DNA from: Escherichia coli
Lineage (GTDB): Bacteria > Pseudomonadota > Gammaproteobacteria > Enterobacterales > Enterobacteriaceae
Length of the DNA: 64,000 nucleotides
NCBI RefSeq assembly: GCF_003790525.1
Contig: NZ_CP033635.1
Direction: 5' to 3' (one strand)
Made by a program: the position numbers and the translations under genes
The notes under the pieces: model-generated
The model's database searches: none
Seen by the model: the letters and a program-made list of their open reading frames with translations, nothing else
What the model was told of the DNA's origin: nothing
Shown here: positions 1-64,000 of the stretch, piece by piece
Layout of the letters: each line of letters begins with the position of its first letter
Numbering within the stretch: position 1 is the first letter of the stretch

Positions 1-1660
1 TTACGTCGAATGGCTGGCAGATACCATGATTCGCGTTCCTGTTGAGCATACGCTGGATGCAGTCAATATTGCCGATCGGTACGACGCTAAAGCAGTAAAA
101 GAACGCCTGGCGATGATGACGCCGCAGAATGCGCGTATCTGGTATATCAGCCCGAAAGAGCCGCACAACAAAACGGCTTACTTTGTCGATGCGCCGTATC
201 AGGTCGATAAAATTAGCGCACAAACTTTCGCTGACTGGCAGAAAAAAGCCGCCGACATTGCGCTCTCTTTGCCAGAGCTTAACCCCTATATTCCTGACGA
301 TTTCTCGCTGATTAAGTCAGAGAAGAAATATGACCATCCAGAGCTGATTGTTGATGAGTCGAATCTGCGTGTGGTGTATGCGCCAAGCCGTTATTTTTCC
401 AGCGAACCCAAAGCTGATGTCAGCCTGATTTTGCGTAATCCAAAAGCCATGGATAGCGCCCGCAATCAGGTGATGTTTGCGCTCAATGATTATCTCGCAG
501 GGCTGGCGCTTGATCAGTTAAGCAACCAGGCGTCGGTTGGTGGCATAAGTTTTTCCACCAATGCTAACAACGGCCTTATGGTTAATGCCAATGGTTACAC
601 CCAGCGCCTGCCGCAGCTGTTCCAGGCATTGCTCGAGGGGTACTTTAGCTATACCGCTACGGAAGATCAGCTTGAGCAGGCGAAGTCCTGGTATAACCAG
701 ATGATGGATTCTGCAGAAAAGGGCAAAGCGTTCGAGCAGGCGATTATGCCCGCGCAGATGCTCTCGCAAGTACCATACTTCTCGCGAGATGAACGGCGCA
801 AAATTTTGCCCTCCATTACTTTGAAAGAGGTGATGGCCTATCGCGACGCCTTAAAATCAGGGGCTCGACCAGAGTTTATGGTTATCGGCAACATGACCGA
901 GGCCCAGGCAACAACGCTGGCACGCGATGTGCAAAAACAGTTGGGCGCTGATGGTTCGGAGTGGTGTCGTAACAAAGATGTCGTGGTCGATAAAAAACAA
1001 TCCGTCATCTTTGAAAAAGCCGGTAACAGCACCGACTCCGCACTGGCAGCGGTATTTGTACCGACTGGCTACGATGAATACACCAGTTCAGCGTATAGTT
1101 CTCTGTTGGGGCAGATCGTACAGCCGTGGTTCTACAATCAGTTGCGTACCGAAGAACAGTTGGGCTATGCCGTGTTTGCGTTTCCAATGAGCGTGGGGCG
1201 TCAGTGGGGCATGGGCTTCCTGTTGCAAAGCAATGATAAACAGCCTTCATTCTTGTGGGAGCGTTACAAGGCGTTTTTCCCGACCGCAGAAGCGAAACTG
1301 CGGGCGATGAAGCCAGAAGAGTTTGCGCAAATCCAGCAGGCGGTAATTACCCAGATGCTGCAGGCACCGCAAACGCTCGGCGAAGAAGCATCGAAGTTAA
1401 GTAAAGATTTCGATCGCGGCAATATGCGCTTCGATTCGCGTGATAAAATCGTGGCCCAGATAAAACTGCTGACGCCGCAAAAACTTGCTGATTTCTTCCA
1501 TCAGGCGGTGGTCGAGCCGCAAGGTATGGCTATTCTGTCGCAGATTTCCGGCAGCCAGAACGGGAAAGCCGAATATGTGCATCCTGAAGGCTGGAAAGTG
1601 TGGGAGAACGTCAGCGCGTTGCAGCAAACAATGCCCCTGATGAGTGAAAAGAATGAGTGA
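1..1660 (+). CDS. ptrA: Protease III (pitrilysin), C-terminal part; gene starts upstream of the window
   Basis: ORF open from the window edge with no in-frame stop; 544 aa in-window resembling the C-terminal half of an M16 peptidase; sits immediately upstream of recB as in K-12. Confidence 0.85.
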   Translation, partial: YVEWLADTMIRVPVEHTLDAVNIADRYDAKAVKERLAMMTPQNARIWYISPKEPHNKTAYFVDAPYQVDKISAQTFADWQKKAADIALSLPELNPYIPDDFSLIKSEKKYDHPELIVDESNLRVVYAPSRYFSSEPKADVSLILRNPKAMDSARNQVMFALNDYLAGLALDQLSNQASVGGISFSTNANNGLMVNANGYTQRLPQLFQALLEGYFSYTATEDQLEQAKSWYNQMMDSAEKGKAFEQAIMPAQMLSQVPYFSRDERRKILPSITLKEVMAYRDALKSGARPEFMVIGNMTEAQATTLARDVQKQLGADGSEWCRNKDVVVDKKQSVIFEKAGNSTDSALAAVFVPTGYDEYTSSAYSSLLGQIVQPWFYNQLRTEEQLGYAVFAFPMSVGRQWGMGFLLQSNDKQPSFLWERYKAFFPTAEAKLRAMKPEEFAQIQQAVITQMLQAPQTLGEEASKLSKDFDRGNMRFDSRDKIVAQIKLLTPQKLADFFHQAVVEPQGMAILSQISGSQNGKAEYVHPEGWKVWENVSALQQTMPLMSEKNE

Positions 1661-4600
1661 TGTCGCCGAGACACTAGATCCTTTGCGCTTGCCCTTACAG
1701 GGCGAGCGCCTGATTGAAGCCTCTGCCGGCACAGGCAAAACCTTTACGATTGCGGCGCTCTATTTGCGCCTGTTACTTGGACTAGGCGGTTCTGCCGCCT
1801 TTCCCCGCCCGCTGACCGTTGAAGAACTGCTGGTGGTCACCTTTACCGAGGCTGCCACGGCAGAATTGCGCGGTCGTATCCGTAGCAATATCCACGAGTT
1901 GCGCATCGCCTGTCTGCGTGAAACCACCGACAATCCACTGTACGAACGCCTGCTGGAAGAGATCGACGATAAAGCGCAAGCCGCGCAGTGGTTGTTGTTA
2001 GCCGAGCGGCAGATGGATGAAGCGGCAGTCTTTACTATTCACGGCTTTTGCCAGCGCATGCTCAACCTGAATGCCTTTGAATCCGGCATGCTGTTTGAGC
2101 AGCAGCTGATTGAAGATGAGTCTCTGCTACGCTACCAGGCCTGCGCCGATTTCTGGCGTCGCCACTGCTACCCGCTGCCGCGTGAAATTGCCCAGGTCGT
2201 CTTTGAAACCTGGAAAGGGCCGCAGGCGTTACTGCGCGATATTAATCGTTATCTGCAAGGCGAAGCGCCGGTTATCAAAGCGCCGCCGCCCGATGATGAA
2301 ACGCTGGCTTCCCGCCACGCGCAAATTGTGGCGCGTATTGATACGGTAAAACAGCAGTGGCGCGACGCGGTGGGTGAACTGGATGCGCTGATCGAATCTT
2401 CTGGTATTGATCGACGCAAGTTTAACCGTAGCAATCAGGCTAAATGGATCGACAAGATCAGCGCCTGGGCAGAAGAAGAGACCAACAGCTATCAGTTGCC
2501 AGAGTCGCTGGAAAAATTCTCTCAGTGTTTCTTAGAAGATCGCACGAAAGCCGGGGGGGAAACCCCGCGACATCCACTGTTTGAGGCGATCGATCAACTG
2601 CTTGCAGAACCATTGTCGATCCGCGATCTGGTGATCACTCGCGCATTAGCTGAGATCCGCGAAACAGTAGCGCGTGAAAAACGCCGCCGTGGCGAATTGG
2701 GTTTTGATGACATGTTAAGTCGGCTCGATTCCGCGCTGCGTAGTGAAAGCGGCGAGGTATTGGCAGCGGCGATCCGTACGCGATTCCCGGTGGCAATGAT
2801 CGATGAATTTCAGGATACCGACCCCCAGCAGTACCGAATTTTTCGCCGTATCTGGCACCATCAGCCGGAAACCGCATTGTTGCTGATTGGCGACCCGAAA
2901 CAGGCCATTTATGCATTCCGGGGTGCGGATATCTTCACTTATATGAAGGCGCGTAGCGAAGTTCACGCCCACTACACCTTAGACACCAACTGGCGTTCCG
3001 CACCGGGAATGGTGAACAGCGTTAACAAACTTTTCAGCCAGACTGATGACGCGTTCATGTTTCGTGAAATACCGTTTATTCCTGTGAAATCTGCCGGGAA
3101 AAATCAGGCGTTACGTTTTGTGTTTAAAGGTGAAACGCAGCCTGCGATGAAAATGTGGCTGATGGAAGGCGAAAGCTGCGGCGTTGGCGACTATCAAAGT
3201 ACCATGGCGCAGGTATGTGCTGCGCAAATCCGCGACTGGTTACAGGCTGGGCAGCGCGGGGAAGCGTTGCTGATGAACGGCGATGATGCACGTCCGGTAC
3301 GTGCTTCGGACATCAGTGTGCTGGTGCGCAGCCGCCAGGAGGCCGCTCAGGTGCGCGATGCCTTAACGCTGCTGGAAATCCCTTCCGTTTACCTTTCGAA
3401 CCGCGACAGTGTTTTTGAAACTCTGGAAGCACAGGAGATGCTTTGGCTGTTGCAGGCGGTGATGACACCCGAACGTGAGAACACCCTGCGCAGTGCGCTG
3501 GCAACGTCAATGATGGGGCTGAATGCGCTGGATATTGAAACGCTGAATAATGACGAACATGCGTGGGATGCGGTAGTCGAAGAGTTCGATGGTTATCGGC
3601 AAATCTGGCGCAAACGTGGCGTTATGCCGATGCTGCGGGCGCTGATGTCGGCGCGTAACATTGCAGAAAACTTGCTGGCAACAGCAGGCGGTGAGCGGCG
3701 TCTTACCGATATCTTGCATATCAGCGAATTGCTACAAGAAGCCGGCACGCAGCTGGAAAGTGAACATGCGCTGGTACGCTGGTTATCGCAACATATCCTC
3801 GAGCCAGACAGTAATGCCTCCAGCCAACAAATGCGTCTCGAAAGTGATAAACATCTCGTGCAGATTGTCACGATCCACAAATCGAAAGGGCTGGAATATC
3901 CATTGGTCTGGCTGCCGTTTATCACCAATTTCCGCGTCCAGGATCAGGCGTTTTATCACGATCGCCACTCGTTTGAGGCTGTTCTGGATCTTAATGCTGC
4001 GCCAGAAAGCGTCGACCTCGCGGAGGCCGAACGTCTGGCGGAAGATCTGCGTTTGCTTTACGTGGCGCTGACGCGTTCGGTTTGGCATTGCAGTCTCGGC
4101 GTTGCACCGCTGGTGCGCCGTCGTGGCGATAAAAAAGGTGATACCGACGTCCACCAAAGTGCGCTCGGGCGTTTGCTGCAAAAAGGGGAACCGCAAGATG
4201 CGGCAGGGCTTCGCACCTGTATTGAAGCGTTATGCGATGATGATATTGCCTGGCAAACGGCACAAACTGGTGATAACCAGCCCTGGCAGGTTAATGATGC
4301 ATTAACTGCAGAACTGAATGCGAGGACGCTACAACGATTGCCCGGCGATAACTGGCGTGTCACCAGCTACTCCGGTTTGCAGCAGCGTGGTCACGGTATC
4401 GCTCAGGATCTGATGCCACGGTTGGATGTTGATGCCGCAGGCGTGGTCAGCGTCGTTGAAGAACCGACGTTAACACCGCATCAGTTCCCGCGCGGTGCGT
4501 CACCGGGGACATTCTTGCACAGTTTGTTTGAAGACCTCGATTTTACCCAGCCGGTTGACCCGAACTGGGTACAGGAAAAACTGGAGCTCGGTGGCTTTGA

Positions 4601-5195
4601 ACCGCAGTGGGAACCGGTGTTGACTGAGTGGATCACGGCTGTCCTCCAGGCACCTCTCAATGAAACGGGTGTTAGCCTGAATCAGCTTTCCGATCGCGAT
4701 AAACAGGTGGAGATGGAGTTTTACCTGCCGATTAGTGAACCGCTTATCGCCAGCCAGCTTGATGCACTAATTCGCCAGTTTGACCCGCTATCCGCTGGCT
4801 GCCCGCCGCTGGAGTTCATGCAGGTACGCGGCATGTTAAAAGGCTTTATCGACCTGGTATTCCGCCACGAAGGGCGTTATTACCTGCTCGACTATAAATC
4901 CAACTGGTTGGGTGAAGACAGTTCGGCTTACACCCAACAGGCTATGGCAGCGGCAATGCAGGCACACCGCTATGATCTGCAATATCAGCTTTATACCCTG
5001 GCGCTGCACCGTTATCTGCGCCATCGCATTGCTGATTATGACTATGAGCGCCACTTTGGCGGCGTTATTTATCTGTTCCTGCGTGGCGTTGATAAAGAAC
5101 ATCCGCAACAAGGGATCTACGCGACCCGACCCAACGCCGGGTTGATTGACCTGATGGATGAGATGTTTGCCGGTATGACCCTGGAGGAGGCGTAA
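1653..5195 (+). CDS. recB: RecBCD exonuclease V beta subunit (helicase/nuclease)
   Basis: 1180 aa from ATG 1653 ([13 protein letters not shown]), Walker A AGTGKT, UvrD-type helicase motifs; length as recalled for K-12 RecB; 1-nt overlap with recD. Confidence 0.95.
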
Positions 5196-7021
5196 TGAAA
5201 TTGCAAAAGCAATTACTGGAAGCTGTGGAGCACAAACAGCTACGCCCGCTGGACGTGCAGTTTGCCCTGACCGTGGCGGGAGATGAACATCCTGCCGTCA
5301 CCCTCGCGGCGGCACTGTTAAGTCATGATGCCGGAGAGGGACACGTTTGTTTGCCGCTTTCACGACTGGAAAATAACGAGGCATCGCATCCGCTGTTGGC
5401 GACCTGTGTCAGTGAAATCGGTGAGCTACAAAATTGGGAAGAATGCTTGCTGGCTTCACAAGCGGTCAGCCGGGGAGATGAACCAACGCCGATGATCCTC
5501 TGTGGCGATCGTCTTTATTTGAATCGCATGTGGTGTAACGAGCGCACAGTGGCACGCTTTTTCAACGAAGTGAATCATGCCATTGAGGTTGATGAAGCTC
5601 TACTGGCGCAAACCCTGGACAAACTTTTTCCAGTAAGCGATGACATTAACTGGCAAAAAGTGGCGGCGGCAGTGGCGCTGACGCGGCGGATTTCGGTGAT
5701 TTCCGGCGGTCCTGGCACCGGTAAAACGACCACCGTAGCGAAGTTGCTGGCAGCCTTAATTCAAATGGCCGACGGAGAACGCTGCCGTATCCGTCTGGCT
5801 GCACCAACGGGTAAAGCTGCCGCGCGCTTAACCGAATCTCTCGGCAAGGCTTTGCGCCAGTTACCGCTGACCGATGAACAAAAGAAACGCATTCCGGAAG
5901 ATGCCAGTACTTTGCACCGATTGCTGGGCGCACAGCCGGGTAGCCAGCGTTTACGTCATCATGCCGGTAACCCGCTGCATCTTGATGTGCTGGTAGTAGA
6001 TGAAGCGTCAATGATCGATCTGCCGATGATGTCGAGACTGATAGACGCCTTGCCCGATCATGCGCGAGTGATCTTTCTCGGCGATCGTGATCAACTGGCC
6101 TCGGTTGAGGCTGGGGCTGTGCTGGGCGATATTTGTGCTTATGCCAATGCCGGCTTTACCGCCGAGCGTGCCGGGCAGCTAAGCCGCCTGACGGGAACTC
6201 ACATTCCGTCAGGAACTGGCACAGAAGCGGCATCTTTGCGCGACAGTCTCTGCCTGCTGCAAAAAAGCTATCGTTTCGGCAGCGATTCTGGCATTGGTCA
6301 GTTAGCTGCGGCGATTAACCGTGGTGATAAAATGGCAGTGAAAACCGTTTTTCAGCAGGATTTTACTGATATCGAAAAACGGCTTTTACAGAGCGGCGAA
6401 GATTATATTGCGATGCTTGAGGAAGCTCTTTCGGGTTACGGACGTTATCTGGATCTGCTGCAAGCGCGTGCCGAGCCGGATTTAATCATTCAGGCGTTCA
6501 ATGAGTACCAGCTTTTGTGCGCCCTGCGGGAAGGGCCGTTTGGCGTGGCTGGACTGAATGAGCGAATTGAGCAGTTTATGCAACAGAAGCGCAAAATTCA
6601 TCGTAATCCGCACTCTCGTTGGTACGAAGGCCGACCGGTGATGATTGCCCGTAATGACAGCGCGCTTGGGTTGTTTAATGGCGATATCGGTATTGCGCTG
6701 GATCGCGGGCAGGGGACGCGCGTCTGGTTTGCGATGCCGGACGGCAATATTAAGTCTGTGCAACCGAGTCGCTTGCCAGAGCACGAAACGACGTGGGCGA
6801 TGACGGTACATAAATCGCAGGGATCGGAGTTCGACCATGCGGCGTTGATTTTACCGAGCCAACGCACGCCAGTAGTAACACGAGAGCTGGTTTACACTGC
6901 GGTGACCCGCGCGCGTCGCCGTCTGTCGCTGTATGCCGATGAGCGCATTTTAAGTGCGGCAATTGCCACGCGCACCGAGCGGCGCAGCGGTCTGGCGGCG
7001 TTGTTTAGTTCACGGGGATAA
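5195..7021 (+). CDS. recD: RecBCD exonuclease V alpha subunit
   Basis: 608 aa, Walker [12 protein letters not shown]1 helicase motifs; follows recB. Confidence 0.95.
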
Positions 7022-7029
7022 ACGTAATT

Positions 7030-7070
7030 GCCGGATGCGACGCACGAGTGTTACGCATGTCGCATCCGGC
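7030..7070. repeat. REP-like palindrome (gccggatgcgac ... gtcgcatccggc) between recD and argA
   Basis: Perfect 12-bp inverted repeat with GCCGGATGCGRCG core typical of enterobacterial REP elements. Confidence 0.55.
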
Positions 7071-7082
7071 GATTTTCATCGC

Positions 7083-8414
7083 TTACCCTAAATCCGCCAT
7101 CAAAACTTTGGATTTACGCTGGTAGTTGTACAACTGCTTTTTGCTCTCGGGCAGTAAATCAATATCCACTGGGGTAAATCCACGTTCCTGGAACCAGTGA
7201 ATACTGCGCGTGGTCAGCACAAACAATTTGCTTAAGCCGCTCTGCTTCGCCTGAGCGGCAATGCGTTCCAGCAGAACCTCGCCCCGTGATGAGCTGCGGT
7301 AATCCGGGTGAACTGCCACACAGGCCATTTCCCCAATCTTCTCTTCCGGGAACGGATAGAGCGCGGCGCAGGCAATAGTCGTGTTATCGCGCTGAATAAT
7401 GGTGAATTTGTCGATTTCCATCTCCAGCTGCTCGCGAGAACGGCGTACCAGAATACCTTGCTGCTCCAGTGGGCGAATCAACTCCAGAATGCCGCCAATA
7501 TCGTTGATTGTTGCGCGACGAATTTGCTCGGCGCTTTCCATCACAATCTGCGTACCGATACCGTCACGTGAGAACAACTCTTGCAACAGCGCGCCATCTT
7601 CCTGATAACTGATTAAATGACAGCGACGCACGCCGCTGCGGCAGGCTTTCACTGCGCCACGCAAAAAGCGCACCGTACCGGAGTTGTAATCGCCTTTCTC
7701 TTCCTGGGCTTCTACCCGCGCTTGCGCTTCGTTAGGGAAAAGTTCTGAGACAATATCACCGTCGTCATTAGTGACGCCCTGTGAAGAGCAAAAACCAATC
7801 ATCTTCTCAGCTTTCAGTTTGATGGCCAGTTGAGTGGCAATCTCTTCCGAGGTCAGATTAAAGCTCTCGCCAGTGACTGAAACCGCGACCGGCCCCAGCA
7901 GCACTATCGCACCGCTGTCCAGTTGACGATGAATCGCATCTTCGTCAATCCGCCGGATACGCCCGCTATGGCAGTAATCCACACCGTCATCCACGCCCAG
8001 CGGCTGGGCAATAATAAAATTGCCACTGACGACGTTGATATGCGCGCCCTGCAGCGGCGTGTTATTGAGACTCATCGACAGGCGAGCAGTAATATCCAGT
8101 TGCAATGTTCCCGCAGCCTGCTTCACCAGTTCCAGTGTTTTGGCGTCGGTCACGCGTATATTTTTGTGATATAGCGGTTCGTGGTGATGCGCTGCCAGAT
8201 TTGCATCGATCTGCGGGCGCGCTCCATAGACCACGACCAGACGGATGCCGAGGCTGTGCAGCAACCCGATATCATTAACGATACTGGAGAAATTCTCATG
8301 CTCAATGGCTTCACCGCCGAGCATTATGACAAACGTTTTTCCCCGGTGGGTATTGATATAGGGAACCGAATGGCGGAATCCCTCGACCAACTCGGTTTTA
8401 CGTTCCTTTACCAC
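7083..8414 (-). CDS. argA: N-acetylglutamate synthase
   Basis: 443 aa if started at the GTG giving [13 protein letters not shown], as recalled for E. coli ArgA; the ORF-track ATG 22 codons upstream is probably an artefact. Confidence 0.9.
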
Positions 8415-8645
8415 GGCACACCTCTTTGCATGATTATTCGAAATTATTGTATTTTTATTCTGTTTTTTCGCAGGGTGCAAGTGTAAATTTTATGCGGGAG
8501 CGACTTTTTTATCAGTAATACCGTGAATATAAAAAGAATGTTTACCGTTTTATAGATGACAGATTATGCGTCTTTCGCTAAAGTTTCCGGTCAAATTGGT
8601 CGTTTACTTGTTACACAGCTTAGATTTCTTTTGCTCGGGAGAGGC

Positions 8646-9899
8646 ATGTCAGGATCCAACACTGCAATCAGCCGTCGTCGTTTACTGCAAGGCGCGGGTG
8701 CCATGTGGCTATTGAGCGTAAGTCAGGTCAGCCTGGCTGCGGTCAGCCAGGTCGTGGCGGTGCGCGTCTGGCCTGCGTCCAGCTACACCCGCGTGACGGT
8801 AGAATCTAATCGTCAGCTGAAATATAAGCAGTTCGCGTTGAGTAATCCTGAACGCGTGGTGGTGGATATCGAAGATGTAAACCTGAACTCGGTGCTCAAG
8901 GGGATGGCTGCGCAAATCCGCGCTGACGACCCGTTCATCAAGTCGGCGCGCGTCGGGCAATTTGACCCGCAAACCGTACGTATGGTTTTTGAATTAAAGC
9001 AAAACGTAAAACCGCAGCTGTTTGCCCTTGCGCCGGTCGCCGGGTTTAAAGAGCGTCTGGTGATGGATCTCTATCCTGCCAATGCACAGGATATGCAGGA
9101 CCCGCTGCTGGCGCTGCTGGAGGATTACAACAAAGGCGACCTCGAAAAGCAGGTGCCGCCAGCACAAAGTGGTCCACAACCGGGTAAAGCTGGGCGGGAT
9201 CGTCCGATTGTCATTATGCTTGACCCTGGTCACGGTGGCGAAGACTCCGGTGCGGTGGGGAAATACAAAACACGCGAAAAAGACGTAGTATTGCAAATAG
9301 CTCGCCGTCTGCGCTCTCTGATCGAGAAAGAGGGCAATATGAAGGTGTACATGACGCGCAATGAAGACATCTTCATTCCGTTGCAAGTGCGCGTAGCAAA
9401 AGCCCAGAAACAGCGTGCTGACTTGTTTGTCTCTATCCATGCCGACGCCTTTACCAGTCGCCAGCCGAGCGGTTCCTCGGTGTTTGCGCTCTCAACCAAA
9501 GGCGCAACCAGTACTGCGGCAAAATATCTGGCACAAACCCAGAACGCCTCGGACTTGATTGGTGGCGTAAGCAAAAGCGGTGACCGCTATGTCGACCACA
9601 CTATGTTCGATATGGTGCAGTCGCTGACCATTGCTGACAGCCTGAAGTTTGGTAAAGCGGTGCTGAATAAGCTCGGTAAAATCAACAAGCTGCATAAAAA
9701 TCAAGTTGAACAGGCCGGGTTTGCCGTACTAAAGGCACCAGATATTCCCTCCATTCTGGTCGAAACGGCGTTTATCAGTAACGTTGAGGAAGAGCGTAAA
9801 CTGAAAACGGCGACTTTCCAGCAGGAAGTTGCGGAGTCTATTCTTGCGGGAATTAAAGCGTATTTTGCCGATGGGGCGACGCTGGCGAGAAGGGGATAA
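8646..9899 (+). CDS. amiC: N-acetylmuramoyl-L-alanine amidase AmiC (Tat-exported)
   Basis: 417 aa from [18 protein letters not shown] (twin-arginine signal), Amidase_3 domain; the ORF-track start 30 codons upstream is rejected. Confidence 0.9.
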
Positions 9900-9931
9900 T
9901 GTTTTTATTTATTCAATGAATTTATATTTCG

Positions 9932-9959
9932 TTGAATAGATAACATTTACCTGAATATT
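9932..9959 (+). promoter_or_regulatory. Putative sigma70 promoter of the PTS island operon (-35 TTGAAT, -10 AATATT, 16-bp spacer)
   Basis: Hexamer match read by eye in the AT-rich region upstream of the RAT/terminator leader; weak evidence. Confidence 0.25.
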
Positions 9960-9996
9960 AGACGCTGGTTTTGTGACTGATGTCGGATATTTGAAT

Positions 9997-10019
9997 GTCG
10001 GCTTGAAAAATAAGCCGAC
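9997..10019 (+). terminator. Hairpin gtcggctt-gaaaaat-aagccgac downstream of amiC (possible amiC terminator)
   Basis: 8-bp perfect stem seen in sequence; no strong U-tract follows. Confidence 0.3.
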
Positions 10020-10071
10020 CATCTCTTTAATTAAGCACAATTCCGTGTAATGTATACGCATTAGTTAATCA

Positions 10072-10099
10072 TCTTGTAACTGTTAAATCAGGCAAGGCA
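10072..10099 (+). promoter_or_regulatory. RAT-like element (ribonucleic antiterminator target) overlapping the 5' arm of the leader terminator
   Basis: cttgtaactgttaaatcaggcaaggca resembles the BglG/SacY RAT consensus as I recall it (TTGTTACTG..AAAGCAGGCAA); overlaps the terminator stem directly upstream of a PRD antiterminator gene. Confidence 0.5.
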
Positions 10100-10145
10100 A
10101 TGTTTGAAGTAATCATTACTTCTGACGTGCCTTGCCTTTTTTTTT
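10090..10145 (+). terminator. Rho-independent terminator in operon leader (10-bp stem aggcaaggca/tgccttgcct with inner stem gaagtaat/attacttc, then T9)
   Basis: Perfect inverted repeat followed by 9 T residues, ending 11 nt before the antiterminator ATG. Confidence 0.6.
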
Positions 10146-10156
10146 GGAGCCATGAA

Positions 10157-10981
10157 ATGATCATCGAAAAAGTCATGAACAATAATTGTGTACAGGCATC
10201 GATGAATGGACAGGAGGTTATCATTTCTGGGCCTGGCGTCGGTTACAACAAAAAATATGGAATGTCGGTCCCTGAGCATCCGGCTAACCGGATTTTTTAT
10301 GTCAGAAATGAACAAAAAAATAAACTCTACAAATTGATTGAACATGTGGATATTGAGTATGTTTTTGTTGCCGAAAAAATAGTGCAATATGCGGAGAACA
10401 ATCTCGAAAAAAATCTCAATCCATCGCTACTATTGATTCTTGCTGATCACATTTCGAATGCAATATCCCGAGTCGCTTCAGGCATACAAATTAATAATGT
10501 TTTCCTTGATGAAATCAAAGCGTTGTACAAAGCAGAGTATGCGATAAGTCGCGATGCATTAACTATCATTAATGAGCAATTCAGCGTTCAACTTCCTGAT
10601 GATGAGATTGGTTTTATAGCATTGCATATTTTAAATAATTATGAAAATTCAGTTGATTATGAATCAGTACGGATTATTGAGTTGTCGCAAATAATCACGG
10701 GGCTTATTGAAGTTGTTTATAACAGAAAGGTGGACAGAAGTTCATTTAATTATTCCAGGTTCATGATACACCTTAAATATTTTTCAAGTCGCGTATTATG
10801 TAATGAAAAGATAAAACAAAAAGATATTGGTGACATCTATGAGCAGTTTCTTGAGAAAGACATCCTGTTACAGCGCGCAATTCATGAAATTGAACGGTAT
10901 CTGTATGCCACTTTTAAATATGAATTAATTTTAGAAGAAAAACTATATCTCTCAATTCGTACCAAAGTATTAATGGACTAA
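10157..10981 (+). CDS. BglG/LicT-family PRD-domain transcription antiterminator
   Basis: 275 aa from ATG 10157 (MIIEKVMNNNCV..., GGAG 7 nt upstream); N-terminal CAT RNA-binding motif KVxNNN and PRD-like segments; the ORF-track start 10100 lies inside the terminator hairpin. Confidence 0.8.
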   Translation: MIIEKVMNNNCVQASMNGQEVIISGPGVGYNKKYGMSVPEHPANRIFYVRNEQKNKLYKLIEHVDIEYVFVAEKIVQYAENNLEKNLNPSLLLILADHISNAISRVASGIQINNVFLDEIKALYKAEYAISRDALTIINEQFSVQLPDDEIGFIALHILNNYENSVDYESVRIIELSQIITGLIEVVYNRKVDRSSFNYSRFMIHLKYFSSRVLCNEKIKQKDIGDIYEQFLEKDILLQRAIHEIERYLYATFKYELILEEKLYLSIRTKVLMD

Positions 10982-11012
10982 TTATATATAACATTTATAT
11001 GAGATAACCCAC

Positions 11013-12593
11013 ATGAAACAAAAGAAAGCCTGGAGTTTTTTTCAGAGCCTGGGAAAGGCATTCATGTATCCCATTGCTCTGCTAAGTGTATGTGGCATGA
11101 TGCTAGGGCTGGGAAGTGGTTTAGCCAGTGATGATATGGCAAAGTTAATTCCATTTCTGGCTATTCCAATAATTAAAACCATACTTGATTTCATTGTTAG
11201 TCTTGGTTTGTTTGCCTTTGTTAATTTACCTGTATTGTTTGCGATAGCGATTCCCTTAGGATTATTAAAAGATAAAGAGGATAAAGCCTATGGTGCTTTT
11301 TCTGGCTTAATTGGTTTTATGGCGATGCATCTGGGAACGAACTTTTATCTTAAACAGCACGACTTATTGGTCGCTGCTGACCAAATGTCGACACATGGGC
11401 AAACCATCATTCTGGGGATCCAGTCCTACAATACCAGCGTGTTAGGGGGAATTGTTGCTGGGTTATTAGTCGCCAGCATGTATAAAAAGATCGTTAATTT
11501 ACGCATTCCTGAATCATTAGGTTTTTATAGCGGCCCACGTCTGGTGCCTATCATTACACTGATTGTGATGAGTGGATTTGGTCTGATCATCCCTTTTATC
11601 TGGCCGCCGTTTTTCAATCTTTTCATGCTCATTGGCCACTGGATTTCAACTTCCGGTCCTGTTGGCTATTTTTTCTATGCAGTCGCCGAACGCGTGACGA
11701 TACCTTTTGGTTTAAATCACCTGGTGACGTCAGTTTTCCGCTTTACCCCCATCGGCGGATCGGCAGTGATCGGCGGCGAAGAGTATTATGGCACCCTGAA
11801 CATGTTTATGGCGTACGTCAAAGAGAATGCGGTCATTCCGCTGGATTTGGCGGGGAAAATGGAACAGGGCAAACTGATGATTCAGTATGGTCTGGCTGGT
11901 GCCGCGCTGGCGATGTATCGCACTGCTCATGCTCAAAACAGAAAAGCTATCAAAGCATTGCTTATTTCCGGGGTGCTTACAGTCATTATTGGCGGCGTCA
12001 GCGAACCGATTGAGTTTCTGTTCTTATTTGTCAGTCCACTGCTGTTTGTCTTCCATGCATTTATGAATGGATTCGCCAACATGGTCTTGCCATATATGGG
12101 CGTGAAGATGGGATTTACTGGCGATCTGATTCAATTTATTAGCTTTGGCGTATTGCGTGGCACAAGAACAGGTTGGCCAATAGCGGTGTGTGTCGAAGTG
12201 GCCTATTTCTTTATTTATTACTTTGTGTTCCGTTGGACTATTCTCAAATTTAACCTGATGACGGTAGGCCGTGAAGAGTCCAGTCCTGTCACGCTGAACG
12301 CTCATGAGGATACGGCTATAGCGGATATCCCAACTCCTGATAAATCAGAGCTGCAAGCGGCGGAGCAGATGGTTAAGGCACTTGGTGGTAAAGAGAATAT
12401 TAAGTCACTGGATAATTGCGTAACTCGTTTACGTTTAACAATCGCAGATATGGGATTGCTTGACGAGGCTGCAATAAAAAGAGCCGGCGGAATTGCGGTT
12501 GTTAAACTTGATCAAAATACCCTACAAGTCATTATCGGTACTAAAGTCATCGCCTTGCGTCGGGATATGGATAACTACATGGGGATATGCTGA
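11013..12593 (+). CDS. PTS glucose/glucoside-family EIICB permease (no EIIA domain)
   Basis: 526 aa polytopic membrane protein with C-terminal EIIB motif NCVTRLRL; similar in architecture to MalX/PtsG-type EIICB. Confidence 0.85.
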   Translation: MKQKKAWSFFQSLGKAFMYPIALLSVCGMMLGLGSGLASDDMAKLIPFLAIPIIKTILDFIVSLGLFAFVNLPVLFAIAIPLGLLKDKEDKAYGAFSGLIGFMAMHLGTNFYLKQHDLLVAADQMSTHGQTIILGIQSYNTSVLGGIVAGLLVASMYKKIVNLRIPESLGFYSGPRLVPIITLIVMSGFGLIIPFIWPPFFNLFMLIGHWISTSGPVGYFFYAVAERVTIPFGLNHLVTSVFRFTPIGGSAVIGGEEYYGTLNMFMAYVKENAVIPLDLAGKMEQGKLMIQYGLAGAALAMYRTAHAQNRKAIKALLISGVLTVIIGGVSEPIEFLFLFVSPLLFVFHAFMNGFANMVLPYMGVKMGFTGDLIQFISFGVLRGTRTGWPIAVCVEVAYFFIYYFVFRWTILKFNLMTVGREESSPVTLNAHEDTAIADIPTPDKSELQAAEQMVKALGGKENIKSLDNCVTRLRLTIADMGLLDEAAIKRAGGIAVVKLDQNTLQVIIGTKVIALRRDMDNYMGIC

Positions 12594-13768
12594 TGGATGT
12601 TTTTAATACTCCTATTTCCCGCAAAGGAACATATTGTACCCAATGGGACTTTTGCGAGGACAGATTTGGTGTAAAAGATGTATTACCATTCTCTATTTCA
12701 GATATGGATCTTCCGATACCAGACGCTATCACCAGAGCATTAAAAAAACGTCTGGAACACCCGATTTTAGGGTACAGCCGTTGGCAGCATGATGACTATC
12801 TGAATGCGATAGTCAATTGGTATCATCAACAATATAAAACTGAAATCAAACCAGAATGGATCACCTATAGCCCAAGCGTGATGTACTCCATTGCTAAAGC
12901 AATAGAGTTATTGACATCGCATGGTGATAATATTCTCGTTTTTACACCTGTCTATAATGCATTTTTTGATATAATTAAACATAGCGAGAGAAATATTCTG
13001 ACAGCCTCTTTGATTATAAAAAATGAGGGGGGCTACGCTATCAATTGGCAAGATTTTGATCTTAAGATTCAAAGCGCAAAGATGGTGTTATTATGTAATC
13101 CTCATAACCCGACAGGAACAGTCTGGTCGGAAGAAGAACTGCATAAAATCGCTGCAAGCTGTACAAGGCATAATGTCTGGTTATGTTCAGATGAAATCCA
13201 TAGTGATTTTGTTTTTAATCGTAGCTTTACATCCGCGCTTAAAATAAAAAAAGAAAAAGTAGTAGTATTTAACTCGATATCGAAAACATTTAATGTTCCT
13301 GCACTAACAGGATCGTATATGATTTCAACTGACGATAATTTTAATCATAAGTTCAGAACGATATCGAGGTATCGCGATTTTGTAAACTCCCCATCAGTAC
13401 TGAATATAATTGCAACTATTATTGCCTATAACGAATGTGAGGGATGGTTAAAGTCATTAAAGGCACATATTGCCTCTAACATTCAATTCACCCAGCAGTA
13501 TCTGAACGAAAACACTCCAGAATTGATCGTAAGGCCAGCTGATGGTTGCTATTTTTCGTGGATAGATTGCTCTGCTATTGGTTATCCCTTTGATGAATTC
13601 TACAGTCGATTAATTCATGAAGGCAAAGTGGGCATTATGGCGGGGAATGTCTATGGAACGGAGGGGGAGGGCTACCTTCGTCTGAACCTGGCCTGCGGTC
13701 GAGAAAAATTATATATGGGGCTTACGCGTCTTGCGAGTGTAATTAAAAATATTAATCAAGGAAAATAA
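12587..13768 (+). CDS. MalY/PatB-family PLP-dependent aminotransferase / C-S beta-lyase
   Basis: 393 aa; N-terminus (TYCTQWDF..LPFSISDMDLP) parallels E. coli MalY (GTWCTQWDY..LPFTISDMDF); overlaps the EIICB stop by 7 nt. Confidence 0.8.
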   Translation: MLMDVFNTPISRKGTYCTQWDFCEDRFGVKDVLPFSISDMDLPIPDAITRALKKRLEHPILGYSRWQHDDYLNAIVNWYHQQYKTEIKPEWITYSPSVMYSIAKAIELLTSHGDNILVFTPVYNAFFDIIKHSERNILTASLIIKNEGGYAINWQDFDLKIQSAKMVLLCNPHNPTGTVWSEEELHKIAASCTRHNVWLCSDEIHSDFVFNRSFTSALKIKKEKVVVFNSISKTFNVPALTGSYMISTDDNFNHKFRTISRYRDFVNSPSVLNIIATIIAYNECEGWLKSLKAHIASNIQFTQQYLNENTPELIVRPADGCYFSWIDCSAIGYPFDEFYSRLIHEGKVGIMAGNVYGTEGEGYLRLNLACGREKLYMGLTRLASVIKNINQGK

Positions 13769-13770
13769 AA

Positions 13771-14367
13771 ATGAACAGCACGGATCTTATCCATCTCATT
13801 AAACATTTTATGCGTAACGAACATAAAGCAGTTGAAGAAGTTATTGATTCCCCCCTTTCGGAGGTCGCAAATTTAATTAAAGTATTACAGTCTTGTCAGG
13901 GGAAAGTTGTTTTTATTGGTGTCGGTAAGTCCGGTATTATTGCCCGAAAACTCGCCGCAACATTTGCCAGCACTGGAACTCCCTCGTTTTTTGTTCACGG
14001 TACGGAAGCGGTACACGGCGACCTTGGAATGGTGGCGAAAGACGATGTTGTTATTCTTATTTCAAACAGTGGTGAGACGGCGGAAATCCTGGCGACACTG
14101 CCTAGTCTGAAAAAAATGGGTAATTATTTGATCTCTTTTACACGCAGTCATCACTCATCGCTTGCGATAAGTTGTGATTTATCCGTTGAAATTCCCGTAA
14201 AAAGTGAGGCGGATAATTTAGGTTTAGCGCCGTCATGCTCATCAACAGTCGTTCTGGTTGTTGGTGATGCGGTGGCGCTTGCGCTCTCCGAATTGAAAAA
14301 GTTTACTCGTGCTGATTTCGGCTTATATCATCCAGGAGGTGCGCTCGGTATTAAAGCAAACTCATAA
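13771..14367 (+). CDS. SIS-domain sugar-phosphate isomerase (single SIS domain, KdsD/GutQ-like)
   Basis: 198 aa with GVGKSGIIARKLAATFASTGTPSFFVH, the SIS phosphosugar-binding motif. Confidence 0.75.
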   Translation: MNSTDLIHLIKHFMRNEHKAVEEVIDSPLSEVANLIKVLQSCQGKVVFIGVGKSGIIARKLAATFASTGTPSFFVHGTEAVHGDLGMVAKDDVVILISNSGETAEILATLPSLKKMGNYLISFTRSHHSSLAISCDLSVEIPVKSEADNLGLAPSCSSTVVLVVGDAVALALSELKKFTRADFGLYHPGGALGIKANS

Positions 14368-14429
14368 TTTCAAAATATAAATACAGTAACCGGTCACGCC
14401 ATCTTTTGGGGTGGCGTTCTTTGAAGTGA

Positions 14430-15386
14430 GTGTCAGCTATGAAAAATGTTCTGGTCACCGTCCCCAGCTTTTCAGCACGCTGTGTTTCCGCCAGCAAGTT
14501 GCTAAGAGAGAATAATTTTAATCTTATTATTAAGAATAATGTGGAGCATCTGCTTAAATCAGAATCCACTGCATTACGAGAATCTATTTGCGCGGTCATC
14601 GCCGGAAAAGATTGTTATCAGGCGGACACGCTATCATTGCTGTCTGGTGTGAAAATAATATCGAGATTCGGGACGGGGATAGACAATATTGATCTTCGTG
14701 CGGCACAGCAATCCGGTATTGTTGTCAATAATGCGGTTGGGATTAATTCAAATGCGGTTGCGGAATTTATCATTGGACTTATCTTCGCGAGCATGAGAAA
14801 TATCCCCGGTAGCTATCATGCGATGCAAAATGGTTATTGGGGCGAGTCGCATGGCTGCGAGTTACAAGGTAAACGTATTGGCCTGCTTGGCTACGGCAAT
14901 ATTGGCAAAACACTGGCGAAAAGGTTATCTGGTTTTGATGTTGAGCTTTTAGCTTTTGACAAACAACCCGATTTCCAGGCCGCAGGCAAAGATGGAGTTC
15001 AGTTCGTATCAATTGAAGATATCTTTATGCAGTCTCATGTCATCATCGTTCTTTTGCCATTTTCTCCGGAGCTGGAGAACTTCATTAGTCATAAATATTT
15101 GTCGATGATGCGCAATGGTGCTCTGATCATCAACGCCGCAAGGGGAAAGTTGCTGGATGAGGGTGCTTTACTTCAGGTAATTGAAGAACGAAATGTTTTT
15201 GCAGCACTGGATGTGTTTAGCTCTGAACCGCTAGCGCAATTTAGCCCATTGCTACATGCCAAGAATATCATTACAACGCCGCATATTGCGGCCGCCACCG
15301 TTGAGTCATACCAGCAAACCGGGATATACGTTGCCCAGTCGATAATTGATTACTTCGCAGGAAGGGAGATAAAAAACGTGCTGTGA
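14430..15386 (+). CDS. D-isomer-specific 2-hydroxyacid dehydrogenase family protein (NAD-binding)
   Basis: 318 aa; Rossmann GxGxxG (LLGYGNIGK) and catalytic-domain motifs typical of the SerA/PdxB/GhrA family. Confidence 0.75.
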   Translation: MSAMKNVLVTVPSFSARCVSASKLLRENNFNLIIKNNVEHLLKSESTALRESICAVIAGKDCYQADTLSLLSGVKIISRFGTGIDNIDLRAAQQSGIVVNNAVGINSNAVAEFIIGLIFASMRNIPGSYHAMQNGYWGESHGCELQGKRIGLLGYGNIGKTLAKRLSGFDVELLAFDKQPDFQAAGKDGVQFVSIEDIFMQSHVIIVLLPFSPELENFISHKYLSMMRNGALIINAARGKLLDEGALLQVIEERNVFAALDVFSSEPLAQFSPLLHAKNIITTPHIAAATVESYQQTGIYVAQSIIDYFAGREIKNVL

Positions 15387-15410
15387 GTTCAGCTAAGGAA
15401 TATTTCAGGT

Positions 15411-15448
15411 ACAAAAAAACCGCAATTTGTGAAACACATTGCGGTTTA
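15411..15448 (-). terminator. Rho-independent terminator downstream of the tRNA-fMet cluster
   Basis: On the minus strand a hairpin accgcaatgtgtttcacaaattgcggt followed by TTTTTTT, directly 3' of the last tRNA. Confidence 0.6.
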
Positions 15449-15464
15449 TCAGCATCATAAGTGT

Positions 15465-15541
<77 letters not shown>

Positions 15542-15575
15542 TCACCGTACTGCTTTTACTTCATCAAATTTTGAT

Positions 15576-15652
<77 letters not shown>

Positions 15653-15685
15653 TCACCGTACTGCTTTACTTCATCAAATTTTAAT

Positions 15686-15762
<77 letters not shown>

Positions 15763-15970
15763 TCCGTGGATGCGCACTATACTCTGCTCGCGTTTTCATG
15801 CAACCTTTTTTTTACCCCGATCACGGATTTGGCATGATTTTGAACAAAAACAAATCACTAAAGCCTATTTTTTGTGCAAAATTTGCGTCGGGGAGAGGCT
15901 GCTCATTTCATTAAACGCGGCGGTTTGTTATCTTCGTTGCGCCTTATTTTTTAACCTGAAGAAGAGAACA

Positions 15971-17068
15971 ATGAAAGGACGTTGGGTAAAGTACCTTCTT
16001 ATGGGCACGGTTGTGGCAATGCTTGCCGCCTGCTCTTCCAAACCAACCGATCGCGGACAGCAATATAAAGACGGGAAATTTACCCAGCCTTTCTCTCTGG
16101 TGAACCAGCCAGATGCCGTTGGCGCGCCGATTAACGCCGGTGATTTTGCCGAGCAAATTAACCATATCCGTAATTCGTCACCGCGTCTGTATGGCAACCA
16201 GAGTAATGTTTATAACGCGGTGCAAGAGTGGCTGCGCGCAGGCGGTGATACCCGCAATATGCGCCAGTTCGGCATTGATGCCTGGCAGATGGAAGGTGCC
16301 GACAACTATGGTAACGTGCAGTTTACCGGTTATTACACGCCAGTAATTCAGGCGCGCCATACCCGCCAGGGCGAGTTTCAGTATCCGATTTACCGTATGC
16401 CGCCAAAACGTGGTCGTCTGCCGTCTCGTGCGGAGATCTACGCGGGGGCATTGAGCGATAAATACATCCTCGCTTACAGCAACTCTCTGATGGATAACTT
16501 CATTATGGATGTGCAGGGTAGTGGGTATATCGACTTTGGTGATGGCAGTCCGCTTAACTTTTTCAGCTATGCAGGGAAAAACGGTCATGCCTATCGCAGC
16601 ATTGGTAAGGTGCTGATCGACCGTGGCGAAGTGAAAAAAGAAGATATGTCGATGCAGGCGATTCGTCACTGGGGTGAAACACACAGTGAAGCCGAGGTTC
16701 GCGAGCTGCTGGAACAGAACCCGTCTTTCGTCTTCTTTAAACCGCAATCTTTTGCTCCGGTGAAAGGGGCAAGTGCGGTGCCGCTGGTTGGTCGCGCTTC
16801 AGTTGCGTCCGATCGTTCCATTATCCCGCCTGGTACAACCTTACTGGCAGAAGTGCCGCTGCTGGATAATAACGGCAAATTTAACGGTCAGTACGAACTA
16901 CGGCTGATGGTGGCGTTGGATGTCGGTGGTGCAATCAAAGGCCAACACTTCGATATTTATCAAGGTATCGGGCCGGAAGCCGGACACCGCGCAGGTTGGT
17001 ACAACCACTATGGACGTGTTTGGGTGCTGAAAACCGCCCCGGGCGCAGGTAACGTCTTTAGCGGCTGA
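15971..17068 (+). CDS. mltA: Membrane-bound lytic murein transglycosylase A (lipoprotein)
   Basis: 365 aa from MKGRWVKYLLMGTVVAMLAACSSK (lipobox LAAC); the ORF-track version starts at a TTG inside the tRNA and is rejected. Confidence 0.9.
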   Translation: MKGRWVKYLLMGTVVAMLAACSSKPTDRGQQYKDGKFTQPFSLVNQPDAVGAPINAGDFAEQINHIRNSSPRLYGNQSNVYNAVQEWLRAGGDTRNMRQFGIDAWQMEGADNYGNVQFTGYYTPVIQARHTRQGEFQYPIYRMPPKRGRLPSRAEIYAGALSDKYILAYSNSLMDNFIMDVQGSGYIDFGDGSPLNFFSYAGKNGHAYRSIGKVLIDRGEVKKEDMSMQAIRHWGETHSEAEVRELLEQNPSFVFFKPQSFAPVKGASAVPLVGRASVASDRSIIPPGTTLLAEVPLLDNNGKFNGQYELRLMVALDVGGAIKGQHFDIYQGIGPEAGHRAGWYNHYGRVWVLKTAPGAGNVFSG

Positions 17069-17144
17069 TGTGTTATTCTGTATACCGTTTTGACGGATAC
17101 GACAGGGTGAGGGATAACCTCGCCCTTTTTAATTCTGAGGTGCT

Positions 17145-17951
17145 ATGTCTGTGGTAATTAGTGATGCATGGCGTCAGCGTTTTGGTGGCACAGCGCGTCT
17201 GTATGGTGAAAAAGCATTGCAACTGTTTGCTGACGCGCATATTTGTGTGGTTGGTATCGGTGGTGTCGGTTCCTGGGCGGCGGAAGCGCTGGCGCGCACG
17301 GGGATTGGCTCAATCACGCTTATCGATATGGATGATGTGTGCGTCACCAATACCAATCGGCAAATTCATGCCCTGCGCGATAACGTTGGGCTGGCAAAAG
17401 CGGAAGTTATGGCGGAGCGTATTCGCCAGATTAACCCGGAGTGCCGTGTAACGGTGGTGGATGATTTCGTGACGCCGGATAACGTAGCGCAGTATATGAG
17501 CGTGGGTTATTCGTACGTGATTGATGCCATTGATAGTGTACGGCCCAAAGCGGCGCTGATTGCTTATTGTCGGCGCAATAAAATCCCACTGGTCACAACC
17601 GGTGGCGCGGGTGGGCAGATTGACCCGACGCAGATTCAGGTTACCGATCTGGCGAAAACGATTCAGGACCCGCTGGCGGCGAAGTTGCGTGAGCGCCTGA
17701 AAAGCGATTTTGGCATAGTGAAAAACAGTAAAGGTAAGCTCGGCGTGGATTGCGTGTTCTCTACCGAAGCGCTGGTGTACCCGCAGTCAGATGGCACGGT
17801 CTGTGCAATGAAAGCTACGGCGGAAGGGCCAAAGCGGATGGATTGTGCATCTGGATTTGGTGCCGCGACGATGGTGACCGCCACCTTTGGTTTTGTTGCG
17901 GTTTCTCATGCGCTGAAGAAGATGATGGCGAAAGCGGCGCGTCAGGGGTAA
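17145..17951 (+). CDS. tcdA: tRNA threonylcarbamoyladenosine dehydratase (ThiF/MoeB-like E1 fold)
   Basis: 268 aa, GxGGVGS nucleotide-binding motif; synteny with csdAE. Confidence 0.85.
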   Translation: MSVVISDAWRQRFGGTARLYGEKALQLFADAHICVVGIGGVGSWAAEALARTGIGSITLIDMDDVCVTNTNRQIHALRDNVGLAKAEVMAERIRQINPECRVTVVDDFVTPDNVAQYMSVGYSYVIDAIDSVRPKAALIAYCRRNKIPLVTTGGAGGQIDPTQIQVTDLAKTIQDPLAAKLRERLKSDFGIVKNSKGKLGVDCVFSTEALVYPQSDGTVCAMKATAEGPKRMDCASGFGAATMVTATFGFVAVSHALKKMMAKAARQG

Positions 17952-18001
17952 ACAATCAGGTCGGATGCGACGCAAACGTCCTTTCCGACCCGGTTCTGTG
18001 C

Positions 18002-18445
18002 TTAAACCTGCTTCGCCGCAGCGATAATCGCCTCGCTTAACGCATTCAACCCCTGGCTGCGTGAGGCGCTAAGTTGCGCACGCAATCCCAGCTCATCAAA
18101 CAATGCCAGCGGCGACTGTGCCTGCAATTCGGCGGCGGTTTTGCCCTCAACGGCAGTCAACAACACCGCAAGCAGGCCGCGCACAATGCGTCCTTCGCTG
18201 TCGCCAAAGAAATGCATCTTGCCGTTTTCAGCCATGGTATATCCCAGCCAGACGCGGTTTTCGCATCCGGCAATCTCTTTAGCCTGCGCTTTTAACTCGT
18301 CTGGCAAAGCCGGCAGCTGTTTCCCCAGCATGATCAACTGGCGATATTTATCTTCCCATTGCGACAACGGTGCGAAGGTATTGCGTAACGTTTCTGCGGT
18401 TACGGTTGTGCCGAACGGATGTCCGGCGAATTGCGGGTTCGTCAT
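18002..18445 (-). CDS. csdE: Sulfur acceptor protein CsdE (SufE-like)
   Basis: 147 aa SufE-family ORF immediately downstream of csdA. Confidence 0.85.
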
Positions 18446-19650
18446 TAATCCACCAATAATTCCAGCGCGCGGTCAACGGCATTCACCAGCGCATCCACAT
18501 CACTCTTTGTATTATATGGCGCAAAAGAGGCGCGCAGTGTGCCGGTTACGCCTAATTCTGCCAGTAGCGGCTGAGCGCAATGCTGCCCGGCCCGCAGGGC
18601 AATACCGTACTCCGCCAGCAGTGTCACCATATCGCTGTGATGAACTCCAGCAAAATCAAAGGCCAGCAGGCTGGAATCCTGGCAGCGGAATGAACGAAAG
18701 CCTGGACGTTTCGCCAGCGCTTCTTCTGCAAGCGTTGCTAAGCTACGGCTCCAGCTTTCGGCCTGGTTGATATCGTAATCTGTCAGCCATTCCAGCGCCG
18801 CGCTTAATCCTATGACGCCAGCGACATTTGGCGTTCCTGCTTCCAGTTTCCACGGCGCAGATTGAGTCGTGAAGCCGTCAAAACTCACTTCGTGAACCAT
18901 TTTGCCGCCGCCCAGCCAGGGCGACATCGCTTCCAGCAGTTCTGGTTTGCCATACAGCACGCCGATGCCTGTCGGGCCATACAGTTTGTGACCTGAAAAA
19001 GCATAGAAATCAATATCCAGTTGCTGAACATCCGCGGGGAAATGCACCGCCCCCTGAGCACCATCAACCATCACCACCATCCCGGCTGAATGAGCAAAAG
19101 TAATCGCTCTCGCCAGATCCGGGCAACCGCCAGTGACGTTCGACATCTGGCCCAACGCCAGAATCCGACTACGGGGAGTAATCAGTTCTGGCAACAAATC
19201 GACATCCGGCAGTCGCTGCGCATTAAGCGGCAATTTCACCACTTTGGCCCCCGTTTGTTGGGCGACCATCAGCCAGGGGACGAGGTTGGCGTGGTGTTCT
19301 GCCACACTGACAATAATTTCATCGCCCGGTTGCAGACGCGGACGCGCATAGCATTGTGCCACCATGTTGATGGATTCAGTGGTGCCGCGCGTCCAGACGA
19401 TAGTTTTATCATCCGGTGCATTCAGTAATTGTGCCACTTTTTCCCGCGCAGCTTCGTAACGCGCGGTCAGGCGTTGGGCTTCGGCAAACTGGCTGCGATG
19501 GACGTTTCCGGCGCTCAGGCTATAAAACTGTCGGGTGGCTTCAACCACGGCTTCAGGTTTAAGCGCGGTCGCGGCGCTGTCGAGATAGACGCCCGCATCC
19601 TGTAGCGCGGGAAACTGGGCGCGAAACTGCGCGGGATTAAAAACGTTCAT
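18445..19650 (-). CDS. csdA: Cysteine desulfurase / sulfinate desulfinase CsdA
   Basis: 401 aa from [13 protein letters not shown]; PLP-dependent class V aminotransferase motifs ([10 protein letters not shown]). Confidence 0.9.
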
Positions 19651-19841
19651 GGTACTCCTCGGCTTGATGCACCGATCGTGACGCAAAATTCACTTTGATA
19701 CAAGGAGAGTGCTAACCATCAGAATTATCTGGATATCCTGGCGAAGCCGCGTCAGTAACATATGCTGAATAGTGTTAGGCGTTAATTTTAGCCTGTTAAT
19801 CAATACTATTAAGATTTATTAATCGCTTTAAGGAGAAGATG

Positions 19842-20069
19842 ATGAAAAAGACTGCCGCAATTATTTCTGCCTGTATGCTGACTTTTGCCCTGAGCGCCTG
19901 TTCCGGTTCGAACTATGTGATGCACACCAATGACGGACGTACCATCGTCTCTGACGGCAAACCACAGACTGATAACGATACCGGTATGATTTCGTATAAA
20001 GACGCTAATGGCAACAAACAGCAGATCAACCGTACTGACGTGAAAGAGATGGTCGAACTGGATCAGTAA
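19842..20069 (+). CDS. ygdI: Small DUF903 lipoprotein
   Basis: 75 aa, signal peptide with lipobox LSAC. Confidence 0.75.
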
Positions 20070-20085
20070 TTCGCGATCGCAAGGT

Positions 20086-20292
20086 AAAAAAAAAGCACCG
20101 CAATTAGGCGGTGCTACATTAATCACTATGGACAGACAGGGTAAATGTACAGGAAGTGAAAAAAGGTAGCTTTGCTACCATGGTCTGAATCGCAGACCAA
20201 TTGCAAACACAACAACACAACATCACAACCGTAAGCCAAAAGTTCACCAGAACACGCATTCCGATAAAACTTTTCGTTCCGGCTCAGGAAGT
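20086..20292 (-). ncRNA. gcvB: GcvB small regulatory RNA
   Basis: Minus-strand sequence starts ACTTCCTGAGCCGGAACG and ends in the hairpin GCACCGCCTAATTGCGGTGC + U-tract; contains the GU-rich region GTTGTGATGTTGTGTTGTTGTGTTTG; divergent from gcvA. Confidence 0.9.
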
Positions 20293-20420
20293 GCCGCCAC
20301 TATAGGTATTTGCTGGTAGAAGCTCAACGGACAATTTATAATGGCTCAGATTAAAAAAACTAATAGGTTACACAGTGTGATCTAATTGTTAAATTCATTT
20401 AACATCAAAGTTTAAAAGCC

Positions 20421-21338
20421 ATGTCTAAACGATTACCACCGCTAAATGCCTTACGAGTTTTTGATGCCGCAGCACGCCATTTAAGTTTCACTCGCGCAGC
20501 AGAAGAGCTTTTTGTGACCCAGGCCGCAGTAAGTCATCAAATCAAGTCTCTTGAGGATTTTTTGGGGCTAAAACTGTTCCGCCGCCGTAATCGTTCACTC
20601 CTGCTGACCGAGGAAGGGCAAAGCTATTTCCTCGATATCAAAGAGATATTTTCGCAATTAACCGAAGCGACGCGTAAACTCCAGGCCCGTAGCGCTAAGG
20701 GGGCGTTGACGGTCAGTTTACTCCCCAGTTTCGCCATTCATTGGTTGGTTCCGCGACTTTCCAGCTTTAATTCAGCTTATCCGGGAATTGACGTTCGAAT
20801 CCAGGCGGTTGATCGTCAGGAAGATAAGCTGGCGGATGATGTTGATGTGGCGATATTTTATGGTCGGGGCAACTGGCCGGGGCTACGGGTGGAAAAACTG
20901 TACGCCGAATATTTATTGCCGGTGTGCTCGCCGCTACTGCTGACTGGCGAAAAACCCTTGAAGACCCCGGAAGATCTGGCTAAACATACGTTATTACATG
21001 ATGCGTCACGCCGTGACTGGCAGACATATACCCGACAGTTGGGGTTAAATCATATCAACGTTCAGCAAGGGCCAATTTTTAGCCATAGCGCCATGGTGCT
21101 GCAAGCGGCTATCCACGGGCAGGGAGTGGCGCTGGCAAATAACGTGATGGCGCAATCTGAAATTGAAGCCGGACGTCTTGTTTGCCCGTTTAATGATGTT
21201 CTGGTCAGTAAAAACGCTTTTTATCTGGTTTGTCATGACAGCCAGGCAGAACTGGGTAAAATAGCCGCCTTTCGCCAATGGATCCTGGCGAAAGCCGCTG
21301 CTGAACAAGAAAAATTCCGCTTTCGTTATGAACAATAA
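20421..21338 (+). CDS. gcvA: LysR-family glycine cleavage system regulator
   Basis: 305 aa, N-terminal LysR HTH (LNALRVFDAAARHLSFTRAAEEL). Confidence 0.95.
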   Translation: MSKRLPPLNALRVFDAAARHLSFTRAAEELFVTQAAVSHQIKSLEDFLGLKLFRRRNRSLLLTEEGQSYFLDIKEIFSQLTEATRKLQARSAKGALTVSLLPSFAIHWLVPRLSSFNSAYPGIDVRIQAVDRQEDKLADDVDVAIFYGRGNWPGLRVEKLYAEYLLPVCSPLLLTGEKPLKTPEDLAKHTLLHDASRRDWQTYTRQLGLNHINVQQGPIFSHSAMVLQAAIHGQGVALANNVMAQSEIEAGRLVCPFNDVLVSKNAFYLVCHDSQAELGKIAAFRQWILAKAAAEQEKFRFRYEQ

Positions 21339-21356
21339 TTTACGTAGGGTACGACC

Positions 21357-21752
21357 ATGACCAGCCGTTTTATGCTGATTTTCGCCGCCATTAGCGGCTT
21401 CATTTTTGTGGCTCTGGGCGCTTTTGGCGCGCATGTGTTAAGTAAAACCATGGGGGCCGTTGAGATGGGCTGGATCCAGACCGGCCTCGAATACCAGGCG
21501 TTTCATACGCTGGCGATCTTAGGTCTGGCGGTGGCAATGCAGCGTCGCATCAGTATCTGGTTTTACTGGAGTAGCGTTTTCCTCGCGTTAGGCACGGTGC
21601 TGTTCAGCGGCAGCCTTTATTGCCTGGCGCTGTCCCATCTGCGTTTGTGGGCGTTTGTCACACCGGTTGGCGGTGTGAGCTTCCTTGCGGGCTGGGCGTT
21701 AATGTTAGTTGGTGCTATCCGTTTAAAGCGCAAGGGCGTAAGTCATGAATAA
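21357..21752 (+). CDS. ygdD: DUF423 inner membrane protein
   Basis: 131 aa hydrophobic ORF; synteny. Confidence 0.8.
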
Positions 21753-22845
21753 GGTTGTATTGCTGTGCCGTCCGGGCTTTGAAAAAGAGTGCGCCGCAGA
21801 AATTACCGATAAAGCCGGCCAGCGGGAAATTTTCGGTTTTGCCCGCGTGAAAGAGAATGCGGGTTATGTCATTTATGAATGTTATCAACCTGATGATGGC
21901 GATAAGTTAATCCGTGAGCTGCCGTTCAGTTCATTAATTTTTGCCCGCCAGTGGTTTGTGGTGGGGGAACTCCTGCAGCATTTGCCGCCTGAAGATCGTA
22001 TTACCCCCATTGTCGGTATGTTACAGGGCGTAGTAGAGAAGGGCGGTGAACTGCGTGTTGAAGTTGCCGATACCAACGAAAGCAAAGAGTTGCTGAAATT
22101 CTGCCGTAAATTCACCGTGCCGCTACGCGCTGCCTTGCGTGATGCGGGTGTGCTGGCGAACTATGAAACGCCGAAGCGTCCGGTTGTGCATGTATTCTTT
22201 ATTGCACCAGGCTGTTGCTATACCGGTTACTCATACAGCAACAATAATTCGCCGTTCTATATGGGCATTCCGCGCCTGAAATTTCCGGCAGATGCGCCGA
22301 GTCGTTCCACGCTCAAACTGGAAGAGGCATTTCATGTGTTTATTCCCGCGGATGAGTGGGATGAACGCCTGGCGAACGGGATGTGGGCGGTGGATTTGGG
22401 CGCTTGCCCAGGCGGCTGGACCTACCAACTGGTGAAGCGCAACATGTGGGTTTATTCCGTCGACAACGGCCCGATGGCGCAAAGTCTGATGGATACCGGG
22501 CAGGTAACGTGGCTGCGGGAAGACGGTTTCAAATTCCGTCCGACACGCAGCAATATCTCCTGGATGGTATGCGATATGGTTGAAAAACCGGCGAAAGTTG
22601 CGGCATTGATGGCGCAGTGGCTGGTTAATGGCTGGTGCCGTGAAACCATTTTCAACCTCAAACTGCCGATGAAAAAACGCTACGAAGAAGTGTCACACAA
22701 TCTGGCGTATATTCAGGCACAGCTTGATGAACATGGCATAAATGCTCAGATCCAGGCGCGGCAGTTGTATCACGATCGCGAAGAAGTGACGGTGCACGTC
22801 CGCCGTATCTGGGCTGCGGTGGGTGGTCGTCGCGACGAGCGATAA
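21745..22845 (+). CDS. rlmM: 23S rRNA 2'-O-ribose C2498 methyltransferase
   Basis: 366 aa; FtsJ-like methyltransferase fold motifs; synteny. Confidence 0.85.
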
Positions 22846-22888
22846 CAGGCAAGGCCGGGGCGTCGTCTCCGGCCTGCTACCCTTTCCG

Positions 22889-23620
22889 TCAGGCTGTTAC
22901 CAAAGAAGCCGCAACCTGGCGCTCATCAGAAATAATGTGCGTGACCTCATCCAGATGCCCGATGCGGGCTTCCCCTGAACGATTAAATTTACTTTTATCA
23001 ATCAATAACAACGATTGCGCGGCGCGTTTTAATAGCATTGATTTGTAATCAGCGTTGATGGCATTGGAGTCCCACAGTGCGCCGCTGCTATCGATCCCTT
23101 CACAAGAAAAAATAAACAGATCGATTTCCAGCGATTTAAGCTGGGAAATCAGCGAGGGATTGACGTAACAACCATATTTGCGCTCAAGTGTGCCGCCGGA
23201 ACTGATCAGTTGAATGCGTTCACGTTTACCGAGTTCATGGCAAATCGGATGGCTATTGGTGAAGACCTGGATGTTGATGTCAGGCAACTGGCGTGCCAGA
23301 TACCAGCAGGTTGAACTGGCGTCTAATGCTATTACCATCCCTTCTTCAATCCACGCGAGCGCCTCGCGCGCGATATCTGCTTTATGCGCATAATGGCTTT
23401 TCAACCGGATGTGAAAGGGATCGCCACTGTCTTGATTTTGACGGTGGATATATTTAGCGCGTCCATGATTGCGCAGAATTTTACCCTGCGTCTGTAATTC
23501 ATTGAGATCGCGACGAATGGTTTCTTTACTGACCTTTAGCTGTTCAGAGAGAGCTTCCGTGGTCAGGCTGGTATGGTTCAGCAGCAGGTCGACTATCGCT
23601 TGCTGGCGTGCCGCTTTCAT
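22889..23620 (-). CDS. fucR: DeoR-family L-fucose operon activator
   Basis: 243 aa from MKAARQQAIVDLL, DeoR HTH. Confidence 0.9.
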   Translation of the reverse strand: MKAARQQAIVDLLLNHTSLTTEALSEQLKVSKETIRRDLNELQTQGKILRNHGRAKYIHRQNQDSGDPFHIRLKSHYAHKADIAREALAWIEEGMVIALDASSTCWYLARQLPDINIQVFTNSHPICHELGKRERIQLISSGGTLERKYGCYVNPSLISQLKSLEIDLFIFSCEGIDSSGALWDSNAINADYKSMLLKRAAQSLLLIDKSKFNRSGEARIGHLDEVTHIISDERQVAASLVTA

Positions 23621-23677
23621 ATTTTTCACCCCATCATTCGATAACCGCCCGCGTCATGCGGGCGTACCGGTATGAGA

Positions 23678-24100
23678 TTACGGTGTTACCCCTTTTTTTA
23701 AAAGAATATTCCCGTACTTCGCTCGTTCGCCTGTGATAACGATCGCAAAGGCTTTTTGCGCCCGTTCATAAAACGCAAAACGATTGATGCGGATGATGTC
23801 AGGACAGGGGGCTTGTAGTGAAAGCGCATTACGATAACGTCGTTCTACTTCAGGATCGAGAGTGTCACCTTCTACCGCCGCCATCATCACCAGCGGCGGT
23901 GCATAACTGTCCAGTTCAAATAACGGGATAATCGCCTGGAGCAAGTCACTCACCAACAGGCCATCAGCGCGGATCACCTGCGGTCCCATCGAATGGGCGG
24001 GAAAGTGAGCATCGGAAAAAATAATTTCATCTCCATGTCCCATCTCTGCCAGCACTTTCAATAGTTCGGGAGAAATTAACGGCGAAATTGTTTTCAGCAT
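23678..24100 (-). CDS. fucU: L-fucose mutarotase
   Basis: 140 aa RbsD/FucU family. Confidence 0.9.
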
Positions 24101-24101
24101 T

Positions 24102-25550
24102 TCACACTTCCTCTATAAATTCAGGTTCAGTTTGCGGGTAGAAATAACGGTACTGATAATGAATCTGCGCGCGGGCTTCTTCCGGGCTGTTAAATTCCCC
24201 TACGCCATACCAACCGAACAGCGCAGCTCCTGCGACGGTCGTTTCTGCGTCGTCGAGAACTTTTACCGGAATATCAAGCATATTGGCTTTAATCTGATTC
24301 CACAATGTGTTGCGACTTCCTCCGCCAACTAACAATAATTCAGAGGCTTTAAAGTGCCCGATTTTTTCCAGCATCTGTAGATTGCGCTGTAATTGCGTGG
24401 TTAACCCTTCCAGCGCCGCGCGATAGAAATGCCCCCGCGTGGTATTAAGCGTCACTCCTTGCCAGCCAGCGTTCTGACACGACAATAAATCACACTGCAT
24501 TTTCACTCCATCTGCGCCAGGAGCGATCAGACGAGCTTCTTCAATCAACATTTGCCAGGGAGTTTCAGCCGTCCAGAACAGTTTTCTCACCCATTCCAGC
24601 ACGCCGGATGCCAGCCATTGCATACCTGGGTTATACAACCCTGCCTGGCTATCCAGTTCGCAGGTAGAACCGGCGTACTGACTTAACAGCGAAGTATCAA
24701 CCTGGGCGCTGCGGACCATTAAAATTTCCCATGTACCGGAAGAGAGCACGGGTTCATTTTGTTCGGCACCAGCGCCAAAAAGGGCGAACTGGGTATCGTG
24801 ACCTGCGGAAATCACCGGTATGCCAACGGGTAAGCCGAGCATTGCTGCGGCGCTGTTCTGTAGCGTACCAATCTGTTCACCCGCTTCCACCAGACGAGGG
24901 AAGAGTCGGCGTGGAATACCGGTGGCTTGTAAAATTTGCGGACTGAAATCGCGTTGCTGGATATCCAGCATCTGGCTGGTTCCGGCCATCGTAATATCAG
25001 TAGTGAATTCGCCGGTTAAACGGTGGTTAATCAGCGACGAAATAAAGAGCCAGGCGTGCGCGCGTTCCAGCAGTTGTGGATGATTTTCTTTCAACCACAC
25101 CAACTTATATAACGTATTGAAACTAAAGGCTCCGACTCCAGAAATAGCCTGCAACTGCTGTGCGGAGATCAACCGTTCAATATTGTCCATTACCGCGGCT
25201 GTTCGCGGACATTTCCAGCTAATGATCGGATAGAGCAGATTGCCTTGCTTATCTACCAGAGCGCCATCCACACCAAAGGTGGTGACGGCGATACCGCGGA
25301 TGTGGCAATCAGTCAGTTCACTATTGATTTGCCGACAGCAATCAGCAAAGCGTTGCAAAATGGCGTCTAAAGACCACTGGTGCCAGGTGTTGTTTTCCAT
25401 CGCGATATCGCTGGCATTAGGCGTTGAGGCGCGGGCAACAATTTTTCCCTGCCGATTAACCGCGATGGCCCTGACATTGGTCGCGCCACAGTCGAGTACC
25501 AGGATAACTTCTTGTTTCATAATCGCTCCTGCAATATAGCCGGATAACAT
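24102..25550 (-). CDS. fucK: L-fuculokinase
   Basis: FGGY carbohydrate kinase; 482 aa from the first ATG, alternative start 10 codons in ([15 protein letters not shown]) gives 472 aa. Confidence 0.9.
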
Positions 25551-25628
25551 TGCTTATCCGGCTAACCACTCTTGCTTGTTCAGGCCCGGTAGCCGGAGCG
25601 ACCGGGCATCACATCAGGGAGTAATGTA

Positions 25629-27404
25629 TTAACGCTTGTACAACGGGCCGTAGTTCTGGCAAGCGCGGTAATCCTGGCCTTCAATATCCATGCCGTGCGC
25701 GGCCCAGGCAGAAGGACGATACACTTTGGTCTCTTCAACGTTGTGCATACATACCGGGATACGCAGCATGGAGGCAAGAGTGATAAAGTCTGCGCCAACG
25801 TGGCCGATGGTCAGAACCCCGTGGTTAGCGCCCCAGTTCGCCATTACCGAGTACACATCCGTAAACGGCCCTTTACCGGTGAGGCGCGGTGCAAACCAGG
25901 TGGTTGGCCAGGTTGAGTTGGTGCGTTTGTTGAGGATGTCATGCACATCCTTCGGCAATTCCACGCTCCAGCCTTCCGCGATTTGCAGTACCGGTCCCAG
26001 GCCTTTGATGATGTTGACACGAGTCATGGTGAACGGGACGCCGCCTTCGGTAAGGAAGCGGGAAGAGTAACCGCCGCCACGGAAGTATTCGTGGATCGCC
26101 GGGCACCATTCGGTAGCGGCGAGGCAAGCGTCAGCCTCTTGCTGAGAGATTTCCCAGTGCGGCTTCATCGTCGGGTTACCTTCGCTGTCGCGTTGTTTAC
26201 AGGAACCGTCCAGCGCAGCAGAACCGGAGTTGATCAAATGGATGATGCCGTGTTCTGCCAGTCCATCGAGTTTATGCCCCGTTACACGCTCAATTGCTTC
26301 TGGTGACCAGTAGGTACGCACATCGGCAAATACCTGAGCGGTGCCGGTGAGTTGGTGACCCATTAGCATTGCCACGCCGTTAAGACTGTCGTTTTCGGTC
26401 GCCACGACAAAGGGTTCGCGCACGCCATTCCAGTCAAATGAACTGTTGAGGAGCGCTTCGGCGGTGTCACCATTGGGATATTGATCGGTCCAGTGGCGTT
26501 GTCCCTGGAAGCCCGCAGCGATGGCGTTGTAGCCAAGTGATTCTTCCACGCGACCAATATCGGCCAGTTTGCTGTTGCCTTGCATCATGTCGCGGATACA
26601 CATCGCCATCAGTAAACTTTCGCGCAGAACTGCGCGGCTTTGCTCGGCATTGCGTTGATACTGTTTGTTATTTTCATCTTCGCCATAACGGAAGTTTTTA
26701 TCAGCCCAGGCCAGCGCCATTTCCAGTTCGGCTTCGTCGTAAATCTTCTGATCGATACGGCGACGCAGTTCGGTCATATCCACCGCCTGGACTTTCATTC
26801 CCAGCCAGGATTCAAAGAAGTTGTGATCAACAATAGAACCGGCGATACCCATCGAAACGCCGCCCAGCGACAGATAGCTTTTACCTTTCATGCTGGCGAC
26901 GGCCAAACCGGCGCGGGCAAAGCGCAGCAGTTTTTCTTCAACATCAGCAGGAATCGATGTGTCATCGGCATCCTGAACGTCATGACCGTAAATGGAGAAT
27001 GCCGGGATGCCTTTCTGGCTGTGAGCTGCCAGAGCCGCTGCCAGGTAAACAGCGCCGGGACGTTCGGTGCCGTTAAAGCCCCAAATGGCTTTCGGGCGGG
27101 TTGGATCCATGTCGATGGTTTCACTGCCATAGCACCAGCAAGGGGTTACCGTAATGGTGAGGCCTACATTCTGACTGCTGAATTTTTCTTCGCAAGCAGC
27201 GGCTTCAGCCATACCCGCGATACAGGTATCGGAAATGACACACTCGACGGCAGCTCCACAGGCATGGCGCAGTTTCTCGGTCAGCAGTGCGGCCGTGGCT
27301 TTCGCCATATTCATTGTTTGTTCTTCAAGCGACTCACGAACACCCATGCGACGACCGTCAATAACCGGGCGGATACCAATTTTCGGTAAGCTGATTTTTT
27401 TCAT
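25629..27404 (-). CDS. fucI: L-fucose isomerase
   Basis: 591 aa. Confidence 0.95.
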
Positions 27405-27436
27405 TACAGATTCCTCACTTTATTCGGAAAATATGT

Positions 27437-28753
27437 TCAGTTAGTTGCCGTTTGAGAACGGAAACGGGCAAAGATAAAGATGACTGCGAAGCAGAGTGCG
27501 GGGATCAGTTCAGCTGTGGGGATGTTGCCCGCAGCGTCACTGACAAAACCCATGACCGGAGTGACAATACCGCCGCCAATAATGGTCATAACGATGAAGG
27601 ACGAACCGTATTTGGTGTCCTGGCCGAGATTCTTAATGCCCAGCGAGAAGATTGTTGGGTACTGAATCGACATAAAGGCACTGCATAAAGTCAGGGCTAT
27701 TAAACCCACATGACCGCCAGCGAAGGCTGAGATCAGGCACAGTGCCATAGCAATTAATGCGTAGGCTGCCAGGACTTTGTGTGGTGCGAAGCGACTGATG
27801 AGCCAGGTACCGGTGAAACGACCAATAAAGAAGCACACCATGGTTCCGGTTAAATAGTTAGCGGCAAAGCCTGCTGTCATACCTGGAATTTCTTCTACAG
27901 CGTAGCGAATTAAATAGCTCCAGCAGGCCGTTTGTGCGCCAACGTAGCAGAATTGCGCTAATACTGCCCAGCGCCAGTGGCGAATACGCGCCAGGCGAGA
28001 AAGCGATGCGGAGAACGATCCTTGTTTGGCGTCACTGTGATTATCACTCTGCAATGCCGGGAATTTCGTCAGCATGATCAGCAGGGCGACCAGTAACACG
28101 ATAGCCACGATGATCATATAAGGTGTCTGTACCGATAATACCAGGCTGTGTTTATACGCACTCAATTGCTCTGGAGACATTTTATCGAGAACGTCTTGCG
28201 ATTGATGTGGCACGTTAGACAAAATAAGACTTTGCCCAAAGACAACCGCGATAATTGCGCCAAATGAGTTAAATGTTTGCGCAAGATTTAAGCGGAAGTG
28301 ACCACTGCTTTCCGGCCCTAATACCGTAACAAAAGGGTTTGCGGCAGTTTCCAGACAACCTAATCCGGCTGCAATAATAAATAGGCCAACTAAAAACAAG
28401 GTGTAGTTCATTATTTCTGCGGCGGGCCAGAATAATGCAGCGCCGAAGGCATATAAAAACAATCCGGTAATAATCCCTGCTTTATAACTGAGTTTTTTCA
28501 TCAATATCCCGGCAGGGATTGGGATAATGAAATAACCAAAGTAAAAGGCCGATTGGATCAGGCCAGCCTGGAAATTTGTCAGCGTAAAAGCCTGCTGGAA
28601 TTGAGGCAATAAAATGTCGTTAAGGTTATTGGCTACCGCCCAAAGAAAAAACAGTGAGCACAGCAGTGCAAATGGAATAATGTAACTTCTGCTTTGCCCT
28701 GCATCTTTATCTACCGCACGGTAACTCTGCGTTTGTATTGATGTGTTTCCCAT
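27437..28753 (-). CDS. fucP: L-fucose:H+ symporter (MFS)
   Basis: 438 aa, 12-TM MFS. Confidence 0.95.
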   Translation of the reverse strand: MGNTSIQTQSYRAVDKDAGQSRSYIIPFALLCSLFFLWAVANNLNDILLPQFQQAFTLTNFQAGLIQSAFYFGYFIIPIPAGILMKKLSYKAGIITGLFLYAFGAALFWPAAEIMNYTLFLVGLFIIAAGLGCLETAANPFVTVLGPESSGHFRLNLAQTFNSFGAIIAVVFGQSLILSNVPHQSQDVLDKMSPEQLSAYKHSLVLSVQTPYMIIVAIVLLVALLIMLTKFPALQSDNHSDAKQGSFSASLSRLARIRHWRWAVLAQFCYVGAQTACWSYLIRYAVEEIPGMTAGFAANYLTGTMVCFFIGRFTGTWLISRFAPHKVLAAYALIAMALCLISAFAGGHVGLIALTLCSAFMSIQYPTIFSLGIKNLGQDTKYGSSFIVMTIIGGGIVTPVMGFVSDAAGNIPTAELIPALCFAVIFIFARFRSQTATN

Positions 28754-29299
28754 AGCATCCTCTTAGGTTCAGAAGCTTAAGCACGTAATCGGTTATGTTT
28801 TCAAAAGTGCAAAACCAGCGAGTTCGGGCTTCATATCAGTAAATATTTGCCTGTCTGAAATGAACTCATGGATTCATTTTCAAATAAAAAACGCTCTGTA
28901 ATATGACGGCGGTCACACTTATTAGCCGGAAGGTGACTTTATGTGACTACCATCACTTTAATAATCGAAATTTCATGCCCGTTTCAGAAAATAAATCATA
29001 AAAAACACAAACCAGATGACCGTATTAATTGTTTGTGCCGAAAACGGGCATTCCTGGCAGGGAAGAGTAGAAAAATGACCGTTTTGATAAATATTTTTAA
29101 GAGCGGTCATTTTTAATGGGGTTATAAAAAGAGAAATTGCAGTTATTTACTGTGATTAGTTGAACCAGGTCACAAAATATAAGCTTGTGAATTTCTTTCT
29201 GGTTAATCAGGAAGAATATGGTGAGTAATTAAACGGCTAATTCAATAGTGTGAAAGGAACAACATTATTGCCCTGTTTTGAATCAGAGAGAGGTAGCTA

Positions 29300-29947
29300 A
29301 TGGAACGAAATAAACTTGCTCGTCAGATTATTGACACTTGCCTGGAAATGACTCGCCTGGGGCTGAACCAGGGGACAGCGGGTAACGTCAGTGTACGTTA
29401 TCAGGATGGGATGCTGATTACGCCTACAGGTATTCCATATGAAAAACTGACGGAGTCGCATATTGTCTTTATTGATGGCAACGGCAAACATGAGGAAGGA
29501 AAACTCCCCTCAAGCGAGTGGCGTTTCCATATGGCGGCCTATCAAAGCAGACCGGATGCCAACGCGGTTGTTCACAATCATGCCGTTCATTGTACGGCAG
29601 TTTCCATTCTTAACCGACCGATCCCCGCTATTCACTACATGATTGCGGCGGCTGGCGGTAATTCTATTCCTTGCGCGCCTTATGCGACCTTTGGAACACG
29701 CGAACTTTCTGAACATGTTGCGCTGGCTCTCAAAATTCGTAAGGCAACTTTGTTACAACATCATGGGCTTATCGCTTGTGAGGCGAATCTGGAGAAAGCG
29801 TTATGGCTGGCGCATGAAGTTGAAGTGCTGGCACAACTTTACCTGACGACCCTGGCGATTACGGACCCGGTGCCAGTGCTGAGCGATGAAGAGATTGCCG
29901 TAGTGCTGGAGAAATTCAAAACCTACGGGTTACGGATTGAAGAGTAA
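29300..29947 (+). CDS. fucA: L-fuculose-phosphate aldolase
   Basis: 215 aa class II aldolase; divergent from fucPIK. Confidence 0.95.
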   Translation: MERNKLARQIIDTCLEMTRLGLNQGTAGNVSVRYQDGMLITPTGIPYEKLTESHIVFIDGNGKHEEGKLPSSEWRFHMAAYQSRPDANAVVHNHAVHCTAVSILNRPIPAIHYMIAAAGGNSIPCAPYATFGTRELSEHVALALKIRKATLLQHHGLIACEANLEKALWLAHEVEVLAQLYLTTLAITDPVPVLSDEEIAVVLEKFKTYGLRIEE

Positions 29948-29974
29948 TTTCGTAAAGCAACAAGGAGAAGGATG

Positions 29975-31123
29975 ATGGCTAACAGAATGATTCTGAACGA
30001 AACGGCATGGTTTGGTCGGGGTGCTGTTGGGGCTTTAACCGATGAGGTGAAACGCCGTGGTTATCAGAAGGCGCTGATCGTCACCGATAAAACGCTGGTG
30101 CAATGCGGCGTGGTGGCGAAAGTGACCGATAAGATGGATGCTGCAGGGCTGGCATGGGCGATTTACGACGGCGTAGTGCCCAACCCAACAATTACTGTCG
30201 TCAAAGAAGGGCTCGGTGTATTCCAGAATAGCGGCGCGGATTACCTGATCGCTATTGGTGGCGGTTCTCCACAGGATACGTGTAAAGCGATTGGCATTAT
30301 CAGCAACAATCCGGAGTTTGCCGATGTGCGTAGCCTGGAAGGGCTTTCCCCGACCAATAAACCCAGTGTACCGATTCTGGCAATCCCCACCACAGCAGGT
30401 ACTGCGGCAGAAGTGACCATTAACTACGTGATCACTGACGAAGAAAAACGGCGCAAGTTTGTTTGCGTTGATCCGCATGATATCCCGCAGGTGGCGTTTA
30501 TTGACGCTGACATGATGGATGGTATGCCTCCAGCGCTGAAAGCCGCGACGGGTGTCGATGCGCTCACTCATGCTATTGAGGGGTATATTACCCGTGGCGC
30601 GTGGGCGCTAACCGATGCACTGCACATTAAAGCGATTGAAATCATTGCTGGGGCGCTGCGAGGATCGGTTGCTGGTGATAAGGATGCCGGAGAAGAAATG
30701 GCGCTCGGGCAGTATGTTGCGGGTATGGGCTTCTCGAATGTTGGGTTAGGGTTGGTGCATGGTATGGCGCATCCACTGGGCGCGTTTTACAACACGCCAC
30801 ACGGTGTTGCGAACGCCATCCTGTTACCGCATGTCATGCGCTATAACGCTGACTTTACCGGTGAGAAGTACCGCGATATCGCGCGCGTTATGGGCCTGAA
30901 AGTGGAAGGTATGAGCCTGGAAGAGGCGCGTAATGCCGCTGTTGAAGCGGTGTTTGCTCTCAACCGTGATGTCGGTATTCCGCCACATTTACGTGATGTT
31001 GGTGTACGCAAGGAAGACATTCCGGCACTGGCGCAGGCGGCACTGGATGATGTTTGTACCGGTGGCAACCCGCGTGAAGCAACGCTTGAGGATATTGTAG
31101 AGCTTTACCATACCGCCTGGTAA
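29975..31123 (+). CDS. fucO: L-1,2-propanediol oxidoreductase (lactaldehyde reductase)
   Basis: 382 aa iron-containing alcohol dehydrogenase family (GGGSPQD motif). Confidence 0.95.
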   Translation: MANRMILNETAWFGRGAVGALTDEVKRRGYQKALIVTDKTLVQCGVVAKVTDKMDAAGLAWAIYDGVVPNPTITVVKEGLGVFQNSGADYLIAIGGGSPQDTCKAIGIISNNPEFADVRSLEGLSPTNKPSVPILAIPTTAGTAAEVTINYVITDEEKRRKFVCVDPHDIPQVAFIDADMMDGMPPALKAATGVDALTHAIEGYITRGAWALTDALHIKAIEIIAGALRGSVAGDKDAGEEMALGQYVAGMGFSNVGLGLVHGMAHPLGAFYNTPHGVANAILLPHVMRYNADFTGEKYRDIARVMGLKVEGMSLEEARNAAVEAVFALNRDVGIPPHLRDVGVRKEDIPALAQAALDDVCTGGNPREATLEDIVELYHTAW

Positions 31124-31141
31124 ATGCGCTGATGTGATAAT

Positions 31142-31174
31142 GCCGGATGCGACGCTAGCCGTGTCTTATCCGGC
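31142..31174. repeat. REP element (gccggatgcgacgctagccgtgtcttatccggc)
   Basis: Matches the enterobacterial REP consensus (GCCKGATGCGRCG...CGTCTTATCMGGC). Confidence 0.6.
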
Positions 31175-31227
31175 ATATAAGTGCATTAAATTCAATGTGT
31201 TGATAATCGTTTGCATCCGGCACGCCG

Positions 31228-33461
<2,234 letters not shown>

Positions 33462-33518
33462 AGGAAATACATCGCGTTAAAACGGAGGAAGCGCCGCCCG
33501 AAAGCGGCGCGAAAGGAC

Positions 33519-34808
33519 TTAGCTGAACAGAGAGTAGAAGATTGCGGAGATTGCAATCAGACCCATCACGACAACGAATACGTTGCTGATGTGACCGCTG
33601 TACTTACGCATTGCCGGTACTTTCTGAATTGCGTACATCGGCATCAGGAACAGGATCATCGCGATGATTGGGCCGCCCAGGGTTTCAATCATACCCAGGA
33701 TGCTCGGGTTCAGGGTGGCAACAATCCAGGTCGTTACCAGCATGAACAGCGCAGTGATACGGTTCAGCTTGTTGATTTCGATAGACTTACCTTTACCACG
33801 CAGAGATTTAATCACCATACCGTTGAAGCCTTCACGTGCGCCCAGGTAGTGGCCGAGGAAGGATTTGGTGATAGCGATAATCGCGATAATCGGAGCCATC
33901 CACGCGATGATCGGCGCGTTAAAGTGGTTAGCCAGGTAAGACAGAATCGAGATGTTCTGCTCTTTAGCCGCAGCCAGGTCTGCCGGAGTCAGGCTCAGTA
34001 CGCAGCTGAAGACGAAGAACATTACGGTCAGCACCATCATGATGTGTGCGAATGCCAGGATCTTAGAGCATTTCTGTTCTGCCATATCGCCGTACTCTTC
34101 ACGCTTCGCAACGGCGAAAGAAGAGATGATCGGAGAGTGGTTGAACGAGAACACCATTACCGGAATTGCCAGCCACAGGGTCATCCACAGACCGTTTCCG
34201 GTTGCAGATGCAGTGTCCAGAGACAGTGTTTCCAGTGCTGCGCCGTTCCACTGCGGGATCAGGTACAGAGCCAGCAGCATCAGTACGCCAACAAACGGGA
34301 ATACCAGAATGCTCATCGCTTTAACGATCATCTGCTCACCGAAGCGAACGATGGTCATCATACCCACGATCAGGATCAGCGACAGAATCGCACGCGGCGG
34401 TGGTGTCATACCCAGCTGGTGAGACATGAAGCTTTCAACTGTATTGGTGATTGCCACGCTATAAACCAGCAGGATCGGGTAGATAGCGAAGAAGTAGAGC
34501 AGGGTAATCAGTTTACCTGCGCCAATACCAAAGTGTTCTTCTACAACCTCGGTGATGTCTTCGCCTGGGTTTTTACCAGACAGTACGAAGCGAGTCAGGC
34601 CGCGGTGAGCAAAAAATGTCATCGGGAACGCAAGGATAGCCATGATGATCAGCGGGATCATACCGCCAACACCGGCGTTGATTGGCAGGAACAGCACGCC
34701 CGCGCCGATTGCCGTGCCGTAAAGGCCCAGCATCCACATGGTGTCTGTCTTGCGCCAGGCACTACGAGAGTCTTTCGACGCAATCGTGCTGGTTTGAGTC
34801 GTTTCCAT
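33519..34808 (-). CDS. sdaC: Serine:H+ symporter
   Basis: 429 aa HAAAP-family permease, upstream of sdaB. Confidence 0.95.
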
Positions 34809-35363
34809 CTATTTCTCCTGGAGGAATGCAAATAATTCAGCTTTTAGCCAGTTCAGCCCGGGAAGGTGCCTGACCGTAAAAATGAAATCTGTCTATCGGC
34901 GATGGCTTAATCATTTACCGCCGTAATAATTTGAGGGCGGAAAGATACACACAAGTTATGTATCTATCAGTGATCTTGATCCCAAATACAATAATCTACT
35001 TGGAAGATAGATTATCCCAACGCTTTACTCTGTAAATCAAAAGTAAAAGAGAATTTAAGGGCAATATTTGCCCATTAAACGACATCTGACTTCTTCCGGG
35101 GCGCGCAATATATGTAGGTTGAACTGAAAAAATCAATACTTTTAGTTAATCATGGCGATAATTTCTTTTTCATAGCGATAAAATGTGGTTTATGAAAATA
35201 GGGAAACGTTTGCGTTACAACATAAATTGTATGACATATTAACTATAATGATATTTATCGCGTGAGGGTGGTAAGAAACATTCATATAACAAATGAAATA
35301 AATTGATGGGTATGTGACCAAAAACGAGAAAACCCGGCAACAAACGTCACCGGGGGAGGGAGA

Positions 35364-36728
35364 TTACGTGCAGATTTCGTAGCAAGGGATGTAGGCTGAG
35401 CCTGGCAACTTCATACGATGCTGGGCAACAAAACCCTGTAGCAGGTCATCCATACGACGCATAATCTCTTTATCGCCGTTGATTTTATAAGGACCAAACT
35501 CTTCAATGGCGCGAATACCGACTTCTTTTACGTTACCCGCCACAATACCGGAGAACGCACGGCGCAGGTCGGCAGCCAGCACTTCAACGGGTTGATCCGG
35601 GTAAAGCTTCAGATTAGCCATATTCTCGTGAGACGGCTCAAACGGCATTTGCAAATCTGGCGCAATGCGCATTGACCAGTTAAAGCTGTAGGCATCGCCT
35701 GTGTCGCGGCGATTTTCTTTCACCAGCGGCATCGATTTTTTCATCTGACGAGCGACTTCAGCGGCGTCATCAATGATGATGCGGTAATGGCGGCGCGCGT
35801 TTTCACCCAACGTATGCACGACAAACTCGTCCAGTACGCGGAAGTAGTCGGCGCTCTCTTTCGGGCCGGTGAGGAGCAATGGTAAAACCTGATCTTTGTT
35901 GGCCGGGTTCATTAAAATTCCCAGCAAATACAGCAACTCTTCTGCCGTACCCACACCGCCAGGGAAGATAATGATACCGTGAGCGATACGGACAAACGCT
36001 TCCAGACGTTTTTCGATATCCGGCATGATGATCAATTCGTTGACCAGCGGGTTAGGCGGTTCAGCGGCGATAATCGATGGCTCTGTCATACCAATAAAAC
36101 GACTGTCTTTGTAACGCTGCTGTGCGTGTCCGACCGCAGCACCTTTCATTGGCGCTTCCATCGCTCCCGGACCACAGCCGGTGCAGATATTCAGCTCACG
36201 CAGGCCCAGCTGATTCCCGACGCGACGGGCATACAAATACTCGTTTTCGTTAATTGAGTGCCCGCCCCAGCAGACCACCATATTTGGCGCTTCACCAACA
36301 TGCAGCGCGCGAGCGTTACGCAAGATGGAAAAGACCAGGTTAGTGATGTGGACGGAGTTGTCGAGATTCAGGTTGGGAAAACGAACGGTGTTATGGATTT
36401 GCCCGTAAACGAAGAGAATGTCGCGCAGAACCGCGAACAAGTTGGCCTGCAAAGCGCGAATAATTCGCCCATCGACAAAAGCCTCTTCCGGGGGATTAAT
36501 CAGTTCCAGCTTTACGCCGCGTTCACGGCGCAGGACGTTAATATCGAAATTTTCAAAACGAGACAGCAATTCTTTGCTGTTATCGGTCAAACTACCGGAG
36601 TTCAGTACGGCAAGTGAACAGTTGCGAAACAGTTGATAGAGGTCGCTGCTGGCGGTGCGTTTAAGCATATCCACTTCCAGCTGCGACAACATATCCATGG
36701 AGCCAAGCGGGCTAATATGTGTAATCAA
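35364..36728 (-). CDS. ppnN: Pyrimidine/purine nucleotide 5'-monophosphate nucleosidase (LOG family)
   Basis: 454 aa; synteny. Confidence 0.85.
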
Positions 36729-36839
36729 GAAAAACTCCTTATGGGACGAATATCGTCATTCCCTTTGATTACAATAGCCCTGCCTGATGACCTTTCACAA
36801 CCTTCTGCGTGAATCCAGCACGCAAAATTGAGAAAAAAT

Positions 36840-37688
36840 TTATTGCCGAACCAGTCTTGTGGTCGATGGGACAAAATCGCTATTACTGCGCCACGGGTTA
36901 ATGTCCAGACCGCCACGACGGGTATAACGTGCGTAAACGCTCAATTTCTCTGGCTGGCAGAAGCGTAACAGGTCATTAAAGATGCGTTCCACGCACTGTT
37001 CGTGGAACTCGTTGTGATGGCGGAAAGAGACCAGGTAACGCAGCAGTTTTTCTCTGTCAATTTGGCGTCCACGATACTGAATTTGGATCGATCCCCAATC
37101 TGGTTGATGGGTGATCAGGCAGTTTGATTTCAGCAGGTGGCTGACGAGCGTCTCTTCTACTACTTTTTCGCCACTGGTGGCATTCTCCAGATAGTCAGTA
37201 GTGAATTCATAGTTATCGATAGTGATATCCTGGTCATCAATGCAAGTGCCATTGAAATGACCTATCGGTTGGCCTTCCAGTTCATCAAGACGATATAACG
37301 CCACGCTAACCTTACCCTGAGCGCAAGTGCTTAAGTCGCGCTCCAGCGTCTGGCGCACCTCATCCCAGTTATTAAAACGCGTCTGGTTAAAACTGTTGAG
37401 ATAGAGCTTAAAACTCTTCGACTCAATCAGATTTGCGCTGGTGTAATCAAGTTCAACATGACCGACGGCGACCTGCGGCAAACCTTTCGCATTCAGCCAG
37501 GAAAGTTCATATAGCGTCCAGATATCCGTACCGTGAAAAGGCAGGTTATCCGCTTTCAGACCCAGCGGATCGCGATTCAGACTACGCGGAACGCCTTGCA
37601 GTAGGCTGGCGTCATAGGTATCCCGGTAATCGGTTGATTTTCCAAGAGTCAGGCCCGCAAGTGCCTGATGGTTTGCATAAGAAGACAT
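36840..37688 (-). CDS. queF: NADPH-dependent 7-cyano-7-deazaguanine (preQ0) reductase
   Basis: 282 aa two-domain QueF. Confidence 0.9.
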
Positions 37689-37755
37689 GTTTCACCGTCA
37701 TAAACCAGATAAACTAAACGACAAGTGTATCTGGTTTAAGTGAAGAGAGAAATTA

Positions 37756-38301
37756 GTGGACGATTTGACCGCACAAGCCCTGAAAGATTTTACTGCACGC
37801 TACTGCGATGCGTGGCATGAAGAGCATAAAAGCTGGCCGTTGAGTGAGGAACTGTACGGTGTTCCTTCACCGTGCATTATTTCAACTACCGAAGATGCCG
37901 TATACTGGCAACCCCAGCCGTTTACCGGGGAACAAAATGTAAACGCGGTTGAACGTGCTTTTGATATTGTGATACAACCCACAATTCATACCTTTTATAC
38001 GACTCAGTTTGCCGGGGATATGCACGCGCAGTTTGGCGATATCAAACTGACATTGCTGCAAACCTGGAGTGAAGACGACTTCCGTCGGGTGCAGGAAAAT
38101 CTGATTGGTCATCTGGTGACTCAGAAAAGGCTAAAACTGCCGCCCACGCTATTTATCGCGACGCTGGAAGAAGAGTTAGAGGTGATCTCGGTGTGTAATC
38201 TCTCCGGTGAAGTGTGCAAAGAGACGCTGGGAACACGTAAACGGACGCATTTAGCCTCAAATCTTGCGGAATTCCTTAATCAACTTAAGCCTCTTCTGTA
38301 A
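37756..38301 (+). CDS. syd: SecY-interacting protein Syd
   Basis: 181 aa. Confidence 0.85.
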
Positions 38302-38320
38302 TCCAAATACCCCATCTGGT

Positions 38321-38338
38321 TGTGAGAGATCTCTTACA
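38321..38338. promoter_or_regulatory. UvrY/SirA-type 18-bp palindrome upstream of csrB (TGTGAGAGATCTCTTACA)
   Basis: Perfect palindrome about 180 bp upstream of the csrB 5' end; matches the known BarA-UvrY target upstream of csrB as I recall it. Confidence 0.7.
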
Positions 38339-38520
38339 GACTCTGTAGGAGATCGCCAGGAAATAAGCGAATACTTAAAAAGATAAGAATCGTTATTTTC
38401 ATTTAAAATCAATATATTGCTTGTCAATTCTTAACTTTCATATGAAATTTTCCTTAAGGCATTGTCTGTAAGCGCCTTGTAAGACTTCGCGAAAAAGACG
38501 ATTCTATCTTCGTCGACAGG

Positions 38521-38877
38521 GAGTCAGACAACGAAGTGAACATCAGGATGATGACACTTCTGAAGGACACACCAGGATGGTGTTTCAGGGAAAGGCTTCT
38601 GGATGAAGCGAAGAGGATGACGCAGGACGCGTTAAAGGACACCTCCAGGATGGAGAATGAGAACCGGTCAGGATGATTCGGTGGGTCAGGAAGGCCAGGA
38701 ACACTTCAGGATGAAGTATCACATCGGGGTGGTGTGAGCAGGAAGCAATAGTTCAGGATGAACGATTGGTCGCAAGGCCAGAGGAAAAGTTGTCAAGGAT
38801 GAGCAGGGAGCAACAAAAGTAGCTGGAATGCTGCGAAACGAACCGGGAGCACTGTGAATACAGTGCTCCCTTTTTTT
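38521..38877 (+). ncRNA. csrB: CsrB sRNA (CsrA-sequestering RNA)
   Basis: ~357 nt starting GAGUCAGACAACGAAGUGAACAUCAGGAUGAUGACACUUCUG with >15 GGA/CAGGAUG motifs, ending in the hairpin GGGAGCACUGUGAAUACAGUGCUCCC + U7; between syd and yqcC as in K-12. Confidence 0.9.
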
Positions 38878-38922
38878 ATTCCTGCTATCCTTCGCGGCAG
38901 TTTTTCTTATTGAGGTTGCTTT

Positions 38923-39252
38923 ATGACCACTCATGACCGCGTTCGTTTCCAGTTGCAGGCGCTTGAAGCGTTACTGCGTGAACATCAGCACTGGCGAAAC
39001 GATGAACCCCAGCCGCATCAATTTAATAGTACCCAACCGTTCTTTATGGACACCATGGAACCACTGGAGTGGTTGCAGTGGGTGCTGATCCCGCGAATGC
39101 ACGATTTGTTAGAAAACAACCAGCCGTTACCGGGCGCTTTTGCCGTTGCTCCCTATTATGAAATGGCGCTGGCGACGGACCACCCGCAACGCGCGCTTAT
39201 TCTGGCTGAGCTGGAAAAACTGGATGCTCTTTTTGCGGATGATGCGAGCTAA
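38923..39252 (+). CDS. yqcC: DUF446 protein
   Basis: 109 aa; synteny, stop overlaps the truC start. Confidence 0.8.
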   Translation: MTTHDRVRFQLQALEALLREHQHWRNDEPQPHQFNSTQPFFMDTMEPLEWLQWVLIPRMHDLLENNQPLPGAFAVAPYYEMALATDHPQRALILAELEKLDALFADDAS

Positions 39253-40034
39253 TGCTGGAAATACTCTATCAGGATGAATGGCTGGTTGCGGTAAATAAAC
39301 CCTCCGGCTGGCTGGTTCACCGCAGCTGGCTGGATCGCGACGAGAAAGTAGTGGTCATGCAAACCGTGCGTGACCAGATAGGCCAGCATGTGTTTACTGC
39401 TCATCGTCTGGACCGACCCACTTCTGGTGTGTTGTTGATGGGATTATCCAGCGAGGCCGGACGGCTGCTGGCACAACAGTTTGAACAGCACCAAATCCAG
39501 AAACGTTACCATGCGATTGTGCGCGGCTGGTTGATGGAAGAAGCGGTGCTGGATTATCCACTGGTGGAAGAACTGGACAAAATCGCTGATAAATTTGCCC
39601 GCGAAGATAAAGGCCCGCAGCCAGCAGTGACGCATTATCGCGGTCTGGCGACCGTAGAAATGCCGGTAGCGACCGGACGTTACCCGACCACGCGCTACGG
39701 CCTGGTGGAACTGGAGCCGAAAACCGGACGTAAGCACCAGCTCCGTCGCCATCTTGCCCATTTGCGCCACCCGATTATTGGCGACAGCAAACATGGTGAT
39801 TTACGCCAGAATCGCAGCGGTGCTGAACATTTTGGCCTTCAGCGGTTAATGCTGCATGCCAGTCAGTTGTCATTGACGCATCCTTTTACTGGCGAGCCGC
39901 TGACTATTCACGCGGGCCTGGACGACACCTGGATGCAGGCGTTATCACAATTTGGCTGGCGGGGTCTGCTTCCTGAAAATGAAAGGGTTGAGTTCAGTGC
40001 GCCATCGGGTCAGGATGGAGAGATAAGTTCCTAA
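39252..40034 (+). CDS. truC: tRNA pseudouridine(65) synthase
   Basis: 260 aa RluA-family pseudouridine synthase ([12 protein letters not shown] catalytic Asp motif). Confidence 0.9.
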
Positions 40035-40051
40035 TCCAGGGAGAAAACGGT

Positions 40052-40501
40052 ATGGCGGAAATTGGTATTTTTGTCGGCACTATGTACGGAAATTCGCTGT
40101 TAGTGGCGGAAGAAGCGGAAGCAATTCTGACCGCGCAGGGCCACAAAGCAACGGTATTTGAAGATCCTGAATTAAGCGACTGGCTGCCCTATCAGGATAA
40201 GTATGTTCTGGTGGTTACGTCCACGACCGGGCAGGGCGACCTTCCTGATTGCATTGTGCCGCTCTTTCAGGGAATTAAAGATACCCTGGGCTTCCAGCCG
40301 AATCTGCGTTATGGCGTGATTGCGCTCGGCGACAGTAGTTATGTGAATTTCTGCAATGGCGGCAAACAGTTCGATACCTTGTTGCAGGAACAGAGCGCTC
40401 AGCGAGTGGGAGAAATGCTGTTGATTGACGCCAGTGAGAACCCGGAACCGGAAACGGAATCAAATCCGTGGGTCGAACATTGGGGCACGCTGTTGTCCTG
40501 A
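40052..40501 (+). CDS. yqcA: Flavodoxin-like protein
   Basis: 149 aa short-chain flavodoxin fold. Confidence 0.85.
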
Positions 40502-40553
40502 TACGTTCAGCGAGCGGTAAATGCCGTTTTAGCAGTGCTGAATCGAATCTTTT

Positions 40554-40610
40554 CAGGCAAATGCCAGTAAAAACTGCTTCATAGCGCGGATTTTTACTGG
40601 CGTTTGCCTG
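40554..40610. repeat. 20-bp near-perfect inverted repeat (caggcaaatgccagtaaaaa / tttttactggcgtttgcctg) with 17-nt spacer
   Basis: Seen directly in sequence 50 bp downstream of yqcA; 19/20 complementary. Confidence 0.6.
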
Positions 40611-40935
40611 GAGTCAAGCGATCCATTTCATACTCTTCTTTATTTCTTCGATTTAACCCTTCCTTTCTTGTTTTTGTTTTCATTTCCGTGAAGTGGATTC
40701 CACCGTCCAGGGCTAATGCCAAAATCGGGCCTCATTGAACGCATTAATGTTGTGTTGTTGCACGGTGAGCCGCTATGGCGCGCTTTTTATACTGCTATTG
40801 CCAGATATAAACACGCGCCGTATTCGGCGAACGACCTATAAAAACGGCAAAAAACACCCTACGTCACCTCTGATTTCCTGGCGATGTCGCAGTCCAGAGT
40901 GAGCGTGGCTAACGCGAATTTTCAGGAGTGCAACA

Positions 40936-42288
40936 ATGAGTTCTTTAAGTCAGGCTGCGAGCAGTGTGGAAAAACGCACGAATGCTCGTTACTGGATAGT
41001 GGTGATGTTGTTTATCGTCACATCCTTCAACTACGGCGACCGCGCTACGCTCTCTATCGCCGGTTCGGAAATGGCCAAAGATATCGGCCTTGATCCTGTG
41101 GGAATGGGCTATGTGTTCTCTGCTTTCTCATGGGCTTATGTTATCGGGCAGATCCCTGGTGGTTGGTTGCTGGATCGTTTTGGTTCAAAACGCGTCTACT
41201 TCTGGTCGATCTTTATCTGGTCGATGTTTACCTTGCTGCAAGGCTTCGTCGATATCTTTAGTGGATTCGGCATTATCGTTGCCCTGTTTACGCTGCGCTT
41301 CCTGGTCGGGCTTGCTGAAGCGCCCTCTTTCCCCGGCAACAGTCGCATTGTTGCGGCCTGGTTTCCGGCGCAGGAAAGGGGAACGGCGGTGTCGATTTTT
41401 AACTCCGCTCAATACTTCGCAACGGTGATCTTCGCGCCGATTATGGGCTGGCTGACGCATGAAGTGGGCTGGTCACACGTCTTTTTCTTTATGGGCGGTC
41501 TGGGCATTGTCATCAGCTTTATCTGGTTGAAAGTCATCCACGAGCCAAATCAACATCCGGGTGTAAATCAGAAAGAGCTGGAGTACATCGCCGCGGGTGG
41601 CGCGCTGATCAATATGGATCAGCAAAACACCAAAGTTAAAGTGCCGTTCAGCGTGAAGTGGGGGCAGATCAAACAGCTGCTCGGGTCACGGATGATGATC
41701 GGCGTTTATATCGGTCAGTACTGTATCAACGCCCTGACTTACTTCTTTATTACCTGGTTCCCGGTTTATCTGGTGCAGGCGCGTGGGATGTCGATTCTGA
41801 AAGCGGGCTTTGTGGCTTCCGTTCCGGCGGTTTGCGGTTTTATCGGCGGTGTGCTGGGTGGGATTATTTCCGACTGGCTGATGCGCCGCACGGGATCGCT
41901 GAACATTGCGCGTAAAACACCGATCGTAATGGGCATGTTGCTGTCGATGGTGATGGTGTTCTGCAACTACGTCAACGTTGAGTGGATGATCATCGGCTTT
42001 ATGGCGCTGGCCTTCTTCGGTAAGGGCATCGGGGCGCTGGGTTGGGCAGTAATGGCAGATACCGCGCCAAAAGAGATCAGCGGTCTTTCCGGTGGCCTGT
42101 TCAACATGTTCGGTAACATTTCTGGCATCGTCACGCCAATCGCAATTGGTTATATCGTTGGCACGACTGGCTCCTTTAATGGGGCGCTGATTTATGTTGG
42201 TGTTCATGCCTTAATCGCGGTACTGAGCTACCTGGTGTTGGTGGGCGATATCAAGCGTATCGAGTTGAAACCTGTTGCGGGGCAATAA
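40936..42288 (+). CDS. gudP: Glucarate/galactarate MFS transporter
   Basis: 450 aa 12-TM MFS, first gene of gudPXD. Confidence 0.9.
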
Positions 42289-42289
42289 G

Positions 42290-43630
42290 ATGGCGACACA
42301 ATCCAGTCCTGTTATTACTGATATGAAAGTCATTCCGGTGGCCGGGCATGACAGCATGTTGCTTAATATTGGTGGTGCACATAACGCATATTTCACCCGC
42401 AATATTGTGGTACTCACCGATAACGCCGGGCATACCGGCATTGGTGAAGCGCCGGGCGGAGAGGTGATTTATCAGACACTGGTCGAGGCTATTCCGATGG
42501 TGCTGGGCCAGGAAGTTGCGCGCCTGAATAAAGTGGTTCAGCAGGTGCATAAAGGTAATCAGGCAGCCGATTTTGATACCTTCGGCAAAGGTGCCTGGAC
42601 TTTTGAATTGCGCGTTAATGCCGTGGCGGCGCTGGAAGCCGCCTTGCTTGACCTGCTAGGTAAGGCGCTGAATGTTCCGGTCTGCGAACTGTTAGGGCCA
42701 GGCAAGCAACGTGATGCTATTACCGTTCTCGGTTATCTGTTTTATATCGGTGATCGGACCAAAACCGATCTTCCTTATCTGGAAAATACTCCGGGCAACC
42801 ATGAGTGGTATCAATTGCGGCATCAGAAAGCGATGAACAGCGAAGCCGTTGTGCGTCTGGCGGACGCCTCACAGGATCGCTATGGCTTTAAAGATTTCAA
42901 ACTTAAGGGCGGAGTGTTACCTGGCGAGCAAGAAATCGACACTGTTCGTGCATTGAAGAAACGCTTCCCGGATGCGCGGATTACCGTTGATCCCAACGGA
43001 GCATGGCTGCTTGATGAAGCTATTTCTCTGTGCAAAGGGCTGAATGATGTTCTCACCTATGCCGAAGATCCGTGTGGCGCAGAACAGGGTTTCTCCGGAC
43101 GTGAAGTGATGGCGGAATTTCGGCGGGCGACCGGCTTGCCCGTCGCGACTAATATGATCGCCACCAACTGGCGCGAAATGGGCCATGCGGTGATGCTCAA
43201 TGCGGTAGATATTCCACTTGCCGACCCGCACTTCTGGACGCTTTCCGGTGCAGTCCGCGTAGCGCAGCTTTGCGACGACTGGGGGCTGACCTGGGGCTGC
43301 CATTCCAATAACCACTTTGATATCTCTCTGGCGATGTTTACCCATGTGGGCGCGGCGGCACCGGGTAATCCTACCGCTATCGATACCCACTGGATTTGGC
43401 AGGAGGGCGATTGTCGCCTGACCAAAAATCCGCTGGAGATTAAAAATGGAAAAATTGCCGTTCCTGATGCGCCCGGTCTGGGCGTGGAACTGAACTGGGA
43501 GCAGGTACAAAAGGCGCATGAGGCCTATAAACGTCTGCCTGGCGGTGCGCGTAACGACGCGGGCCCGATGCAGTACCTGATCCCCGGCTGGACCTTTGAC
43601 CGTAAACGTCCCGTTTTCGGCCGTCATTGA
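42290..43630 (+). CDS. gudX: Glucarate dehydratase-related protein (enolase superfamily)
   Basis: 446 aa from [24 protein letters not shown]; paralogue of gudD. Confidence 0.9.
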
Positions 43631-43650
43631 TTTTGAAAAAGGACATAAAG

Positions 43651-44991
43651 ATGAGTTCTCAATTTTCGACGCCTGTTGTTACTGAAATGCAGGTCATCCC
43701 GGTGGCGGGCCATGACAGTATGCTGATGAATCTGAGTGGTGCACACGCACCGTTCTTCACGCGTAATATTGTGATTATCAAAGATAATTCTGGTCACACT
43801 GGGGTAGGGGAAATTCCCGGCGGCGAGAAAATCCGTAAAACGCTGGAAGATGCGATTCCGCTGGTGGTGGGTAAAACGCTGGGTGAATACAAAAACGTTC
43901 TGACGCTGGTGCGTAATACATTTGCCGATCGTGATGCCGGCGGGCGCGGTTTGCAGACATTTGACCTGCGGACCACTATTCATGTGGTTACCGGGATAGA
44001 AGCGGCAATGCTGGATCTGCTGGGGCAGCATCTGGGGGTTAACGTGGCATCGCTGCTGGGCGATGGTCAACAGCGTAGCGAAGTCGAAATGCTCGGTTAT
44101 CTGTTCTTCGTCGGTAATCGCAAAGCCACACCGCTGCCGTATCAAAGCCAGCCGGATGATCAATGTGACTGGTATCGCCTGCGTCACGAAGAAGCGATGA
44201 CGCCGGATGCGGTGGTGCGCCTGGCGGAAGCGGCATATGAAAAATATGGCTTCAACGATTTCAAACTGAAGGGCGGTGTACTGGCCGGGGAAGAAGAAGC
44301 AGAGTCTATTGTGGCACTGGCGCAACGCTTCCCACAGGCGCGTATTACCCTCGATCCTAACGGTGCCTGGTCGCTGAACGAAGCGATTAAAATTGGTACA
44401 TACCTGAAAGGTTCGCTGGCTTATGCAGAAGATCCGTGTGGTGCGGAGCAAGGTTTCTCCGGGCGTGAAGTGATGGCAGAGTTCCGTCGCGCGACTGGCC
44501 TGCCGACCGCAACCAATATGATCGCCACCGACTGGCGGCAGATGGGCCATACGCTCTCCCTGCAATCCGTTGATATCCCGCTGGCGGATCCGCATTTCTG
44601 GACGATGCAAGGTTCGGTACGTGTGGCGCAAATGTGCCATGAATTTGGCCTGACCTGGGGTTCACACTCTAACAACCACTTCGATATTTCTCTGGCGATG
44701 TTTACCCATGTAGCCGCTGCTGCACCGGGTAAAATTACTGCTATTGATACGCACTGGATCTGGCAGGAAGGCAATCAGCGTCTGACCAAAGAACCGTTTG
44801 AGATCAAAGGCGGGCTGGTACAGGTGCCGCAAAAACCAGGATTGGGCGTAGAAATCGATATGGATCAGGTGATGAAAGCCCACGAGCTGTATCAGAAACA
44901 TGGGCTTGGTGCGCGTGACGATGCGATGGGAATGCAGTACCTGATTCCTGGCTGGACGTTTGATAACAAGCGCCCGTGCATGGTGCGTTAA
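43651..44991 (+). CDS. gudD: D-glucarate dehydratase
   Basis: 446 aa from [25 protein letters not shown]. Confidence 0.9.
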
Positions 44992-45051
44992 GACTGAAAA
45001 CAAAAACCGGCTCTGTCAGGAGCCGGTTTGAGACTGATGCCAAACGCAAAA

Positions 45052-45147
45052 TTGCCTGTTGCGCTACGTATCAGGCCAACATACTTTTTAATTCATTGAA
45101 TTTAATTGGTTTTGTAGGCAGGATAAGGCGTTAACGCCGCATCCGGC
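45052..45147. repeat. REP/BIME-like cluster between gudD and barA
   Basis: gtaggcaggataaggcgttaacgccgcatccggca (REP in inverted orientation) plus a degenerate copy upstream. Confidence 0.5.
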
Positions 45148-45221
45148 ATAAACACAGGCACTTTGTCACCAGTCTGAAACCAGCTTCATAAAAAGCCGAT
45201 TGCTACTCGACAAGACGTCCG

Positions 45222-47978
45222 TTACCCGAGAATTTTGCTGGCTTCGCGCGCTACATTATCCATCTCGTCTAACAGTTCCAGCAGCTCCGGCTCCAAATCT
45301 TCTTCTTTAGTACCGCTACGTAGCTGTTGTTCGATCAGTTGGCAGAGATTTTTCATACGCGGCACACCGCTATAGCCGCAACTGCCATGCAGTTTATGAA
45401 TCAAATCAACCAGGCCTTCCGGGTTTTCTCCAACCAGCTGTTCCTCAACTTTGTTGCGAACTTCAGGCAGGAAATCGAGTAACATTTGCAGCATATCGCG
45501 CGCTAAATCGGTTTTTCCTGCTGCCTGGCGTAGTGCCAGTTGCCAGTCGAGGGTCGCATTCGGGTTCACCACAATTTCGTTGACTTCGGGCGTCACGACG
45601 CGAGAGGAAATACCGCTGCCAGGCTTATAGCGCAACAACAAATTATGCAATCGCTCTTCTTCAATCGGTTTCGCCAGATAATCGCTCATCCCTGCGCCAA
45701 GCAGCTTCTCTTTTTGCCCGGCCATTGCATGCGCCGTTACCGCGATAACCGGCGTTTGTTGCTGATGGGGGAGCTGGTGGATGAGTTCGCAGGCCCGAAT
45801 GCCGTCCATGTCCGGCATTTGAATATCCATTAAGATCAAATCGAACGGCATCTGTTTCGCCCGTTCAACCGCCTGATGCCCGCTATCGCAAAGTTCCACA
45901 TGTTGCACCATATCTTCCAGCAATGCGCCGATAAGTTTCAGGTTAGCGGGGTTGTCATCAACCGCCATGACTGTCATTGCCAGCTTACTTTCATCGGTTA
46001 CAGGCAAAAGCGTGTTTTGTTTGTGATGACAAAATTCCGTCAGGGCAGGTAACAGGCGCGTAGGTGTTAATGGTTTCAGCAGACACGCGCCGATACCATC
46101 TTGCTTAAGTTTTTCAGCATTGACTTGTGCATGGCAAGGAAGTGCCAGCATCAGAAAATCGGTCATCGATACTGCTTTCGCTAATCGCTCATGTTGCATT
46201 GTTAGCGGCTCGCGGAAGGTCACCGCGATGCCTAACAACATCATGTCGTAATGCGCGGGAGGCAGCGCGGAGAACGTTGGGCTATAAACCACTTCCAGCG
46301 GCGTTTCACTTAAAATATCCAGCGTGCATTGCGCTGCTGCGGAGTTTGGTTCGACATAGGCCAGGCGCTTACCGGCGAGGCACTGGGTGGATGGCCCTTC
46401 GATAATAATGTTCGGGTTCAGATCGAGATTAATGTGGAACCAGAAAGTTGAACCACGATTCGGCTGGCTATGGAACGAAATATCACCGCCCATTTCATTA
46501 ACCAGTTTTTGTGTAATCACCAGCCCCAGCCCGGTGCCACCATGACGGCGGGAAATACTGGCATCAGCCTGTCTGAAGGCCTGGAATAAGCGCGATTGGT
46601 CGCGTTCAGGAATACCAATGCCGGTATCCCGAATCTGCACTTCAATTTGCACTTTGGTATTACTCAGCGCACGTTTTTCTACCAGAATATCAATGTTGCC
46701 ATTCTCGGTGAATTTAATTGCATTCCCCACCAGGTTAGTGATGATTTGCTGTAATCGTAGTGGGTCGCCGATAACGTTATCAGGCACGTCGCTTTTAATA
46801 TTGAGCGTCAGTTCCAGCCCTTTATCGTGAGAAGAATGTGCCAGCAGGGTAACGACTTCATCCAGCGTGCTGCGTAGTGGGAATGGAATACTTTCCAGAA
46901 TCAGCTTACCTGCTTCCAGTTTCGAGAAGTCGAGAACATCATTAATAATTGCCAGCAAATTATTTGCCGAACGTTCAATCGTATTCAGGTGATCGCGCTG
47001 CGTTGGTGTTAATTCTGTTTTCAGCGTCAGGCGGGTAAAGCCAATAACACCATTCAGTGGTGTACGCAGCTCGTGTGACATATTTGCCAGAAACTCGGAT
47101 TTAATACGCGCCGCTTCCTGGGCGCGCTTTTTCGCCAGATCCAACTCAACGTTCTGAATTTCCATCTGCTCCAGCGTCTCACGCAGATCGGACGTCGCCT
47201 GGTCGATATTGTGTTGCATCTCTTCGTGATAAGCCGCCAGCGACATTGCCATCGAGTTGATACCGTTTTTCAGCATATCCAGCTCGCCGAGCATAAATCC
47301 TTCCACCCGGCTGTCGAGTTGCCCGCGACGGATGCGGTCGACGGTATTCACCATGTTGCGAATCGGGCCGGTAACATCGCGCATTAAGCGCCAGCCAAAA
47401 ATAAGCGCAATACCGATACAAAACAGCATCATCACGCTGGAAATAAAGATCTCTTTATATTGCTGCAAGCGAACCGATTTAAGATCCAGCTCCAGCGCAA
47501 TATATCCCAGCATATTTTGACTATTTTTGGCATCGCTACTGGGCGATTCGTCGGGGGAGTAACTTTCAGAAATAATCGGCGTGCGGAGGATCATTATATC
47601 GCCGTCACGAGTGACAGTGAGCTGGCGAGGAAACGGCACGTTGCTGCCGAGCTGCATTGATGAGGGATCAAGATGAAAATTGGAGGTGACAAAGAGTCGG
47701 TTATTTTCATCATAAACCGAAATCGCGCGAACAATATCAGAATGGCGACGATGCAGTACGCTTATTAACTGACCGATAGATTCGCGATTTTGCAGACTCA
47801 TGCCATATTCAGTAGAAACTGCAAGCGGCTCAATAATGCTGGCACCGGCATCTTCCAGTTGACGCTGCAAGTCGTTATAGCGATGCACGACGAAAAAGAT
47901 ACTCAGCAATAAACCAATAAGGACGGTCGGTGCCAGGATCAGAATCATCATGCGTGCGCGCAGGCTGTAGTTGGTCAT
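45222..47978 (-). CDS. barA: Hybrid sensor histidine kinase BarA (HAMP-HisKA-HATPase-REC-HPt)
   Basis: 918 aa; H-box SHELRTPLN, receiver and HPt domains. Confidence 0.95.
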
Positions 47979-48034
47979 GGAGTTCCGTTATGGGACAATT
48001 AAGGTCACACTGTTAAATTGAGAAAGTCTCGCCA

Positions 48035-49336
48035 ATGGCGCAATTCTACTCTGCAAAACGACGCACGACGACGCGTCAGATCATAACCGTTTCAGTCAAT
48101 GACCTCGACTCTTTTGGTCAGGGCGTGGCGCGACATAACGGCAAAACGTTATTTATTCCTGGATTATTGCCACAGGAAAACGCGGAAGTTACTGTTACTG
48201 AAGATAAAAAACAGTACGCCCGCGCTAAAGTCGTACGCCGGTTAAGCGATAGCCCGGAACGCGAAACGCCACGCTGCCCTCATTTTGGCGTATGCGGTGG
48301 CTGTCAGCAACAACACGCCAGCGAGGATTTACAGCAGCGAAGCAAAAGTGCGGCACTCGCCCGATTAATGAAACACGAAGTCTCTGAAGTGATCGCCGAT
48401 GTTCCCTGGGGCTATCGCCGTCGCGCGCGTTTAAGTTTGAACTACTTACCGAAAACACAGCAACTTCAGATGGGGTTTCGCAAAGCGGGCTCCAGTGACA
48501 TTGTCGACGTTAAACAATGCCCCATTTTAGTGCCCCAACTTGAAGCATTGCTGCCCAAAGTCAGGGCATGCCTGGGCAGCTTACAAGCTATGCGCCATCT
48601 TGGTCATGTTGAACTGGTACAGGCAACCAGCGGCACGCTGATGATTTTGCGCCATACCGCACCGCTAAGTTCGGTAGATCGCGAAAAACTGGAACGCTTT
48701 TCGCATTCTGAAGGCCTGGATCTGTATCTCGCCCCCGATAGTGAGATACTCGAAACCGTCTCTGGTGAGATGCCCTGGTATGACTCAAACGGGTTGCGCT
48801 TAACTTTTAGCCCGCGCGATTTTATTCAGGTCAATGCGGGTGTGAACCAAAAAATGGTAGCGCGTGCGTTGGAATGGCTGGATGTACAACCTGAAGATCG
48901 CGTACTGGATCTGTTCTGCGGTATGGGCAACTTTACACTGCCATTGGCGACACAAGCTGCCAGTGTGGTGGGTGTAGAAGGCGTTCCGGCGCTGGTGGAA
49001 AAAGGCCAGCAGAATGCGCGTCTTAATGGCTTACACAATGTGACGTTTTATCACGAAAATCTTGAAGAAGATGTCACAAAGCAGCCGTGGGCGAAAAACG
49101 GCTTCGATAAAGTGTTGCTGGACCCGGCGCGAGCAGGTGCCGCAGGTGTTATGCAGCAAATTATAAAACTGGAACCTATTCGTATAGTTTATGTATCCTG
49201 TAATCCTGCAACGCTGGCTCGGGATAGCGAAGCGTTATTAAAAGCAGGATATACCATTGCGCGACTGGCGATGCTGGATATGTTCCCACACACGGGACAT
49301 CTGGAATCGATGGTACTTTTCTCGCGCGTTAAATAG
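48035..49336 (+). CDS. rlmD: 23S rRNA m5U1939 methyltransferase (TRAM + Fe-S + SAM MTase)
   Basis: 433 aa; 4Cys cluster motif [11 protein letters not shown]. Confidence 0.9.
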
Positions 49337-49383
49337 TTACGATTTGCCGATTTCGGCAGGTCTGGTCCCTAAAGGAGAGGACG

Positions 49384-51618
49384 ATGGTTGCGGTAAGAAG
49401 TGCACATATCAATAAGGCTGGTGAATTTGATCCGGAAAAATGGATCGCAAGTCTGGGTATTACCAGCCAGAAGTCGTGTGAGTGCTTAGCCGAAACCTGG
49501 GCGTATTGTCTGCAACATACGCAGGGGCATCCGGATGCCAGTCTGTTATTGTGGCGTGGTGTTGAGATGGTGGAGATCCTCTCGACATTAAGTATGGACA
49601 TTGACACGCTGCGGGCGGCGCTGCTGTTCCCTCTGGCTGATGCCAACGTAGTCAGCGAAGATGTGCTGCGTGAGAGCGTCGGTAAGTCGGTCGTTAACCT
49701 TATTCACGGCGTGCGTGATATGGCGGCGATCCGCCAGCTGAAAGCGACGCATACCGATTCTGTTTCCTCCGAACAGGTCGATAACGTTCGCCGGATGTTA
49801 TTGGCGATGGTCGATGATTTCCGCTGCGTGGTCATCAAACTGGCAGAGCGTATTGCTCATCTGCGCGAAGTAAAAGACGCGCCGGAAGATGAACGCGTAC
49901 TGGCGGCAAAAGAGTGCACCAATATCTACGCGCCGTTGGCGAACCGTCTTGGGATTGGGCAACTGAAATGGGAGCTGGAAGATTACTGCTTCCGTTATCT
50001 CCACCCGACCGAATACAAACGCATCGCAAAACTGCTGCATGAACGCCGTCTCGACCGCGAACACTATATCGAAGAGTTTGTCGGCCACCTGCGCGCTGAG
50101 ATGAAAGCTGAAGGCGTTAAAGCTGAAGTGTATGGTCGTCCGAAACACATCTACAGCATCTGGCGCAAAATGCAGAAAAAGAACCTCGCCTTCGATGAGC
50201 TGTTTGATGTGCGTGCGGTACGTATTGTCGCCGAGCGTTTACAGGATTGTTATGCCGCACTGGGGATAGTGCACACTCACTATCGCCACCTGCCGGATGA
50301 GTTTGACGATTACGTCGCTAACCCGAAACCAAACGGTTATCAGTCTATTCATACCGTGGTTCTGGGACCAGGTGGCAAAACCGTTGAGATCCAAATCCGC
50401 ACTAAACAGATGCATGAAGATGCAGAGTTGGGTGTTGCTGCGCACTGGAAATATAAAGAGGGCGCGGCAGCTGGCGGCGCACGTTCGGGACATGAAGACC
50501 GGATTGCCTGGCTGCGTAAACTGATTGCGTGGCAGGAAGAGATGGCTGATTCCGGCGAAATGCTCGACGAAGTACGTAGCCAGGTCTTTGACGACCGGGT
50601 GTACGTCTTTACGCCGAAAGGTGATGTCGTTGATTTGCCTGCGGGATCAACACCGCTGGACTTCGCGTACCACATCCACAGTGATGTCGGACACCGCTGC
50701 ATCGGGGCAAAAATTGGCGGGCGCATTGTGCCGTTCACCTACCAGCTGCAGATGGGCGACCAGATTGAAATTATCACCCAGAAACAGCCGAACCCCAGCC
50801 GTGACTGGTTAAACCCAAATCTCGGTTACGTCACAACCAGTCGTGGGCGCTCGAAAATTCACGCCTGGTTCCGTAAACAGGATCGTGACAAAAACATTCT
50901 GGCTGGACGGCAAATCCTTGATGACGAGCTGGAACATCTGGGGATCAGCCTGAAAGAAGCAGAAAAACACCTGCTGCCGCGTTACAACTTCAATGATGTC
51001 GACGAGTTGCTGGCGGCGATTGGTGGCGGGGATATCCGTCTCAATCAGATGGTGAACTTCCTGCAATCGCAATTTAATAAGCCGAGTGCCGAAGAGCAGG
51101 ATGCCGCCGCGCTGAAACAGCTTCAGCAAAAAAGCTACACGCCGCAAAACCGCAGTAAAGATAACGGTCGTGTGGTGGTAGAAGGTGTCGGTAACCTGAT
51201 GCACCACATCGCGCGCTGCTGCCAGCCGATTCCTGGAGATGAGATTGTCGGCTTCATTACCCAGGGACGCGGTATTTCAGTACACCGCGCCGATTGCGAA
51301 CAACTGGCGGAACTGCGCTCCCATGCGCCAGAACGCATTGTTGACGCGGTATGGGGCGAGAGCTACTCCGCCGGATATTCGCTGGTGGTCCGCGTGGTGG
51401 CTAATGATCGTAGTGGGTTGTTACGTGATATCACGACCATTCTCGCCAACGAGAAGGTGAACGTACTTGGCGTTGCCAGCCGTAGCGACACCAAACAGCA
51501 ACTGGCGACCATCGACATGACCATTGAGATTTACAACCTGCAAGTGCTGGGCCGCGTGCTGGGTAAACTCAACCAGGTGCCGGATGTTATCGACGCGCGT
51601 CGGTTGCACGGGAGTTAG
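49384..51618 (+). CDS. relA: GTP pyrophosphokinase, (p)ppGpp synthetase I
   Basis: 744 aa RelA/SpoT family. Confidence 0.95.
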   Translation: MVAVRSAHINKAGEFDPEKWIASLGITSQKSCECLAETWAYCLQHTQGHPDASLLLWRGVEMVEILSTLSMDIDTLRAALLFPLADANVVSEDVLRESVGKSVVNLIHGVRDMAAIRQLKATHTDSVSSEQVDNVRRMLLAMVDDFRCVVIKLAERIAHLREVKDAPEDERVLAAKECTNIYAPLANRLGIGQLKWELEDYCFRYLHPTEYKRIAKLLHERRLDREHYIEEFVGHLRAEMKAEGVKAEVYGRPKHIYSIWRKMQKKNLAFDELFDVRAVRIVAERLQDCYAALGIVHTHYRHLPDEFDDYVANPKPNGYQSIHTVVLGPGGKTVEIQIRTKQMHEDAELGVAAHWKYKEGAAAGGARSGHEDRIAWLRKLIAWQEEMADSGEMLDEVRSQVFDDRVYVFTPKGDVVDLPAGSTPLDFAYHIHSDVGHRCIGAKIGGRIVPFTYQLQMGDQIEIITQKQPNPSRDWLNPNLGYVTTSRGRSKIHAWFRKQDRDKNILAGRQILDDELEHLGISLKEAEKHLLPRYNFNDVDELLAAIGGGDIRLNQMVNFLQSQFNKPSAEEQDAAALKQLQQKSYTPQNRSKDNGRVVVEGVGNLMHHIARCCQPIPGDEIVGFITQGRGISVHRADCEQLAELRSHAPERIVDAVWGESYSAGYSLVVRVVANDRSGLLRDITTILANEKVNVLGVASRSDTKQQLATIDMTIEIYNLQVLGRVLGKLNQVPDVIDARRLHGS

Positions 51619-51634
51619 GCCGAAACTTGTTCGT

Positions 51635-51672
51635 ATCTACAATGTAGATCGATATATACTGTATCTACATAT
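51635..51672. promoter_or_regulatory. mazEF promoter/operator palindromes (atctacaatgtagat; tgtatctacata)
   Basis: Palindromic sequences just upstream of mazE, consistent with the autoregulatory alternating palindrome described for the mazEF promoter. Confidence 0.5.
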
Positions 51673-51695
51673 GATAGCGGTTTGAGGAAAGGGTT

Positions 51696-51944
51696 ATGAT
51701 CCACAGTAGCGTAAAGCGTTGGGGAAATTCTCCTGCAGTGCGGATCCCGGCTACGTTAATGCAGGCGCTCAATCTGAATATTGATGATGAAGTGAAGATT
51801 GACCTGGTGGATGGAAAATTAATTATTGAGCCAGTGCGTAAAGAGCCCGTATTTACGCTTGCTGAACTGGTCAACGACATCACGCCGGAAAACCTCCACG
51901 AGAATATCGACTGGGGGGAGCCGAAAGATAAGGAAGTCTGGTAA
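51696..51944 (+). CDS. mazE: Antitoxin MazE
   Basis: 82 aa AbrB/SpoVT-like ([19 protein letters not shown]). Confidence 0.95.
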
Positions 51945-52279
51945 TGGTAAGCCGATACGTACCCGATACGGGCGATCTGATTTGGGTTGATTTTGACCCG
52001 ACAAAAGGTAGCGAGCAAGCCGGACATCGTCCGGCTGTTGTCCTGAGTCCGTTCATGTACAACAACAAAACAGGTATGTGTCTGTGTGTTCCTTGTACAA
52101 CGCAATCAAAAGGATATCCGTTCGAAGTTGTTCTATCCGGTCAGGAACGTGATGGCGTAGCGTTAGCTGATCAGGTAAAAAGTATCGCCTGGCGGGCAAG
52201 AGGAGCAACGAAGAAAGGAACAGTTGCCCCAGAGGAATTACAACTCATTAAAGCCAAAATTAACGTGCTGATTGGGTAG
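51944..52279 (+). CDS. mazF: Toxin MazF (ACA-specific mRNA interferase)
   Basis: 111 aa PemK/MazF fold, overlaps the mazE stop. Confidence 0.95.
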   Translation: MVSRYVPDTGDLIWVDFDPTKGSEQAGHRPAVVLSPFMYNNKTGMCLCVPCTTQSKGYPFEVVLSGQERDGVALADQVKSIAWRARGATKKGTVAPEELQLIKAKINVLIG

Positions 52280-52350
52280 GTGTTACTAACTCACTTCTAT
52301 TCTGGTCACAGGTTTCCACCTGACAGACCCGCAATTTTCAGGACAATTCA

Positions 52351-53142
52351 ATGAATCAAATCGACCGTTTGCTCACTATTATGCAGCGCCTGCGCGATCC
52401 GGAAAACGGCTGCCCGTGGGATAAAGAGCAGACATTTGCCACCATTGCGCCTTACACCCTTGAAGAAACCTACGAGGTGCTGGACGCCATCGCCCGTGAA
52501 GATTTTGACGATCTGCGCGGTGAACTGGGCGATCTGCTGTTCCAGGTGGTGTTTTACGCACAAATGGCTCAGGAAGAAGGGCGCTTTGACTTTAATGATA
52601 TTTGCGCTGCTATTAGCGATAAATTAGAGCGTCGCCATCCGCATGTTTTTGCTGACAGTTCTGCCGAAAACAGTAGTGAAGTGCTCGCCCGTTGGGAGCA
52701 AATCAAAACCGAAGAACGCGCGCAGAAAGCACAGCATTCGGCGCTGGATGATATTCCTCGTAGTTTACCGGCTTTAATGCGTGCGCAAAAAATCCAGAAA
52801 CGTTGCGCCAACGTTGGCTTCGACTGGACGACGCTTGGTCCGGTAGTCGATAAAGTCTACGAAGAGATCGACGAGGTGATGTACGAGGCGCAGCAGGCTG
52901 TTGTCGACCAGGCTAAACTGGAGGAGGAAATGGGTGACCTGCTGTTTGCCACGGTCAATCTGGCTCGTCATTTAGGGACAAAAGCGGAAATCGCATTGCA
53001 AAAAGCGAACGAAAAATTCGAGCGTCGTTTTCGCGAAGTGGAGCGTATTGTTGCCGCGCGTGGACTGGAAATGACAGGTGTTGACCTCGAAACAATGGAA
53101 GAAGTCTGGCAACAGGTAAAACGGCAGGAAATTGATCTCTAA
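52351..53142 (+). CDS. mazG: Nucleoside triphosphate pyrophosphohydrolase MazG
   Basis: 263 aa tandem MazG domains. Confidence 0.9.
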   Translation: MNQIDRLLTIMQRLRDPENGCPWDKEQTFATIAPYTLEETYEVLDAIAREDFDDLRGELGDLLFQVVFYAQMAQEEGRFDFNDICAAISDKLERRHPHVFADSSAENSSEVLARWEQIKTEERAQKAQHSALDDIPRSLPALMRAQKIQKRCANVGFDWTTLGPVVDKVYEEIDEVMYEAQQAVVDQAKLEEEMGDLLFATVNLARHLGTKAEIALQKANEKFERRFREVERIVAARGLEMTGVDLETMEEVWQQVKRQEIDL

Positions 53143-53354
53143 GGGAATTACGCGGTCAAGCGCCATTTGTGTCATTTTTTAAATGACAAGCGCTTGATTT
53201 GCGTCAAAAACATTTACCCCAAAGGGGCTATTTTCTCACTCCTGATTTCAATAGTGCGCTGGCGAAGAGGAGGGATAATGAAAGTTTGTGGCACAGGTCA
53301 TGTTCGGGTATACTGCTTTCCCGTCCTGGTTATTCCATCGTCTTTTCAACCTAA

Positions 53355-55007
<1,653 letters not shown>

Positions 55008-55078
55008 GAAAAAAGTTAGAACGGCAACGCGTACCCTGGGTACGCGTTGTTTGTCTGGAGTTTCAGTTTAACTAGTGA

Positions 55079-56392
<1,314 letters not shown>

Positions 56393-56419
56393 GTCTGACT
56401 TTATCTGATTTAAAAATGC

Positions 56420-56433
56420 CAGCCTTCGGGCTG
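56420..56433. repeat. Left copy of IS4 target-site duplication (cagccttcgggctg)
   Basis: Identical 14-mer directly flanks both ends of the IS; the two copies reconstruct a perfect hairpin aaaaatgccagccttcgggctggcatttttt. Confidence 0.8.
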
Positions 56434-57859
56434 TAATGCCAGTCAGTTAAGCAACTGACTGGCTCTTTTTCGGGGCTGTGGGGTATTTCCAGGGCCTCTC
56501 CTTTACCACTCTCGGGAAGGCCCTTTCCCTTCTTGTCGGTAATTTCACAAGTTGTCCCATACTTGCAAGATCGCGCATCAGCTCCGGTATACGTCCCGGT
56601 GAAGCGCCCTGCAATGTCATCAGCATTCTCATCACCATTCCACATGATTCTGAGAAACTCAGTTGATTCGGCCAGTAACCTTTCAGATATTCCGCCATTT
56701 TAATCATCTGATATCTCACCAGATTATAAGCCAGTAAGACACCCCACAGCTCTTGCTCCACAAGCTCCGGTTTTTTACTTCTCAGCGTCAGCCTGCTCAG
56801 TTGCATCGTCTGTTTTATCTCCCTGTATCCCAGTTCGATTTCCCAGCGATGACTGTACAGATCCGCCATTTCTCCTCCGGGGAAGCGCATGGCGTCCGTC
56901 ATCGACGTCAGCAGATGGCAGACTTTTCCTTTGCGCGTCACGGTCAGCAGGCGGGCTGTCACTTCATTTCCCAGTCCCGGCCACTTTTTTCGTGCCTGCG
57001 GGCTGGTTTTCAGCTTCACCAGATGATCGCCTTTACCCAGTTTTCTGATCTCTTCATATTGCGCTCCCTTTCTGAGAGGTATCATCCAGTGGCGGTGTTC
57101 TCCCGCCAGGCTCCAGGCATTTAACAGTCCCAGTGAGTAATAACCTTTATCCATTAACGTCAGAGTGTTATCGCCGGTTTGTTCTATAAGTTGCTCAGCA
57201 AGCTCATTTTCGCTGTTCTTCATCGTGCCGAAGGCTGCAGCCGTCAGCAGATGGCTGGTCAGTTCCATCTGGCAGACCATTTTGACCTGCGGGTAGAGCG
57301 CCGGGTTCCCGGCATGTGTCTGGCGGGGGAAGGCTGCATCGTTCTCTGGTGTATCCGGTGTGCGCCAGAACACACCATCGATGGCCAGCAGGGTCAGGCC
57401 GCACCAGTGCGGATGCGGCGTGGCGTTATGCCAGAGCTGCGCTGTTTTCGTGAACACGCGGCGGACAGCCTCACTTCCCAGGCGCTGGCGGGCCTGAATA
57501 ACGGCACTGGGGGCAACGAAGGGGCGATTGCCCGGCAGCATGATGTCCAGGCGATTCACAATCTGGTGAAGAGGTTCTTTACGCTCAAGCGCCATGCCAA
57601 CAATACACCAGACCATCATTTCGAGGGGAAGACGGCGCTTGCGTAGCGTTACAGTACCTGATTCGGCAAGGCAACGAGAGATGAGTTCGGGGTCGAGGTA
57701 ATCCCCCAGAGAAGTCAGTGGGTTACGCAGAGAATCGTAACGGGATACCAGATCAAGAGCCTGTCCAATGTGCATAAAAAAATCCGGAAACAAGTGAGCG
57801 TTTCCGGATTCTTACACAGCCACTGGATCGGTCAACTGATCCTTAACTGATCGGCATTA
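56434..57859 (-). mobile_element. IS4 insertion sequence (1426 bp) with imperfect 18-bp terminal inverted repeats
   Basis: Ends taatgccagtcagttaag ... cttaactgatcggcatta (16/18 complementary); encodes an IS4-family DDE transposase; flanked by a 14-bp direct repeat. Confidence 0.9.
56447..57775 (-). CDS. insG: IS4 transposase
   Basis: 442 aa from [31 protein letters not shown], which I recognise as the IS4 transposase N-terminus. Confidence 0.9.
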
Positions 57860-57873
57860 CAGCCTTCGGGCTG
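57860..57873. repeat. Right copy of IS4 target-site duplication (cagccttcgggctg)
   Basis: See left copy. Confidence 0.8.
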
Positions 57874-57891
57874 GCATTTTTTATGGCTGAG

Positions 57892-58764
57892 TTACCAGCG
57901 GCCAGACGCGCCGCCACCGCCAGAAGAACCGCCACCTCCGTTAAATCCGCCGCCAGTTGAGCCGCCACCAGAACCGCCGCTGTCTGAATGATAACTTCTA
58001 CCTGATGCTTTTTTCTGTGGGACACATAACCAGGTAAAGACCATAATGATGGTGAAAGCAAAAAAGAAGGAAAATACAGCAATGGAAAAAGTTTGATCGG
58101 AGAACAGGAATAAATCTATAAGATAGACTGTTGAAATACAAACACTGCTTTTAAATGCCCGACAAAAATTATTGCCTTGATGAAAAAACCAGAAAGGGAA
58201 GAACATCACTGCAAATACCCAAAAAATAGCAAAGTAGTAATGATCACTGGAAGACGCTGATTCACTTTCTGAAGGATTAGACGAATATTGGTGTTGTGAA
58301 GTGAGTTGGTTATTCAAAGCGATTATAGCTAATTCTAATCCCTTAGCTAATTTTTGTTTTTTAAAGGCGGGTATCATGATGCTACGGATGATATTGCCAG
58401 CCAGAGCATCGGTTACCTTTTCTTCCAGCCCATAACCTACCTGGATGCGGACAGTACGATCCGACCAGGCAACAATGATCAGTATCCCATCATTACGTTT
58501 GGCATCTCCTAAACGCCAATTGTCAAAAACTCTTGTAGCATATTGTTCAATAGAATCGTCTCCGGTGGATGGCACTATTAATACAGCGACCTGTGCCCGT
58601 GTTTTTTGTGTAATATCCTGCAGCTGTTGTGTTAGTGATTGTTGTTCAGACGTGCTTAAGGTACCAGTAATATCGGTCACCTGTTGGCGCAGCTCCGGCA
58701 CAGCAATTTGCTGGGCAAGCACAGGAAGGCACCATAAAGTGAGTAGAAAAAGGATTATACGCAT
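57892..58764 (-). CDS. ygcG: TPM-domain membrane protein, YgcG-like (signal peptide, TPM domain, TM segments, Gly/Ser-rich C-terminal tail ending GRW)
   Basis: 290 aa from ATG 58764 ([17 protein letters not shown]); length as recalled for K-12 YgcG; the ORF-track start 4 codons upstream is a TTG and is rejected. Confidence 0.75.
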
Positions 58765-58769
58765 AACGA

Positions 58770-59918
58770 TCACCAACGGTCGGATGAACCGCCGCCTCCT
58801 GAAGAACCGCCGCCACCGCGGAAAGAATTTTTCGACGAAGAGCGAGAATGAGCATTACGATTCCCCGTTTTCCTGTTGCTTTTTTCTCCTGACCCCAGCT
58901 TAAGATTGCCAGTAAATTTGGCCACAATGATCAGCAGAACGATGCCAGCAATGGTTATTGGGCCGATAAAATGATCAATTAACCCAATAATTGTTGAGAT
59001 GAATGCTATATCTTTATTACTGGCGAATACCAGGCACCATCCCACAACAATTATCAGCAGCACGACAAACAATGAGTTTCGTTCGGATTGAGAAACCTGC
59101 TGAGTCGTCTTTTGTTTTTTCACTTTAGCGTTTTTATTTTTTGGGGCCAGCATCATAGGAAATACGCGATACATATGAAAAATTACCGCGAGACGCTGCC
59201 AGCAGGTTGCTGCGAAAAATAAACTAAAACAAACGAGCGATACCCGCCGAATGATGACATCATCCTGAAAGAAGAAAAACCAGACCATAGGAGTAATCAT
59301 CGATATCATCCATATGCCAGGCCCGGGACGGCTGGTAAATCGCCAGAGGACAACGATGGCAACGATCATCAGTAATGTCCAGGCAAGACATGGCAGCGAG
59401 CGTTGCGGATTAGCAAACAGATGATTGGCTAAAGCATCCAAAGGGCTAAGATTCGCTTTTATATAGGTAAACTGTGCGATGCCTTCAATTCCCTGCGTTA
59501 ACCCGGAGAAGAGATTATTTTTTTTGAATTCCGGTTGCATATGGTAATGAACAATTTGCGCAGCTTGTTCCGGTGGCAGCATCTCTTTCAGTCCATGCCC
59601 AATCTTCATTGACGCCAGCCCTTCCGGCCAAACGACGAGAATTAAGATACCTTCGCCGTACCGCTTCTCTCCAACGGGTTTCCAGTGATATAACCCGTAG
59701 CTCTGAGAGGCTGCAAGTTTAATGTTTTTGCCCCCTGTGGTCGGCGTAACCAACACGGCCACCTGGAAGTGGTTTTGCTGCTCGAGAGTCTGTAATTGTT
59801 GATTTAAAGCAGTTTGTTCTTCTGTCGTTAATGTCCCGGTTAAGTCAGTTACTGAAGGCAATTGTTCAGCGAATGCCTGGAAACCATATAGCATCAGAAG
59901 TAAGAGAAAAATACGCAT
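58770..59918 (-). CDS. TPM-domain membrane protein, paralogue 2 (extended multi-TM region, Gly-rich tail ending DRW)
   Basis: 382 aa; signal peptide [20 protein letters not shown]-like core ([20 protein letters not shown]), tail [15 protein letters not shown]; AAGGA RBS; 5 nt upstream of ygcG-like gene. Confidence 0.75.
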
Positions 59919-59932
59919 TTCAATTCCTTTTG

Positions 59933-60826
59933 TTACCAGCGCCCGGAGGCGCCACCGCCGCCAGATGAACCGCCGCCGCCGCGGAAATTGTCATTGTCGA
60001 ATGAAGAGGATGACGATGACGAATAGTGGGAGGAAGAATTACTTCTTGTATGGCGTGATGGCTGGTTGGTATTACGCATCGAATCCCGAACCTTTTTGCC
60101 GAAGGGAGTAAAAGCGATGGCGACAGCCAGGAACGGTGTGGCGAAGCAGAGTAATGTTGCGAGCACTCCCCAGCTTCCGCTGAAACCTGCTATAGGTAAA
60201 ACAAAGGCCAGTACAATAGCTGCGAAGCAAATCAGTCCCAGCGTTTTGATATATCCTCTGGCAGAAATAAACGTCAGTATTATCGCCCAGACTAACAAAG
60301 CCCACCAACCGCTAAAGGGCAAAGGGTGATCGGTCGGTGTTATCGTTGCTGAATTATTCCCCGTCAGGCGACTTTCAATATCGTTGATCCCCTTTTGTAA
60401 ACCACCAGCCAGGTCGCCTTTTTTAAATGCCGGAATAATACTGTTGCGAATAATTTTCCCGGACTGTACATCCGTAATAATACCTTCCAGTCCGTAACCG
60501 ATTTCAATACGCACGGTATGATCCTGCCAGGCGACTAACAGTAGAACGCCATCATCGCGGTCTTTATCACCCGGTTTCCAGCTATCGAATACCCGCGTTG
60601 CGTACTGCTCGATGGTTTCATCGCCTGTTGTATCAACCACTAACACGACCAACTGTGCGTGGTTTTTTTGCGTCAGGGCTTTAATCTGGTTGGTCAGGGT
60701 GTTTACTTCGCTGTTTGTTAATGTGCCGGTTAAGTCATTCACATACTTGGGGGATTCAGGTACTGGAATTTGTGTGGCAAACACAGATGAACAGAAGAAA
60801 GCCATAAGGAAGATAAAATTTCGCAT
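59933..60826 (-). CDS. TPM-domain membrane protein, paralogue 1 (Ser-rich + Gly-rich tail ending GRW)
   Basis: 297 aa from ATG 60826 (MRNFIFLMAFFCSSVFA); TPM-like core (LTGTL..QLVVLVV..IEIGYGLEGI); tail [15 protein letters not shown]; 13 nt after the lemA stop. Confidence 0.75.
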   Translation of the reverse strand: MRNFIFLMAFFCSSVFATQIPVPESPKYVNDLTGTLTNSEVNTLTNQIKALTQKNHAQLVVLVVDTTGDETIEQYATRVFDSWKPGDKDRDDGVLLLVAWQDHTVRIEIGYGLEGIITDVQSGKIIRNSIIPAFKKGDLAGGLQKGINDIESRLTGNNSATITPTDHPLPFSGWWALLVWAIILTFISARGYIKTLGLICFAAIVLAFVLPIAGFSGSWGVLATLLCFATPFLAVAIAFTPFGKKVRDSMRNTNQPSRHTRSNSSSHYSSSSSSSFDNDNFRGGGGSSGGGGASGRW

Positions 60827-60839
60827 AGAACTTCCCCGC

Positions 60840-61442
60840 TTAATGCGCATTAGCATTCTGGCTAAAATCTATTGTTGGGGCTTTACTTACTGCGGTGACA
60901 TCATCCGGCAAATAATTTTTCTTTGGTGTGTAATCCATGACCTTTGCGGTTAATACAGCGGGGAATTTGCGGATAGTGACATTATATTGTTCAATGGCTT
61001 TAATATATCTTCCTCGCGCAACGGCAATTCTATTTTCACTTCCTTCGAGCTGTACCATTAAGTTTTGATAGAGTTCCTGAGCTTTTAACTCAGGGTAACG
61101 TTCACTAATTATCGTTAACTGACCGAGAGTGCGAGACACCTGCGCCTGGGCTTGTTGCCAGGCTTGTAATTTTTGCGCATCTCCCGGAGCTTGCTGAAGA
61201 TCGCTACTGGCGCGATTAGCCTGGCTACGTGCCAATGTTACGGCTTCCAGTACCTCTTGTTCATGGCTAGAATAACCTTTAATACTGGCGACAAGATTAG
61301 GAATAAGATCGGCGCGACGTTGATATTGATTCAATACCTCAGACCAGGAGGCGTTAACCTGCTCATCATAGGTTTGAATATCGTTATATCCACAGCCTGA
61401 TAAATTGACAATAAATATAATTACGATGAATATCCTGAGCAT
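60840..61442 (-). CDS. LemA-family protein (probable lipoprotein, lipobox LSGC)
   Basis: 200 aa; N-terminal hydrophobic segment with Cys at position 17 in an LSGC lipobox; coiled-coil-rich LemA-like body; first gene of the 4-gene minus-strand cluster. Confidence 0.7.
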   Translation of the reverse strand: MLRIFIVIIFIVNLSGCGYNDIQTYDEQVNASWSEVLNQYQRRADLIPNLVASIKGYSSHEQEVLEAVTLARSQANRASSDLQQAPGDAQKLQAWQQAQAQVSRTLGQLTIISERYPELKAQELYQNLMVQLEGSENRIAVARGRYIKAIEQYNVTIRKFPAVLTAKVMDYTPKKNYLPDDVTAVSKAPTIDFSQNANAH

Positions 61443-61614
61443 GTCTATGTCCCTTTTAATTAATTCCTTAAAACATAATACGCCGCTTCATTTTATTCTT
61501 TATGATCTCATCCACTTTTTGCCTTAAACCTGCCTGTAACAGAATGTTAATAAGACATGATTGTTGTGGCAGGATCTGCAATAATTAACAATTATCCACT
61601 TCACAGAGAATGCT

Positions 61615-62286
61615 ATGCAGTACCCGATTAACGAGATGTTCCAGACCCTGCAAGGTGAGGGTTACTTTACCGGCGTCCCCGCCATTTTTATTCGTTTACA
61701 GGGATGCCCGGTTGGCTGTGCCTGGTGCGACACCAAACACACCTGGGAAAAGCTTGAGGATCGGGAAGTCTCCCTTTTCAGCATTCTGGCGAAGACCAAA
61801 GAGAGTGATAAGTGGGGGGCGGCGAGCAGTGAAGATTTGCTGGCTGTCATTGGTCGGCAGGGATATACCGCGCGGCATGTGGTGATTACGGGTGGTGAGC
61901 CTTGCATTCATGATTTGCTGCCACTGACTGACCTGCTCGAAAAGAACGGTTTTAGCTGCCAGATCGAAACCAGCGGTACTCATGAAGTACGCTGCACGCC
62001 GAATACCTGGGTTACCGTATCGCCAAAGCTGAACATGCGCGGCGGCTATGAAGTGTTGTCACAGGCACTGGAGCGAGCCAACGAAATCAAGCATCCAGTG
62101 GGACGCGTACGTGATATTGAAGCACTGGATGAACTACTGGCAACGCTGACCGATGATAAACCGCGAGTCATTGCACTCCAGCCGATTAGCCAAAAGGATG
62201 ATGCCACACGTTTGTGCATTGAAACCTGCATTGCGCGTAATTGGCGTTTGTCGATGCAAACACATAAATATCTAAATATTGCCTGA
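61615..62286 (+). CDS. queE: 7-carboxy-7-deazaguanine synthase (radical SAM)
   Basis: 223 aa; CxxxCxxC-type motif CPVGCAWCDT; divergent from lemA. Confidence 0.9.
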   Translation: MQYPINEMFQTLQGEGYFTGVPAIFIRLQGCPVGCAWCDTKHTWEKLEDREVSLFSILAKTKESDKWGAASSEDLLAVIGRQGYTARHVVITGGEPCIHDLLPLTDLLEKNGFSCQIETSGTHEVRCTPNTWVTVSPKLNMRGGYEVLSQALERANEIKHPVGRVRDIEALDELLATLTDDKPRVIALQPISQKDDATRLCIETCIARNWRLSMQTHKYLNIA

Positions 62287-62331
62287 TTTGATTATTCATC
62301 ATTAATATTTAACGTTCAGGTTGAAAAACAA

Positions 62332-62354
62332 TCGCCCCGTTTTACAGGGGCGAT
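62332..62354. terminator. Bidirectional hairpin terminator (tcgcccc-gttttaca-ggggcga) between queE and the LacI-family gene
   Basis: 7-bp GC-rich perfect stem between convergent genes. Confidence 0.5.
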
Positions 62355-62371
62355 GCAAGATAGTGACGGGA

Positions 62372-63379
62372 TTATCGGTAGCGTTTTTGTAGACTGGCAG
62401 GAAGATAACGCTGTAATGGGGATGGCGTTTCACCTTCAATCAGTTGCGAAATAAGTTCAAAGCAGTGAAAAGCAAGTTGGCGATTATCCTGTTGTATTGT
62501 GTCGATTCTTACCGAAAGTGAATCATACAAGTAATGATCATCAAAACTCGCCAGGTGGATTTTACTGTCGAGTAAATTATATTGGCTCATATAGCGCAGA
62601 ACGCCTTCCAGTAATCCACAAGCGGCAGTGAATAAGGCTTTAGGGGGACGTCCTAAACGAGCGCATAGCGCGGCAAACATTTCATAGCCTGAGCTCGGAT
62701 GATAATTACCGTGAATAATCCATTCAGGTTGTAGCGTTACTCCGGCTTGCTGCAAGCCTTGTGTAAATCCTTCCAGTCGATCGCGAGTCGGTGACAAACG
62801 GGGTTGTCCGCCCAGAAAATAGAATTCATCCGGGTGACTCCGTGCAATATCTGCCACCAGAGCGGCGGTGGGAGAAACAGAGTCAGTAATGACCAATGGC
62901 AATGTGCTGCCGTTCATGTGGCGATCGAACAACACAACAGGTAATTGCTCGCTAAGTTTTTGATAGTCATTATCATGCAGCATACTGGATGCGACGATTA
63001 ACCCATCAACCTGGCGGGCAATCATATTGTTCACCACCATTGTTTCCTGTGAAGGATTTTCATCAGTACAGGATATGAGGAGTTGGACTCCCGCTTCCCG
63101 ACACAATGTTTCCAGTTCATGGGAAAATACTGCAAATCCGTAGTTAGTGATTTCAGGAACGACGAGACCAATGGTGTGACTGCGGTTGTCCCGTAATGAG
63201 CGGGCATGAATGCTGGGCTGATAATGCTGCTGTTGGGCAATACTCAGCACACGCTCACGCGTTTCCTGCGCAACACGTAACTCTTTGCCACGACCATTGA
63301 GAACCAGACTGGCGGTTGCTTTCGACACTCCCGCCAGTTCAGCAATGTCTTTAATAGTAACGCGTTTGGTTTTTCTCAC
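62372..63379 (-). CDS. LacI-family transcriptional repressor, sucrose-operon type (CscR/ScrR-like)
   Basis: 335 aa; N-terminal [26 protein letters not shown] resembles Cra/ScrR-type LacI regulators; immediately downstream of a GH32 hydrolase gene in the same direction. Confidence 0.7.
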
Positions 63380-63404
63380 GACGAGGATCCGTAATTCAAA
63401 ACCC

Positions 63405-64000
63405 TCATTCTACCATGCAGGCGCGTAGCGACCAGTAGTGTAACGTGACGTCAGACTCGCCCTGTAATATCAGCGAAGCTGGATGATGGGGAAAATAACG
63501 ATTGCTCATTACGCCTTCGCCATTATTGATGAATATCTCTATGCTGGAACTGTCACAGAGAATCTTCAGTGACGTTACGCTTCCTCGCCAGTAACGAGTT
63601 AGTTTCTCTTGCCCTGCAAGGCTTTTCCTCTGTAGTTGAATACCATCGTCATTAAGATGCAGTGCCAGTGCGTTGCCAAAATTCAGATGTAGCTCGCCTG
63701 ATGGAATGATGTCCATTTCCAGACGTTCAATTGCGACAGGCGGCGCATGATCCGCTTTTCCTTGCCAGAAGTGTTCAGCTTCACGCAGTTGCGCGAGTTC
63801 CCTGATTGGCATCTGAAATAATTTTCCCTTCTGGAATGAGAGTTCGCGAAAACAGGTCATTTGATGCTGCCAATGATGCTTTCTGGTTGGTTGCAACATC
63901 TCTTCGCCATCAGGAACCCCCATCCAGCCGACCAGTAATCGTCGCCCGTCCGGGGCTTCCATCGTCTGTGGTGCATAGAATTCAAATCCCGCATCCAGCT
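63405..64000 (-). CDS. Glycoside hydrolase family 32 (sucrose-6-phosphate hydrolase/invertase-like), C-terminal part; gene continues past the window edge
   Basis: Reading frame stays open to the window edge (..[27 protein letters not shown]..); C-terminal region resembles the beta-sandwich domain of sucrose hydrolases. Confidence 0.6.

Follow-up and report, generated by a model that had tools for sequence, protein, structure and literature searches.

IS4 of Escherichia coli K-12 was reportedly described in 1981, and the target duplication that it generates is usually quoted as 11-13 bp. Its target is said to be the pseudo-palindrome AAA-N20-TTT, a consensus reportedly drawn in 1984 from insertions in the galT hot spot and in the pheS,T attenuator, and quoted, again by report, by ISfinder and in 1998. 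Other mobile elements also meet terminators or incoming transcription: group IIC introns home next to intrinsic terminators, and IS10 and IS50 are said to be protected from transcription that starts outside the element, as reportedly found in 1985.

Among the relatives of IS4, the family member IS231A uses as target a GC dyad flanked by bent AT-rich DNA, according to the passage of PMC2266710 that cites Hallet et al. (1994). As in the IS4 targets described here, a symmetric GC-rich core of about one helical turn is duplicated and A/T-rich arms flank it; however, element, host and consensus are different, and the best IS231A target is a transposon end, not a terminator. The insertion sequences IS1397, ISKpn1, IS621 and ISRm22 target REP/BIME palindromes (PMC1525189). 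Together with the group IIC introns they resemble IS4 in that intergenic palindromes serve as harmless, repeatedly occupied landing sites, but their chemistries and motifs are others, and it is the terminator hairpin itself that IS4 splits. Our literature search on IS4 in combination with terminator or palindromic targets, or with eno/ygcG, returned nothing specific. A mutation-accumulation study reports eight new IS4 insertions, four of them non-coding, and PMC11708052 mentions IS4 only as a family name.

Here we describe an IS4 copy in a stretch of 64,000 nucleotides of E. coli DNA (hereafter the window), inserted between eno and a convergent ygcG-like gene. Compared with the K-12 element (the insG copy), it has the same 1426 bp, the same 18-bp ends (16/18 matching) and a 442-aa transposase; only the location differs, with a duplication of 14 bp at eno and of 12 bp at the K-12 site, the latter lying within AAA-N20-TTT. 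With respect to the quoted consensus, the eno site is exactly AAA-N20-TTT, the attenuator is likewise an intrinsic terminator, and the conserved arms are reproduced by 86 sites. What departs from it is a spacer of 18-21 bp and not a fixed 20, a duplication range of 11-14 instead of 11-13 bp, and a cut offset of 3 bp. This is a known element in a known kind of target, and the target consensus is old knowledge; the dependence of the duplication on the spacer and the proposed exchange of terminators may not have been stated before. Our main reading, to which we assign a probability of roughly 0.87, is that an intact, classical IS4 entered a preferred target by ordinary transposition, that this target is a recurrent hot spot, and that the insertion is ancestral in the clade to which the window belongs.

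Results

An intact IS4 between eno and the ygcG-like gene

The element is intact and occupies positions 56434-57859 of the window, on the minus strand. It differs from the K-12 IS4 (NC_000913.3 4502090-4503515) at 6 of 1426 nucleotides, which corresponds to 99.6% nucleotide identity, and is 100% identical to the copy of E. coli SMS-3-5. Its terminal inverted repeats are TAATGCCAGTCAGTTAAG at the transposase-stop end (IRR in the ISfinder orientation; 56434-56451, plus strand) and TAATGCCGATCAGTTAAG at the transposase-start end (IRL; 57842-57859, minus strand), with 16 of the 18 positions matching. No other matches to the IS4 terminal 18-mer than these two occur in the window, and the chance expectation for such a pair is 0.03.

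The transposase is encoded by a single, uninterrupted open reading frame without frameshift (56447-57775, minus strand; 442 aa from the ATG, with a TTG start at 57793 annotated by PGAP). Three residues differ from K-12 InsG, and exactly this protein carries the Pfam domains PF13006 (Nterm_IS4) and PF01609 (DDE_Tnp_1). Length and ends, near-identity to the K-12 copy, transposase domains, target duplication and target type all identify the element as IS4, which belongs to the IS4 subgroup of the IS4 family. The original prediction, a 1426-bp IS4 with 16/18-bp repeats whose transposase points toward eno, was thus correct in both respects, the reading frame lying on the minus strand and eno on the plus strand. 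A promoter-like match at the start end (57835-57808) belongs to a class of which four were found and 3.4 were expected from shuffled sequences, that is, no excess.

The interrupted site has the structure of a bidirectional terminator

The eno (enolase) gene, whose 3' end the targeted terminator would serve, spans 55094-56392 on the plus strand, according to its open reading frame and to the RefSeq annotation of the identical SMS-3-5 stretch. Convergent with it, the ygcG-like TPM-domain gene (57892-58764, minus strand; annotation, and PF04536 on the homologous product) is the last of the LemA/TPM operon. Between them, the element is flanked by two copies of a 14-bp target-site duplication, CAGCCTTCGGGCTG, at 56420-56433, where a residual 5-bp hairpin is kept, and at 57860-57873. 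Re-inspection of both copies bore out their reported identity, and 14 bp is their maximal extent, since the adjacent outer bases are not the same (C/A at the left edge, T/G at the right). Beyond the duplication lie two arms that are not duplicated. The left arm, AAAAATGC (56412-56419), consists of the A-tract plus 3 bp, and its AAA falls at -20 to -18 from the IS end, where the IS4 flank profile peaks. The right arm, GCATTTTT (57874-57881), consists of 3 bp and then five bases of the T-tract, the opening part of a six-T run that ends at 57882.

Removal of IS4 and of one repeat copy rebuilds the 31-mer AAAAATGCCAGCCTTCGGGCTGGCATTTTTT, in structure a perfect bidirectional terminator, placed between the convergent genes, 19 nt past the eno stop codon and about 10 nt past the stop codon of the ygcG-like gene. 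Its fold is an 8-bp GC-rich stem that carries a UUCG loop and is lengthened by A:U pairs; the energy is -20.7 kcal/mol on one strand (z -3.4) and -20.3 kcal/mol on the other (z -6.2). The uninterrupted site is found in other strains: LF82 carries exactly AAAAATGCCAGCCTTCGGGCTGGCATTTTTT, and in K-12 BW2952 the site is the same but for a TCCG loop. The rebuilt site, intact in LF82, supports the earlier claim that IS4 splits the hairpin of a bidirectional terminator shared by eno and the ygcG-like gene. An Rfam scan of 55000-59000 at E up to 1 returned no family. The cuts fall 3 bp inside each tract of the AAA-N20-TTT site, and the duplication measures 14 bp because the spacer between the A- and T-tracts is 20 bp.

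The insertion is fixed in the SMS-3-5 clade

Over the 2.5 kb around the element, the window and E. coli SMS-3-5 agree at 100% identity. IS4 sits at the same nucleotide position in 157 (2.9%) of 5426 complete E. coli genomes, in 76 of them in the orientation of the window and in 81 in the opposite one, the latter counted in the same genome set with a synthetic query in which the IS was flipped. As a clade marker we used 20 kb of the window (positions 1-20000), located 36-56 kb away from the IS. At about 100.0% identity, this marker groups 25 complete genomes into one clade, and the closest genome outside it reaches 98.5%. The identical insertion is present in 24 of the 25 (SMS-3-5 and 23 other complete genomes), whose sources, in several countries, are humans, chickens, dogs, a pangolin and river water.

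The 25th genome, elppa5, has no IS4 at this position and carries a different allele of the whole eno region, in which ygcG-yqcG-queE-CRISPR replaces the LemA/TPM operon and the sucrose genes, and the mazF and mazG proteins are others. Its site has a broken A-tract, the natural variant TGATAATGCC. We conclude that elppa5 lost the IS4 site by recombinational replacement, not by excision.

Empty sites were searched with two queries, of 1061 nt and 400 nt, which gave 4134 and 4115 full-length hits; the frequency at the site is stated here as the occupied count (157). None of the empty-site genomes matched the window flanks above 99.2% (1061 nt) or 99.5% (400 nt). In many more genomes the alignment covers just 74-75% of the query, crossing the junction into a divergent ygcG, and CRE10 represents a third allele of the site, with other DNA after eno.

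Given that 24 of the 25 clade genomes share the identical insertion, that the region was replaced in elppa5 and that empty sites are absent from close relatives, we regard the insertion as ancestral to the SMS-3-5 clade and fixed in it.

The same position has been hit repeatedly

Junctions were compared at 15 occupied loci from different lineages, and every duplication has as its first base the same C, the one that follows AAAAATGC. The loci nevertheless differ in orientation, in the length of the duplication and in the loop allele. In the orientation of the window, a 14-bp duplication is combined with a TTCG loop in SMS-3-5, Rb-50, MS 21-1 and others, and with a TCCG loop in M15, and a 13-bp duplication with TTCG in the O25:H4 strain CU568-3. 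In the opposite orientation, 14 bp is combined with TTCG in CE10 and AR_0077 and with TCCG in 2018-10-1CC and strain 582, and 13 bp with TCCG in AMSCJX02 and KFu024. Each loop allele is identical in both duplication copies, and both alleles, TTCG and TCCG, are also found at uninterrupted sites, from which it follows that the loops differed before each insertion took place. The IS4 copies themselves differ by up to 11 nt between classes.

Because orientation, repeat length and loop allele give at least six combinations, these junctions point to several independent hits: at least six separate IS4 insertions at the eno site, a figure that rests on the 15 sampled loci rather than on a tree of the 157 occupied genomes.

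The target arms and the IS ends together make up a 40-nt imperfect inverted repeat. Inversion across it was considered as a source of the opposite copies and rejected, the loop being unflipped in those genomes.

IS4 prefers spaced A- and T-tracts

Exact matches to the 29-nt IS4 end, sought in a single genome of each bacterial species, were obtained at 69 loci in Kosakonia, Buttiauxella, Budvicia, Silvania, Dryocola, Pectobacterium, Rosenbergiella and other genera. The 61 unique outside flanks of these loci from other Enterobacterales were compared with 5000 control positions. An A is present at -20, -19 and -18 in 48, 52 and 52 of the 61 flanks, respectively, C is dominant at -12 to -9, and G at -4 and -1. 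AAA occurs in the right zone in 56/61 flanks as opposed to 18.5% of the controls, a perfect hairpin of at least 4 bp ending at the junction in 36/61 (59%) as opposed to 7.3%, and the two together in 34/61 as opposed to 1.4%.

In E. coli, the look-up of three exact IS4 transposase variants gave 30 complete copies at 25 distinct targets. Most of these are bidirectional terminators between convergent genes, mostly perfect dyads, and include adhE/tdk, msyB side/mdoH, raiA/bamD, rpoD/mug, degS/mdh, aroA/ycaL, ssb/yjcB and bipA. About one quarter of the targets lie inside genes, without a good hairpin, and terminators are thus preferred but not required. The duplications measure 11 bp at two targets, 12 bp at nine, 13 bp at ten and 14 bp at four; the 14 bp found at eno, which had been taken as slightly longer than usual, possibly because of the palindrome, is within the range of the element. 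The duplication starts 3 bp past the A-tract in 15/25 sites and ends 3 bp before the T-tract in 19/25, the tracts being 18-21 bp apart. Subtracting 6 from the spacer gives the observed duplication at only 13 of 21 sites (Spearman 0.56, p 0.009). Several of the other targets are also occupied in differing orientations, duplication lengths or alleles, the repeatedly hit terminators besides eno being adhE/tdk, raiA/bamD and aroA/ycaL.

A half-site matrix trained solely on the non-E. coli flanks was then used to scan the window with the IS removed (312,495 configurations). The eno terminator obtained the single best score, and the start and length actually used rank 8th, about 4.6 SD above the mean. 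Insertion into a target made of an A-tract, a spacer and a T-tract is consistent with both the AAA-N20-TTT present at the site and its top matrix score in the window.

On the favoured reading, IS4 integrates by ordinary cut-and-paste transposition into a preferred kind of target, a roughly symmetric succession of A-tract, GC-rich dyad of about 18-21 bp and T-tract. In a genome, such targets are for the most part bidirectional intrinsic terminators, at the level of their DNA, where convergent genes meet. The staggered cuts are usually placed 3 bp inside the A-tract and the T-tract, leaving a duplication of about the spacer minus 6, so that the eno/ygcG terminator with its 20-bp spacer yields 14 bp and occasionally 13. 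Because its fit to the IS4 preference is so good, the eno site is a recurrent hot spot, hit independently and in both orientations in several E. coli lineages.

Hairpins at the IS4 ends may replace the terminator

After insertion, each side retains a 5-bp hairpin without a U-run in the reading direction of the adjacent gene. The original prediction that eno is left with a partial stem therefore holds for the remnant itself, but it overlooked the adjoining IS4 end, which is predicted to add an 11-bp hairpin followed by UCUUUUU. This inward-facing, stop-end hairpin (GCCAGTCAGTT-AAGC-AACTGACTGGC and then TCTTTTT; 56438-56470, plus strand), in RNA form GCCAGUCAGUU-AAGC-AACUGACUGGC, begins 5 nt past the remnant and, with its 11 pairs, outranks every other terminator-like site in 55000-59000. 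We predict that it replaces the lost terminator of eno, whose transcripts would end about 30 nt into the element, at the hairpin and its U-run.

A second inward hairpin, AAGAAUCCGGAAAC..GUUUCCGGAUUUUUUU followed by U7, lies at the start end just upstream of the transposase AUG (57776-57813, minus strand). It was found by folding, a simple terminator scan having missed it as its 14-bp stem absorbs the T-run. This structure is the predicted stop for transcripts entering from the ygcG-like gene, which would end about 85 nt into the element, before the transposase start codon. Its pairing is kept in six IS4 relatives, and two pairs show changes on both sides within this set of only six sequences. 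IS10 and IS50 likewise have a hairpin near the transposase start that forms only in transcripts from outside, the counterpart in IS4 being the predicted hairpin just described; however, the IS10 mechanism is translational occlusion, whereas termination is predicted for IS4.

On this model, both genes are probably still terminated after an insertion in either orientation, through the hairpins of the IS4 ends, and we infer that the insertion is nearly neutral. Restored termination would fit the observation that the two orientations are nearly equal in number (76 and 81) and that the element is tolerated beside eno. A more general proposal, which we put forward tentatively and at slightly less than even odds, is that IS4 is a specialist of bidirectional terminators, that cuts measured from the tracts set the length of the duplication (11-14 bp), and that one bidirectional terminator is swapped for two unidirectional ones, leaving the neighbours terminated.

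Alternative explanations

Two other histories of the insertion have to be weighed against a recurrent hot spot with ancestry in this clade. The original prediction was of a recent transposition private to the strain, which would have landed in the terminator by chance and left an aberrant 14-bp duplication on account of the palindrome. The identical repeat copies and the intact IS are what a young insertion would show, and only 3% of E. coli have IS4 at the site, but we find this history barely credible: inspection of the relatives revealed an insertion that is ancestral in the clade, present in identical form in 24/25 genomes of diverse hosts and, at the same site, in 157 of 5426 genomes overall, with no close relative that has an empty site. 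Moreover, 14-bp duplications recur at the eno site and at three other sites, and a chance landing is at odds with the eno terminator being the best predicted IS4 target in the window. At the other extreme, one ancient insertion might have reached the various lineages through descent combined with homologous exchange of the eno region, without any hot spot. The region does recombine, as the foreign allele of elppa5 testifies, and several lineages share orientation, 14-bp repeat and TTCG loop, with IS copies that differ by 1-2 nt. A single event is nonetheless very improbable in view of the two orientations, with the loop unflipped in both, which excludes inversion, of duplications of either 13 or 14 bp, and of the TTCG and TCCG loops, each in both repeat copies and each matching one of the two empty-site alleles. 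IS4 variants that differ by 10-11 nt between classes argue in the same direction, as do the repeated hits on the adhE/tdk, raiA/bamD and aroA/ycaL terminators.

The other two alternatives concern what makes the site attractive or advantageous. IS4 could recognise a cruciform or hairpin extruded from the terminator DNA and not the duplex with its A/T tracts and base preferences. The excess of perfect hairpins in the flanks (59% as opposed to 7% of controls) and the perfect dyads of most E. coli targets speak for this idea, which we consider doubtful: the K-12 site and six intragenic sites have A/T tracts with little or no dyad, the A-tract signal (56/61) exceeds the hairpin signal (36/61), and a two-fold symmetric transposase complex would produce a symmetric preference without any cruciform. 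The occupation of the eno site might instead reflect positive selection, if IS4 altered the expression of eno or of the LemA/TPM operon through antisense transcription from the transposase gene or through altered 3' ends. Consistent with selection, one clade in which the insertion is fixed is successful and widely dispersed, the eno site is the only place of IS4 found in some genomes, and, in the orientation of the window, just a weak 5-bp remnant hairpin followed by GCAUUUUU (-7.9 kcal/mol, z -0.67) separates the transposase gene from eno antisense. Against it, a directional transcriptional effect would not be expected to leave the two orientations about equal (76 and 81), target preference alone predicts the eno site as the best in the window, and both genes are predicted to regain termination from the IS ends; selection is in our judgement improbable.

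Implications

With transposition into a preferred terminator target as the favoured reading, an IS4 inside a terminator is expected and unremarkable in genome annotation. At the eno/ygcG position the element is homoplasic, with at least six origins and both orientations, and for this reason neither lineage nor recent change should be read from its presence alone. Specialists of insertion sequences gain a cleaner picture of the target, with tracts 18-21 bp apart, cuts 3 bp inside them and duplications of 11-14 bp. If the IS4 ends restore termination, as is suggested here, the tolerance of the element beside eno, an essential and highly expressed gene, would be explained. The more general proposal of a terminator specialist, if true, would amount to a 'safe-haven' strategy and would account for the repeated occupation of eno/ygcG, adhE/tdk, raiA/bamD, rpoD/mug and aroA/ycaL across Enterobacterales.

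Some by-products of the analysis are possibly useful to specialists, namely the hot-spot statistics, the 11-14 bp range with its 3-bp offset, and the conserved inward hairpins. Concerning the latter, the T-run after the stop-end hairpin is present in every variant listed among the 12 commonest tails of the 69 loci from other genera, and it also encodes Lys-Lys of the transposase.

Re-use of terminators by IS4 in E. coli

The eno terminator is not the only one re-used by IS4: across the E. coli assemblies (loci L086-L118), the element also occupies other terminators repeatedly. At the adhE|tdk and raiA|bamD terminators of these assemblies it is present in both orientations, and at the aroA|ycaL terminator it is found on two loop alleles. 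The length of the duplication varies within single sites of the same set, being 11 or 13 bp at the fieF|P2-ogr site and 12 or 13 bp at one within a gene for a TonB-dependent receptor. Intragenic sites make up about a quarter of all sites in these assemblies, in bcsG, benE, a yicI-like gene, an hsdS-like gene and a DUF4049 gene.

In some of the genomes matched by the query carrying the flipped element (H52, H56 and H69), IS4 was found at the eno terminator only, and PGAP labels the copy there insG. Not every genome, therefore, carries IS4 at the K-12-type resident site. The eno-site copies of CS5L (L006) and FXCREC043 (L010), which belong to different orientation classes, are 1428 bp long and carry a frameshift annotation; either a genuine mutation or a sequencing error in a homopolymer could account for this. 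One of the genomes occupied at the eno terminator (NZ_AP021894.1, L011) also has an IS1 that splits the adjoining ygcG gene (3694-4447 of that locus).

The clade member without IS4 at the eno site

The only member of the clade lacking IS4 at the eno terminator, elppa5 (NZ_CP083503.1; L097, L098), has a recombinant eno region. Its terminator A-tract reads TGATAATGCC in place of TAAAAATGCC, and this alteration makes the elppa5 terminator a naturally occurring variant of the target used by IS4. A Mu-like prophage with transposase, MuB-like ATPase, Gam and Mor genes is inserted in elppa5 at window position ~27 kb.

Alleles downstream of eno

The usual E. coli arrangement to the right of eno is ygcG-yqcG-queE followed by a CRISPR array, as seen in L098 and L084. 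SMS-3-5 carries a LemA gene and three TPM-domain genes, with a pseudogene among the latter (window ~60155-60826), then queE and sucrose-utilisation genes encoding a LacI-type regulator and a sucrose-6-phosphate hydrolase (window 58770-61442 and 62372-64000; 8871-14501 of its fetched locus, L001). In the third allele, from CRE10 (L084), a 363-nt hypothetical gene follows eno, and the bidirectional terminator there is a different one.

Between strains, the flank diverges most at window 57896-57981, where degenerate CCGCCACC-type repeats (five copies of a 23-nt unit, 67-83% identity) form the 3' end of the ygcG-like gene and encode, on the coding strand, the glycine-rich C-terminal tail of its product.

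The IS4 end outside Escherichia

A scan of genome contigs (loci L014-L082) found the exact 29-nt IS4 end to be widespread beyond Escherichia. Budvicia, Buttiauxella, Silvania and Dryocola contribute many loci, and the number reaches 16 in Kosakonia oryziphila. Further matches lie on a 1403-bp contig labelled as an Oscillospiraceae MAG (L051) and on a Chryseobacterium-labelled contig (L082); the latter and a Citrobacter contig (L071) have identical flanks. The Oscillospiraceae and Chryseobacterium occurrences are probably contamination.

Follow-up and report, generated by a model that had tools for sequence, protein, structure and literature searches.

The queE-eno interval of Escherichia coli SMS-3-5 very probably holds a vertically inherited lemA-TPM operon that is reduced in K-12

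Introduction

What is the four-gene block that lies between queE and eno in Escherichia coli SMS-3-5, where does it come from, and what might its products do in the cell envelope? A preliminary description of this DNA had read it as a tight operon of lemA and three TPM genes, in part accessory with respect to K-12. We studied the locus within a stretch of 64,000 nucleotides (64 kb, hereafter the window), taking the annotation from RefSeq record NC_010498, which is identical to the DNA studied.

Results

Four closely spaced genes divergent from queE

The open reading frame (ORF) listing and the RefSeq annotation both place four co-directional genes in the queE-eno interval, in the order lemA, TPM1, TPM2, and TPM3 (Table 1). 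As the preliminary description had claimed, all four are on the minus strand, are separated by spacers of 13, 14, and 5 nt, respectively, and diverge from queE, which lies 172 nt upstream of lemA. A Shine-Dalgarno-like purine run is present in each of the three spacers, and the proposed tight operon structure holds. The block is also AT richer than the flanking genes, as had been stated, albeit mildly (45.2% GC versus 50.5% for eno, 51.8% for queE, and 50.0% for the whole window). An Rfam search of the region returned no match to a noncoding RNA. None of the four ORFs is interrupted in SMS-3-5, clone D i14, or E. albertii.

Table 1. Positions in the window of the lemA-TPM genes and adjoining features
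Feature	Position	Strand	Length	Description
lemA	60840-61442	-	200 aa	LemA-family lipoprotein
TPM1	59933-60826	-	297 aa	YgcG-type TPM protein
TPM2	58770-59918	-	382 aa	Divergent YgcG-type paralogue
TPM3/ygcG	57892-58764	-	290 aa	K-12 ygcG orthologue over residues 63-290
queE-lemA divergent intergenic region	61443-61614	-		Presumed operon promoter and regulatory region
Remaining half of the eno/TPM3 bidirectional terminator hairpin	57860-57881	not set		Split by IS4
IS4 insertion	56434-57859	-		Outside the module; directly abuts its 3' end

At the 3' end of the block, the uninterrupted eno/TPM3 terminator site, as found in clone D i14 and K-12, reads AAAAATGCCAGCCTTCGGGCTGGCATTTTTT. In SMS-3-5, the 14-nt target sequence CAGCCTTCGGGCTG is duplicated at positions 56420-56433 and 57860-57873 on either side of a 1,426-bp IS4, which has terminal inverted repeats and an IS4-family transposase ORF (56447-57793). 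This IS4 is not found at the same site in clone D i14, O157:H7, or K-12.

LemA is a predicted membrane-anchored lipoprotein

The lemA product matches the Pfam LemA family (PF04011/COG1704) over the full model (1-149/149; i-E value, 1.2e-48) and the Thermotoga maritima LemA structure (PDB 2ETD; 1.1e-32). Its hydrophobic N terminus carries the lipobox LSGC with Cys17, and G16 and C17 are invariant in 14/14 proteobacterial homologues. From its sequence, LemA is predicted to be a periplasmic, membrane-anchored four-helix bundle of the lipoprotein class. Since the +2 residue of the lipoprotein is a glycine, the membrane in which it is anchored is uncertain. The dN/dS of lemA is 0.03 to 0.17.

LemA-like domains have been linked in the literature to membrane remodeling or scaffolding. 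E. coli LemA belongs to the same fold family as MamQ, which functions in magnetosome membrane formation, but it scores only 91.4 bits against the MamQ equivalog (NCBIfam NF040966; cutoff, 250). Unlike MamQ, it is a lipoprotein devoid of the MamQ N-terminal region and is found outside any magnetosome context.

Three diverged TPM paralogues

All three paralogues match Pfam TPM_phosphatase (PF04536) at an E value of ≤0.001, the best match being that of TPM1 (9.6e-41). The LemA and TPM domains that had been proposed for the block were therefore recovered by Pfam. Overall identity to TPM1 is 33% and 41% for the other two paralogues; in pairwise comparisons, the TPM domains are 39 to 53% identical but the transmembrane (TM) regions only 18 to 27%. 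All three proteins begin with a Sec-type signal peptide, which is followed by a TPM domain, hydrophobic helices, and a tail that is first K/R rich and then Ser/Gly rich, with three TM helices in TPM1 and TPM3 and about five in TPM2, as judged from hydropathy and, for TPM1, from an AlphaFold2 (AF2) model. This is the architecture that had been described from the sequence, and the envelope location assigned to the block likewise agrees with the predicted signal peptides, lipobox, and TM helices.

In the AF2 model of TPM1, the TPM domain has a pLDDT of >90 and the TM helices span residues 174-189, 194-213, and 218-239, with a Ser-rich linker ahead of the tail. The modeled domain consists of a four-stranded sheet and four flanking helices and can be superimposed on solved TPM domains. 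Foldseek matched the model to BA41 (5ANP) with a TM-score of 0.89 to 0.91, to 7TBR, 2KW7, 3PVH, and 8C7I, and also to chains of mycobacterial supercomplex entries. BA41 is the closest solved homologue of the TPM domains by sequence as well (1.6e-30). The Psb32 equivalog (NCBIfam NF047379), in contrast, gave only 33 to 37 bits against a cutoff of 160 and no match to TPM2.

Across 52 family members, the conserved polar residues are D31, Q58, R78, D102, R106, E114, and D119. TPM1 keeps all near-invariant family residues, whereas TPM2 carries R78Q, D92E, D102E, R106S, E114K, and D119P, so that its TPM domain is degenerate at conserved polar positions; it also has a K-rich predicted cytoplasmic loop. 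Full-length relatives of TPM2 were found only in Escherichia, with scores falling from 1e-77 to 1e-21 outside the genus.

The dN/dS values are 0.13 to 0.17 for TPM1, 0.24 to 0.36 for TPM2, and 0.22 to 0.34 for TPM3. By this measure, all four genes of the block are under purifying selection (0.03 to 0.36, E. coli-E. albertii comparisons included). RefSeq PGAP labels TPM1 a partial pseudogene, yet its ORF is intact to the conserved C terminus. A nonsense codon interrupts TPM1 in O157:H7, and the TPM1 tail encoded in clone D i14 is shortened by a deletion of 5 residues.

A near-invariant C-terminal tail in the YgcG-type proteins

All three paralogues combine the signal peptide, TPM domain, TM helices, and Gly tail of the YgcG type (COG1512-like). 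In the 61 proteins from the loci listed, the tail follows the consensus GGGGx[FS]GGGGASGxW, in which both GGGG blocks and the final W are invariant and the A and S near-invariant, making it the most conserved part of the family. At two positions of the TPM2 tail, A and G are replaced by S and D. The three SMS-3-5 tails differ at 10 to 13 of 48 nt (21 to 27%) but at only 1 to 3 of 16 residues. Because they have diverged in nucleotides but hardly in residues, the tail is apparently kept by selection at the protein level. We rejected gene conversion as the source of the identical tails, given these mostly synonymous nucleotide differences.

When full-length TPM1 was modeled with AF2, the last ~8 residues formed a beta strand apparently docked on the periplasmic TPM domain (pLDDT, ~94). 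Without the TPM domain, the tail was unstructured (pLDDT, ~50), in a run with a shallower alignment (35 versus 52 sequences). It is puzzling that a tail that appears to be cytoplasmic is docked by AF2 onto a periplasmic domain.

lemA is paired with a TPM gene in most of the proteobacterial loci sampled

We surveyed at least 80 loci, a convenience sample of Proteobacteria rather than a census, of which 68 could be evaluated. In 61 of the 68 loci listed, lemA is directly followed by a same-strand TPM gene whose start lies no more than 400 nt downstream, frequently with a 4-nt overlap, and in 59 of those 61 this gene encodes the Gly tail. Pseudomonas and Klebsiella also have the pairing. The third gene encodes a TPM protein of ~165 aa without a signal peptide in 29 of the 68 loci listed. 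More than one Gly-tail TPM gene occurred only in E. albertii among these 68; judged by gene content, Escherichia is thus alone in having three Gly-tail paralogues among the loci listed. No functional study of the LemA-TPM pair was found in the searchable literature (LemA plus TPM, ygcG, yqcG, and the COG and Pfam identifiers), and the view that such pairs are widespread but have no established function holds for the loci listed.

The Escherichia block resembles the canonical operon of LemA, YgcG-type TPM protein, and short TPM protein in that lemA comes first and is followed by a same-strand Gly-tail TPM gene, and in that its TPM domains match BA41 best. BA41 and BA42 of Bizionia argentinensis are solved examples of these two TPM types, and we take their genes to lie in one operon with a lemA gene. 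However, Escherichia has three Gly-tail paralogues instead of one, and TPM2, with its 5 TM helices and degenerate TPM site, is confined to this genus. Furthermore, the short TPM gene is absent at the locus: no ORF in 57800-61640 encodes a short TPM protein that lacks a signal peptide and ends in NELPDxPVV.

Two other known systems are comparable in part. Psb32/TLP18.3, which are photosystem II assembly and repair factors and nonessential accessory proteins, similarly hold a TPM fold on the extracytoplasmic (lumenal) side by C-terminal TM helices, but E. coli has no photosystem and the Psb32 scores are far under the cutoff. The PspA-YdjG-YdjH-YdjI phage-shock module of Bacillus subtilis includes the TPM protein YdjH; the Escherichia locus, in contrast, has no PspA, band-7, or zinc-ribbon genes, and its conserved partner is LemA.

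The four-gene state is ancestral in Escherichia and K-12 is reduced

Of 5,426 complete E. coli genomes, 1,454 (27%) carry lemA and 1,114 carry TPM2, with the full block in ~20%; ~6% keep only lemA and TPM1. All 1,454 lemA copies are single and chromosomal. A tblastn search with LemA found no plasmid or phage copy of the E. coli type, only distant homologues of <60% identity; a single "plasmid" match at 96% is a 4.9-Mb record, which we took as a chromosome. In E. albertii, too, these four genes lie between queE and eno, and Klebsiella has lemA and one TPM gene at the same site. Since this site is occupied in both, all copies are chromosomal, and the GC deficit is mild, we rejected a mobile origin or a horizontally acquired island.

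K-12 lacks lemA, TPM1, and TPM2. It had been described as having a single gene between eno and queE, but there are two, yqcG (46 codons) and ygcG, which have the chromosomal site and the upstream regulatory DNA in common with the SMS-3-5 operon. The identification of the last gene of the block with K-12 ygcG applies to residues 63-290: identity between TPM3 and K-12 YgcG is 90.5% over residues 63-157 and 84.2% over residues 158-290, but only 43.5% over residues 1-62 (BLASTN, 91.6% over 728 nt). The first 62 residues of K-12 YgcG are a divergent variant, 35 to 44% identical to any paralogue. Because they are 35.5% identical to TPM1 and 43.5% to TPM3 and match neither at the nucleotide level, we rejected a simple TPM1::TPM3 deletion hybrid. 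yqcG aligns with the lemA 5' untranslated region and the first ~20 lemA codons, and this alignment suggests that yqcG is a lemA relic, left from the 5' end. A similarity to the lemA 3' end, which was visible on inspection and in the alignment with E. albertii but unstable across targets, is only suggestive of that end also having been kept.

The E. albertii block, the Klebsiella genes at the same site, and the yqcG remnant together indicate that the four-gene state is ancestral in Escherichia and that the K-12 state is reduced. The presence/absence polymorphism behind the earlier accessory interpretation is hence real, but the genes were not added to a K-12-like ground state.

The region upstream of lemA is bound by sigma-S polymerase and PhoP in K-12

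The 117 nt adjoining queE are identical to K-12 except for one base in strain D1. In K-12, the corresponding intergenic region is bound by sigma-S RNA polymerase (ChIP-seq and SELEX peaks; PMC4447067, PMC5493296), and PhoP-P binds the same region (EMSA; PMC4974570). The SMS-3-5 queE-lemA intergenic region contains a candidate PhoP box, TGTTAC-N5-GGTTTA, at 61541-61525 and a candidate -10-like TATTAT at 61480-61475, and we infer that it has a regulatory function. A sigma-70 promoter-consensus scan yielded fewer sites than shuffled sequence did, with none in the intergenic region and thus no convincing site upstream of lemA. In RefSeq, YqcG is annotated as a cell envelope stress response protein, and coinduction of lemA and a TPM gene has been seen in an sppA mutant of Flavobacterium under membrane stress.

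Discussion

We are highly confident that the block is an intact, vertically inherited chromosomal operon encoding LemA, a lipoprotein of the periplasm, and three YgcG-type TPM proteins of the inner membrane, that it is an Escherichia-specific triplication of the widespread two-gene LemA-TPM envelope module, and that K-12 and ~73% of E. coli carry a reduced form (in K-12, the yqcG relic and ygcG).

To the explanation as a whole, identity and function taken together, we give an even chance. As for function, our best guess is that the LemA and TPM proteins are induced by stress and serve in the maintenance or assembly of membrane complexes. The particular mechanism, in which LemA partners periplasmic TPM domains as docking or chaperone-like factors under stress-driven transcription, is more tentative. 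The operon would probably be transcribed from the conserved queE-proximal region; because this region is bound by sigma-S polymerase and PhoP in K-12, transcription would belong to a response to stationary phase or envelope stress. Translation of these tightly packed genes is probably coupled. LemA, on the periplasmic side of a membrane, would be the partner of the three periplasmic TPM domains, which, by analogy with Psb32/TLP18.3 and with the TPM-fold chain of the mycobacterial CIII2CIV2 supercomplex, may act in the assembly, stabilization, or repair of complexes that the cytoplasmic membrane exposes on its outer side. Psb32 serves as an assembly factor at a late stage of photosystem II formation, and TPM paralogues are redundant in photosystem II maturation. 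The unrelated TM regions and the degenerate TPM site of TPM2 suggest that the paralogues would have different membrane partners or roles, while the invariant C-terminal tail may be one common contact or output.

Some observations do not fit this explanation easily. An outer-membrane LemA could hardly reach a TPM domain on a ~20-residue tether, the docking of the tail on the TPM domain in AF2 clashes with a cytoplasmic tail, and no convincing sigma-70 site was found upstream. The system is also dispensable, as most E. coli live without lemA and TPM1 carries a nonsense codon in O157:H7. In addition, the conserved polar residues (D31, Q58, R78, D102, R106, E114, and D119) would fit a catalytic or metal-binding site, and BA41 has been reported, according to the cited title, to have ATPase/ADPase activity.

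These last points would agree with a periplasmic enzyme module, in which TPM domains are metal-dependent nucleotidases or phosphatases acting on periplasmic or surface nucleotides or phospho-compounds and LemA is a membrane scaffold. The closest solved homologue is BA41 (TM-score, ~0.9), described with ATPase/ADPase activity, as BA42 is with phosphatase activity, in the titles as cited; Mg, Ca, or Mn binding has been reported in TPM proteins, and the 52 family members share a conserved set of acidic and basic residues. However, two recent comparative studies (Ravi et al. 2024 and the Lipocone paper) deem a phosphatase unlikely and argue for a chaperone-like role instead, and a 2025 structural paper states that there is no consensus on TPM function. 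TPM2 lacks five conserved polar residues and is still under purifying selection, and a simple hydrolase leaves the invariant tail and the obligate LemA partner unexplained. We consider this reading improbable and do not expect the TPM domains to be true phosphatases. That the module has no role in E. coli and is being lost piecemeal is rather less probable still. Most E. coli lack lemA (~73% of complete genomes, with ~6% keeping only lemA and TPM1) and O157:H7 has a TPM1 nonsense codon; the tail deletion in clone D i14 and the terminator split by IS4 in SMS-3-5 point the same way. Yet dN/dS is well below 1 for all four genes, E. coli-E. albertii comparisons included, the tails have changed mostly at synonymous sites, and SMS-3-5, clone D i14, and E. 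albertii keep every ORF intact. Least probable, to our mind very much so, is an anti-phage or other conflict system in a variable hotspot beside a CRISPR array. Such an array lies just beyond queE in many strains, distant LemA homologues occur in some phage records, and the locus is polymorphic, its alleles being highly divergent (dS of 0.07 to 0.24 between most E. coli alleles and 0.94 for D1 TPM1, versus 0.03 for eno). A defense-island link, raised previously, found no meaningful match in PADLOC-DB 2.0, however (none for TPM, one marginal for LemA at E=0.032). The four proteins have no nuclease, NTPase, or toxin-like domain, the position of the locus is conserved across genera with no plasmid or phage copy of the E. 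coli type, and lemA and TPM genes are paired across the proteobacterial loci listed.

The tail invites a further, speculative reading to which we give little credence, namely, that the near-invariant C-terminal peptide [SG]GGGGx[FS]GGGGASGxW-COOH is a dedicated ligand of the TPM fold and the LemA/TPM system a trans-envelope switch. Either the tail would be periplasmic and cap the TPM domain of the same protein until displaced by LemA or a client, or it would be cytoplasmic and recruit a TPM-fold partner, the short third-gene protein of canonical operons. The second option would make the system a relay coupling the periplasmic LemA/TPM side to a partner on the side of the tail, which is also doubtful. 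The high tail pLDDT in the presence of the TPM domain (~94, versus ~50 in its absence), the conservation of the tail in the 61 proteins, its maintenance by selection at the protein level, and the short TPM gene in third place at 29 of the 68 loci listed are consistent with such coupling. On the other hand, Escherichia, Klebsiella, and many other taxa keep the tail yet have no short TPM gene at the locus, and the docking may be an artifact, as AF2 models no membrane and the shortened run had the shallower alignment. If the switch existed, the three Escherichia paralogues would replace the short partner and feed one common output.

Several consequences follow for the biology of E. coli and of the LemA-TPM family. 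A recurrent annotation error, by which intact TPM1 genes are labeled partial pseudogenes, is corrected here. Our data suggest that the small "envelope stress" protein YqcG of K-12 descends from a degraded lemA. The unusually conserved C-terminal peptide is a concrete handle for finding the partner of the LemA/TPM system. Finally, natural E. coli strains form a genetic series at a single locus, from the full four-gene operon, through lemA with one TPM gene, to a lemA relic with one TPM gene, so that LemA-TPM can be tested in the best-developed model organism through comparison or exchange of natural alleles.

The lemA-TPM block and its proteins

The window carries, between eno and queE, four minus-strand open reading frames, namely, lemA and three tandem genes, here called TPM1 to TPM3, that encode YgcG-type TPM-domain membrane proteins, TPM3 being the ygcG-related one. 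The four-gene finding of the preliminary description is real and its domain calls were right. The ORF listing bears out the intergenic spacers of 13, 14, and 5 nt, each containing a purine-rich ribosome-binding-like motif, LemA matches the entire Pfam LemA model (1.2e-48), and a TPM_phosphatase match is present in all three paralogues. The block is indeed AT-richer than its flanks, though mildly so, with 45.2% GC versus 50.5% for eno and 51.8% for queE (window, 50.0%). queE starts 172 nt from the block on the opposite strand. The assertion that K-12 has a single gene between eno and queE proved wrong, as a second small gene, yqcG, lies beside ygcG.

Positions of the block, the insertion element, and the compared features
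Feature	Sequence	Position	Strand	Size	Remark
lemA	window	60840-61442	minus	200 aa	ORF listing
TPM1	window	59933-60826	minus	297 aa	ORF listing
TPM2	window	58770-59918	minus	382 aa	ORF listing
TPM3	window	57892-58764	minus	290 aa	ORF listing
IS4	window	56434-57859		1426 bp	14-nt target duplication, 56420-56433 and 57860-57873
PhoP-box-like repeat	window	61525-61541	minus		upstream of lemA
-10-like TATTAT	window	61475-61480	minus		upstream of lemA
Region beyond queE	window	62372-64000			sucrose genes
yqcG	K-12 (L005)	1558-1698		46 aa	compared to window 61380-61614
TPM1	L010	3607-4500
TPM1, intact ORF	strain D1 (L002)	4001-4906
Membrane ORF	strain D1 (L002)	3603-3965		120 aa	annotated hypothetical
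CRISPR array	strain D1 (L002)	6706-8015
CRISPR array	strain A28 (L003)	5209-6213
TPM2	E. albertii (L006)	7546-8682			also in L012
Third-gene TPM protein	L051	7675-8172			example among L019-L089

LemA begins with MLRIFIVIIFIVNLSGC, a lipoprotein signal with a Gly-Cys pair that does not vary among 14 proteobacterial homologues, and beyond this signal it matches the solved Thermotoga maritima LemA (2ETD, 1.1e-32). Distant homologues (28 to 47% identity) occur in Enterococcus, Listeria, Acinetobacter, and uncultured phage-labelled records (H81-H95) and may be true phage genes or host flanks.

TPM1 to TPM3 each consist of a Sec-type signal peptide, a TPM domain, hydrophobic helices (three in TPM1 and TPM3, about five in TPM2), a K/R-rich and then a Ser/Gly-rich segment, and a Gly-rich stretch ending in [AS]S[GD]RW. 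In the AlphaFold2 (AF2) model of TPM1, built on a 52-sequence alignment, the TPM domain has a pLDDT above 90 and transmembrane helices span residues 174-189, 194-213, and 218-239. The domain model superimposes on BA41 (5ANP) with a TM-score of about 0.9 and also matches 7TBR, PG_0361, TLP18.3, and Psb32. Foldseek additionally found similarity to a chain in mycobacterial CIII2CIV2 supercomplex entries (8OVC_V, 6ADQ_J, 8HCR_J, and 6HWH_O; E, 2e-3 to 8e-3), which is, after photosystem II, a second instance of a TPM fold on an energy-transducing membrane complex.

The paralogues are old, with 39 to 53% identity between TPM domains and only 18 to 27% between transmembrane regions, and in TPM2 five polar positions that are near-invariant in the family are substituted (R78Q, D102E, R106S, E114K, and D119P). 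lemA and each TPM gene evolve under purifying selection, dN/dS ranging from 0.03 to 0.36 in comparisons including E. albertii.

A near-invariant C-terminal tail

YgcG-type TPM proteins end in a Gly-rich peptide, the tail, with the consensus [SG]GGGGx[FS]GGGGASGxW-COOH in 61 proteins, among which both glycine runs and the final tryptophan are invariant. The tails of the three SMS-3-5 paralogues (the window has the sequence of this strain, NC_010498) differ at 10 to 13 of 48 nucleotides but at only 1 to 3 of 16 residues, so the tail is kept by selection on the peptide; the same nucleotide differences rule out gene conversion as the cause of the likeness. In two E. albertii records, TPM2 ends in GGGGASDR or GGGGASGR, without the final tryptophan, and the TPM3 gene call starts at the TPM2 stop.

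When TPM1 was modelled in full, its last residues formed a short strand with a pLDDT of about 94 after a 30-residue disordered linker. When residues 158-297 were predicted alone, the tail was unstructured (pLDDT of about 50). As confidence is lost without the TPM domain, AF2 docks the tail onto that domain. This predicted docking contradicts the topology suggested by hydropathy and the positive-inside rule, with a periplasmic TPM domain and a cytoplasmic tail. The number of membrane passes could be even, the docking could be an artefact, or the tail could bind the TPM fold of another protein. A candidate for the latter is the signal-peptide-less third-gene product of canonical operons (lemA, a YgcG-type TPM gene, and a short TPM gene), which has no counterpart at the Escherichia locus.

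The basic unit is lemA with one TPM gene

Scanning species-representative genomes with a LemA profile yielded, as a convenience sample, at least 80 proteobacterial loci, and 68 among the matches listed had enough downstream sequence to be judged. In 61 of these 68, a TPM gene starts on the same strand at most 400 nt downstream of lemA, often with a 4-nt overlap, and 59 of them have the Gly tail on that gene. A third gene, found in 29 of these 68 loci, encodes a TPM protein of ~165 aa without a signal peptide, presumably cytoplasmic, that ends in NELPDxPVV[LM]; it is this short gene that the Escherichia locus lacks. More than one Gly-tail paralogue was seen only at the E. albertii locus (68 loci among the matches listed), and full-length TPM2 relatives were restricted to Escherichia in a search among 5.8 billion proteins. 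Together, the scan and the restriction of TPM2 identify lemA plus one YgcG-type TPM gene as the basic unit and the triplication as an innovation of Escherichia. The block is a triplicated form of a known, uncharacterised LemA-TPM module.

Distribution and allelic variation in E. coli

Among 5,426 complete E. coli genomes, lemA was present in 1,454 (27%), single-copy and chromosomal every time, TPM2 in 1,114 (20.5%), and 80% or more of the entire block in 1,100. By subtraction, roughly 73% lack lemA, and the rows sampled among them have the K-12 arrangement yqcG-ygcG. About 340 genomes (6%) carry lemA without TPM2. One example is strain D1, in which lemA and an intact TPM1 are accompanied by an unrelated 120-aa membrane ORF; this ORF, with three hydrophobic segments, replaces TPM2 and TPM3.

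Carriers of the block show decay and mosaicism. In O157:H7, TPM1 is interrupted by a nonsense codon (position 225) and TPM3 has a differing, E. albertii-like transmembrane region; the TPM1 tail of clone D i14 is shorter by one GGGGS unit. RefSeq/PGAP labels TPM1 of SMS-3-5 and D1 as partial pseudogenes ("incomplete; missing C-terminus"), but both ORFs are intact, that of SMS-3-5 to the conserved C terminus; the O157:H7 nonsense codon probably explains the label, with its 224-aa product serving as annotation template. Synonymous divergence within E. coli is 0.07 to 0.24 at the locus versus 0.03 for eno, and the D1 TPM1 allele reaches a dS of 0.94 against SMS-3-5 (E. albertii against SMS-3-5, 0.40). 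Such values mean that old or imported alleles are present at the locus.

Ancestry of the locus and its reduction in K-12

In E. albertii, too, lemA and three TPM genes lie between queE and eno, Klebsiella quasipneumoniae has lemA and one TPM gene at the corresponding site, and no E. coli-type copy was found on a real plasmid or phage among E. coli genomes and plasmid and phage records. Collectively, this shows that the locus is ancestral and that the K-12 state is a reduction. The block had been proposed to be accessory, a term that needs rewording: it is an ancestral and polymorphic Escherichia locus whose full form is missing from most E. coli strains, K-12 included.

The 117 nt adjoining queE are identical in K-12 and SMS-3-5, and the alignment runs on into yqcG and lemA (84% over 225 nt). 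Over the next ungapped ~54 nt, yqcG and lemA share a reading frame and 65 to 69% identity (z = 3 to 5 versus shuffles). The first ~13 yqcG codons are the counterpart of the former lemA leader, and YqcG residues 12-41 match LemA residues 1-30 in an in-frame alignment, the lipobox being lost. With moderate confidence, we infer from these alignments that yqcG represents a remnant of the lemA 5' end. K-12 YgcG resembles TPM3 from residue 63 on (84 to 90% identity). Because its first 62 residues are only 35 to 44% identical to any paralogue, a simple TPM1::TPM3 deletion hybrid is unsupported. We hold the identity of the block and its evolutionary reading with high confidence.

Flanking DNA

In K-12, the queE/ygcG intergenic region contains a sigma-S RNA polymerase site detected by ChIP-seq and genomic SELEX (PMC4447067, PMC5493296), PhoP-P binds upstream of queE, and deletion of yqcG increases queE expression (PMC4974570). 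In RefSeq, YqcG is called a cell envelope stress response protein. Upstream of lemA, we found a PhoP-box-like direct repeat (TGTTAC-N5-GGTTTA) within the K-12-identical stretch and a -10-like TATTAT conserved in all three haplotypes aligned, both consistent with the published PhoP binding near queE/yqcG. A simple scan gave no convincing sigma-70 promoter, and an Rfam search of the region found no RNA family.

At the other end, IS4 lies precisely inside the bidirectional terminator hairpin shared by eno and TPM3, which reads AAAAATGCCAGCCTTCGGGCTGGCATTTTTT in strains without the element. The insertion parted both T-runs from the hairpin stem and may affect termination of eno and the TPM operon. 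Beyond queE, the window contains genes for a LacI-family regulator and a sucrose-6-phosphate hydrolase as well as a sucrose PTS gene. A CRISPR array takes their place in strains D1 and A28, and in strain p11A the sucrose genes occur together with K-12-type yqcG/ygcG, so that the entire eno-ygcE interval is mosaic.

Possible function

Our literature search found no study addressing the function of a LemA-TPM pair. For the TPM domain, current views favor chaperone-like assembly of membrane complexes over a phosphatase, and LemA-like domains have reported ties to membrane scaffolding or remodelling. Psb32 and related TPM proteins work at the lumenal side of photosystem II, and the TPM domains studied here are predicted to be periplasmic. 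In Flavobacterium, an sppA membrane-stress mutant shows joint induction of lemA and a TPM gene. The explanation that we prefer, held with low confidence, is a stress-induced, extracytoplasmic module that would maintain or assemble membrane complexes. LemA would be the partner of the periplasmic TPM domains, and TPM1 to TPM3 might have differing membrane partners and one common tail-mediated contact.

Other explanations compete with such a maintenance or assembly role. The proteins could act as a periplasmic nucleotidase or phosphatase, the latter now less favored for the domain, or the module could be a trans-membrane relay centered on the tail. Alternatively, the block could be a dispensable remnant, or a defence system, for which PADLOC gave no support.

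Overall, E. coli provides a natural allelic series for testing the LemA-TPM module, the invariant tail offers an experimental handle, and a likely origin of YqcG can now be proposed.

Follow-up and report, generated by a model that had tools for sequence, protein, structure and literature searches.

The TPM family is very large and has no agreed function; a domain search yielded more than 22,000 clusters at an identity level of 50%. A nucleotide phosphatase activity has been reported for TPM domains. The photosystem II assembly factor Psb32/TLP18.3 belongs to the family, as does the Escherichia coli orphan YgcG. The proteins described here belong to the same family and have the architecture of the TPM/YgcG proteins, for which the deposited BA41 sequence ends with GGGGASGGW. 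For non-photosynthetic homologues, a glycine-rich extension is mentioned in the Psb32 preprint. In the literature searched, the tail has been called only "glycine-rich" or "low complexity", and neither a fixed 17-residue motif nor docking or couplings were found. Within the searchable literature, the fixed motif, the predicted docking, and the compensatory couplings are additions to the published compositional descriptions of the TPM tail. The solved TPM structures stop at the domain, none of them contains the tail.

Three TPM genes and a LemA gene in E. coli

The window, i.e., the whole stretch of 64,000 nucleotides of E. coli DNA that was analyzed, contains three TPM genes next to a gene for a LemA-family lipoprotein, with the following features:

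60840..61442, minus strand: LemA-family lipoprotein, first gene of the cluster (Pfam PF04011, E 1e-48; lipobox NLSGC-GYN)
59933..60856, minus strand: TPM paralogue 1, ORF of 307 aa, 297 aa from the RefSeq-style start M11 (Pfam PF04536, E 8.2e-41, 139.4 bits); signal peptide, TPM domain, three TM helices, disordered linker, tail
60374..60742, minus strand: TPM domain of paralogue 1, residues 39-161 (Pfam match)
60587-60589, minus strand: F90 in the TPM domain of paralogue 1, co-varies with tail position -9
60515-60517, minus strand: T114 in the TPM domain of paralogue 1, co-varies with tail position -1
60113..60307, minus strand: three predicted TM helices of paralogue 1, residues 184-248 (AF2: 184-199, 203-222, 228-248)
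59987..60067, minus strand: disordered Ser- and basic-rich linker of paralogue 1, NQPSRHTRSNSSSHYSSSSSSSFDNDN, residues 264-290 (AF2 pLDDT 30-43)
59936..59986, minus strand: tail motif of paralogue 1 (from the translation); stop codon at 59933-59935
58770..59918, minus strand: TPM paralogue 2, 382 aa (PF04536, E 3.7e-22, 79.1 bits); signal peptide, divergent TPM domain (59472-59852), about five hydrophobic segments, basic linker, tail
58773..58823, minus strand: tail motif of paralogue 2 (from the translation)
57892..58776, minus strand: TPM paralogue 3, the ygcG equivalent, ORF of 294 aa from a TTG (PF04536, E 8.6e-38, 129.6 bits); TPM domain (58312-58680), three hydrophobic segments, tail
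57895..57945, minus strand: tail motif of paralogue 3 (from the translation)

All three paralogues exceed the Pfam gathering score of PF04536, which is 22.1 bits, and all three fit a tailed membrane subtype with a signal peptide, a TPM domain, at least one TM segment, and a Gly-rich end of the form GGG[AS][SGT]xx[WFY]. The AF2-modelled TPM domain matches 5ANP, 7TBR, and 2KW7 with E values from 8e-12 to 4e-9. A homologue of paralogue 1, P0001, has 297 aa and is 96% identical. The counterpart of paralogue 3 at the K-12-type locus carries the annotation ygcG, and the true start of paralogue 3 is probably a few codons downstream of the TTG.

The LemA gene is adjacent to the TPM genes and on the same strand, as in a LemA-TPM operon. 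Among 120 tail-bearing loci that were sampled from other genomes, 83 also contain a LemA ORF, wherever it lies with respect to the TPM gene, and 44 of 66 LemA N-termini have a lipobox. A stand-alone cytoplasmic TPM type is common in other phyla; no such gene lies downstream of a tailed one in the window, where all three TPM proteins have a signal peptide, TM segments, and a tail. The defence-system models of PADLOC matched neither LemA nor any of the three TPM proteins.

It had originally been predicted that the three TPM proteins share a C-terminal tail, and this is the case. The tails are alike in 14-16 of 17 residues, compared to 26-36% identity over the whole proteins, and this likeness is far above chance expectation. 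Each tail is preceded by a Ser/basic-rich stretch, for which disorder is supported by the low AF2 pLDDT of 30-43 in paralogue 1. The tail DNA is GC-rich, as was also claimed (0.69-0.80 versus 0.50 for the window). It had been described as near-identical as well, but only 37/51 to 40/51 nucleotides are identical (73-78%), and seven to nine of the 17 codons differ synonymously. Because the tail codons have diverged synonymously, it is the tail peptide on which selection acts. The longest identical run of the tail DNA in register has 8-11 nt, and the longest substring common to the whole paralogue genes has 11-14 nt. Efficient RecA recombination in E. coli requires an identity of roughly 23-27 bp, and the runs of 8-14 nt fall below this value. 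Gene conversion or deletion driven by the tail DNA was therefore discarded; the tracts are divergent and short, and the E. coli haplotypes are not plain tail-to-tail deletions. A haplotype with lemA and a single TPM gene has an intact tail, which is followed by an unrelated 120-aa ORF. The small gene yqcG of the K-12-type locus was considered as a tail remnant, and was rejected.

Conservation of the tail and its coupling to the TPM domain

The search for homologues was performed with the TPM domain only as a query, so that the result is not biased by the tail. Among the best 150 representatives of the 22,141 clusters found, 118 have a tail ending with GGG[AS][SGT]..[WFY]. The full motif has 17 residues, [FYW]-x-GGGG-x-[SF]-GGGG-[AS]-S-G-x-W-COOH, and spans more than ten phyla. 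The near-invariant C-terminal aromatic residue, which had been noted for the three paralogues, is a Trp in 97% of the 118 tailed representatives. Position -3 is Ser in 98% and position -4 is Ala in 86%, and Gly has frequencies of 93-100% at positions -5 to -8 and of 86-100% at positions -11 to -14, with mostly 98-100% over the two G4 blocks. The conservation had been proposed for testing across the Enterobacterales; distant homologues beyond this order also retain the motif at a fixed position. In cellular genomes, the exact motif is almost restricted to TPM proteins; of 122 tail ORFs, 107 contain a TPM domain, and most of the remaining ORFs are truncated at the locus boundary. On the sequence level, the tail is a positionally conserved motif and not a low-complexity filler.

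Covariation between the tail and the TPM domain was analyzed with 310 tail-bearing proteins, corresponding to an effective number of 215. Two pairs of positions are coupled. The first consists of domain column 59 and tail position -9, and the combinations are Phe in the domain and another residue in the tail (174 proteins), a small residue in the domain and Phe in the tail (115), a small residue and no Phe (15), and Phe at both positions (6). The second pair is domain column 83 and tail position -1, here the tail has Arg or Lys when the domain has neither of them (149), the domain has Lys or Arg when the tail has neither of them (125), and both (7) or none (29) of the positions are basic in the remaining proteins. 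On a neighbour-joining tree, which is noisy since it was derived from about 125 columns, the first pair changed on the same branch 19 times versus 1.4 times expected, and the second pair 22 times versus 3.3 times expected. In the comparison for the first pair, the other 126 columns had a median of 3 co-changes and a 95th percentile of 6. The cross-pairs co-changed only two to three times, and all four combinations of states occur. The couplings recur when two samples are examined separately, with Fisher p values of 2e-13 and 4e-25 for the first pair, they are present in the class with one TM segment as well as in that with three, and both rules hold in all three proteins of the window. Judged by this covariation, tail positions -9 and -1 are compensatory to two residues of the TPM domain of the same protein.

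In the full-length AF2 model of paralogue 1, the tail has a pLDDT of 81-94 and includes a strand (residues 301-306), after the linker with a pLDDT of only 30-43. Without the TM segments, the pLDDT of the tail is 83-98, and a strand of nine residues (195-203) covers GGGGASGRW. Because the strand persists in the TM-deleted construct, the placement of the tail is independent of the TM helices. In that construct, the TPM domain is the sole other folded element. The TPM domain is accordingly the putative pairing partner of the tail strand in a beta-augmentation. AF2 takes no account of the membrane. The Gly residues had been regarded as a flexible linker ahead of a tag, but the G4 blocks are the most invariant part of the tail, and the second block lies within the nine-residue strand of the model. 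The putative docking site was derived from the secondary structure of the models together with the covariation. Both approaches seem to agree, one coupled domain residue would be situated at each end of beta-4, and those of the tail at the two ends of the strand.

Topology and possible partners of the tail

Docking to the own domain is at odds with the predicted topology. A signal-peptide-like N-terminus was found in 89% of the tail-bearing proteins, in all 310, the domain and the tail are separated by one or more hydrophobic segments, and at least two K/R residues are present within 20 residues past the last TM segment in 72-75%. The number of TM segments is odd, one or three (five in paralogue 2), whereby counts from hydropathy windows are crude and merge adjacent helices, so that classes of total hydrophobic length and the AF2 helices were used. 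The charged loops of paralogue 1, read from its sequence, agree with the positive-inside rule. The signal peptide, the odd number of TM segments, and the positive-inside charges would place the tail in the cytoplasm and the TPM domain in the periplasm. For BA41, a homologue with one TM segment, an extracytoplasmic domain and a cytoplasmic tail have reportedly also been predicted in the structure paper. The prediction thus has the inner membrane between the two partners, which counts against a contact in the mature protein. Beta-augmentation requires ligand and receptor in one compartment, and the topology predicted from sequence separates them.

Nevertheless, on balance we lean towards the explanation that the last 17 residues form a strand that docks in a position-specific manner onto a TPM domain, either that of the own protein or that of an identical or paralogous subunit. 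The disordered Ser/Gly/Arg-rich linker would tether the docking strand to the membrane segments. Tail residues -9 to -1 would form an antiparallel edge strand along beta-4, which has the family motif VRIEVGYGLEG. Position -9 would adjoin the C-terminal end of helix alpha-2 (F90 in paralogue 1) and position -1 the start of beta-4 (T114). The terminal Trp, possibly together with its carboxylate, would be the anchor, and the G4 blocks would be required because the domain surface admits no side chain at this place. The tail might then act as a latch, which either covers or completes the conserved face of the TPM domain for self-regulation, or joins subunits or paralogues in a donor-strand-like assembly. 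It is from the models and the couplings that we infer the physical contact, the beta-4 geometry, and a functional consequence of the tail. The original prediction had suggested a recognition tag for a protease, for sorting, or for docking of a partner. Partner docking fits best, while AF2 and the covariation point to the own TPM domain and thus away from a protease or sorting.

A rival explanation, close to the original prediction, regards the tail as a tag in the cytoplasm that is recognized by something other than a TPM domain, e.g., a protease or adaptor, a PspA-like membrane-remodelling protein, or the membrane surface. The odd TM number and the basic cluster past the last TM segment, the invariable location at the extreme C-terminus, and the aromatic last residue would all fit to such a tag. 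The unrelated E. coli membrane protein YciQ (DUF2207) likewise ends with a Gly run and a Trp. Furthermore, viral contigs and metagenomes encode small unrelated proteins that lack a signal peptide and end with the same 17-mer. Non-TPM proteins with this tail have either no signal peptide or an N-out/C-in anchor, which suggests a cytoplasmic tail. Around the genes of the carriers in viral contigs, no shared genes were found besides LemA and TPM, and Pfam and PHROGs mostly gave no match for these carriers. One small protein of a TM segment and the tail, P0272, is encoded near an M48/TPR peptidase and a DsbA-like protein, both periplasmic, and no TPM gene is present within 5 kb. However, no candidate receptor gene is common to the loci examined, and a cytoplasmic tag leaves both the compensation of positions -9 and -1 with residues of a periplasmic domain and the AF2 placement of the tail unexplained. 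The ssrA-type degron ends with ...LAA, and the tail bears no resemblance to it. In Firmicutes, TPM proteins are encoded within PspA operons (PMC11237479), in line with a PspA-like partner. Taken together, a cytoplasmic tag seems rather unlikely to us.

Somewhat more doubtful is the idea that the tail recruits a stand-alone TPM paralogue in the cytoplasm, whose gene follows directly in the usual operon order of lemA, tailed TPM, and cytoplasmic TPM. A periplasmic TPM domain would thereby be coupled to a cytoplasmic one across the membrane, and AF2 would dock the tail on the wrong domain. The topology conflict would vanish for systems having that gene. LemA together with two or three TPM ORFs was found in 55 of 120 loci, and most of the untailed TPM genes encode neither a signal peptide nor a TM segment (11% and 4%, respectively, of 57 score as hydrophobic). 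At several loci, the DNA directly upstream of the untailed gene codes, in another frame, for the Gly-rich tail, so that tailed and untailed TPM genes would seem to overlap or abut. But a selected tail without a cytoplasmic TPM gene is present in the window, at locus L015, and in the further E. coli haplotypes that were examined, and the couplings involve the own domain of the protein. In addition, the cytoplasmic subfamily has a conserved Phe in the aligned helix, so that the rule of one Phe either in the domain or in the tail would fail. Covariation of the tail with the downstream cytoplasmic TPM protein showed nothing clear, this comparison comprised only 35 gene pairs with little variation and was underpowered.

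Quite improbable, but capable of accommodating both the couplings and the topology, is the reading that the tail is a ligand matched to the TPM domain as its receptor, and that the intact inner membrane deliberately holds the two apart. An encounter would require a failure or a bypass of this barrier, and tailed TPM proteins would be sensors or latches for a breach of the membrane. The thin Gly-rich chain, or soluble cytoplasmic carriers of the tail, would cross via a lesion or a pore. This would account for the TM segments that are always situated between the co-evolving partners (none of 310 proteins lacks them) and for their odd number. It would also account for the links to envelope stress, i.e., yqcG beside ygcG in K-12-type strains and the PspA operons of Firmicutes, and for soluble or phage-encoded carriers of the same tail.

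That the tail is a low-complexity spacer without specific function, with a likeness of the paralogues due to composition or recent gene conversion at GC-rich repeats, has next to no probability, because A-S-G-x-W and invariant Gly residues at fixed distances from the end are conserved across phyla, the synonymous divergence rules out a recent conversion, and the identical runs are too short for RecA, even if one GGGGSS block has naturally been lost in frame in E. albertii (P0021-P0025).

Comparison with known systems

A fixed motif that is coupled to the domain would be the first specific and testable intramolecular interaction for the TPM family, and the result supplies a reagent, the 17-mer peptide, as well as four residues for mutation. 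If the contact is real, either the accepted topology is wrong, or the membrane separates matched partners, which would be an unusual regulatory principle. In that case, the tail on small non-TPM proteins, some of them in phage-like contigs, would mark proteins that target TPM domains. More generally, it seems advisable not to write off Gly/Ser-rich termini as linkers.

The tail resembles several known C-terminal sequences. The E. coli protein YciQ with its DUF2207 also has an extracytoplasmic N-terminal domain, TM segments, and a Gly/Ser-rich end in W (PMC10457818). In contrast to the TPM tail, its tail GGGAGGGAGGGGGGGW has neither the A-S-G-x-W tip nor the x-[SF] spacer, and its domain is unrelated to TPM. 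The profile of Pfam PF25184 (YxzE-like putative bacteriocin) aligns to the linker and the tail of paralogue 1 with 24.7 bits, and also to small proteins in which a TM segment and a Ser-rich stretch precede the tail (19.5 bits for one small protein of a TM segment and the tail). Membership was rejected, none of the scores reaches the curated cutoff of 40 bits, and the match is driven by the Ser/Gly composition. The bacteriocin role of PF25184 is a family label only.

GlyGly-CTERM and PEP-CTERM signals are similar in having a Gly-rich sequence near the C-terminus of envelope proteins. The view that the tail is distinct from GlyGly-CTERM is corroborated by the reversed order of the elements. Sorting signals have a motif, a TM helix, and a basic C-terminal tip, whereas in the TPM proteins one or several TM segments are followed by a basic cluster, the Gly blocks, and W-COOH. 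A sorting signal, of the GlyGly-CTERM/rhombosortase type or another, was rejected; no NCBIfam model matches, and no hydrophobic segment follows the Gly blocks.

PDZ ligands have aromatic or hydrophobic ends, and chaperone-usher pili make use of donor-strand complementation. The proposed docking strand would resemble these cases of beta-strand augmentation in that a terminal peptide serves as an edge strand, with a free C-terminus, a conserved terminal aromatic residue, and small residues for tight packing. However, the TPM receptor is Rossmann-like and has neither a PDZ nor an Ig fold, and the strand consists mostly of two Gly4 blocks. Furthermore, ligand and receptor of the TPM proteins are parts of one polypeptide, yet they are predicted to be across the membrane from each other.

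Shared tail peptide and variants of the locus

The tails of the three TPM proteins have 14-16 of 17 residues in common, in contrast to an identity of only 26-36% for the whole proteins, which confirms the shared tail on all three paralogues. The tail DNA (51 nt) had been described as near-identical and as a possible substrate for recombination between paralogues. However, it is only 73-78% identical between them, 7-9 of the 17 codons differ synonymously, and the longest identical run in register is 8-11 nt. Therefore, conservation is held at the peptide level. Recombination through these short, divergent tracts is not supported: the tail DNA of the three paralogues shows no signs of recent gene conversion, and none of the alternative E. 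coli locus forms examined is a simple tail-to-tail deletion. Along the window, pyrG and eno are followed by an IS4 copy, by the three TPM genes on the minus strand and a LemA gene, and then by queE on the plus strand.

Features of the locus (TPM: Pfam PF04536, well over threshold in all three cases)
56447-57793, minus strand: IS4-family transposase gene, between eno and ygcG
57892-58776, minus strand: TPM paralogue 3, equivalent to ygcG
58770-59918, minus strand: TPM paralogue 2
59933-60856, minus strand: TPM paralogue 1
60840-61442, minus strand: LemA, lipoprotein-type signal NLSGC at the N-terminus

In E. coli the eno-queE locus comes in three or more forms: lemA and three TPM genes (O157:H7 and SMS-3-5, the chromosome of which is 100% identical to the window region), lemA and a single TPM gene together with an unrelated membrane ORF of 120 aa (strain W2-5), or ygcG and just the small envelope-stress gene yqcG (K-12-like strains). 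Of 5,426 complete E. coli genomes, only 35 contained the IS4 insertion along with most of the query. Two of the other strains examined have a CRISPR array on the far side of queE. The paralogue 1 homologs of Escherichia albertii (P0021-P0025) are 293 aa long and lack one GGGGSS block, an in-frame loss of the kind that slippage between the two GGC-rich repeats within a single tail would be expected to produce. The LemA N-termini of the window and of 83 other loci carry a lipobox L-[ST]-G-C followed by G-Y-N in 44 of 66 readable cases. This majority points to LemA being a periplasmic lipoprotein in proteobacteria, and away from the cytoplasmic orientation that has at times been assumed for this family.

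Distribution of the motif and companion genes

The expected conservation was borne out: nearly all full-length Enterobacterales homologs share a common C-terminal ending of 15 residues, and the motif is also present in many other phyla. A search with the TPM domain alone, which avoids a bias by the tail, matched 22,141 clusters among 1.84 billion cluster representatives (E up to 0.001). A Gly-rich end is present in 114 of the best 150 representatives, and 111 of these 114 finish in W. The pattern GGG[AS][SGT]..[WFY]$ was matched by 118 of the best 150, and many of the remaining ones are short or fragment-like.

Residue frequencies in the tail, counted from the C-terminus (n = 114 representatives with a Gly-rich end)
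0: W 97%
-1: variable (R 38%, S 31%, G 13%)
-2: G 82%
-3: S 98%
-4: A 86%, S 14%
-5 to -8: G 93-100%
-9: S 60%, F 38%
-10: variable
-11 to -14: G 86-100%
-15: S, G or R
-16: F, Y or W (summed 71%)

The tail is a motif, and more than mere composition. The Gly residues, which had been regarded as a linker, form two blocks that belong to the motif itself. A DNA pattern for GGGG-A-S-G-x-W-stop was scanned over species-representative genomes and matched at least 120 loci. The matches listed include Pseudomonadota, Bacteroidota, Desulfobacterota, Acidobacteriota, Nitrospirota, Verrucomicrobiota, Lentisphaerota, Planctomycetota, Chlorobiota, Omnitrophota, Cloacimonadota, and Patescibacteria, and 107 of 122 tail ORFs among them have a TPM domain; most of the others are truncated at the locus end. 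The motif is genuine and ancient, and selection acts on it at the peptide level.

Across many phyla, a stand-alone TPM gene goes along with the tailed one; it encodes a protein of about 145-165 aa without a signal peptide or TM segment, but with a conserved C-terminus of its own (HFP..NELP[DN]...). Examples from three other loci are:
L026 8038-8484, minus strand: stand-alone TPM gene
L051 4304-4801, minus strand: stand-alone TPM gene
L053 3092-3595, minus strand: stand-alone TPM gene

At several loci the region just upstream codes for the tail in another frame, so that the two genes seem to overlap or to lie end to end. In single-TM forms from Flavobacteriia (L026, L060, L091, L100) the TM segment is followed by an Arg-rich cluster, a further short conserved motif (LDxWDxIILSNMGR), and then the Gly-rich part.

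Coupling between tail and TPM domain

The covariation analysis of domain columns against tail positions drew on 310 tail-bearing proteins, no two of them identical (effective number 215). Two column pairs stand out, and both are compensatory. The first is domain column 59 (F90 of paralogue 1, in RVFDSW of helix alpha-2) and tail position -9: 174 proteins have F only in the domain, 115 have F only in the tail and A/G/V or another residue in the domain, 15 have F at neither site, and 6 at both. The second is column 83 (T114, start of beta-4 TVRIEIGYGLEG) and tail position -1: R/K is found only in the tail in 149 proteins, only in the domain in 125, at both sites in 7, and at neither in 29. On a neighbor-joining tree built without the coupled columns, the first pair changed on the same branch 19 times versus 1.4 expected (other 126 columns: median 3, 95th percentile 6), and the second 22 times versus 3.3 expected. 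The cross-pairs co-changed only 2-3 times, with each of the four state combinations represented; these are two separate couplings rather than subfamily markers. The couplings replicate in the genome sample and the representative sample (p 1e-7 to 4e-25, uncorrected for phylogeny), are present in the 1-TM and the 3-TM class alike, and are obeyed by all three window proteins. A bias in base composition would be expected to produce an association of the opposite sign.

For paralogue 1, AF2 with an alignment of 89 sequences predicted a confident TPM domain, TM helices at 184-199, 203-222, and 228-248, one short amphipathic helix, a disordered linker (264-290, pLDDT 30-43), and a confident tail (pLDDT 81 for 291-300 and 94 for 301-307) with a strand at 301-306. 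In a construct devoid of signal peptide and TM segments (28-172 fused to 249-307), the tail remained confident, at pLDDT values of 83 and 98, with a strand of 9 residues spanning GGGGASGRW. As the TPM domain is the sole other folded element of this construct, AF2 probably puts the tail on the domain.

The best-supported explanation, to which we give somewhat better than even chances, is that the tail serves as a tethered strand which docks onto the TPM domain. The secondary structure of the domain includes a beta-3/beta-4 hairpin and a beta-2/alpha-2/beta-3 crossover, with T114 at the start of beta-4; in this layout F90 is expected close to where beta-4 ends on its C-terminal side. Both couplings would be accounted for by a tail strand that runs from -9 to -1 in antiparallel orientation to beta-4, and the covariation would thus agree with the predicted strand geometry. 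The original prediction of a recognition tag was partly right, but the partner differs.

Topology, other carriers, and comparison with known proteins

A signal-peptide-like N-terminus is present in 89% of the tailed proteins, and a hydrophobic segment between domain and tail is missing in none of the 310. Its length fits one TM in 55 proteins and three TMs in 227; judged from its sequence, paralogue 2 appears to have five. In about three quarters of the tailed proteins, two or more K/R follow within 20 residues of the last TM. By standard rules the domain is therefore predicted to be periplasmic and the tail cytoplasmic. The same was reportedly predicted by the authors of BA41 (PDB entry 5ANP), the deposited sequence of which terminates in GGGGASGGW; the solved TPM structures comprise the domain only.

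The predicted contact and the predicted separation conflict with each other, and four options are conceivable. The topology might be mispredicted, the contact might occur only in the unexported precursor, or it might depend on passage through the membrane. Alternatively, the tail might contact a cytoplasmic TPM paralogue, which suits the usual operon of a tailed gene followed by a TPM gene without signal peptide or TM segment; however, the E. coli locus contains no such gene, and the couplings with the protein's own domain would be left unexplained.

The 17-mer is also found on proteins that should be cytoplasmic or have their C-terminus inside. Small zinc-ribbon and basic proteins of viral contigs carry it. 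On the viral contigs L006, L007, L012, L013, L014, L016, L017, L020, and L021, non-TPM proteins have the full motif, including the upstream positions outside the search pattern. The small basic proteins of L006 and L017 are homologous to each other, L012 has a weak sub-threshold match to a double zinc ribbon, and for L021 the match is to a virion structural protein of PHROG (E 3.6e-19). Other proteins, of 82-86 aa, consist solely of a TM segment and the tail. P0270 and P0272 (86 aa) consist of nothing but a TM anchor, a basic region, a Ser-rich acidic linker, and the tail. At locus L142, the neighbors of such a gene encode an M48/TPR peptidase, a DsbA-like protein, and a small exported protein, and no TPM gene lies within 5 kb. 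On a 480 kb IMG/VR contig (L015 3873-6520, plus strand), lemA is followed by three consecutive ORFs ending in the tail, and the cluster is flanked by NUDIX-like ORFs.

Tail-bearing genes of these two loci
L142 5001-5261, plus strand: 86-aa TM-plus-tail protein
L015 4621-4875, plus strand: soluble acidic 84-aa protein
L015 5011-5247, plus strand: 78-aa protein, TM segment only
L015, third ORF of the lemA cluster, plus strand: TPM protein with a long charged insert

The motif strings were not found in the literature searched. The tail was already known as a compositional curiosity; what seems to be new is the defined motif, together with its coupling to the domain and the conflict over topology. 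A Gly/Ser-rich intracellular C-terminus has been mentioned for DUF2207 (PMC10457818). The DUF2207 protein YciQ of E. coli K-12 (L004 6747-8642, plus strand), an unrelated membrane protein, ends in SYSGGGAGGGAGGGGGGGW; although it is devoid of the A-S-G-x-W tip, it shares the Gly run and the terminal Trp with the TPM tail.

Follow-up and report, generated by a model that had tools for sequence, protein, structure and literature searches.

An apparent PTS-dependent scr sucrose cassette next to queE in Escherichia coli

Understanding of the scr regulon dates from the 1980s-90s. It is organized in two transcription units, scrK and scrYABR, and in pUR400 inverted repeats bracket the scrY promoter while one further repeat lies upstream of scrK (PMC11251922). 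ScrR is released from these operators by D-fructose or fructose-1-phosphate, and inducible growth on sucrose is known for the homologous loci of the SCU-147 clone and pUR400 (PMC11251922). The location of a scr locus beside queE in place of CRISPR2 is also already known, including for E. coli SMS-3-5. SMS35 was described as being without CRISPR2 owing to an inserted sucrose operon (Touchon & Rocha 2010, PMC2886076), and a 6.7-kb scr segment was described as adjoining queE in B2 and F strains, where it replaces the CRISPR2.2 array without being flanked by IS (Stephens et al. 2024, PMC11251922). Trevino-Quintanilla 2007 and Diez-Villasenor 2010 are cited there for the scr locus of E. coli B2/F strains. 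A K-12-type strain given the cloned scr locus grew fast on sucrose, and faster still once scrR had been removed from the clone by BamHI digestion (Stephens et al. 2024, PMC11251922). Some scr carriers are sucrose-negative because of an IS3 in scrY (PMC11251922). In a 2025 survey of urological isolates, scr genes were present in the ygcE-queE region of 47% of the strains (PMC12736100).

The DNA analyzed here, referred to as the window, is a stretch of 64,000 nucleotides of an E. coli chromosome that ends within a gene. For everything to the right of window position 64000, a 25.7-kb locus (L001) of the SMS-3-5 genome (NC_010498.1) was used. The window differs from NC_010498.1 at 4 of 63,714 compared bases, and the remainder of the module, read from SMS-3-5, is presumed to be the same in the present strain. 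The differences are located at 31762, 32055-32056, and 57956; the last of these replaces Ser by Thr within the Gly/Ser tail of one of the TPM proteins described below. The source of the window would be SMS-3-5 or a very closely related strain, and the four differences might also reflect a different version of the SMS-3-5 sequence. The terminal 1,714-bp region of the window is 100% identical in SMS-3-5 and 23 other complete genomes, in which its genes carry the annotations 'LacI family regulator' and 'sucrose-6-phosphate hydrolase'. This final part of the window is almost certainly the right-hand end of a classical PTS-dependent scrK/scrYABR regulon of the pUR400/Klebsiella type, carried as a 6.7-kb cassette between queE and ygcE, and no contrary evidence was found.

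The preliminary description of this DNA had placed a GH32 gene fragment, followed co-directionally by a LacI-family repressor, beside queE. Both genes were recovered using ORF, Pfam, and NCBIfam searches, and both are on the minus strand; the order of hydrolase and then repressor is correct for that strand, which had been left unstated, and reads from right to left in the window. The repressor gene, scrR, is located at 62372-63379 (minus strand) in the ORF listing, and RefSeq gives it identical coordinates (WP_001232702.1). It is a complete gene with a GTG start and encodes a 335-aa LacI/GalR-family repressor of the fructose/sucrose-responsive subfamily. A LacI HTH (PF00356, E 1.1e-15) was found with Pfam at residues 8-56, and the effector region matched Peripla_BP_1/3/4 (PF13407/PF13377/PF00532) at residues 68-333 of 335. 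This is the LacI/GalR layout of an N-terminal HTH and a periplasmic-binding-protein-like domain, at the usual length of ~330-340 aa. Against the NCBIfam model TIGR02417 ('fruct_sucro_rep', 'D-fructose-responsive transcription factor'), scrR scored 462.8 bits with a cut-off of 389.6. On the Cra equivalog model, scrR reached 237 bits, which is below the cut-off of 385. The solved structures nearest to ScrR are those of Cra/FruR (e.g., 7X7H, E 1.5e-44).

The sucrose-6-phosphate hydrolase gene (scrB, GH32) is represented in the window by its 3' part at 63405-64000 (minus strand; Pfam), comprising codons 273-469 and the stop codon. The stop codon occupies 63405-63407 and the frame is open up to the window edge, with the gene start lying beyond it at window-equivalent position 64814. 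The 197 codons in the window (63408-63998) are the last 42% of the gene. They match the end of the Glyco_hydro_32N domain (profile positions 244-307, the last 64 positions; E 8.3e-15) and, partially, Glyco_hydro_32C (E 4.1e-08) in Pfam. Since the profile matches are strong and both genes are annotated in a 100% identical genome, scrR and scrB are not chance ORFs. The hydrolase gene is upstream of scrR, from which it is separated on the minus strand by a spacer of 25 nt (63380-63404) that was read from the sequence and contains a BamHI site, GGATCC, at 63386-63391. Such a small distance is consistent with the scrYABR transcription unit known from the literature.

The scrB-scrR pair is convergent with queE (61615-62286, plus strand; ORF listing), a conserved core gene that is annotated in both SMS-3-5 and K-12 and bounds the insertion site on the left, outside the module. 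Homology with K-12 runs to 2 nt beyond the queE stop codon, as determined by BLAST. In the interval where scrR and queE converge, a predicted intrinsic-terminator hairpin was located at 62331-62354 (minus strand) using a terminator scan. It has the sequence ATCGCCCC-TGTAAAAC-GGGGCGAT, followed by TGTTTTTC, and consists of an 8-pair stem with 6 G-C pairs and then a T-rich tail. The hairpin lies 17 nt beyond the scrR stop codon, and its RNA fold has an energy of -15.9 kcal/mol (z = -3.0 compared with shuffled sequences). Transcription would be expected to end at this hairpin 3' of scrR.

The rest of the module had been expected beyond position 64000, and in the matching SMS-3-5 genome scrA, scrY, and scrK are indeed found there. 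The minus-strand genes are, from left to right of the map, scrR, scrB, scrA, scrY, and scrK, followed by ygcE and yqcE. Full-length scrB (L001 13119-14528, minus strand) encodes 469 aa and scored 548 bits on the TIGR01322 scrB_fam model (cut-off 356). The three genes lying wholly off the window are also on the minus strand: scrA encodes a sucrose PTS EIIBC (TIGR01996, 650 bits, cut-off 559), scrY a sucrose porin (PDB 1A0S, E 1.7e-226), and scrK a PfkB-type fructokinase (NF006957, 506 bits, cut-off 450). The match of ScrY to 1A0S, the solved sucrose porin of pUR400, has a score of 756 bits over 413 residues. In SMS-3-5, none of the five scr reading frames is interrupted or truncated. The SMS-3-5 annotation contains no IS within or beside the scr block, and its scrY is without the IS3 insertion.

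These genes distinguish between the two kinds of sucrose locus, csc and scr, that the preliminary description had named together; the scr type, with a PTS and a porin, was retained, and the csc type, with a LacY-like permease, was not. A csc-type, non-PTS module would consist of an invertase (CscA) followed by a repressor (CscR), with a LacY-like CscB permease and CscK. Its cscA-cscR pair is made up in the same way, with a GH32 hydrolase gene and then a gene for a LacI-family repressor, and the kinase of the present block is labelled 'cscK: fructokinase' in some RefSeq records. Nevertheless, the transporters encoded upstream are the sucrose PTS EIIBC (TIGR01996, 650 bits) and the ScrY porin (1A0S) rather than an MFS permease, and the hydrolase scores above the cut-off of TIGR01322, the model for sucrose-6-phosphate hydrolases. 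Moreover, csc is located at another chromosomal site, where it is mutually exclusive with D-serine use (PMC11251922). The csc assignment is considered extremely improbable. A csc regulon would have a symporter as its only sucrose transporter, and a PTS EIIBC and a porin were found.

It had also been asked whether the hydrolase might group with levanases or inulinases and whether the downstream genes might have no relation to sucrose. The latter is excluded by scrA, scrY, and scrK, which are sucrose genes in SMS-3-5. If the hydrolase were a levanase, an inulinase, or a fructo-oligosaccharide enzyme, the module would serve fructan rather than sucrose utilization; GH32 does contain fructan-active enzymes, and the 197-aa fragment in the window, taken alone, matches GH32 generically. 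The full-length protein, however, scored 548 bits on scrB_fam versus 202 bits on the beta-fructosidase BfrA model, for which the cut-off is 900. The sucrose-6-phosphate hydrolases 7VCO (E 4e-79) and 6NU7 lead its ranking of PDB relatives, and the matches to an exo-inulinase (E 1e-29) and an endolevanase (E 2e-13) are far weaker. ScrB thus groups with sucrose-6-phosphate hydrolases by TIGR01322 and the PDB ranking, has no signal peptide that is obvious from its 469-aa sequence, and is coupled with a sucrose PTS, and the probability of a fructan module is judged to be close to nil. By family scores and PDB ranking, the enzyme falls outside the fructan-active members of GH32. The GH32 catalytic motifs are present in full-length ScrB of SMS-3-5 as NDPNG at residue 40, RDP at residue 159, and ECP at residue 218, which supply Asp, Asp, and Glu, respectively.

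Operator sites were searched for using the 14-mer CTAAACCGGTTTAG, with up to 3 mismatches allowed in the 25.7-kb SMS-3-5 locus and up to 2 in the 64-kb window. Three putative ScrR operators were detected in SMS-3-5, and these are the only operator-like matches in the 25.7 kb. Two are upstream of scrY, at L001 17521 (CTAAACCGGTTTAG, 0 mismatches) and 17580 (CTAAACCGATTTAG, 1 mismatch), and bracket a predicted TTGCTC-18-TATTAT promoter; the third is upstream of scrK at L001 18596 (TTAAATCGGTTTAG, 2 mismatches). The count of 3, compared with 0.9 expected at up to 3 mismatches, is not significant by itself, as 7 of 100 shuffled sequences also reached 3. The argument for these operators is therefore based on the placement of the sites and on their match quality of 0-1 mismatch. 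No match with up to 2 mismatches was found in the window, as expected because both regulated promoters lie outside it.

Read in terms of the characterized members of the family, sucrose would enter the periplasm through the ScrY porin and would be taken up and phosphorylated by ScrA (EIIBC-Scr) to sucrose-6-phosphate. ScrB would then convert sucrose-6-phosphate to glucose-6-phosphate and fructose, and the fructose would be phosphorylated by ScrK. From what has been published on such loci, ScrR would repress through 14-bp palindromes resembling CTAAACCGGTTTAG around the scrY promoter and before scrK, and would be freed by D-fructose or fructose-1-phosphate. The scrR gene would be the last of a scrYABR transcript, co-transcribed as in the published systems and ending at the hairpin described above.

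The part of the scr accessory block that lies in the window is 62289-64000, in which both genes are on the minus strand. In SMS-3-5 the block has a total length of 6,721 bp (L001 12003-18723), and it would extend to window-equivalent position 69009. Using BLAST with the SMS-3-5 locus, homology with K-12 was found to end at L001 12002 (window 62288) and to resume at L001 18724, and in scr-negative genomes the match of a queE junction probe ends at query base 202, which is also window 62288. The block stands in place of 1,365 bp that are found in K-12 between ygcE and queE. The preliminary description had stated that genes of this kind are absent beside queE in K-12; this is correct, and the ygcE-queE spacer of K-12 carries CRISPR repeats instead. 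Eight matches to the type I-E CRISPR repeat were located in the replaced K-12 segment and none in the SMS-3-5 locus, and the missing CRISPR array between ygcE and queE is explained by the scr cassette at that place. Both cloning primers of Stephens et al. match this locus exactly, scrR6689R at window 62337-62357 and scrK43F at L001 18675-18697.

Of the 5,426 complete E. coli genomes in which the distribution of the block was determined, 986 contained it over at least 80% of its length, at 95-100% identity, and 839 had the queE-scrR junction, so that roughly every sixth E. coli genome has scr at queE. Approximately 40 of the copies are plasmid-borne. Copies at other sites share a 6,596-bp core that starts exactly at the scrR stop codon. 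Two of these were compared with the scr cassette, to which they are 98.3-98.5% identical: the plasmid copy of pJJ1887-5 (L004 4001-10596), which has a frameshifted scrR and an IS1 nearby, and a copy at a second chromosomal site in KMi025 (L005 4001-10597), beside a gene of the H-NS family. The frameshift in scrR on pJJ1887-5 would predict constitutive expression. The pJJ1887-5 and KMi025 contexts have further left-flank sequence in common, which indicates that these copies are part of a different, larger segment.

No terminal repeats common to the three compared genomic contexts were found, and no recombinase, integrase, or IS was found at the edges of the block at the queE site. The G+C content of the block (~46-48%) is slightly below that of its flanks and is uninformative. 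The sharp edges of a 6.6-6.7-kb segment without signs of mobility, together with the plasmid and second-site copies, could also be read as the result of a recombination mechanism that has yet to be described, or of selection tying the disappearance of CRISPR2 to the acquisition of scr in phylogroups B2 and F. This reading is regarded as very unlikely.

Even if the end of the window belongs to a scrK/scrYABR regulon, the cassette might be silent or decaying in this strain, as a cryptic remnant. Sucrose-negative or slow-growing strains do exist among scr-positive E. coli (PMC11251922), and the scrR of pJJ1887-5 is an example of a frameshifted copy. Against this, SMS-3-5 has five intact frames, the catalytic motifs and putative operators are present, and there is no internal IS. 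The block is also 98.8% identical to that of JJ1886, presumably an ST131 strain. Furthermore, B2 isolates bearing scr, including the ST131 isolate SCU-182, are sucrose-positive, and the loci of F-group ECOR strains are intact (PMC11251922). A silent cassette is very unlikely on this evidence. With a functional scr regulon as the preferred reading, the strain would be expected to be sucrose-positive. For annotation, the value of the assignment is the predicted fast sucrose-positive phenotype, and the eno-ygcE stretch is marked as a hotspot at which E. coli lineages differ.

Several other features of the window were recorded. An IS4-family transposase gene is located at 56447-57793 (minus strand), between eno and a ygcG-like gene; the eno-IS4 junction is shared by no more than 77 genomes among the 5,426 and thus marks a lineage-specific insertion. 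The segment at 57892-61442 (minus strand) contains lemA and three paralogous TPM-domain (YgcG-like) genes with Gly/Ser-rich tails. K-12 has only ygcG and is without the extra 2.8 kb of this lemA/TPM segment; UTI89 is among the 1,102 of 5,426 genomes in which 80% or more of that extra sequence was covered. The preliminary description had counted three independent strain-specific features within ~8 kb around eno-queE, and the unequal frequencies of the IS4 junction (77 genomes), the lemA/TPM segment (1,102), and scr (986) are compatible with such independence. Homology with K-12 stops 33 nt into lemA. The K-12 gene yqcG ('cell envelope stress response protein', 46 aa; K-12 locus L002 9558-9698) spans this 5' remnant of lemA (window 61410-61442), and its residues 12-22 (HVKTFTKIIFI) align with the LemA start, MLRIFIVIIFI. 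It may be that yqcG arose as an ORF when lemA and two TPM genes were deleted. One of the TPM genes, at 59933-60856 (minus strand), is an uninterrupted ORF of 307 aa with a C-terminal tail like those of its paralogues. RefSeq gives it as a partial pseudogene ('missing C-terminus') at window-equivalent 60155-60826, a call that looks doubtful. Elsewhere in the window, a five-gene block at ~10157-15386, between three tandem tRNA-Met genes and amiC, contains genes for a PRD-domain regulator, a PTS EIIC, a MalY/PatB-family protein, a KpsF/GutQ-family isomerase, and a phosphoglycerate dehydrogenase. It looks like another accessory sugar-utilization island.

Four known systems were used for comparison. 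Cra (FruR) is similar to ScrR in belonging to the TIGR02417 subfamily, in the related logic of its half-sites, and in having a fructose-phosphate effector. It differs from ScrR, which is a local repressor within its own operon and has the operator core AAACCGGTTT, a core that presumably differs from the Cra box. The csc system of E. coli EC3132/W (cscB, cscK, cscA, cscR) likewise has a GH32 enzyme, a LacI-family repressor, and a PfkB fructokinase, and also serves sucrose use. It has a proton symporter with neither porin nor PTS, the substrate of its hydrolase is unphosphorylated sucrose, and it is located at another site, whereas the scr block has a PTS EIIBC and a porin. The scr genes of pUR400 (Salmonella) and of the Klebsiella pneumoniae chromosome comprise the identical set of five genes, with matching order and orientation and the same two transcription units. 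With the pUR400 type the present locus also shares two 14-bp inverted repeats around the scrY promoter and one upstream of scrK. Unlike pUR400, the present copy is chromosomal, at queE-ygcE of E. coli, and it is an orthologue rather than an identical sequence. The 'native' scr locus of E. coli B2/F strains occupies the same site, where CRISPR2 (ygcE-ygcF) is replaced, and is likewise ~6.7 kb without a flanking IS. The present allele has diverged by ~1.2% from the common B2 allele, e.g., that of JJ1886, and is otherwise without substantive difference from it.
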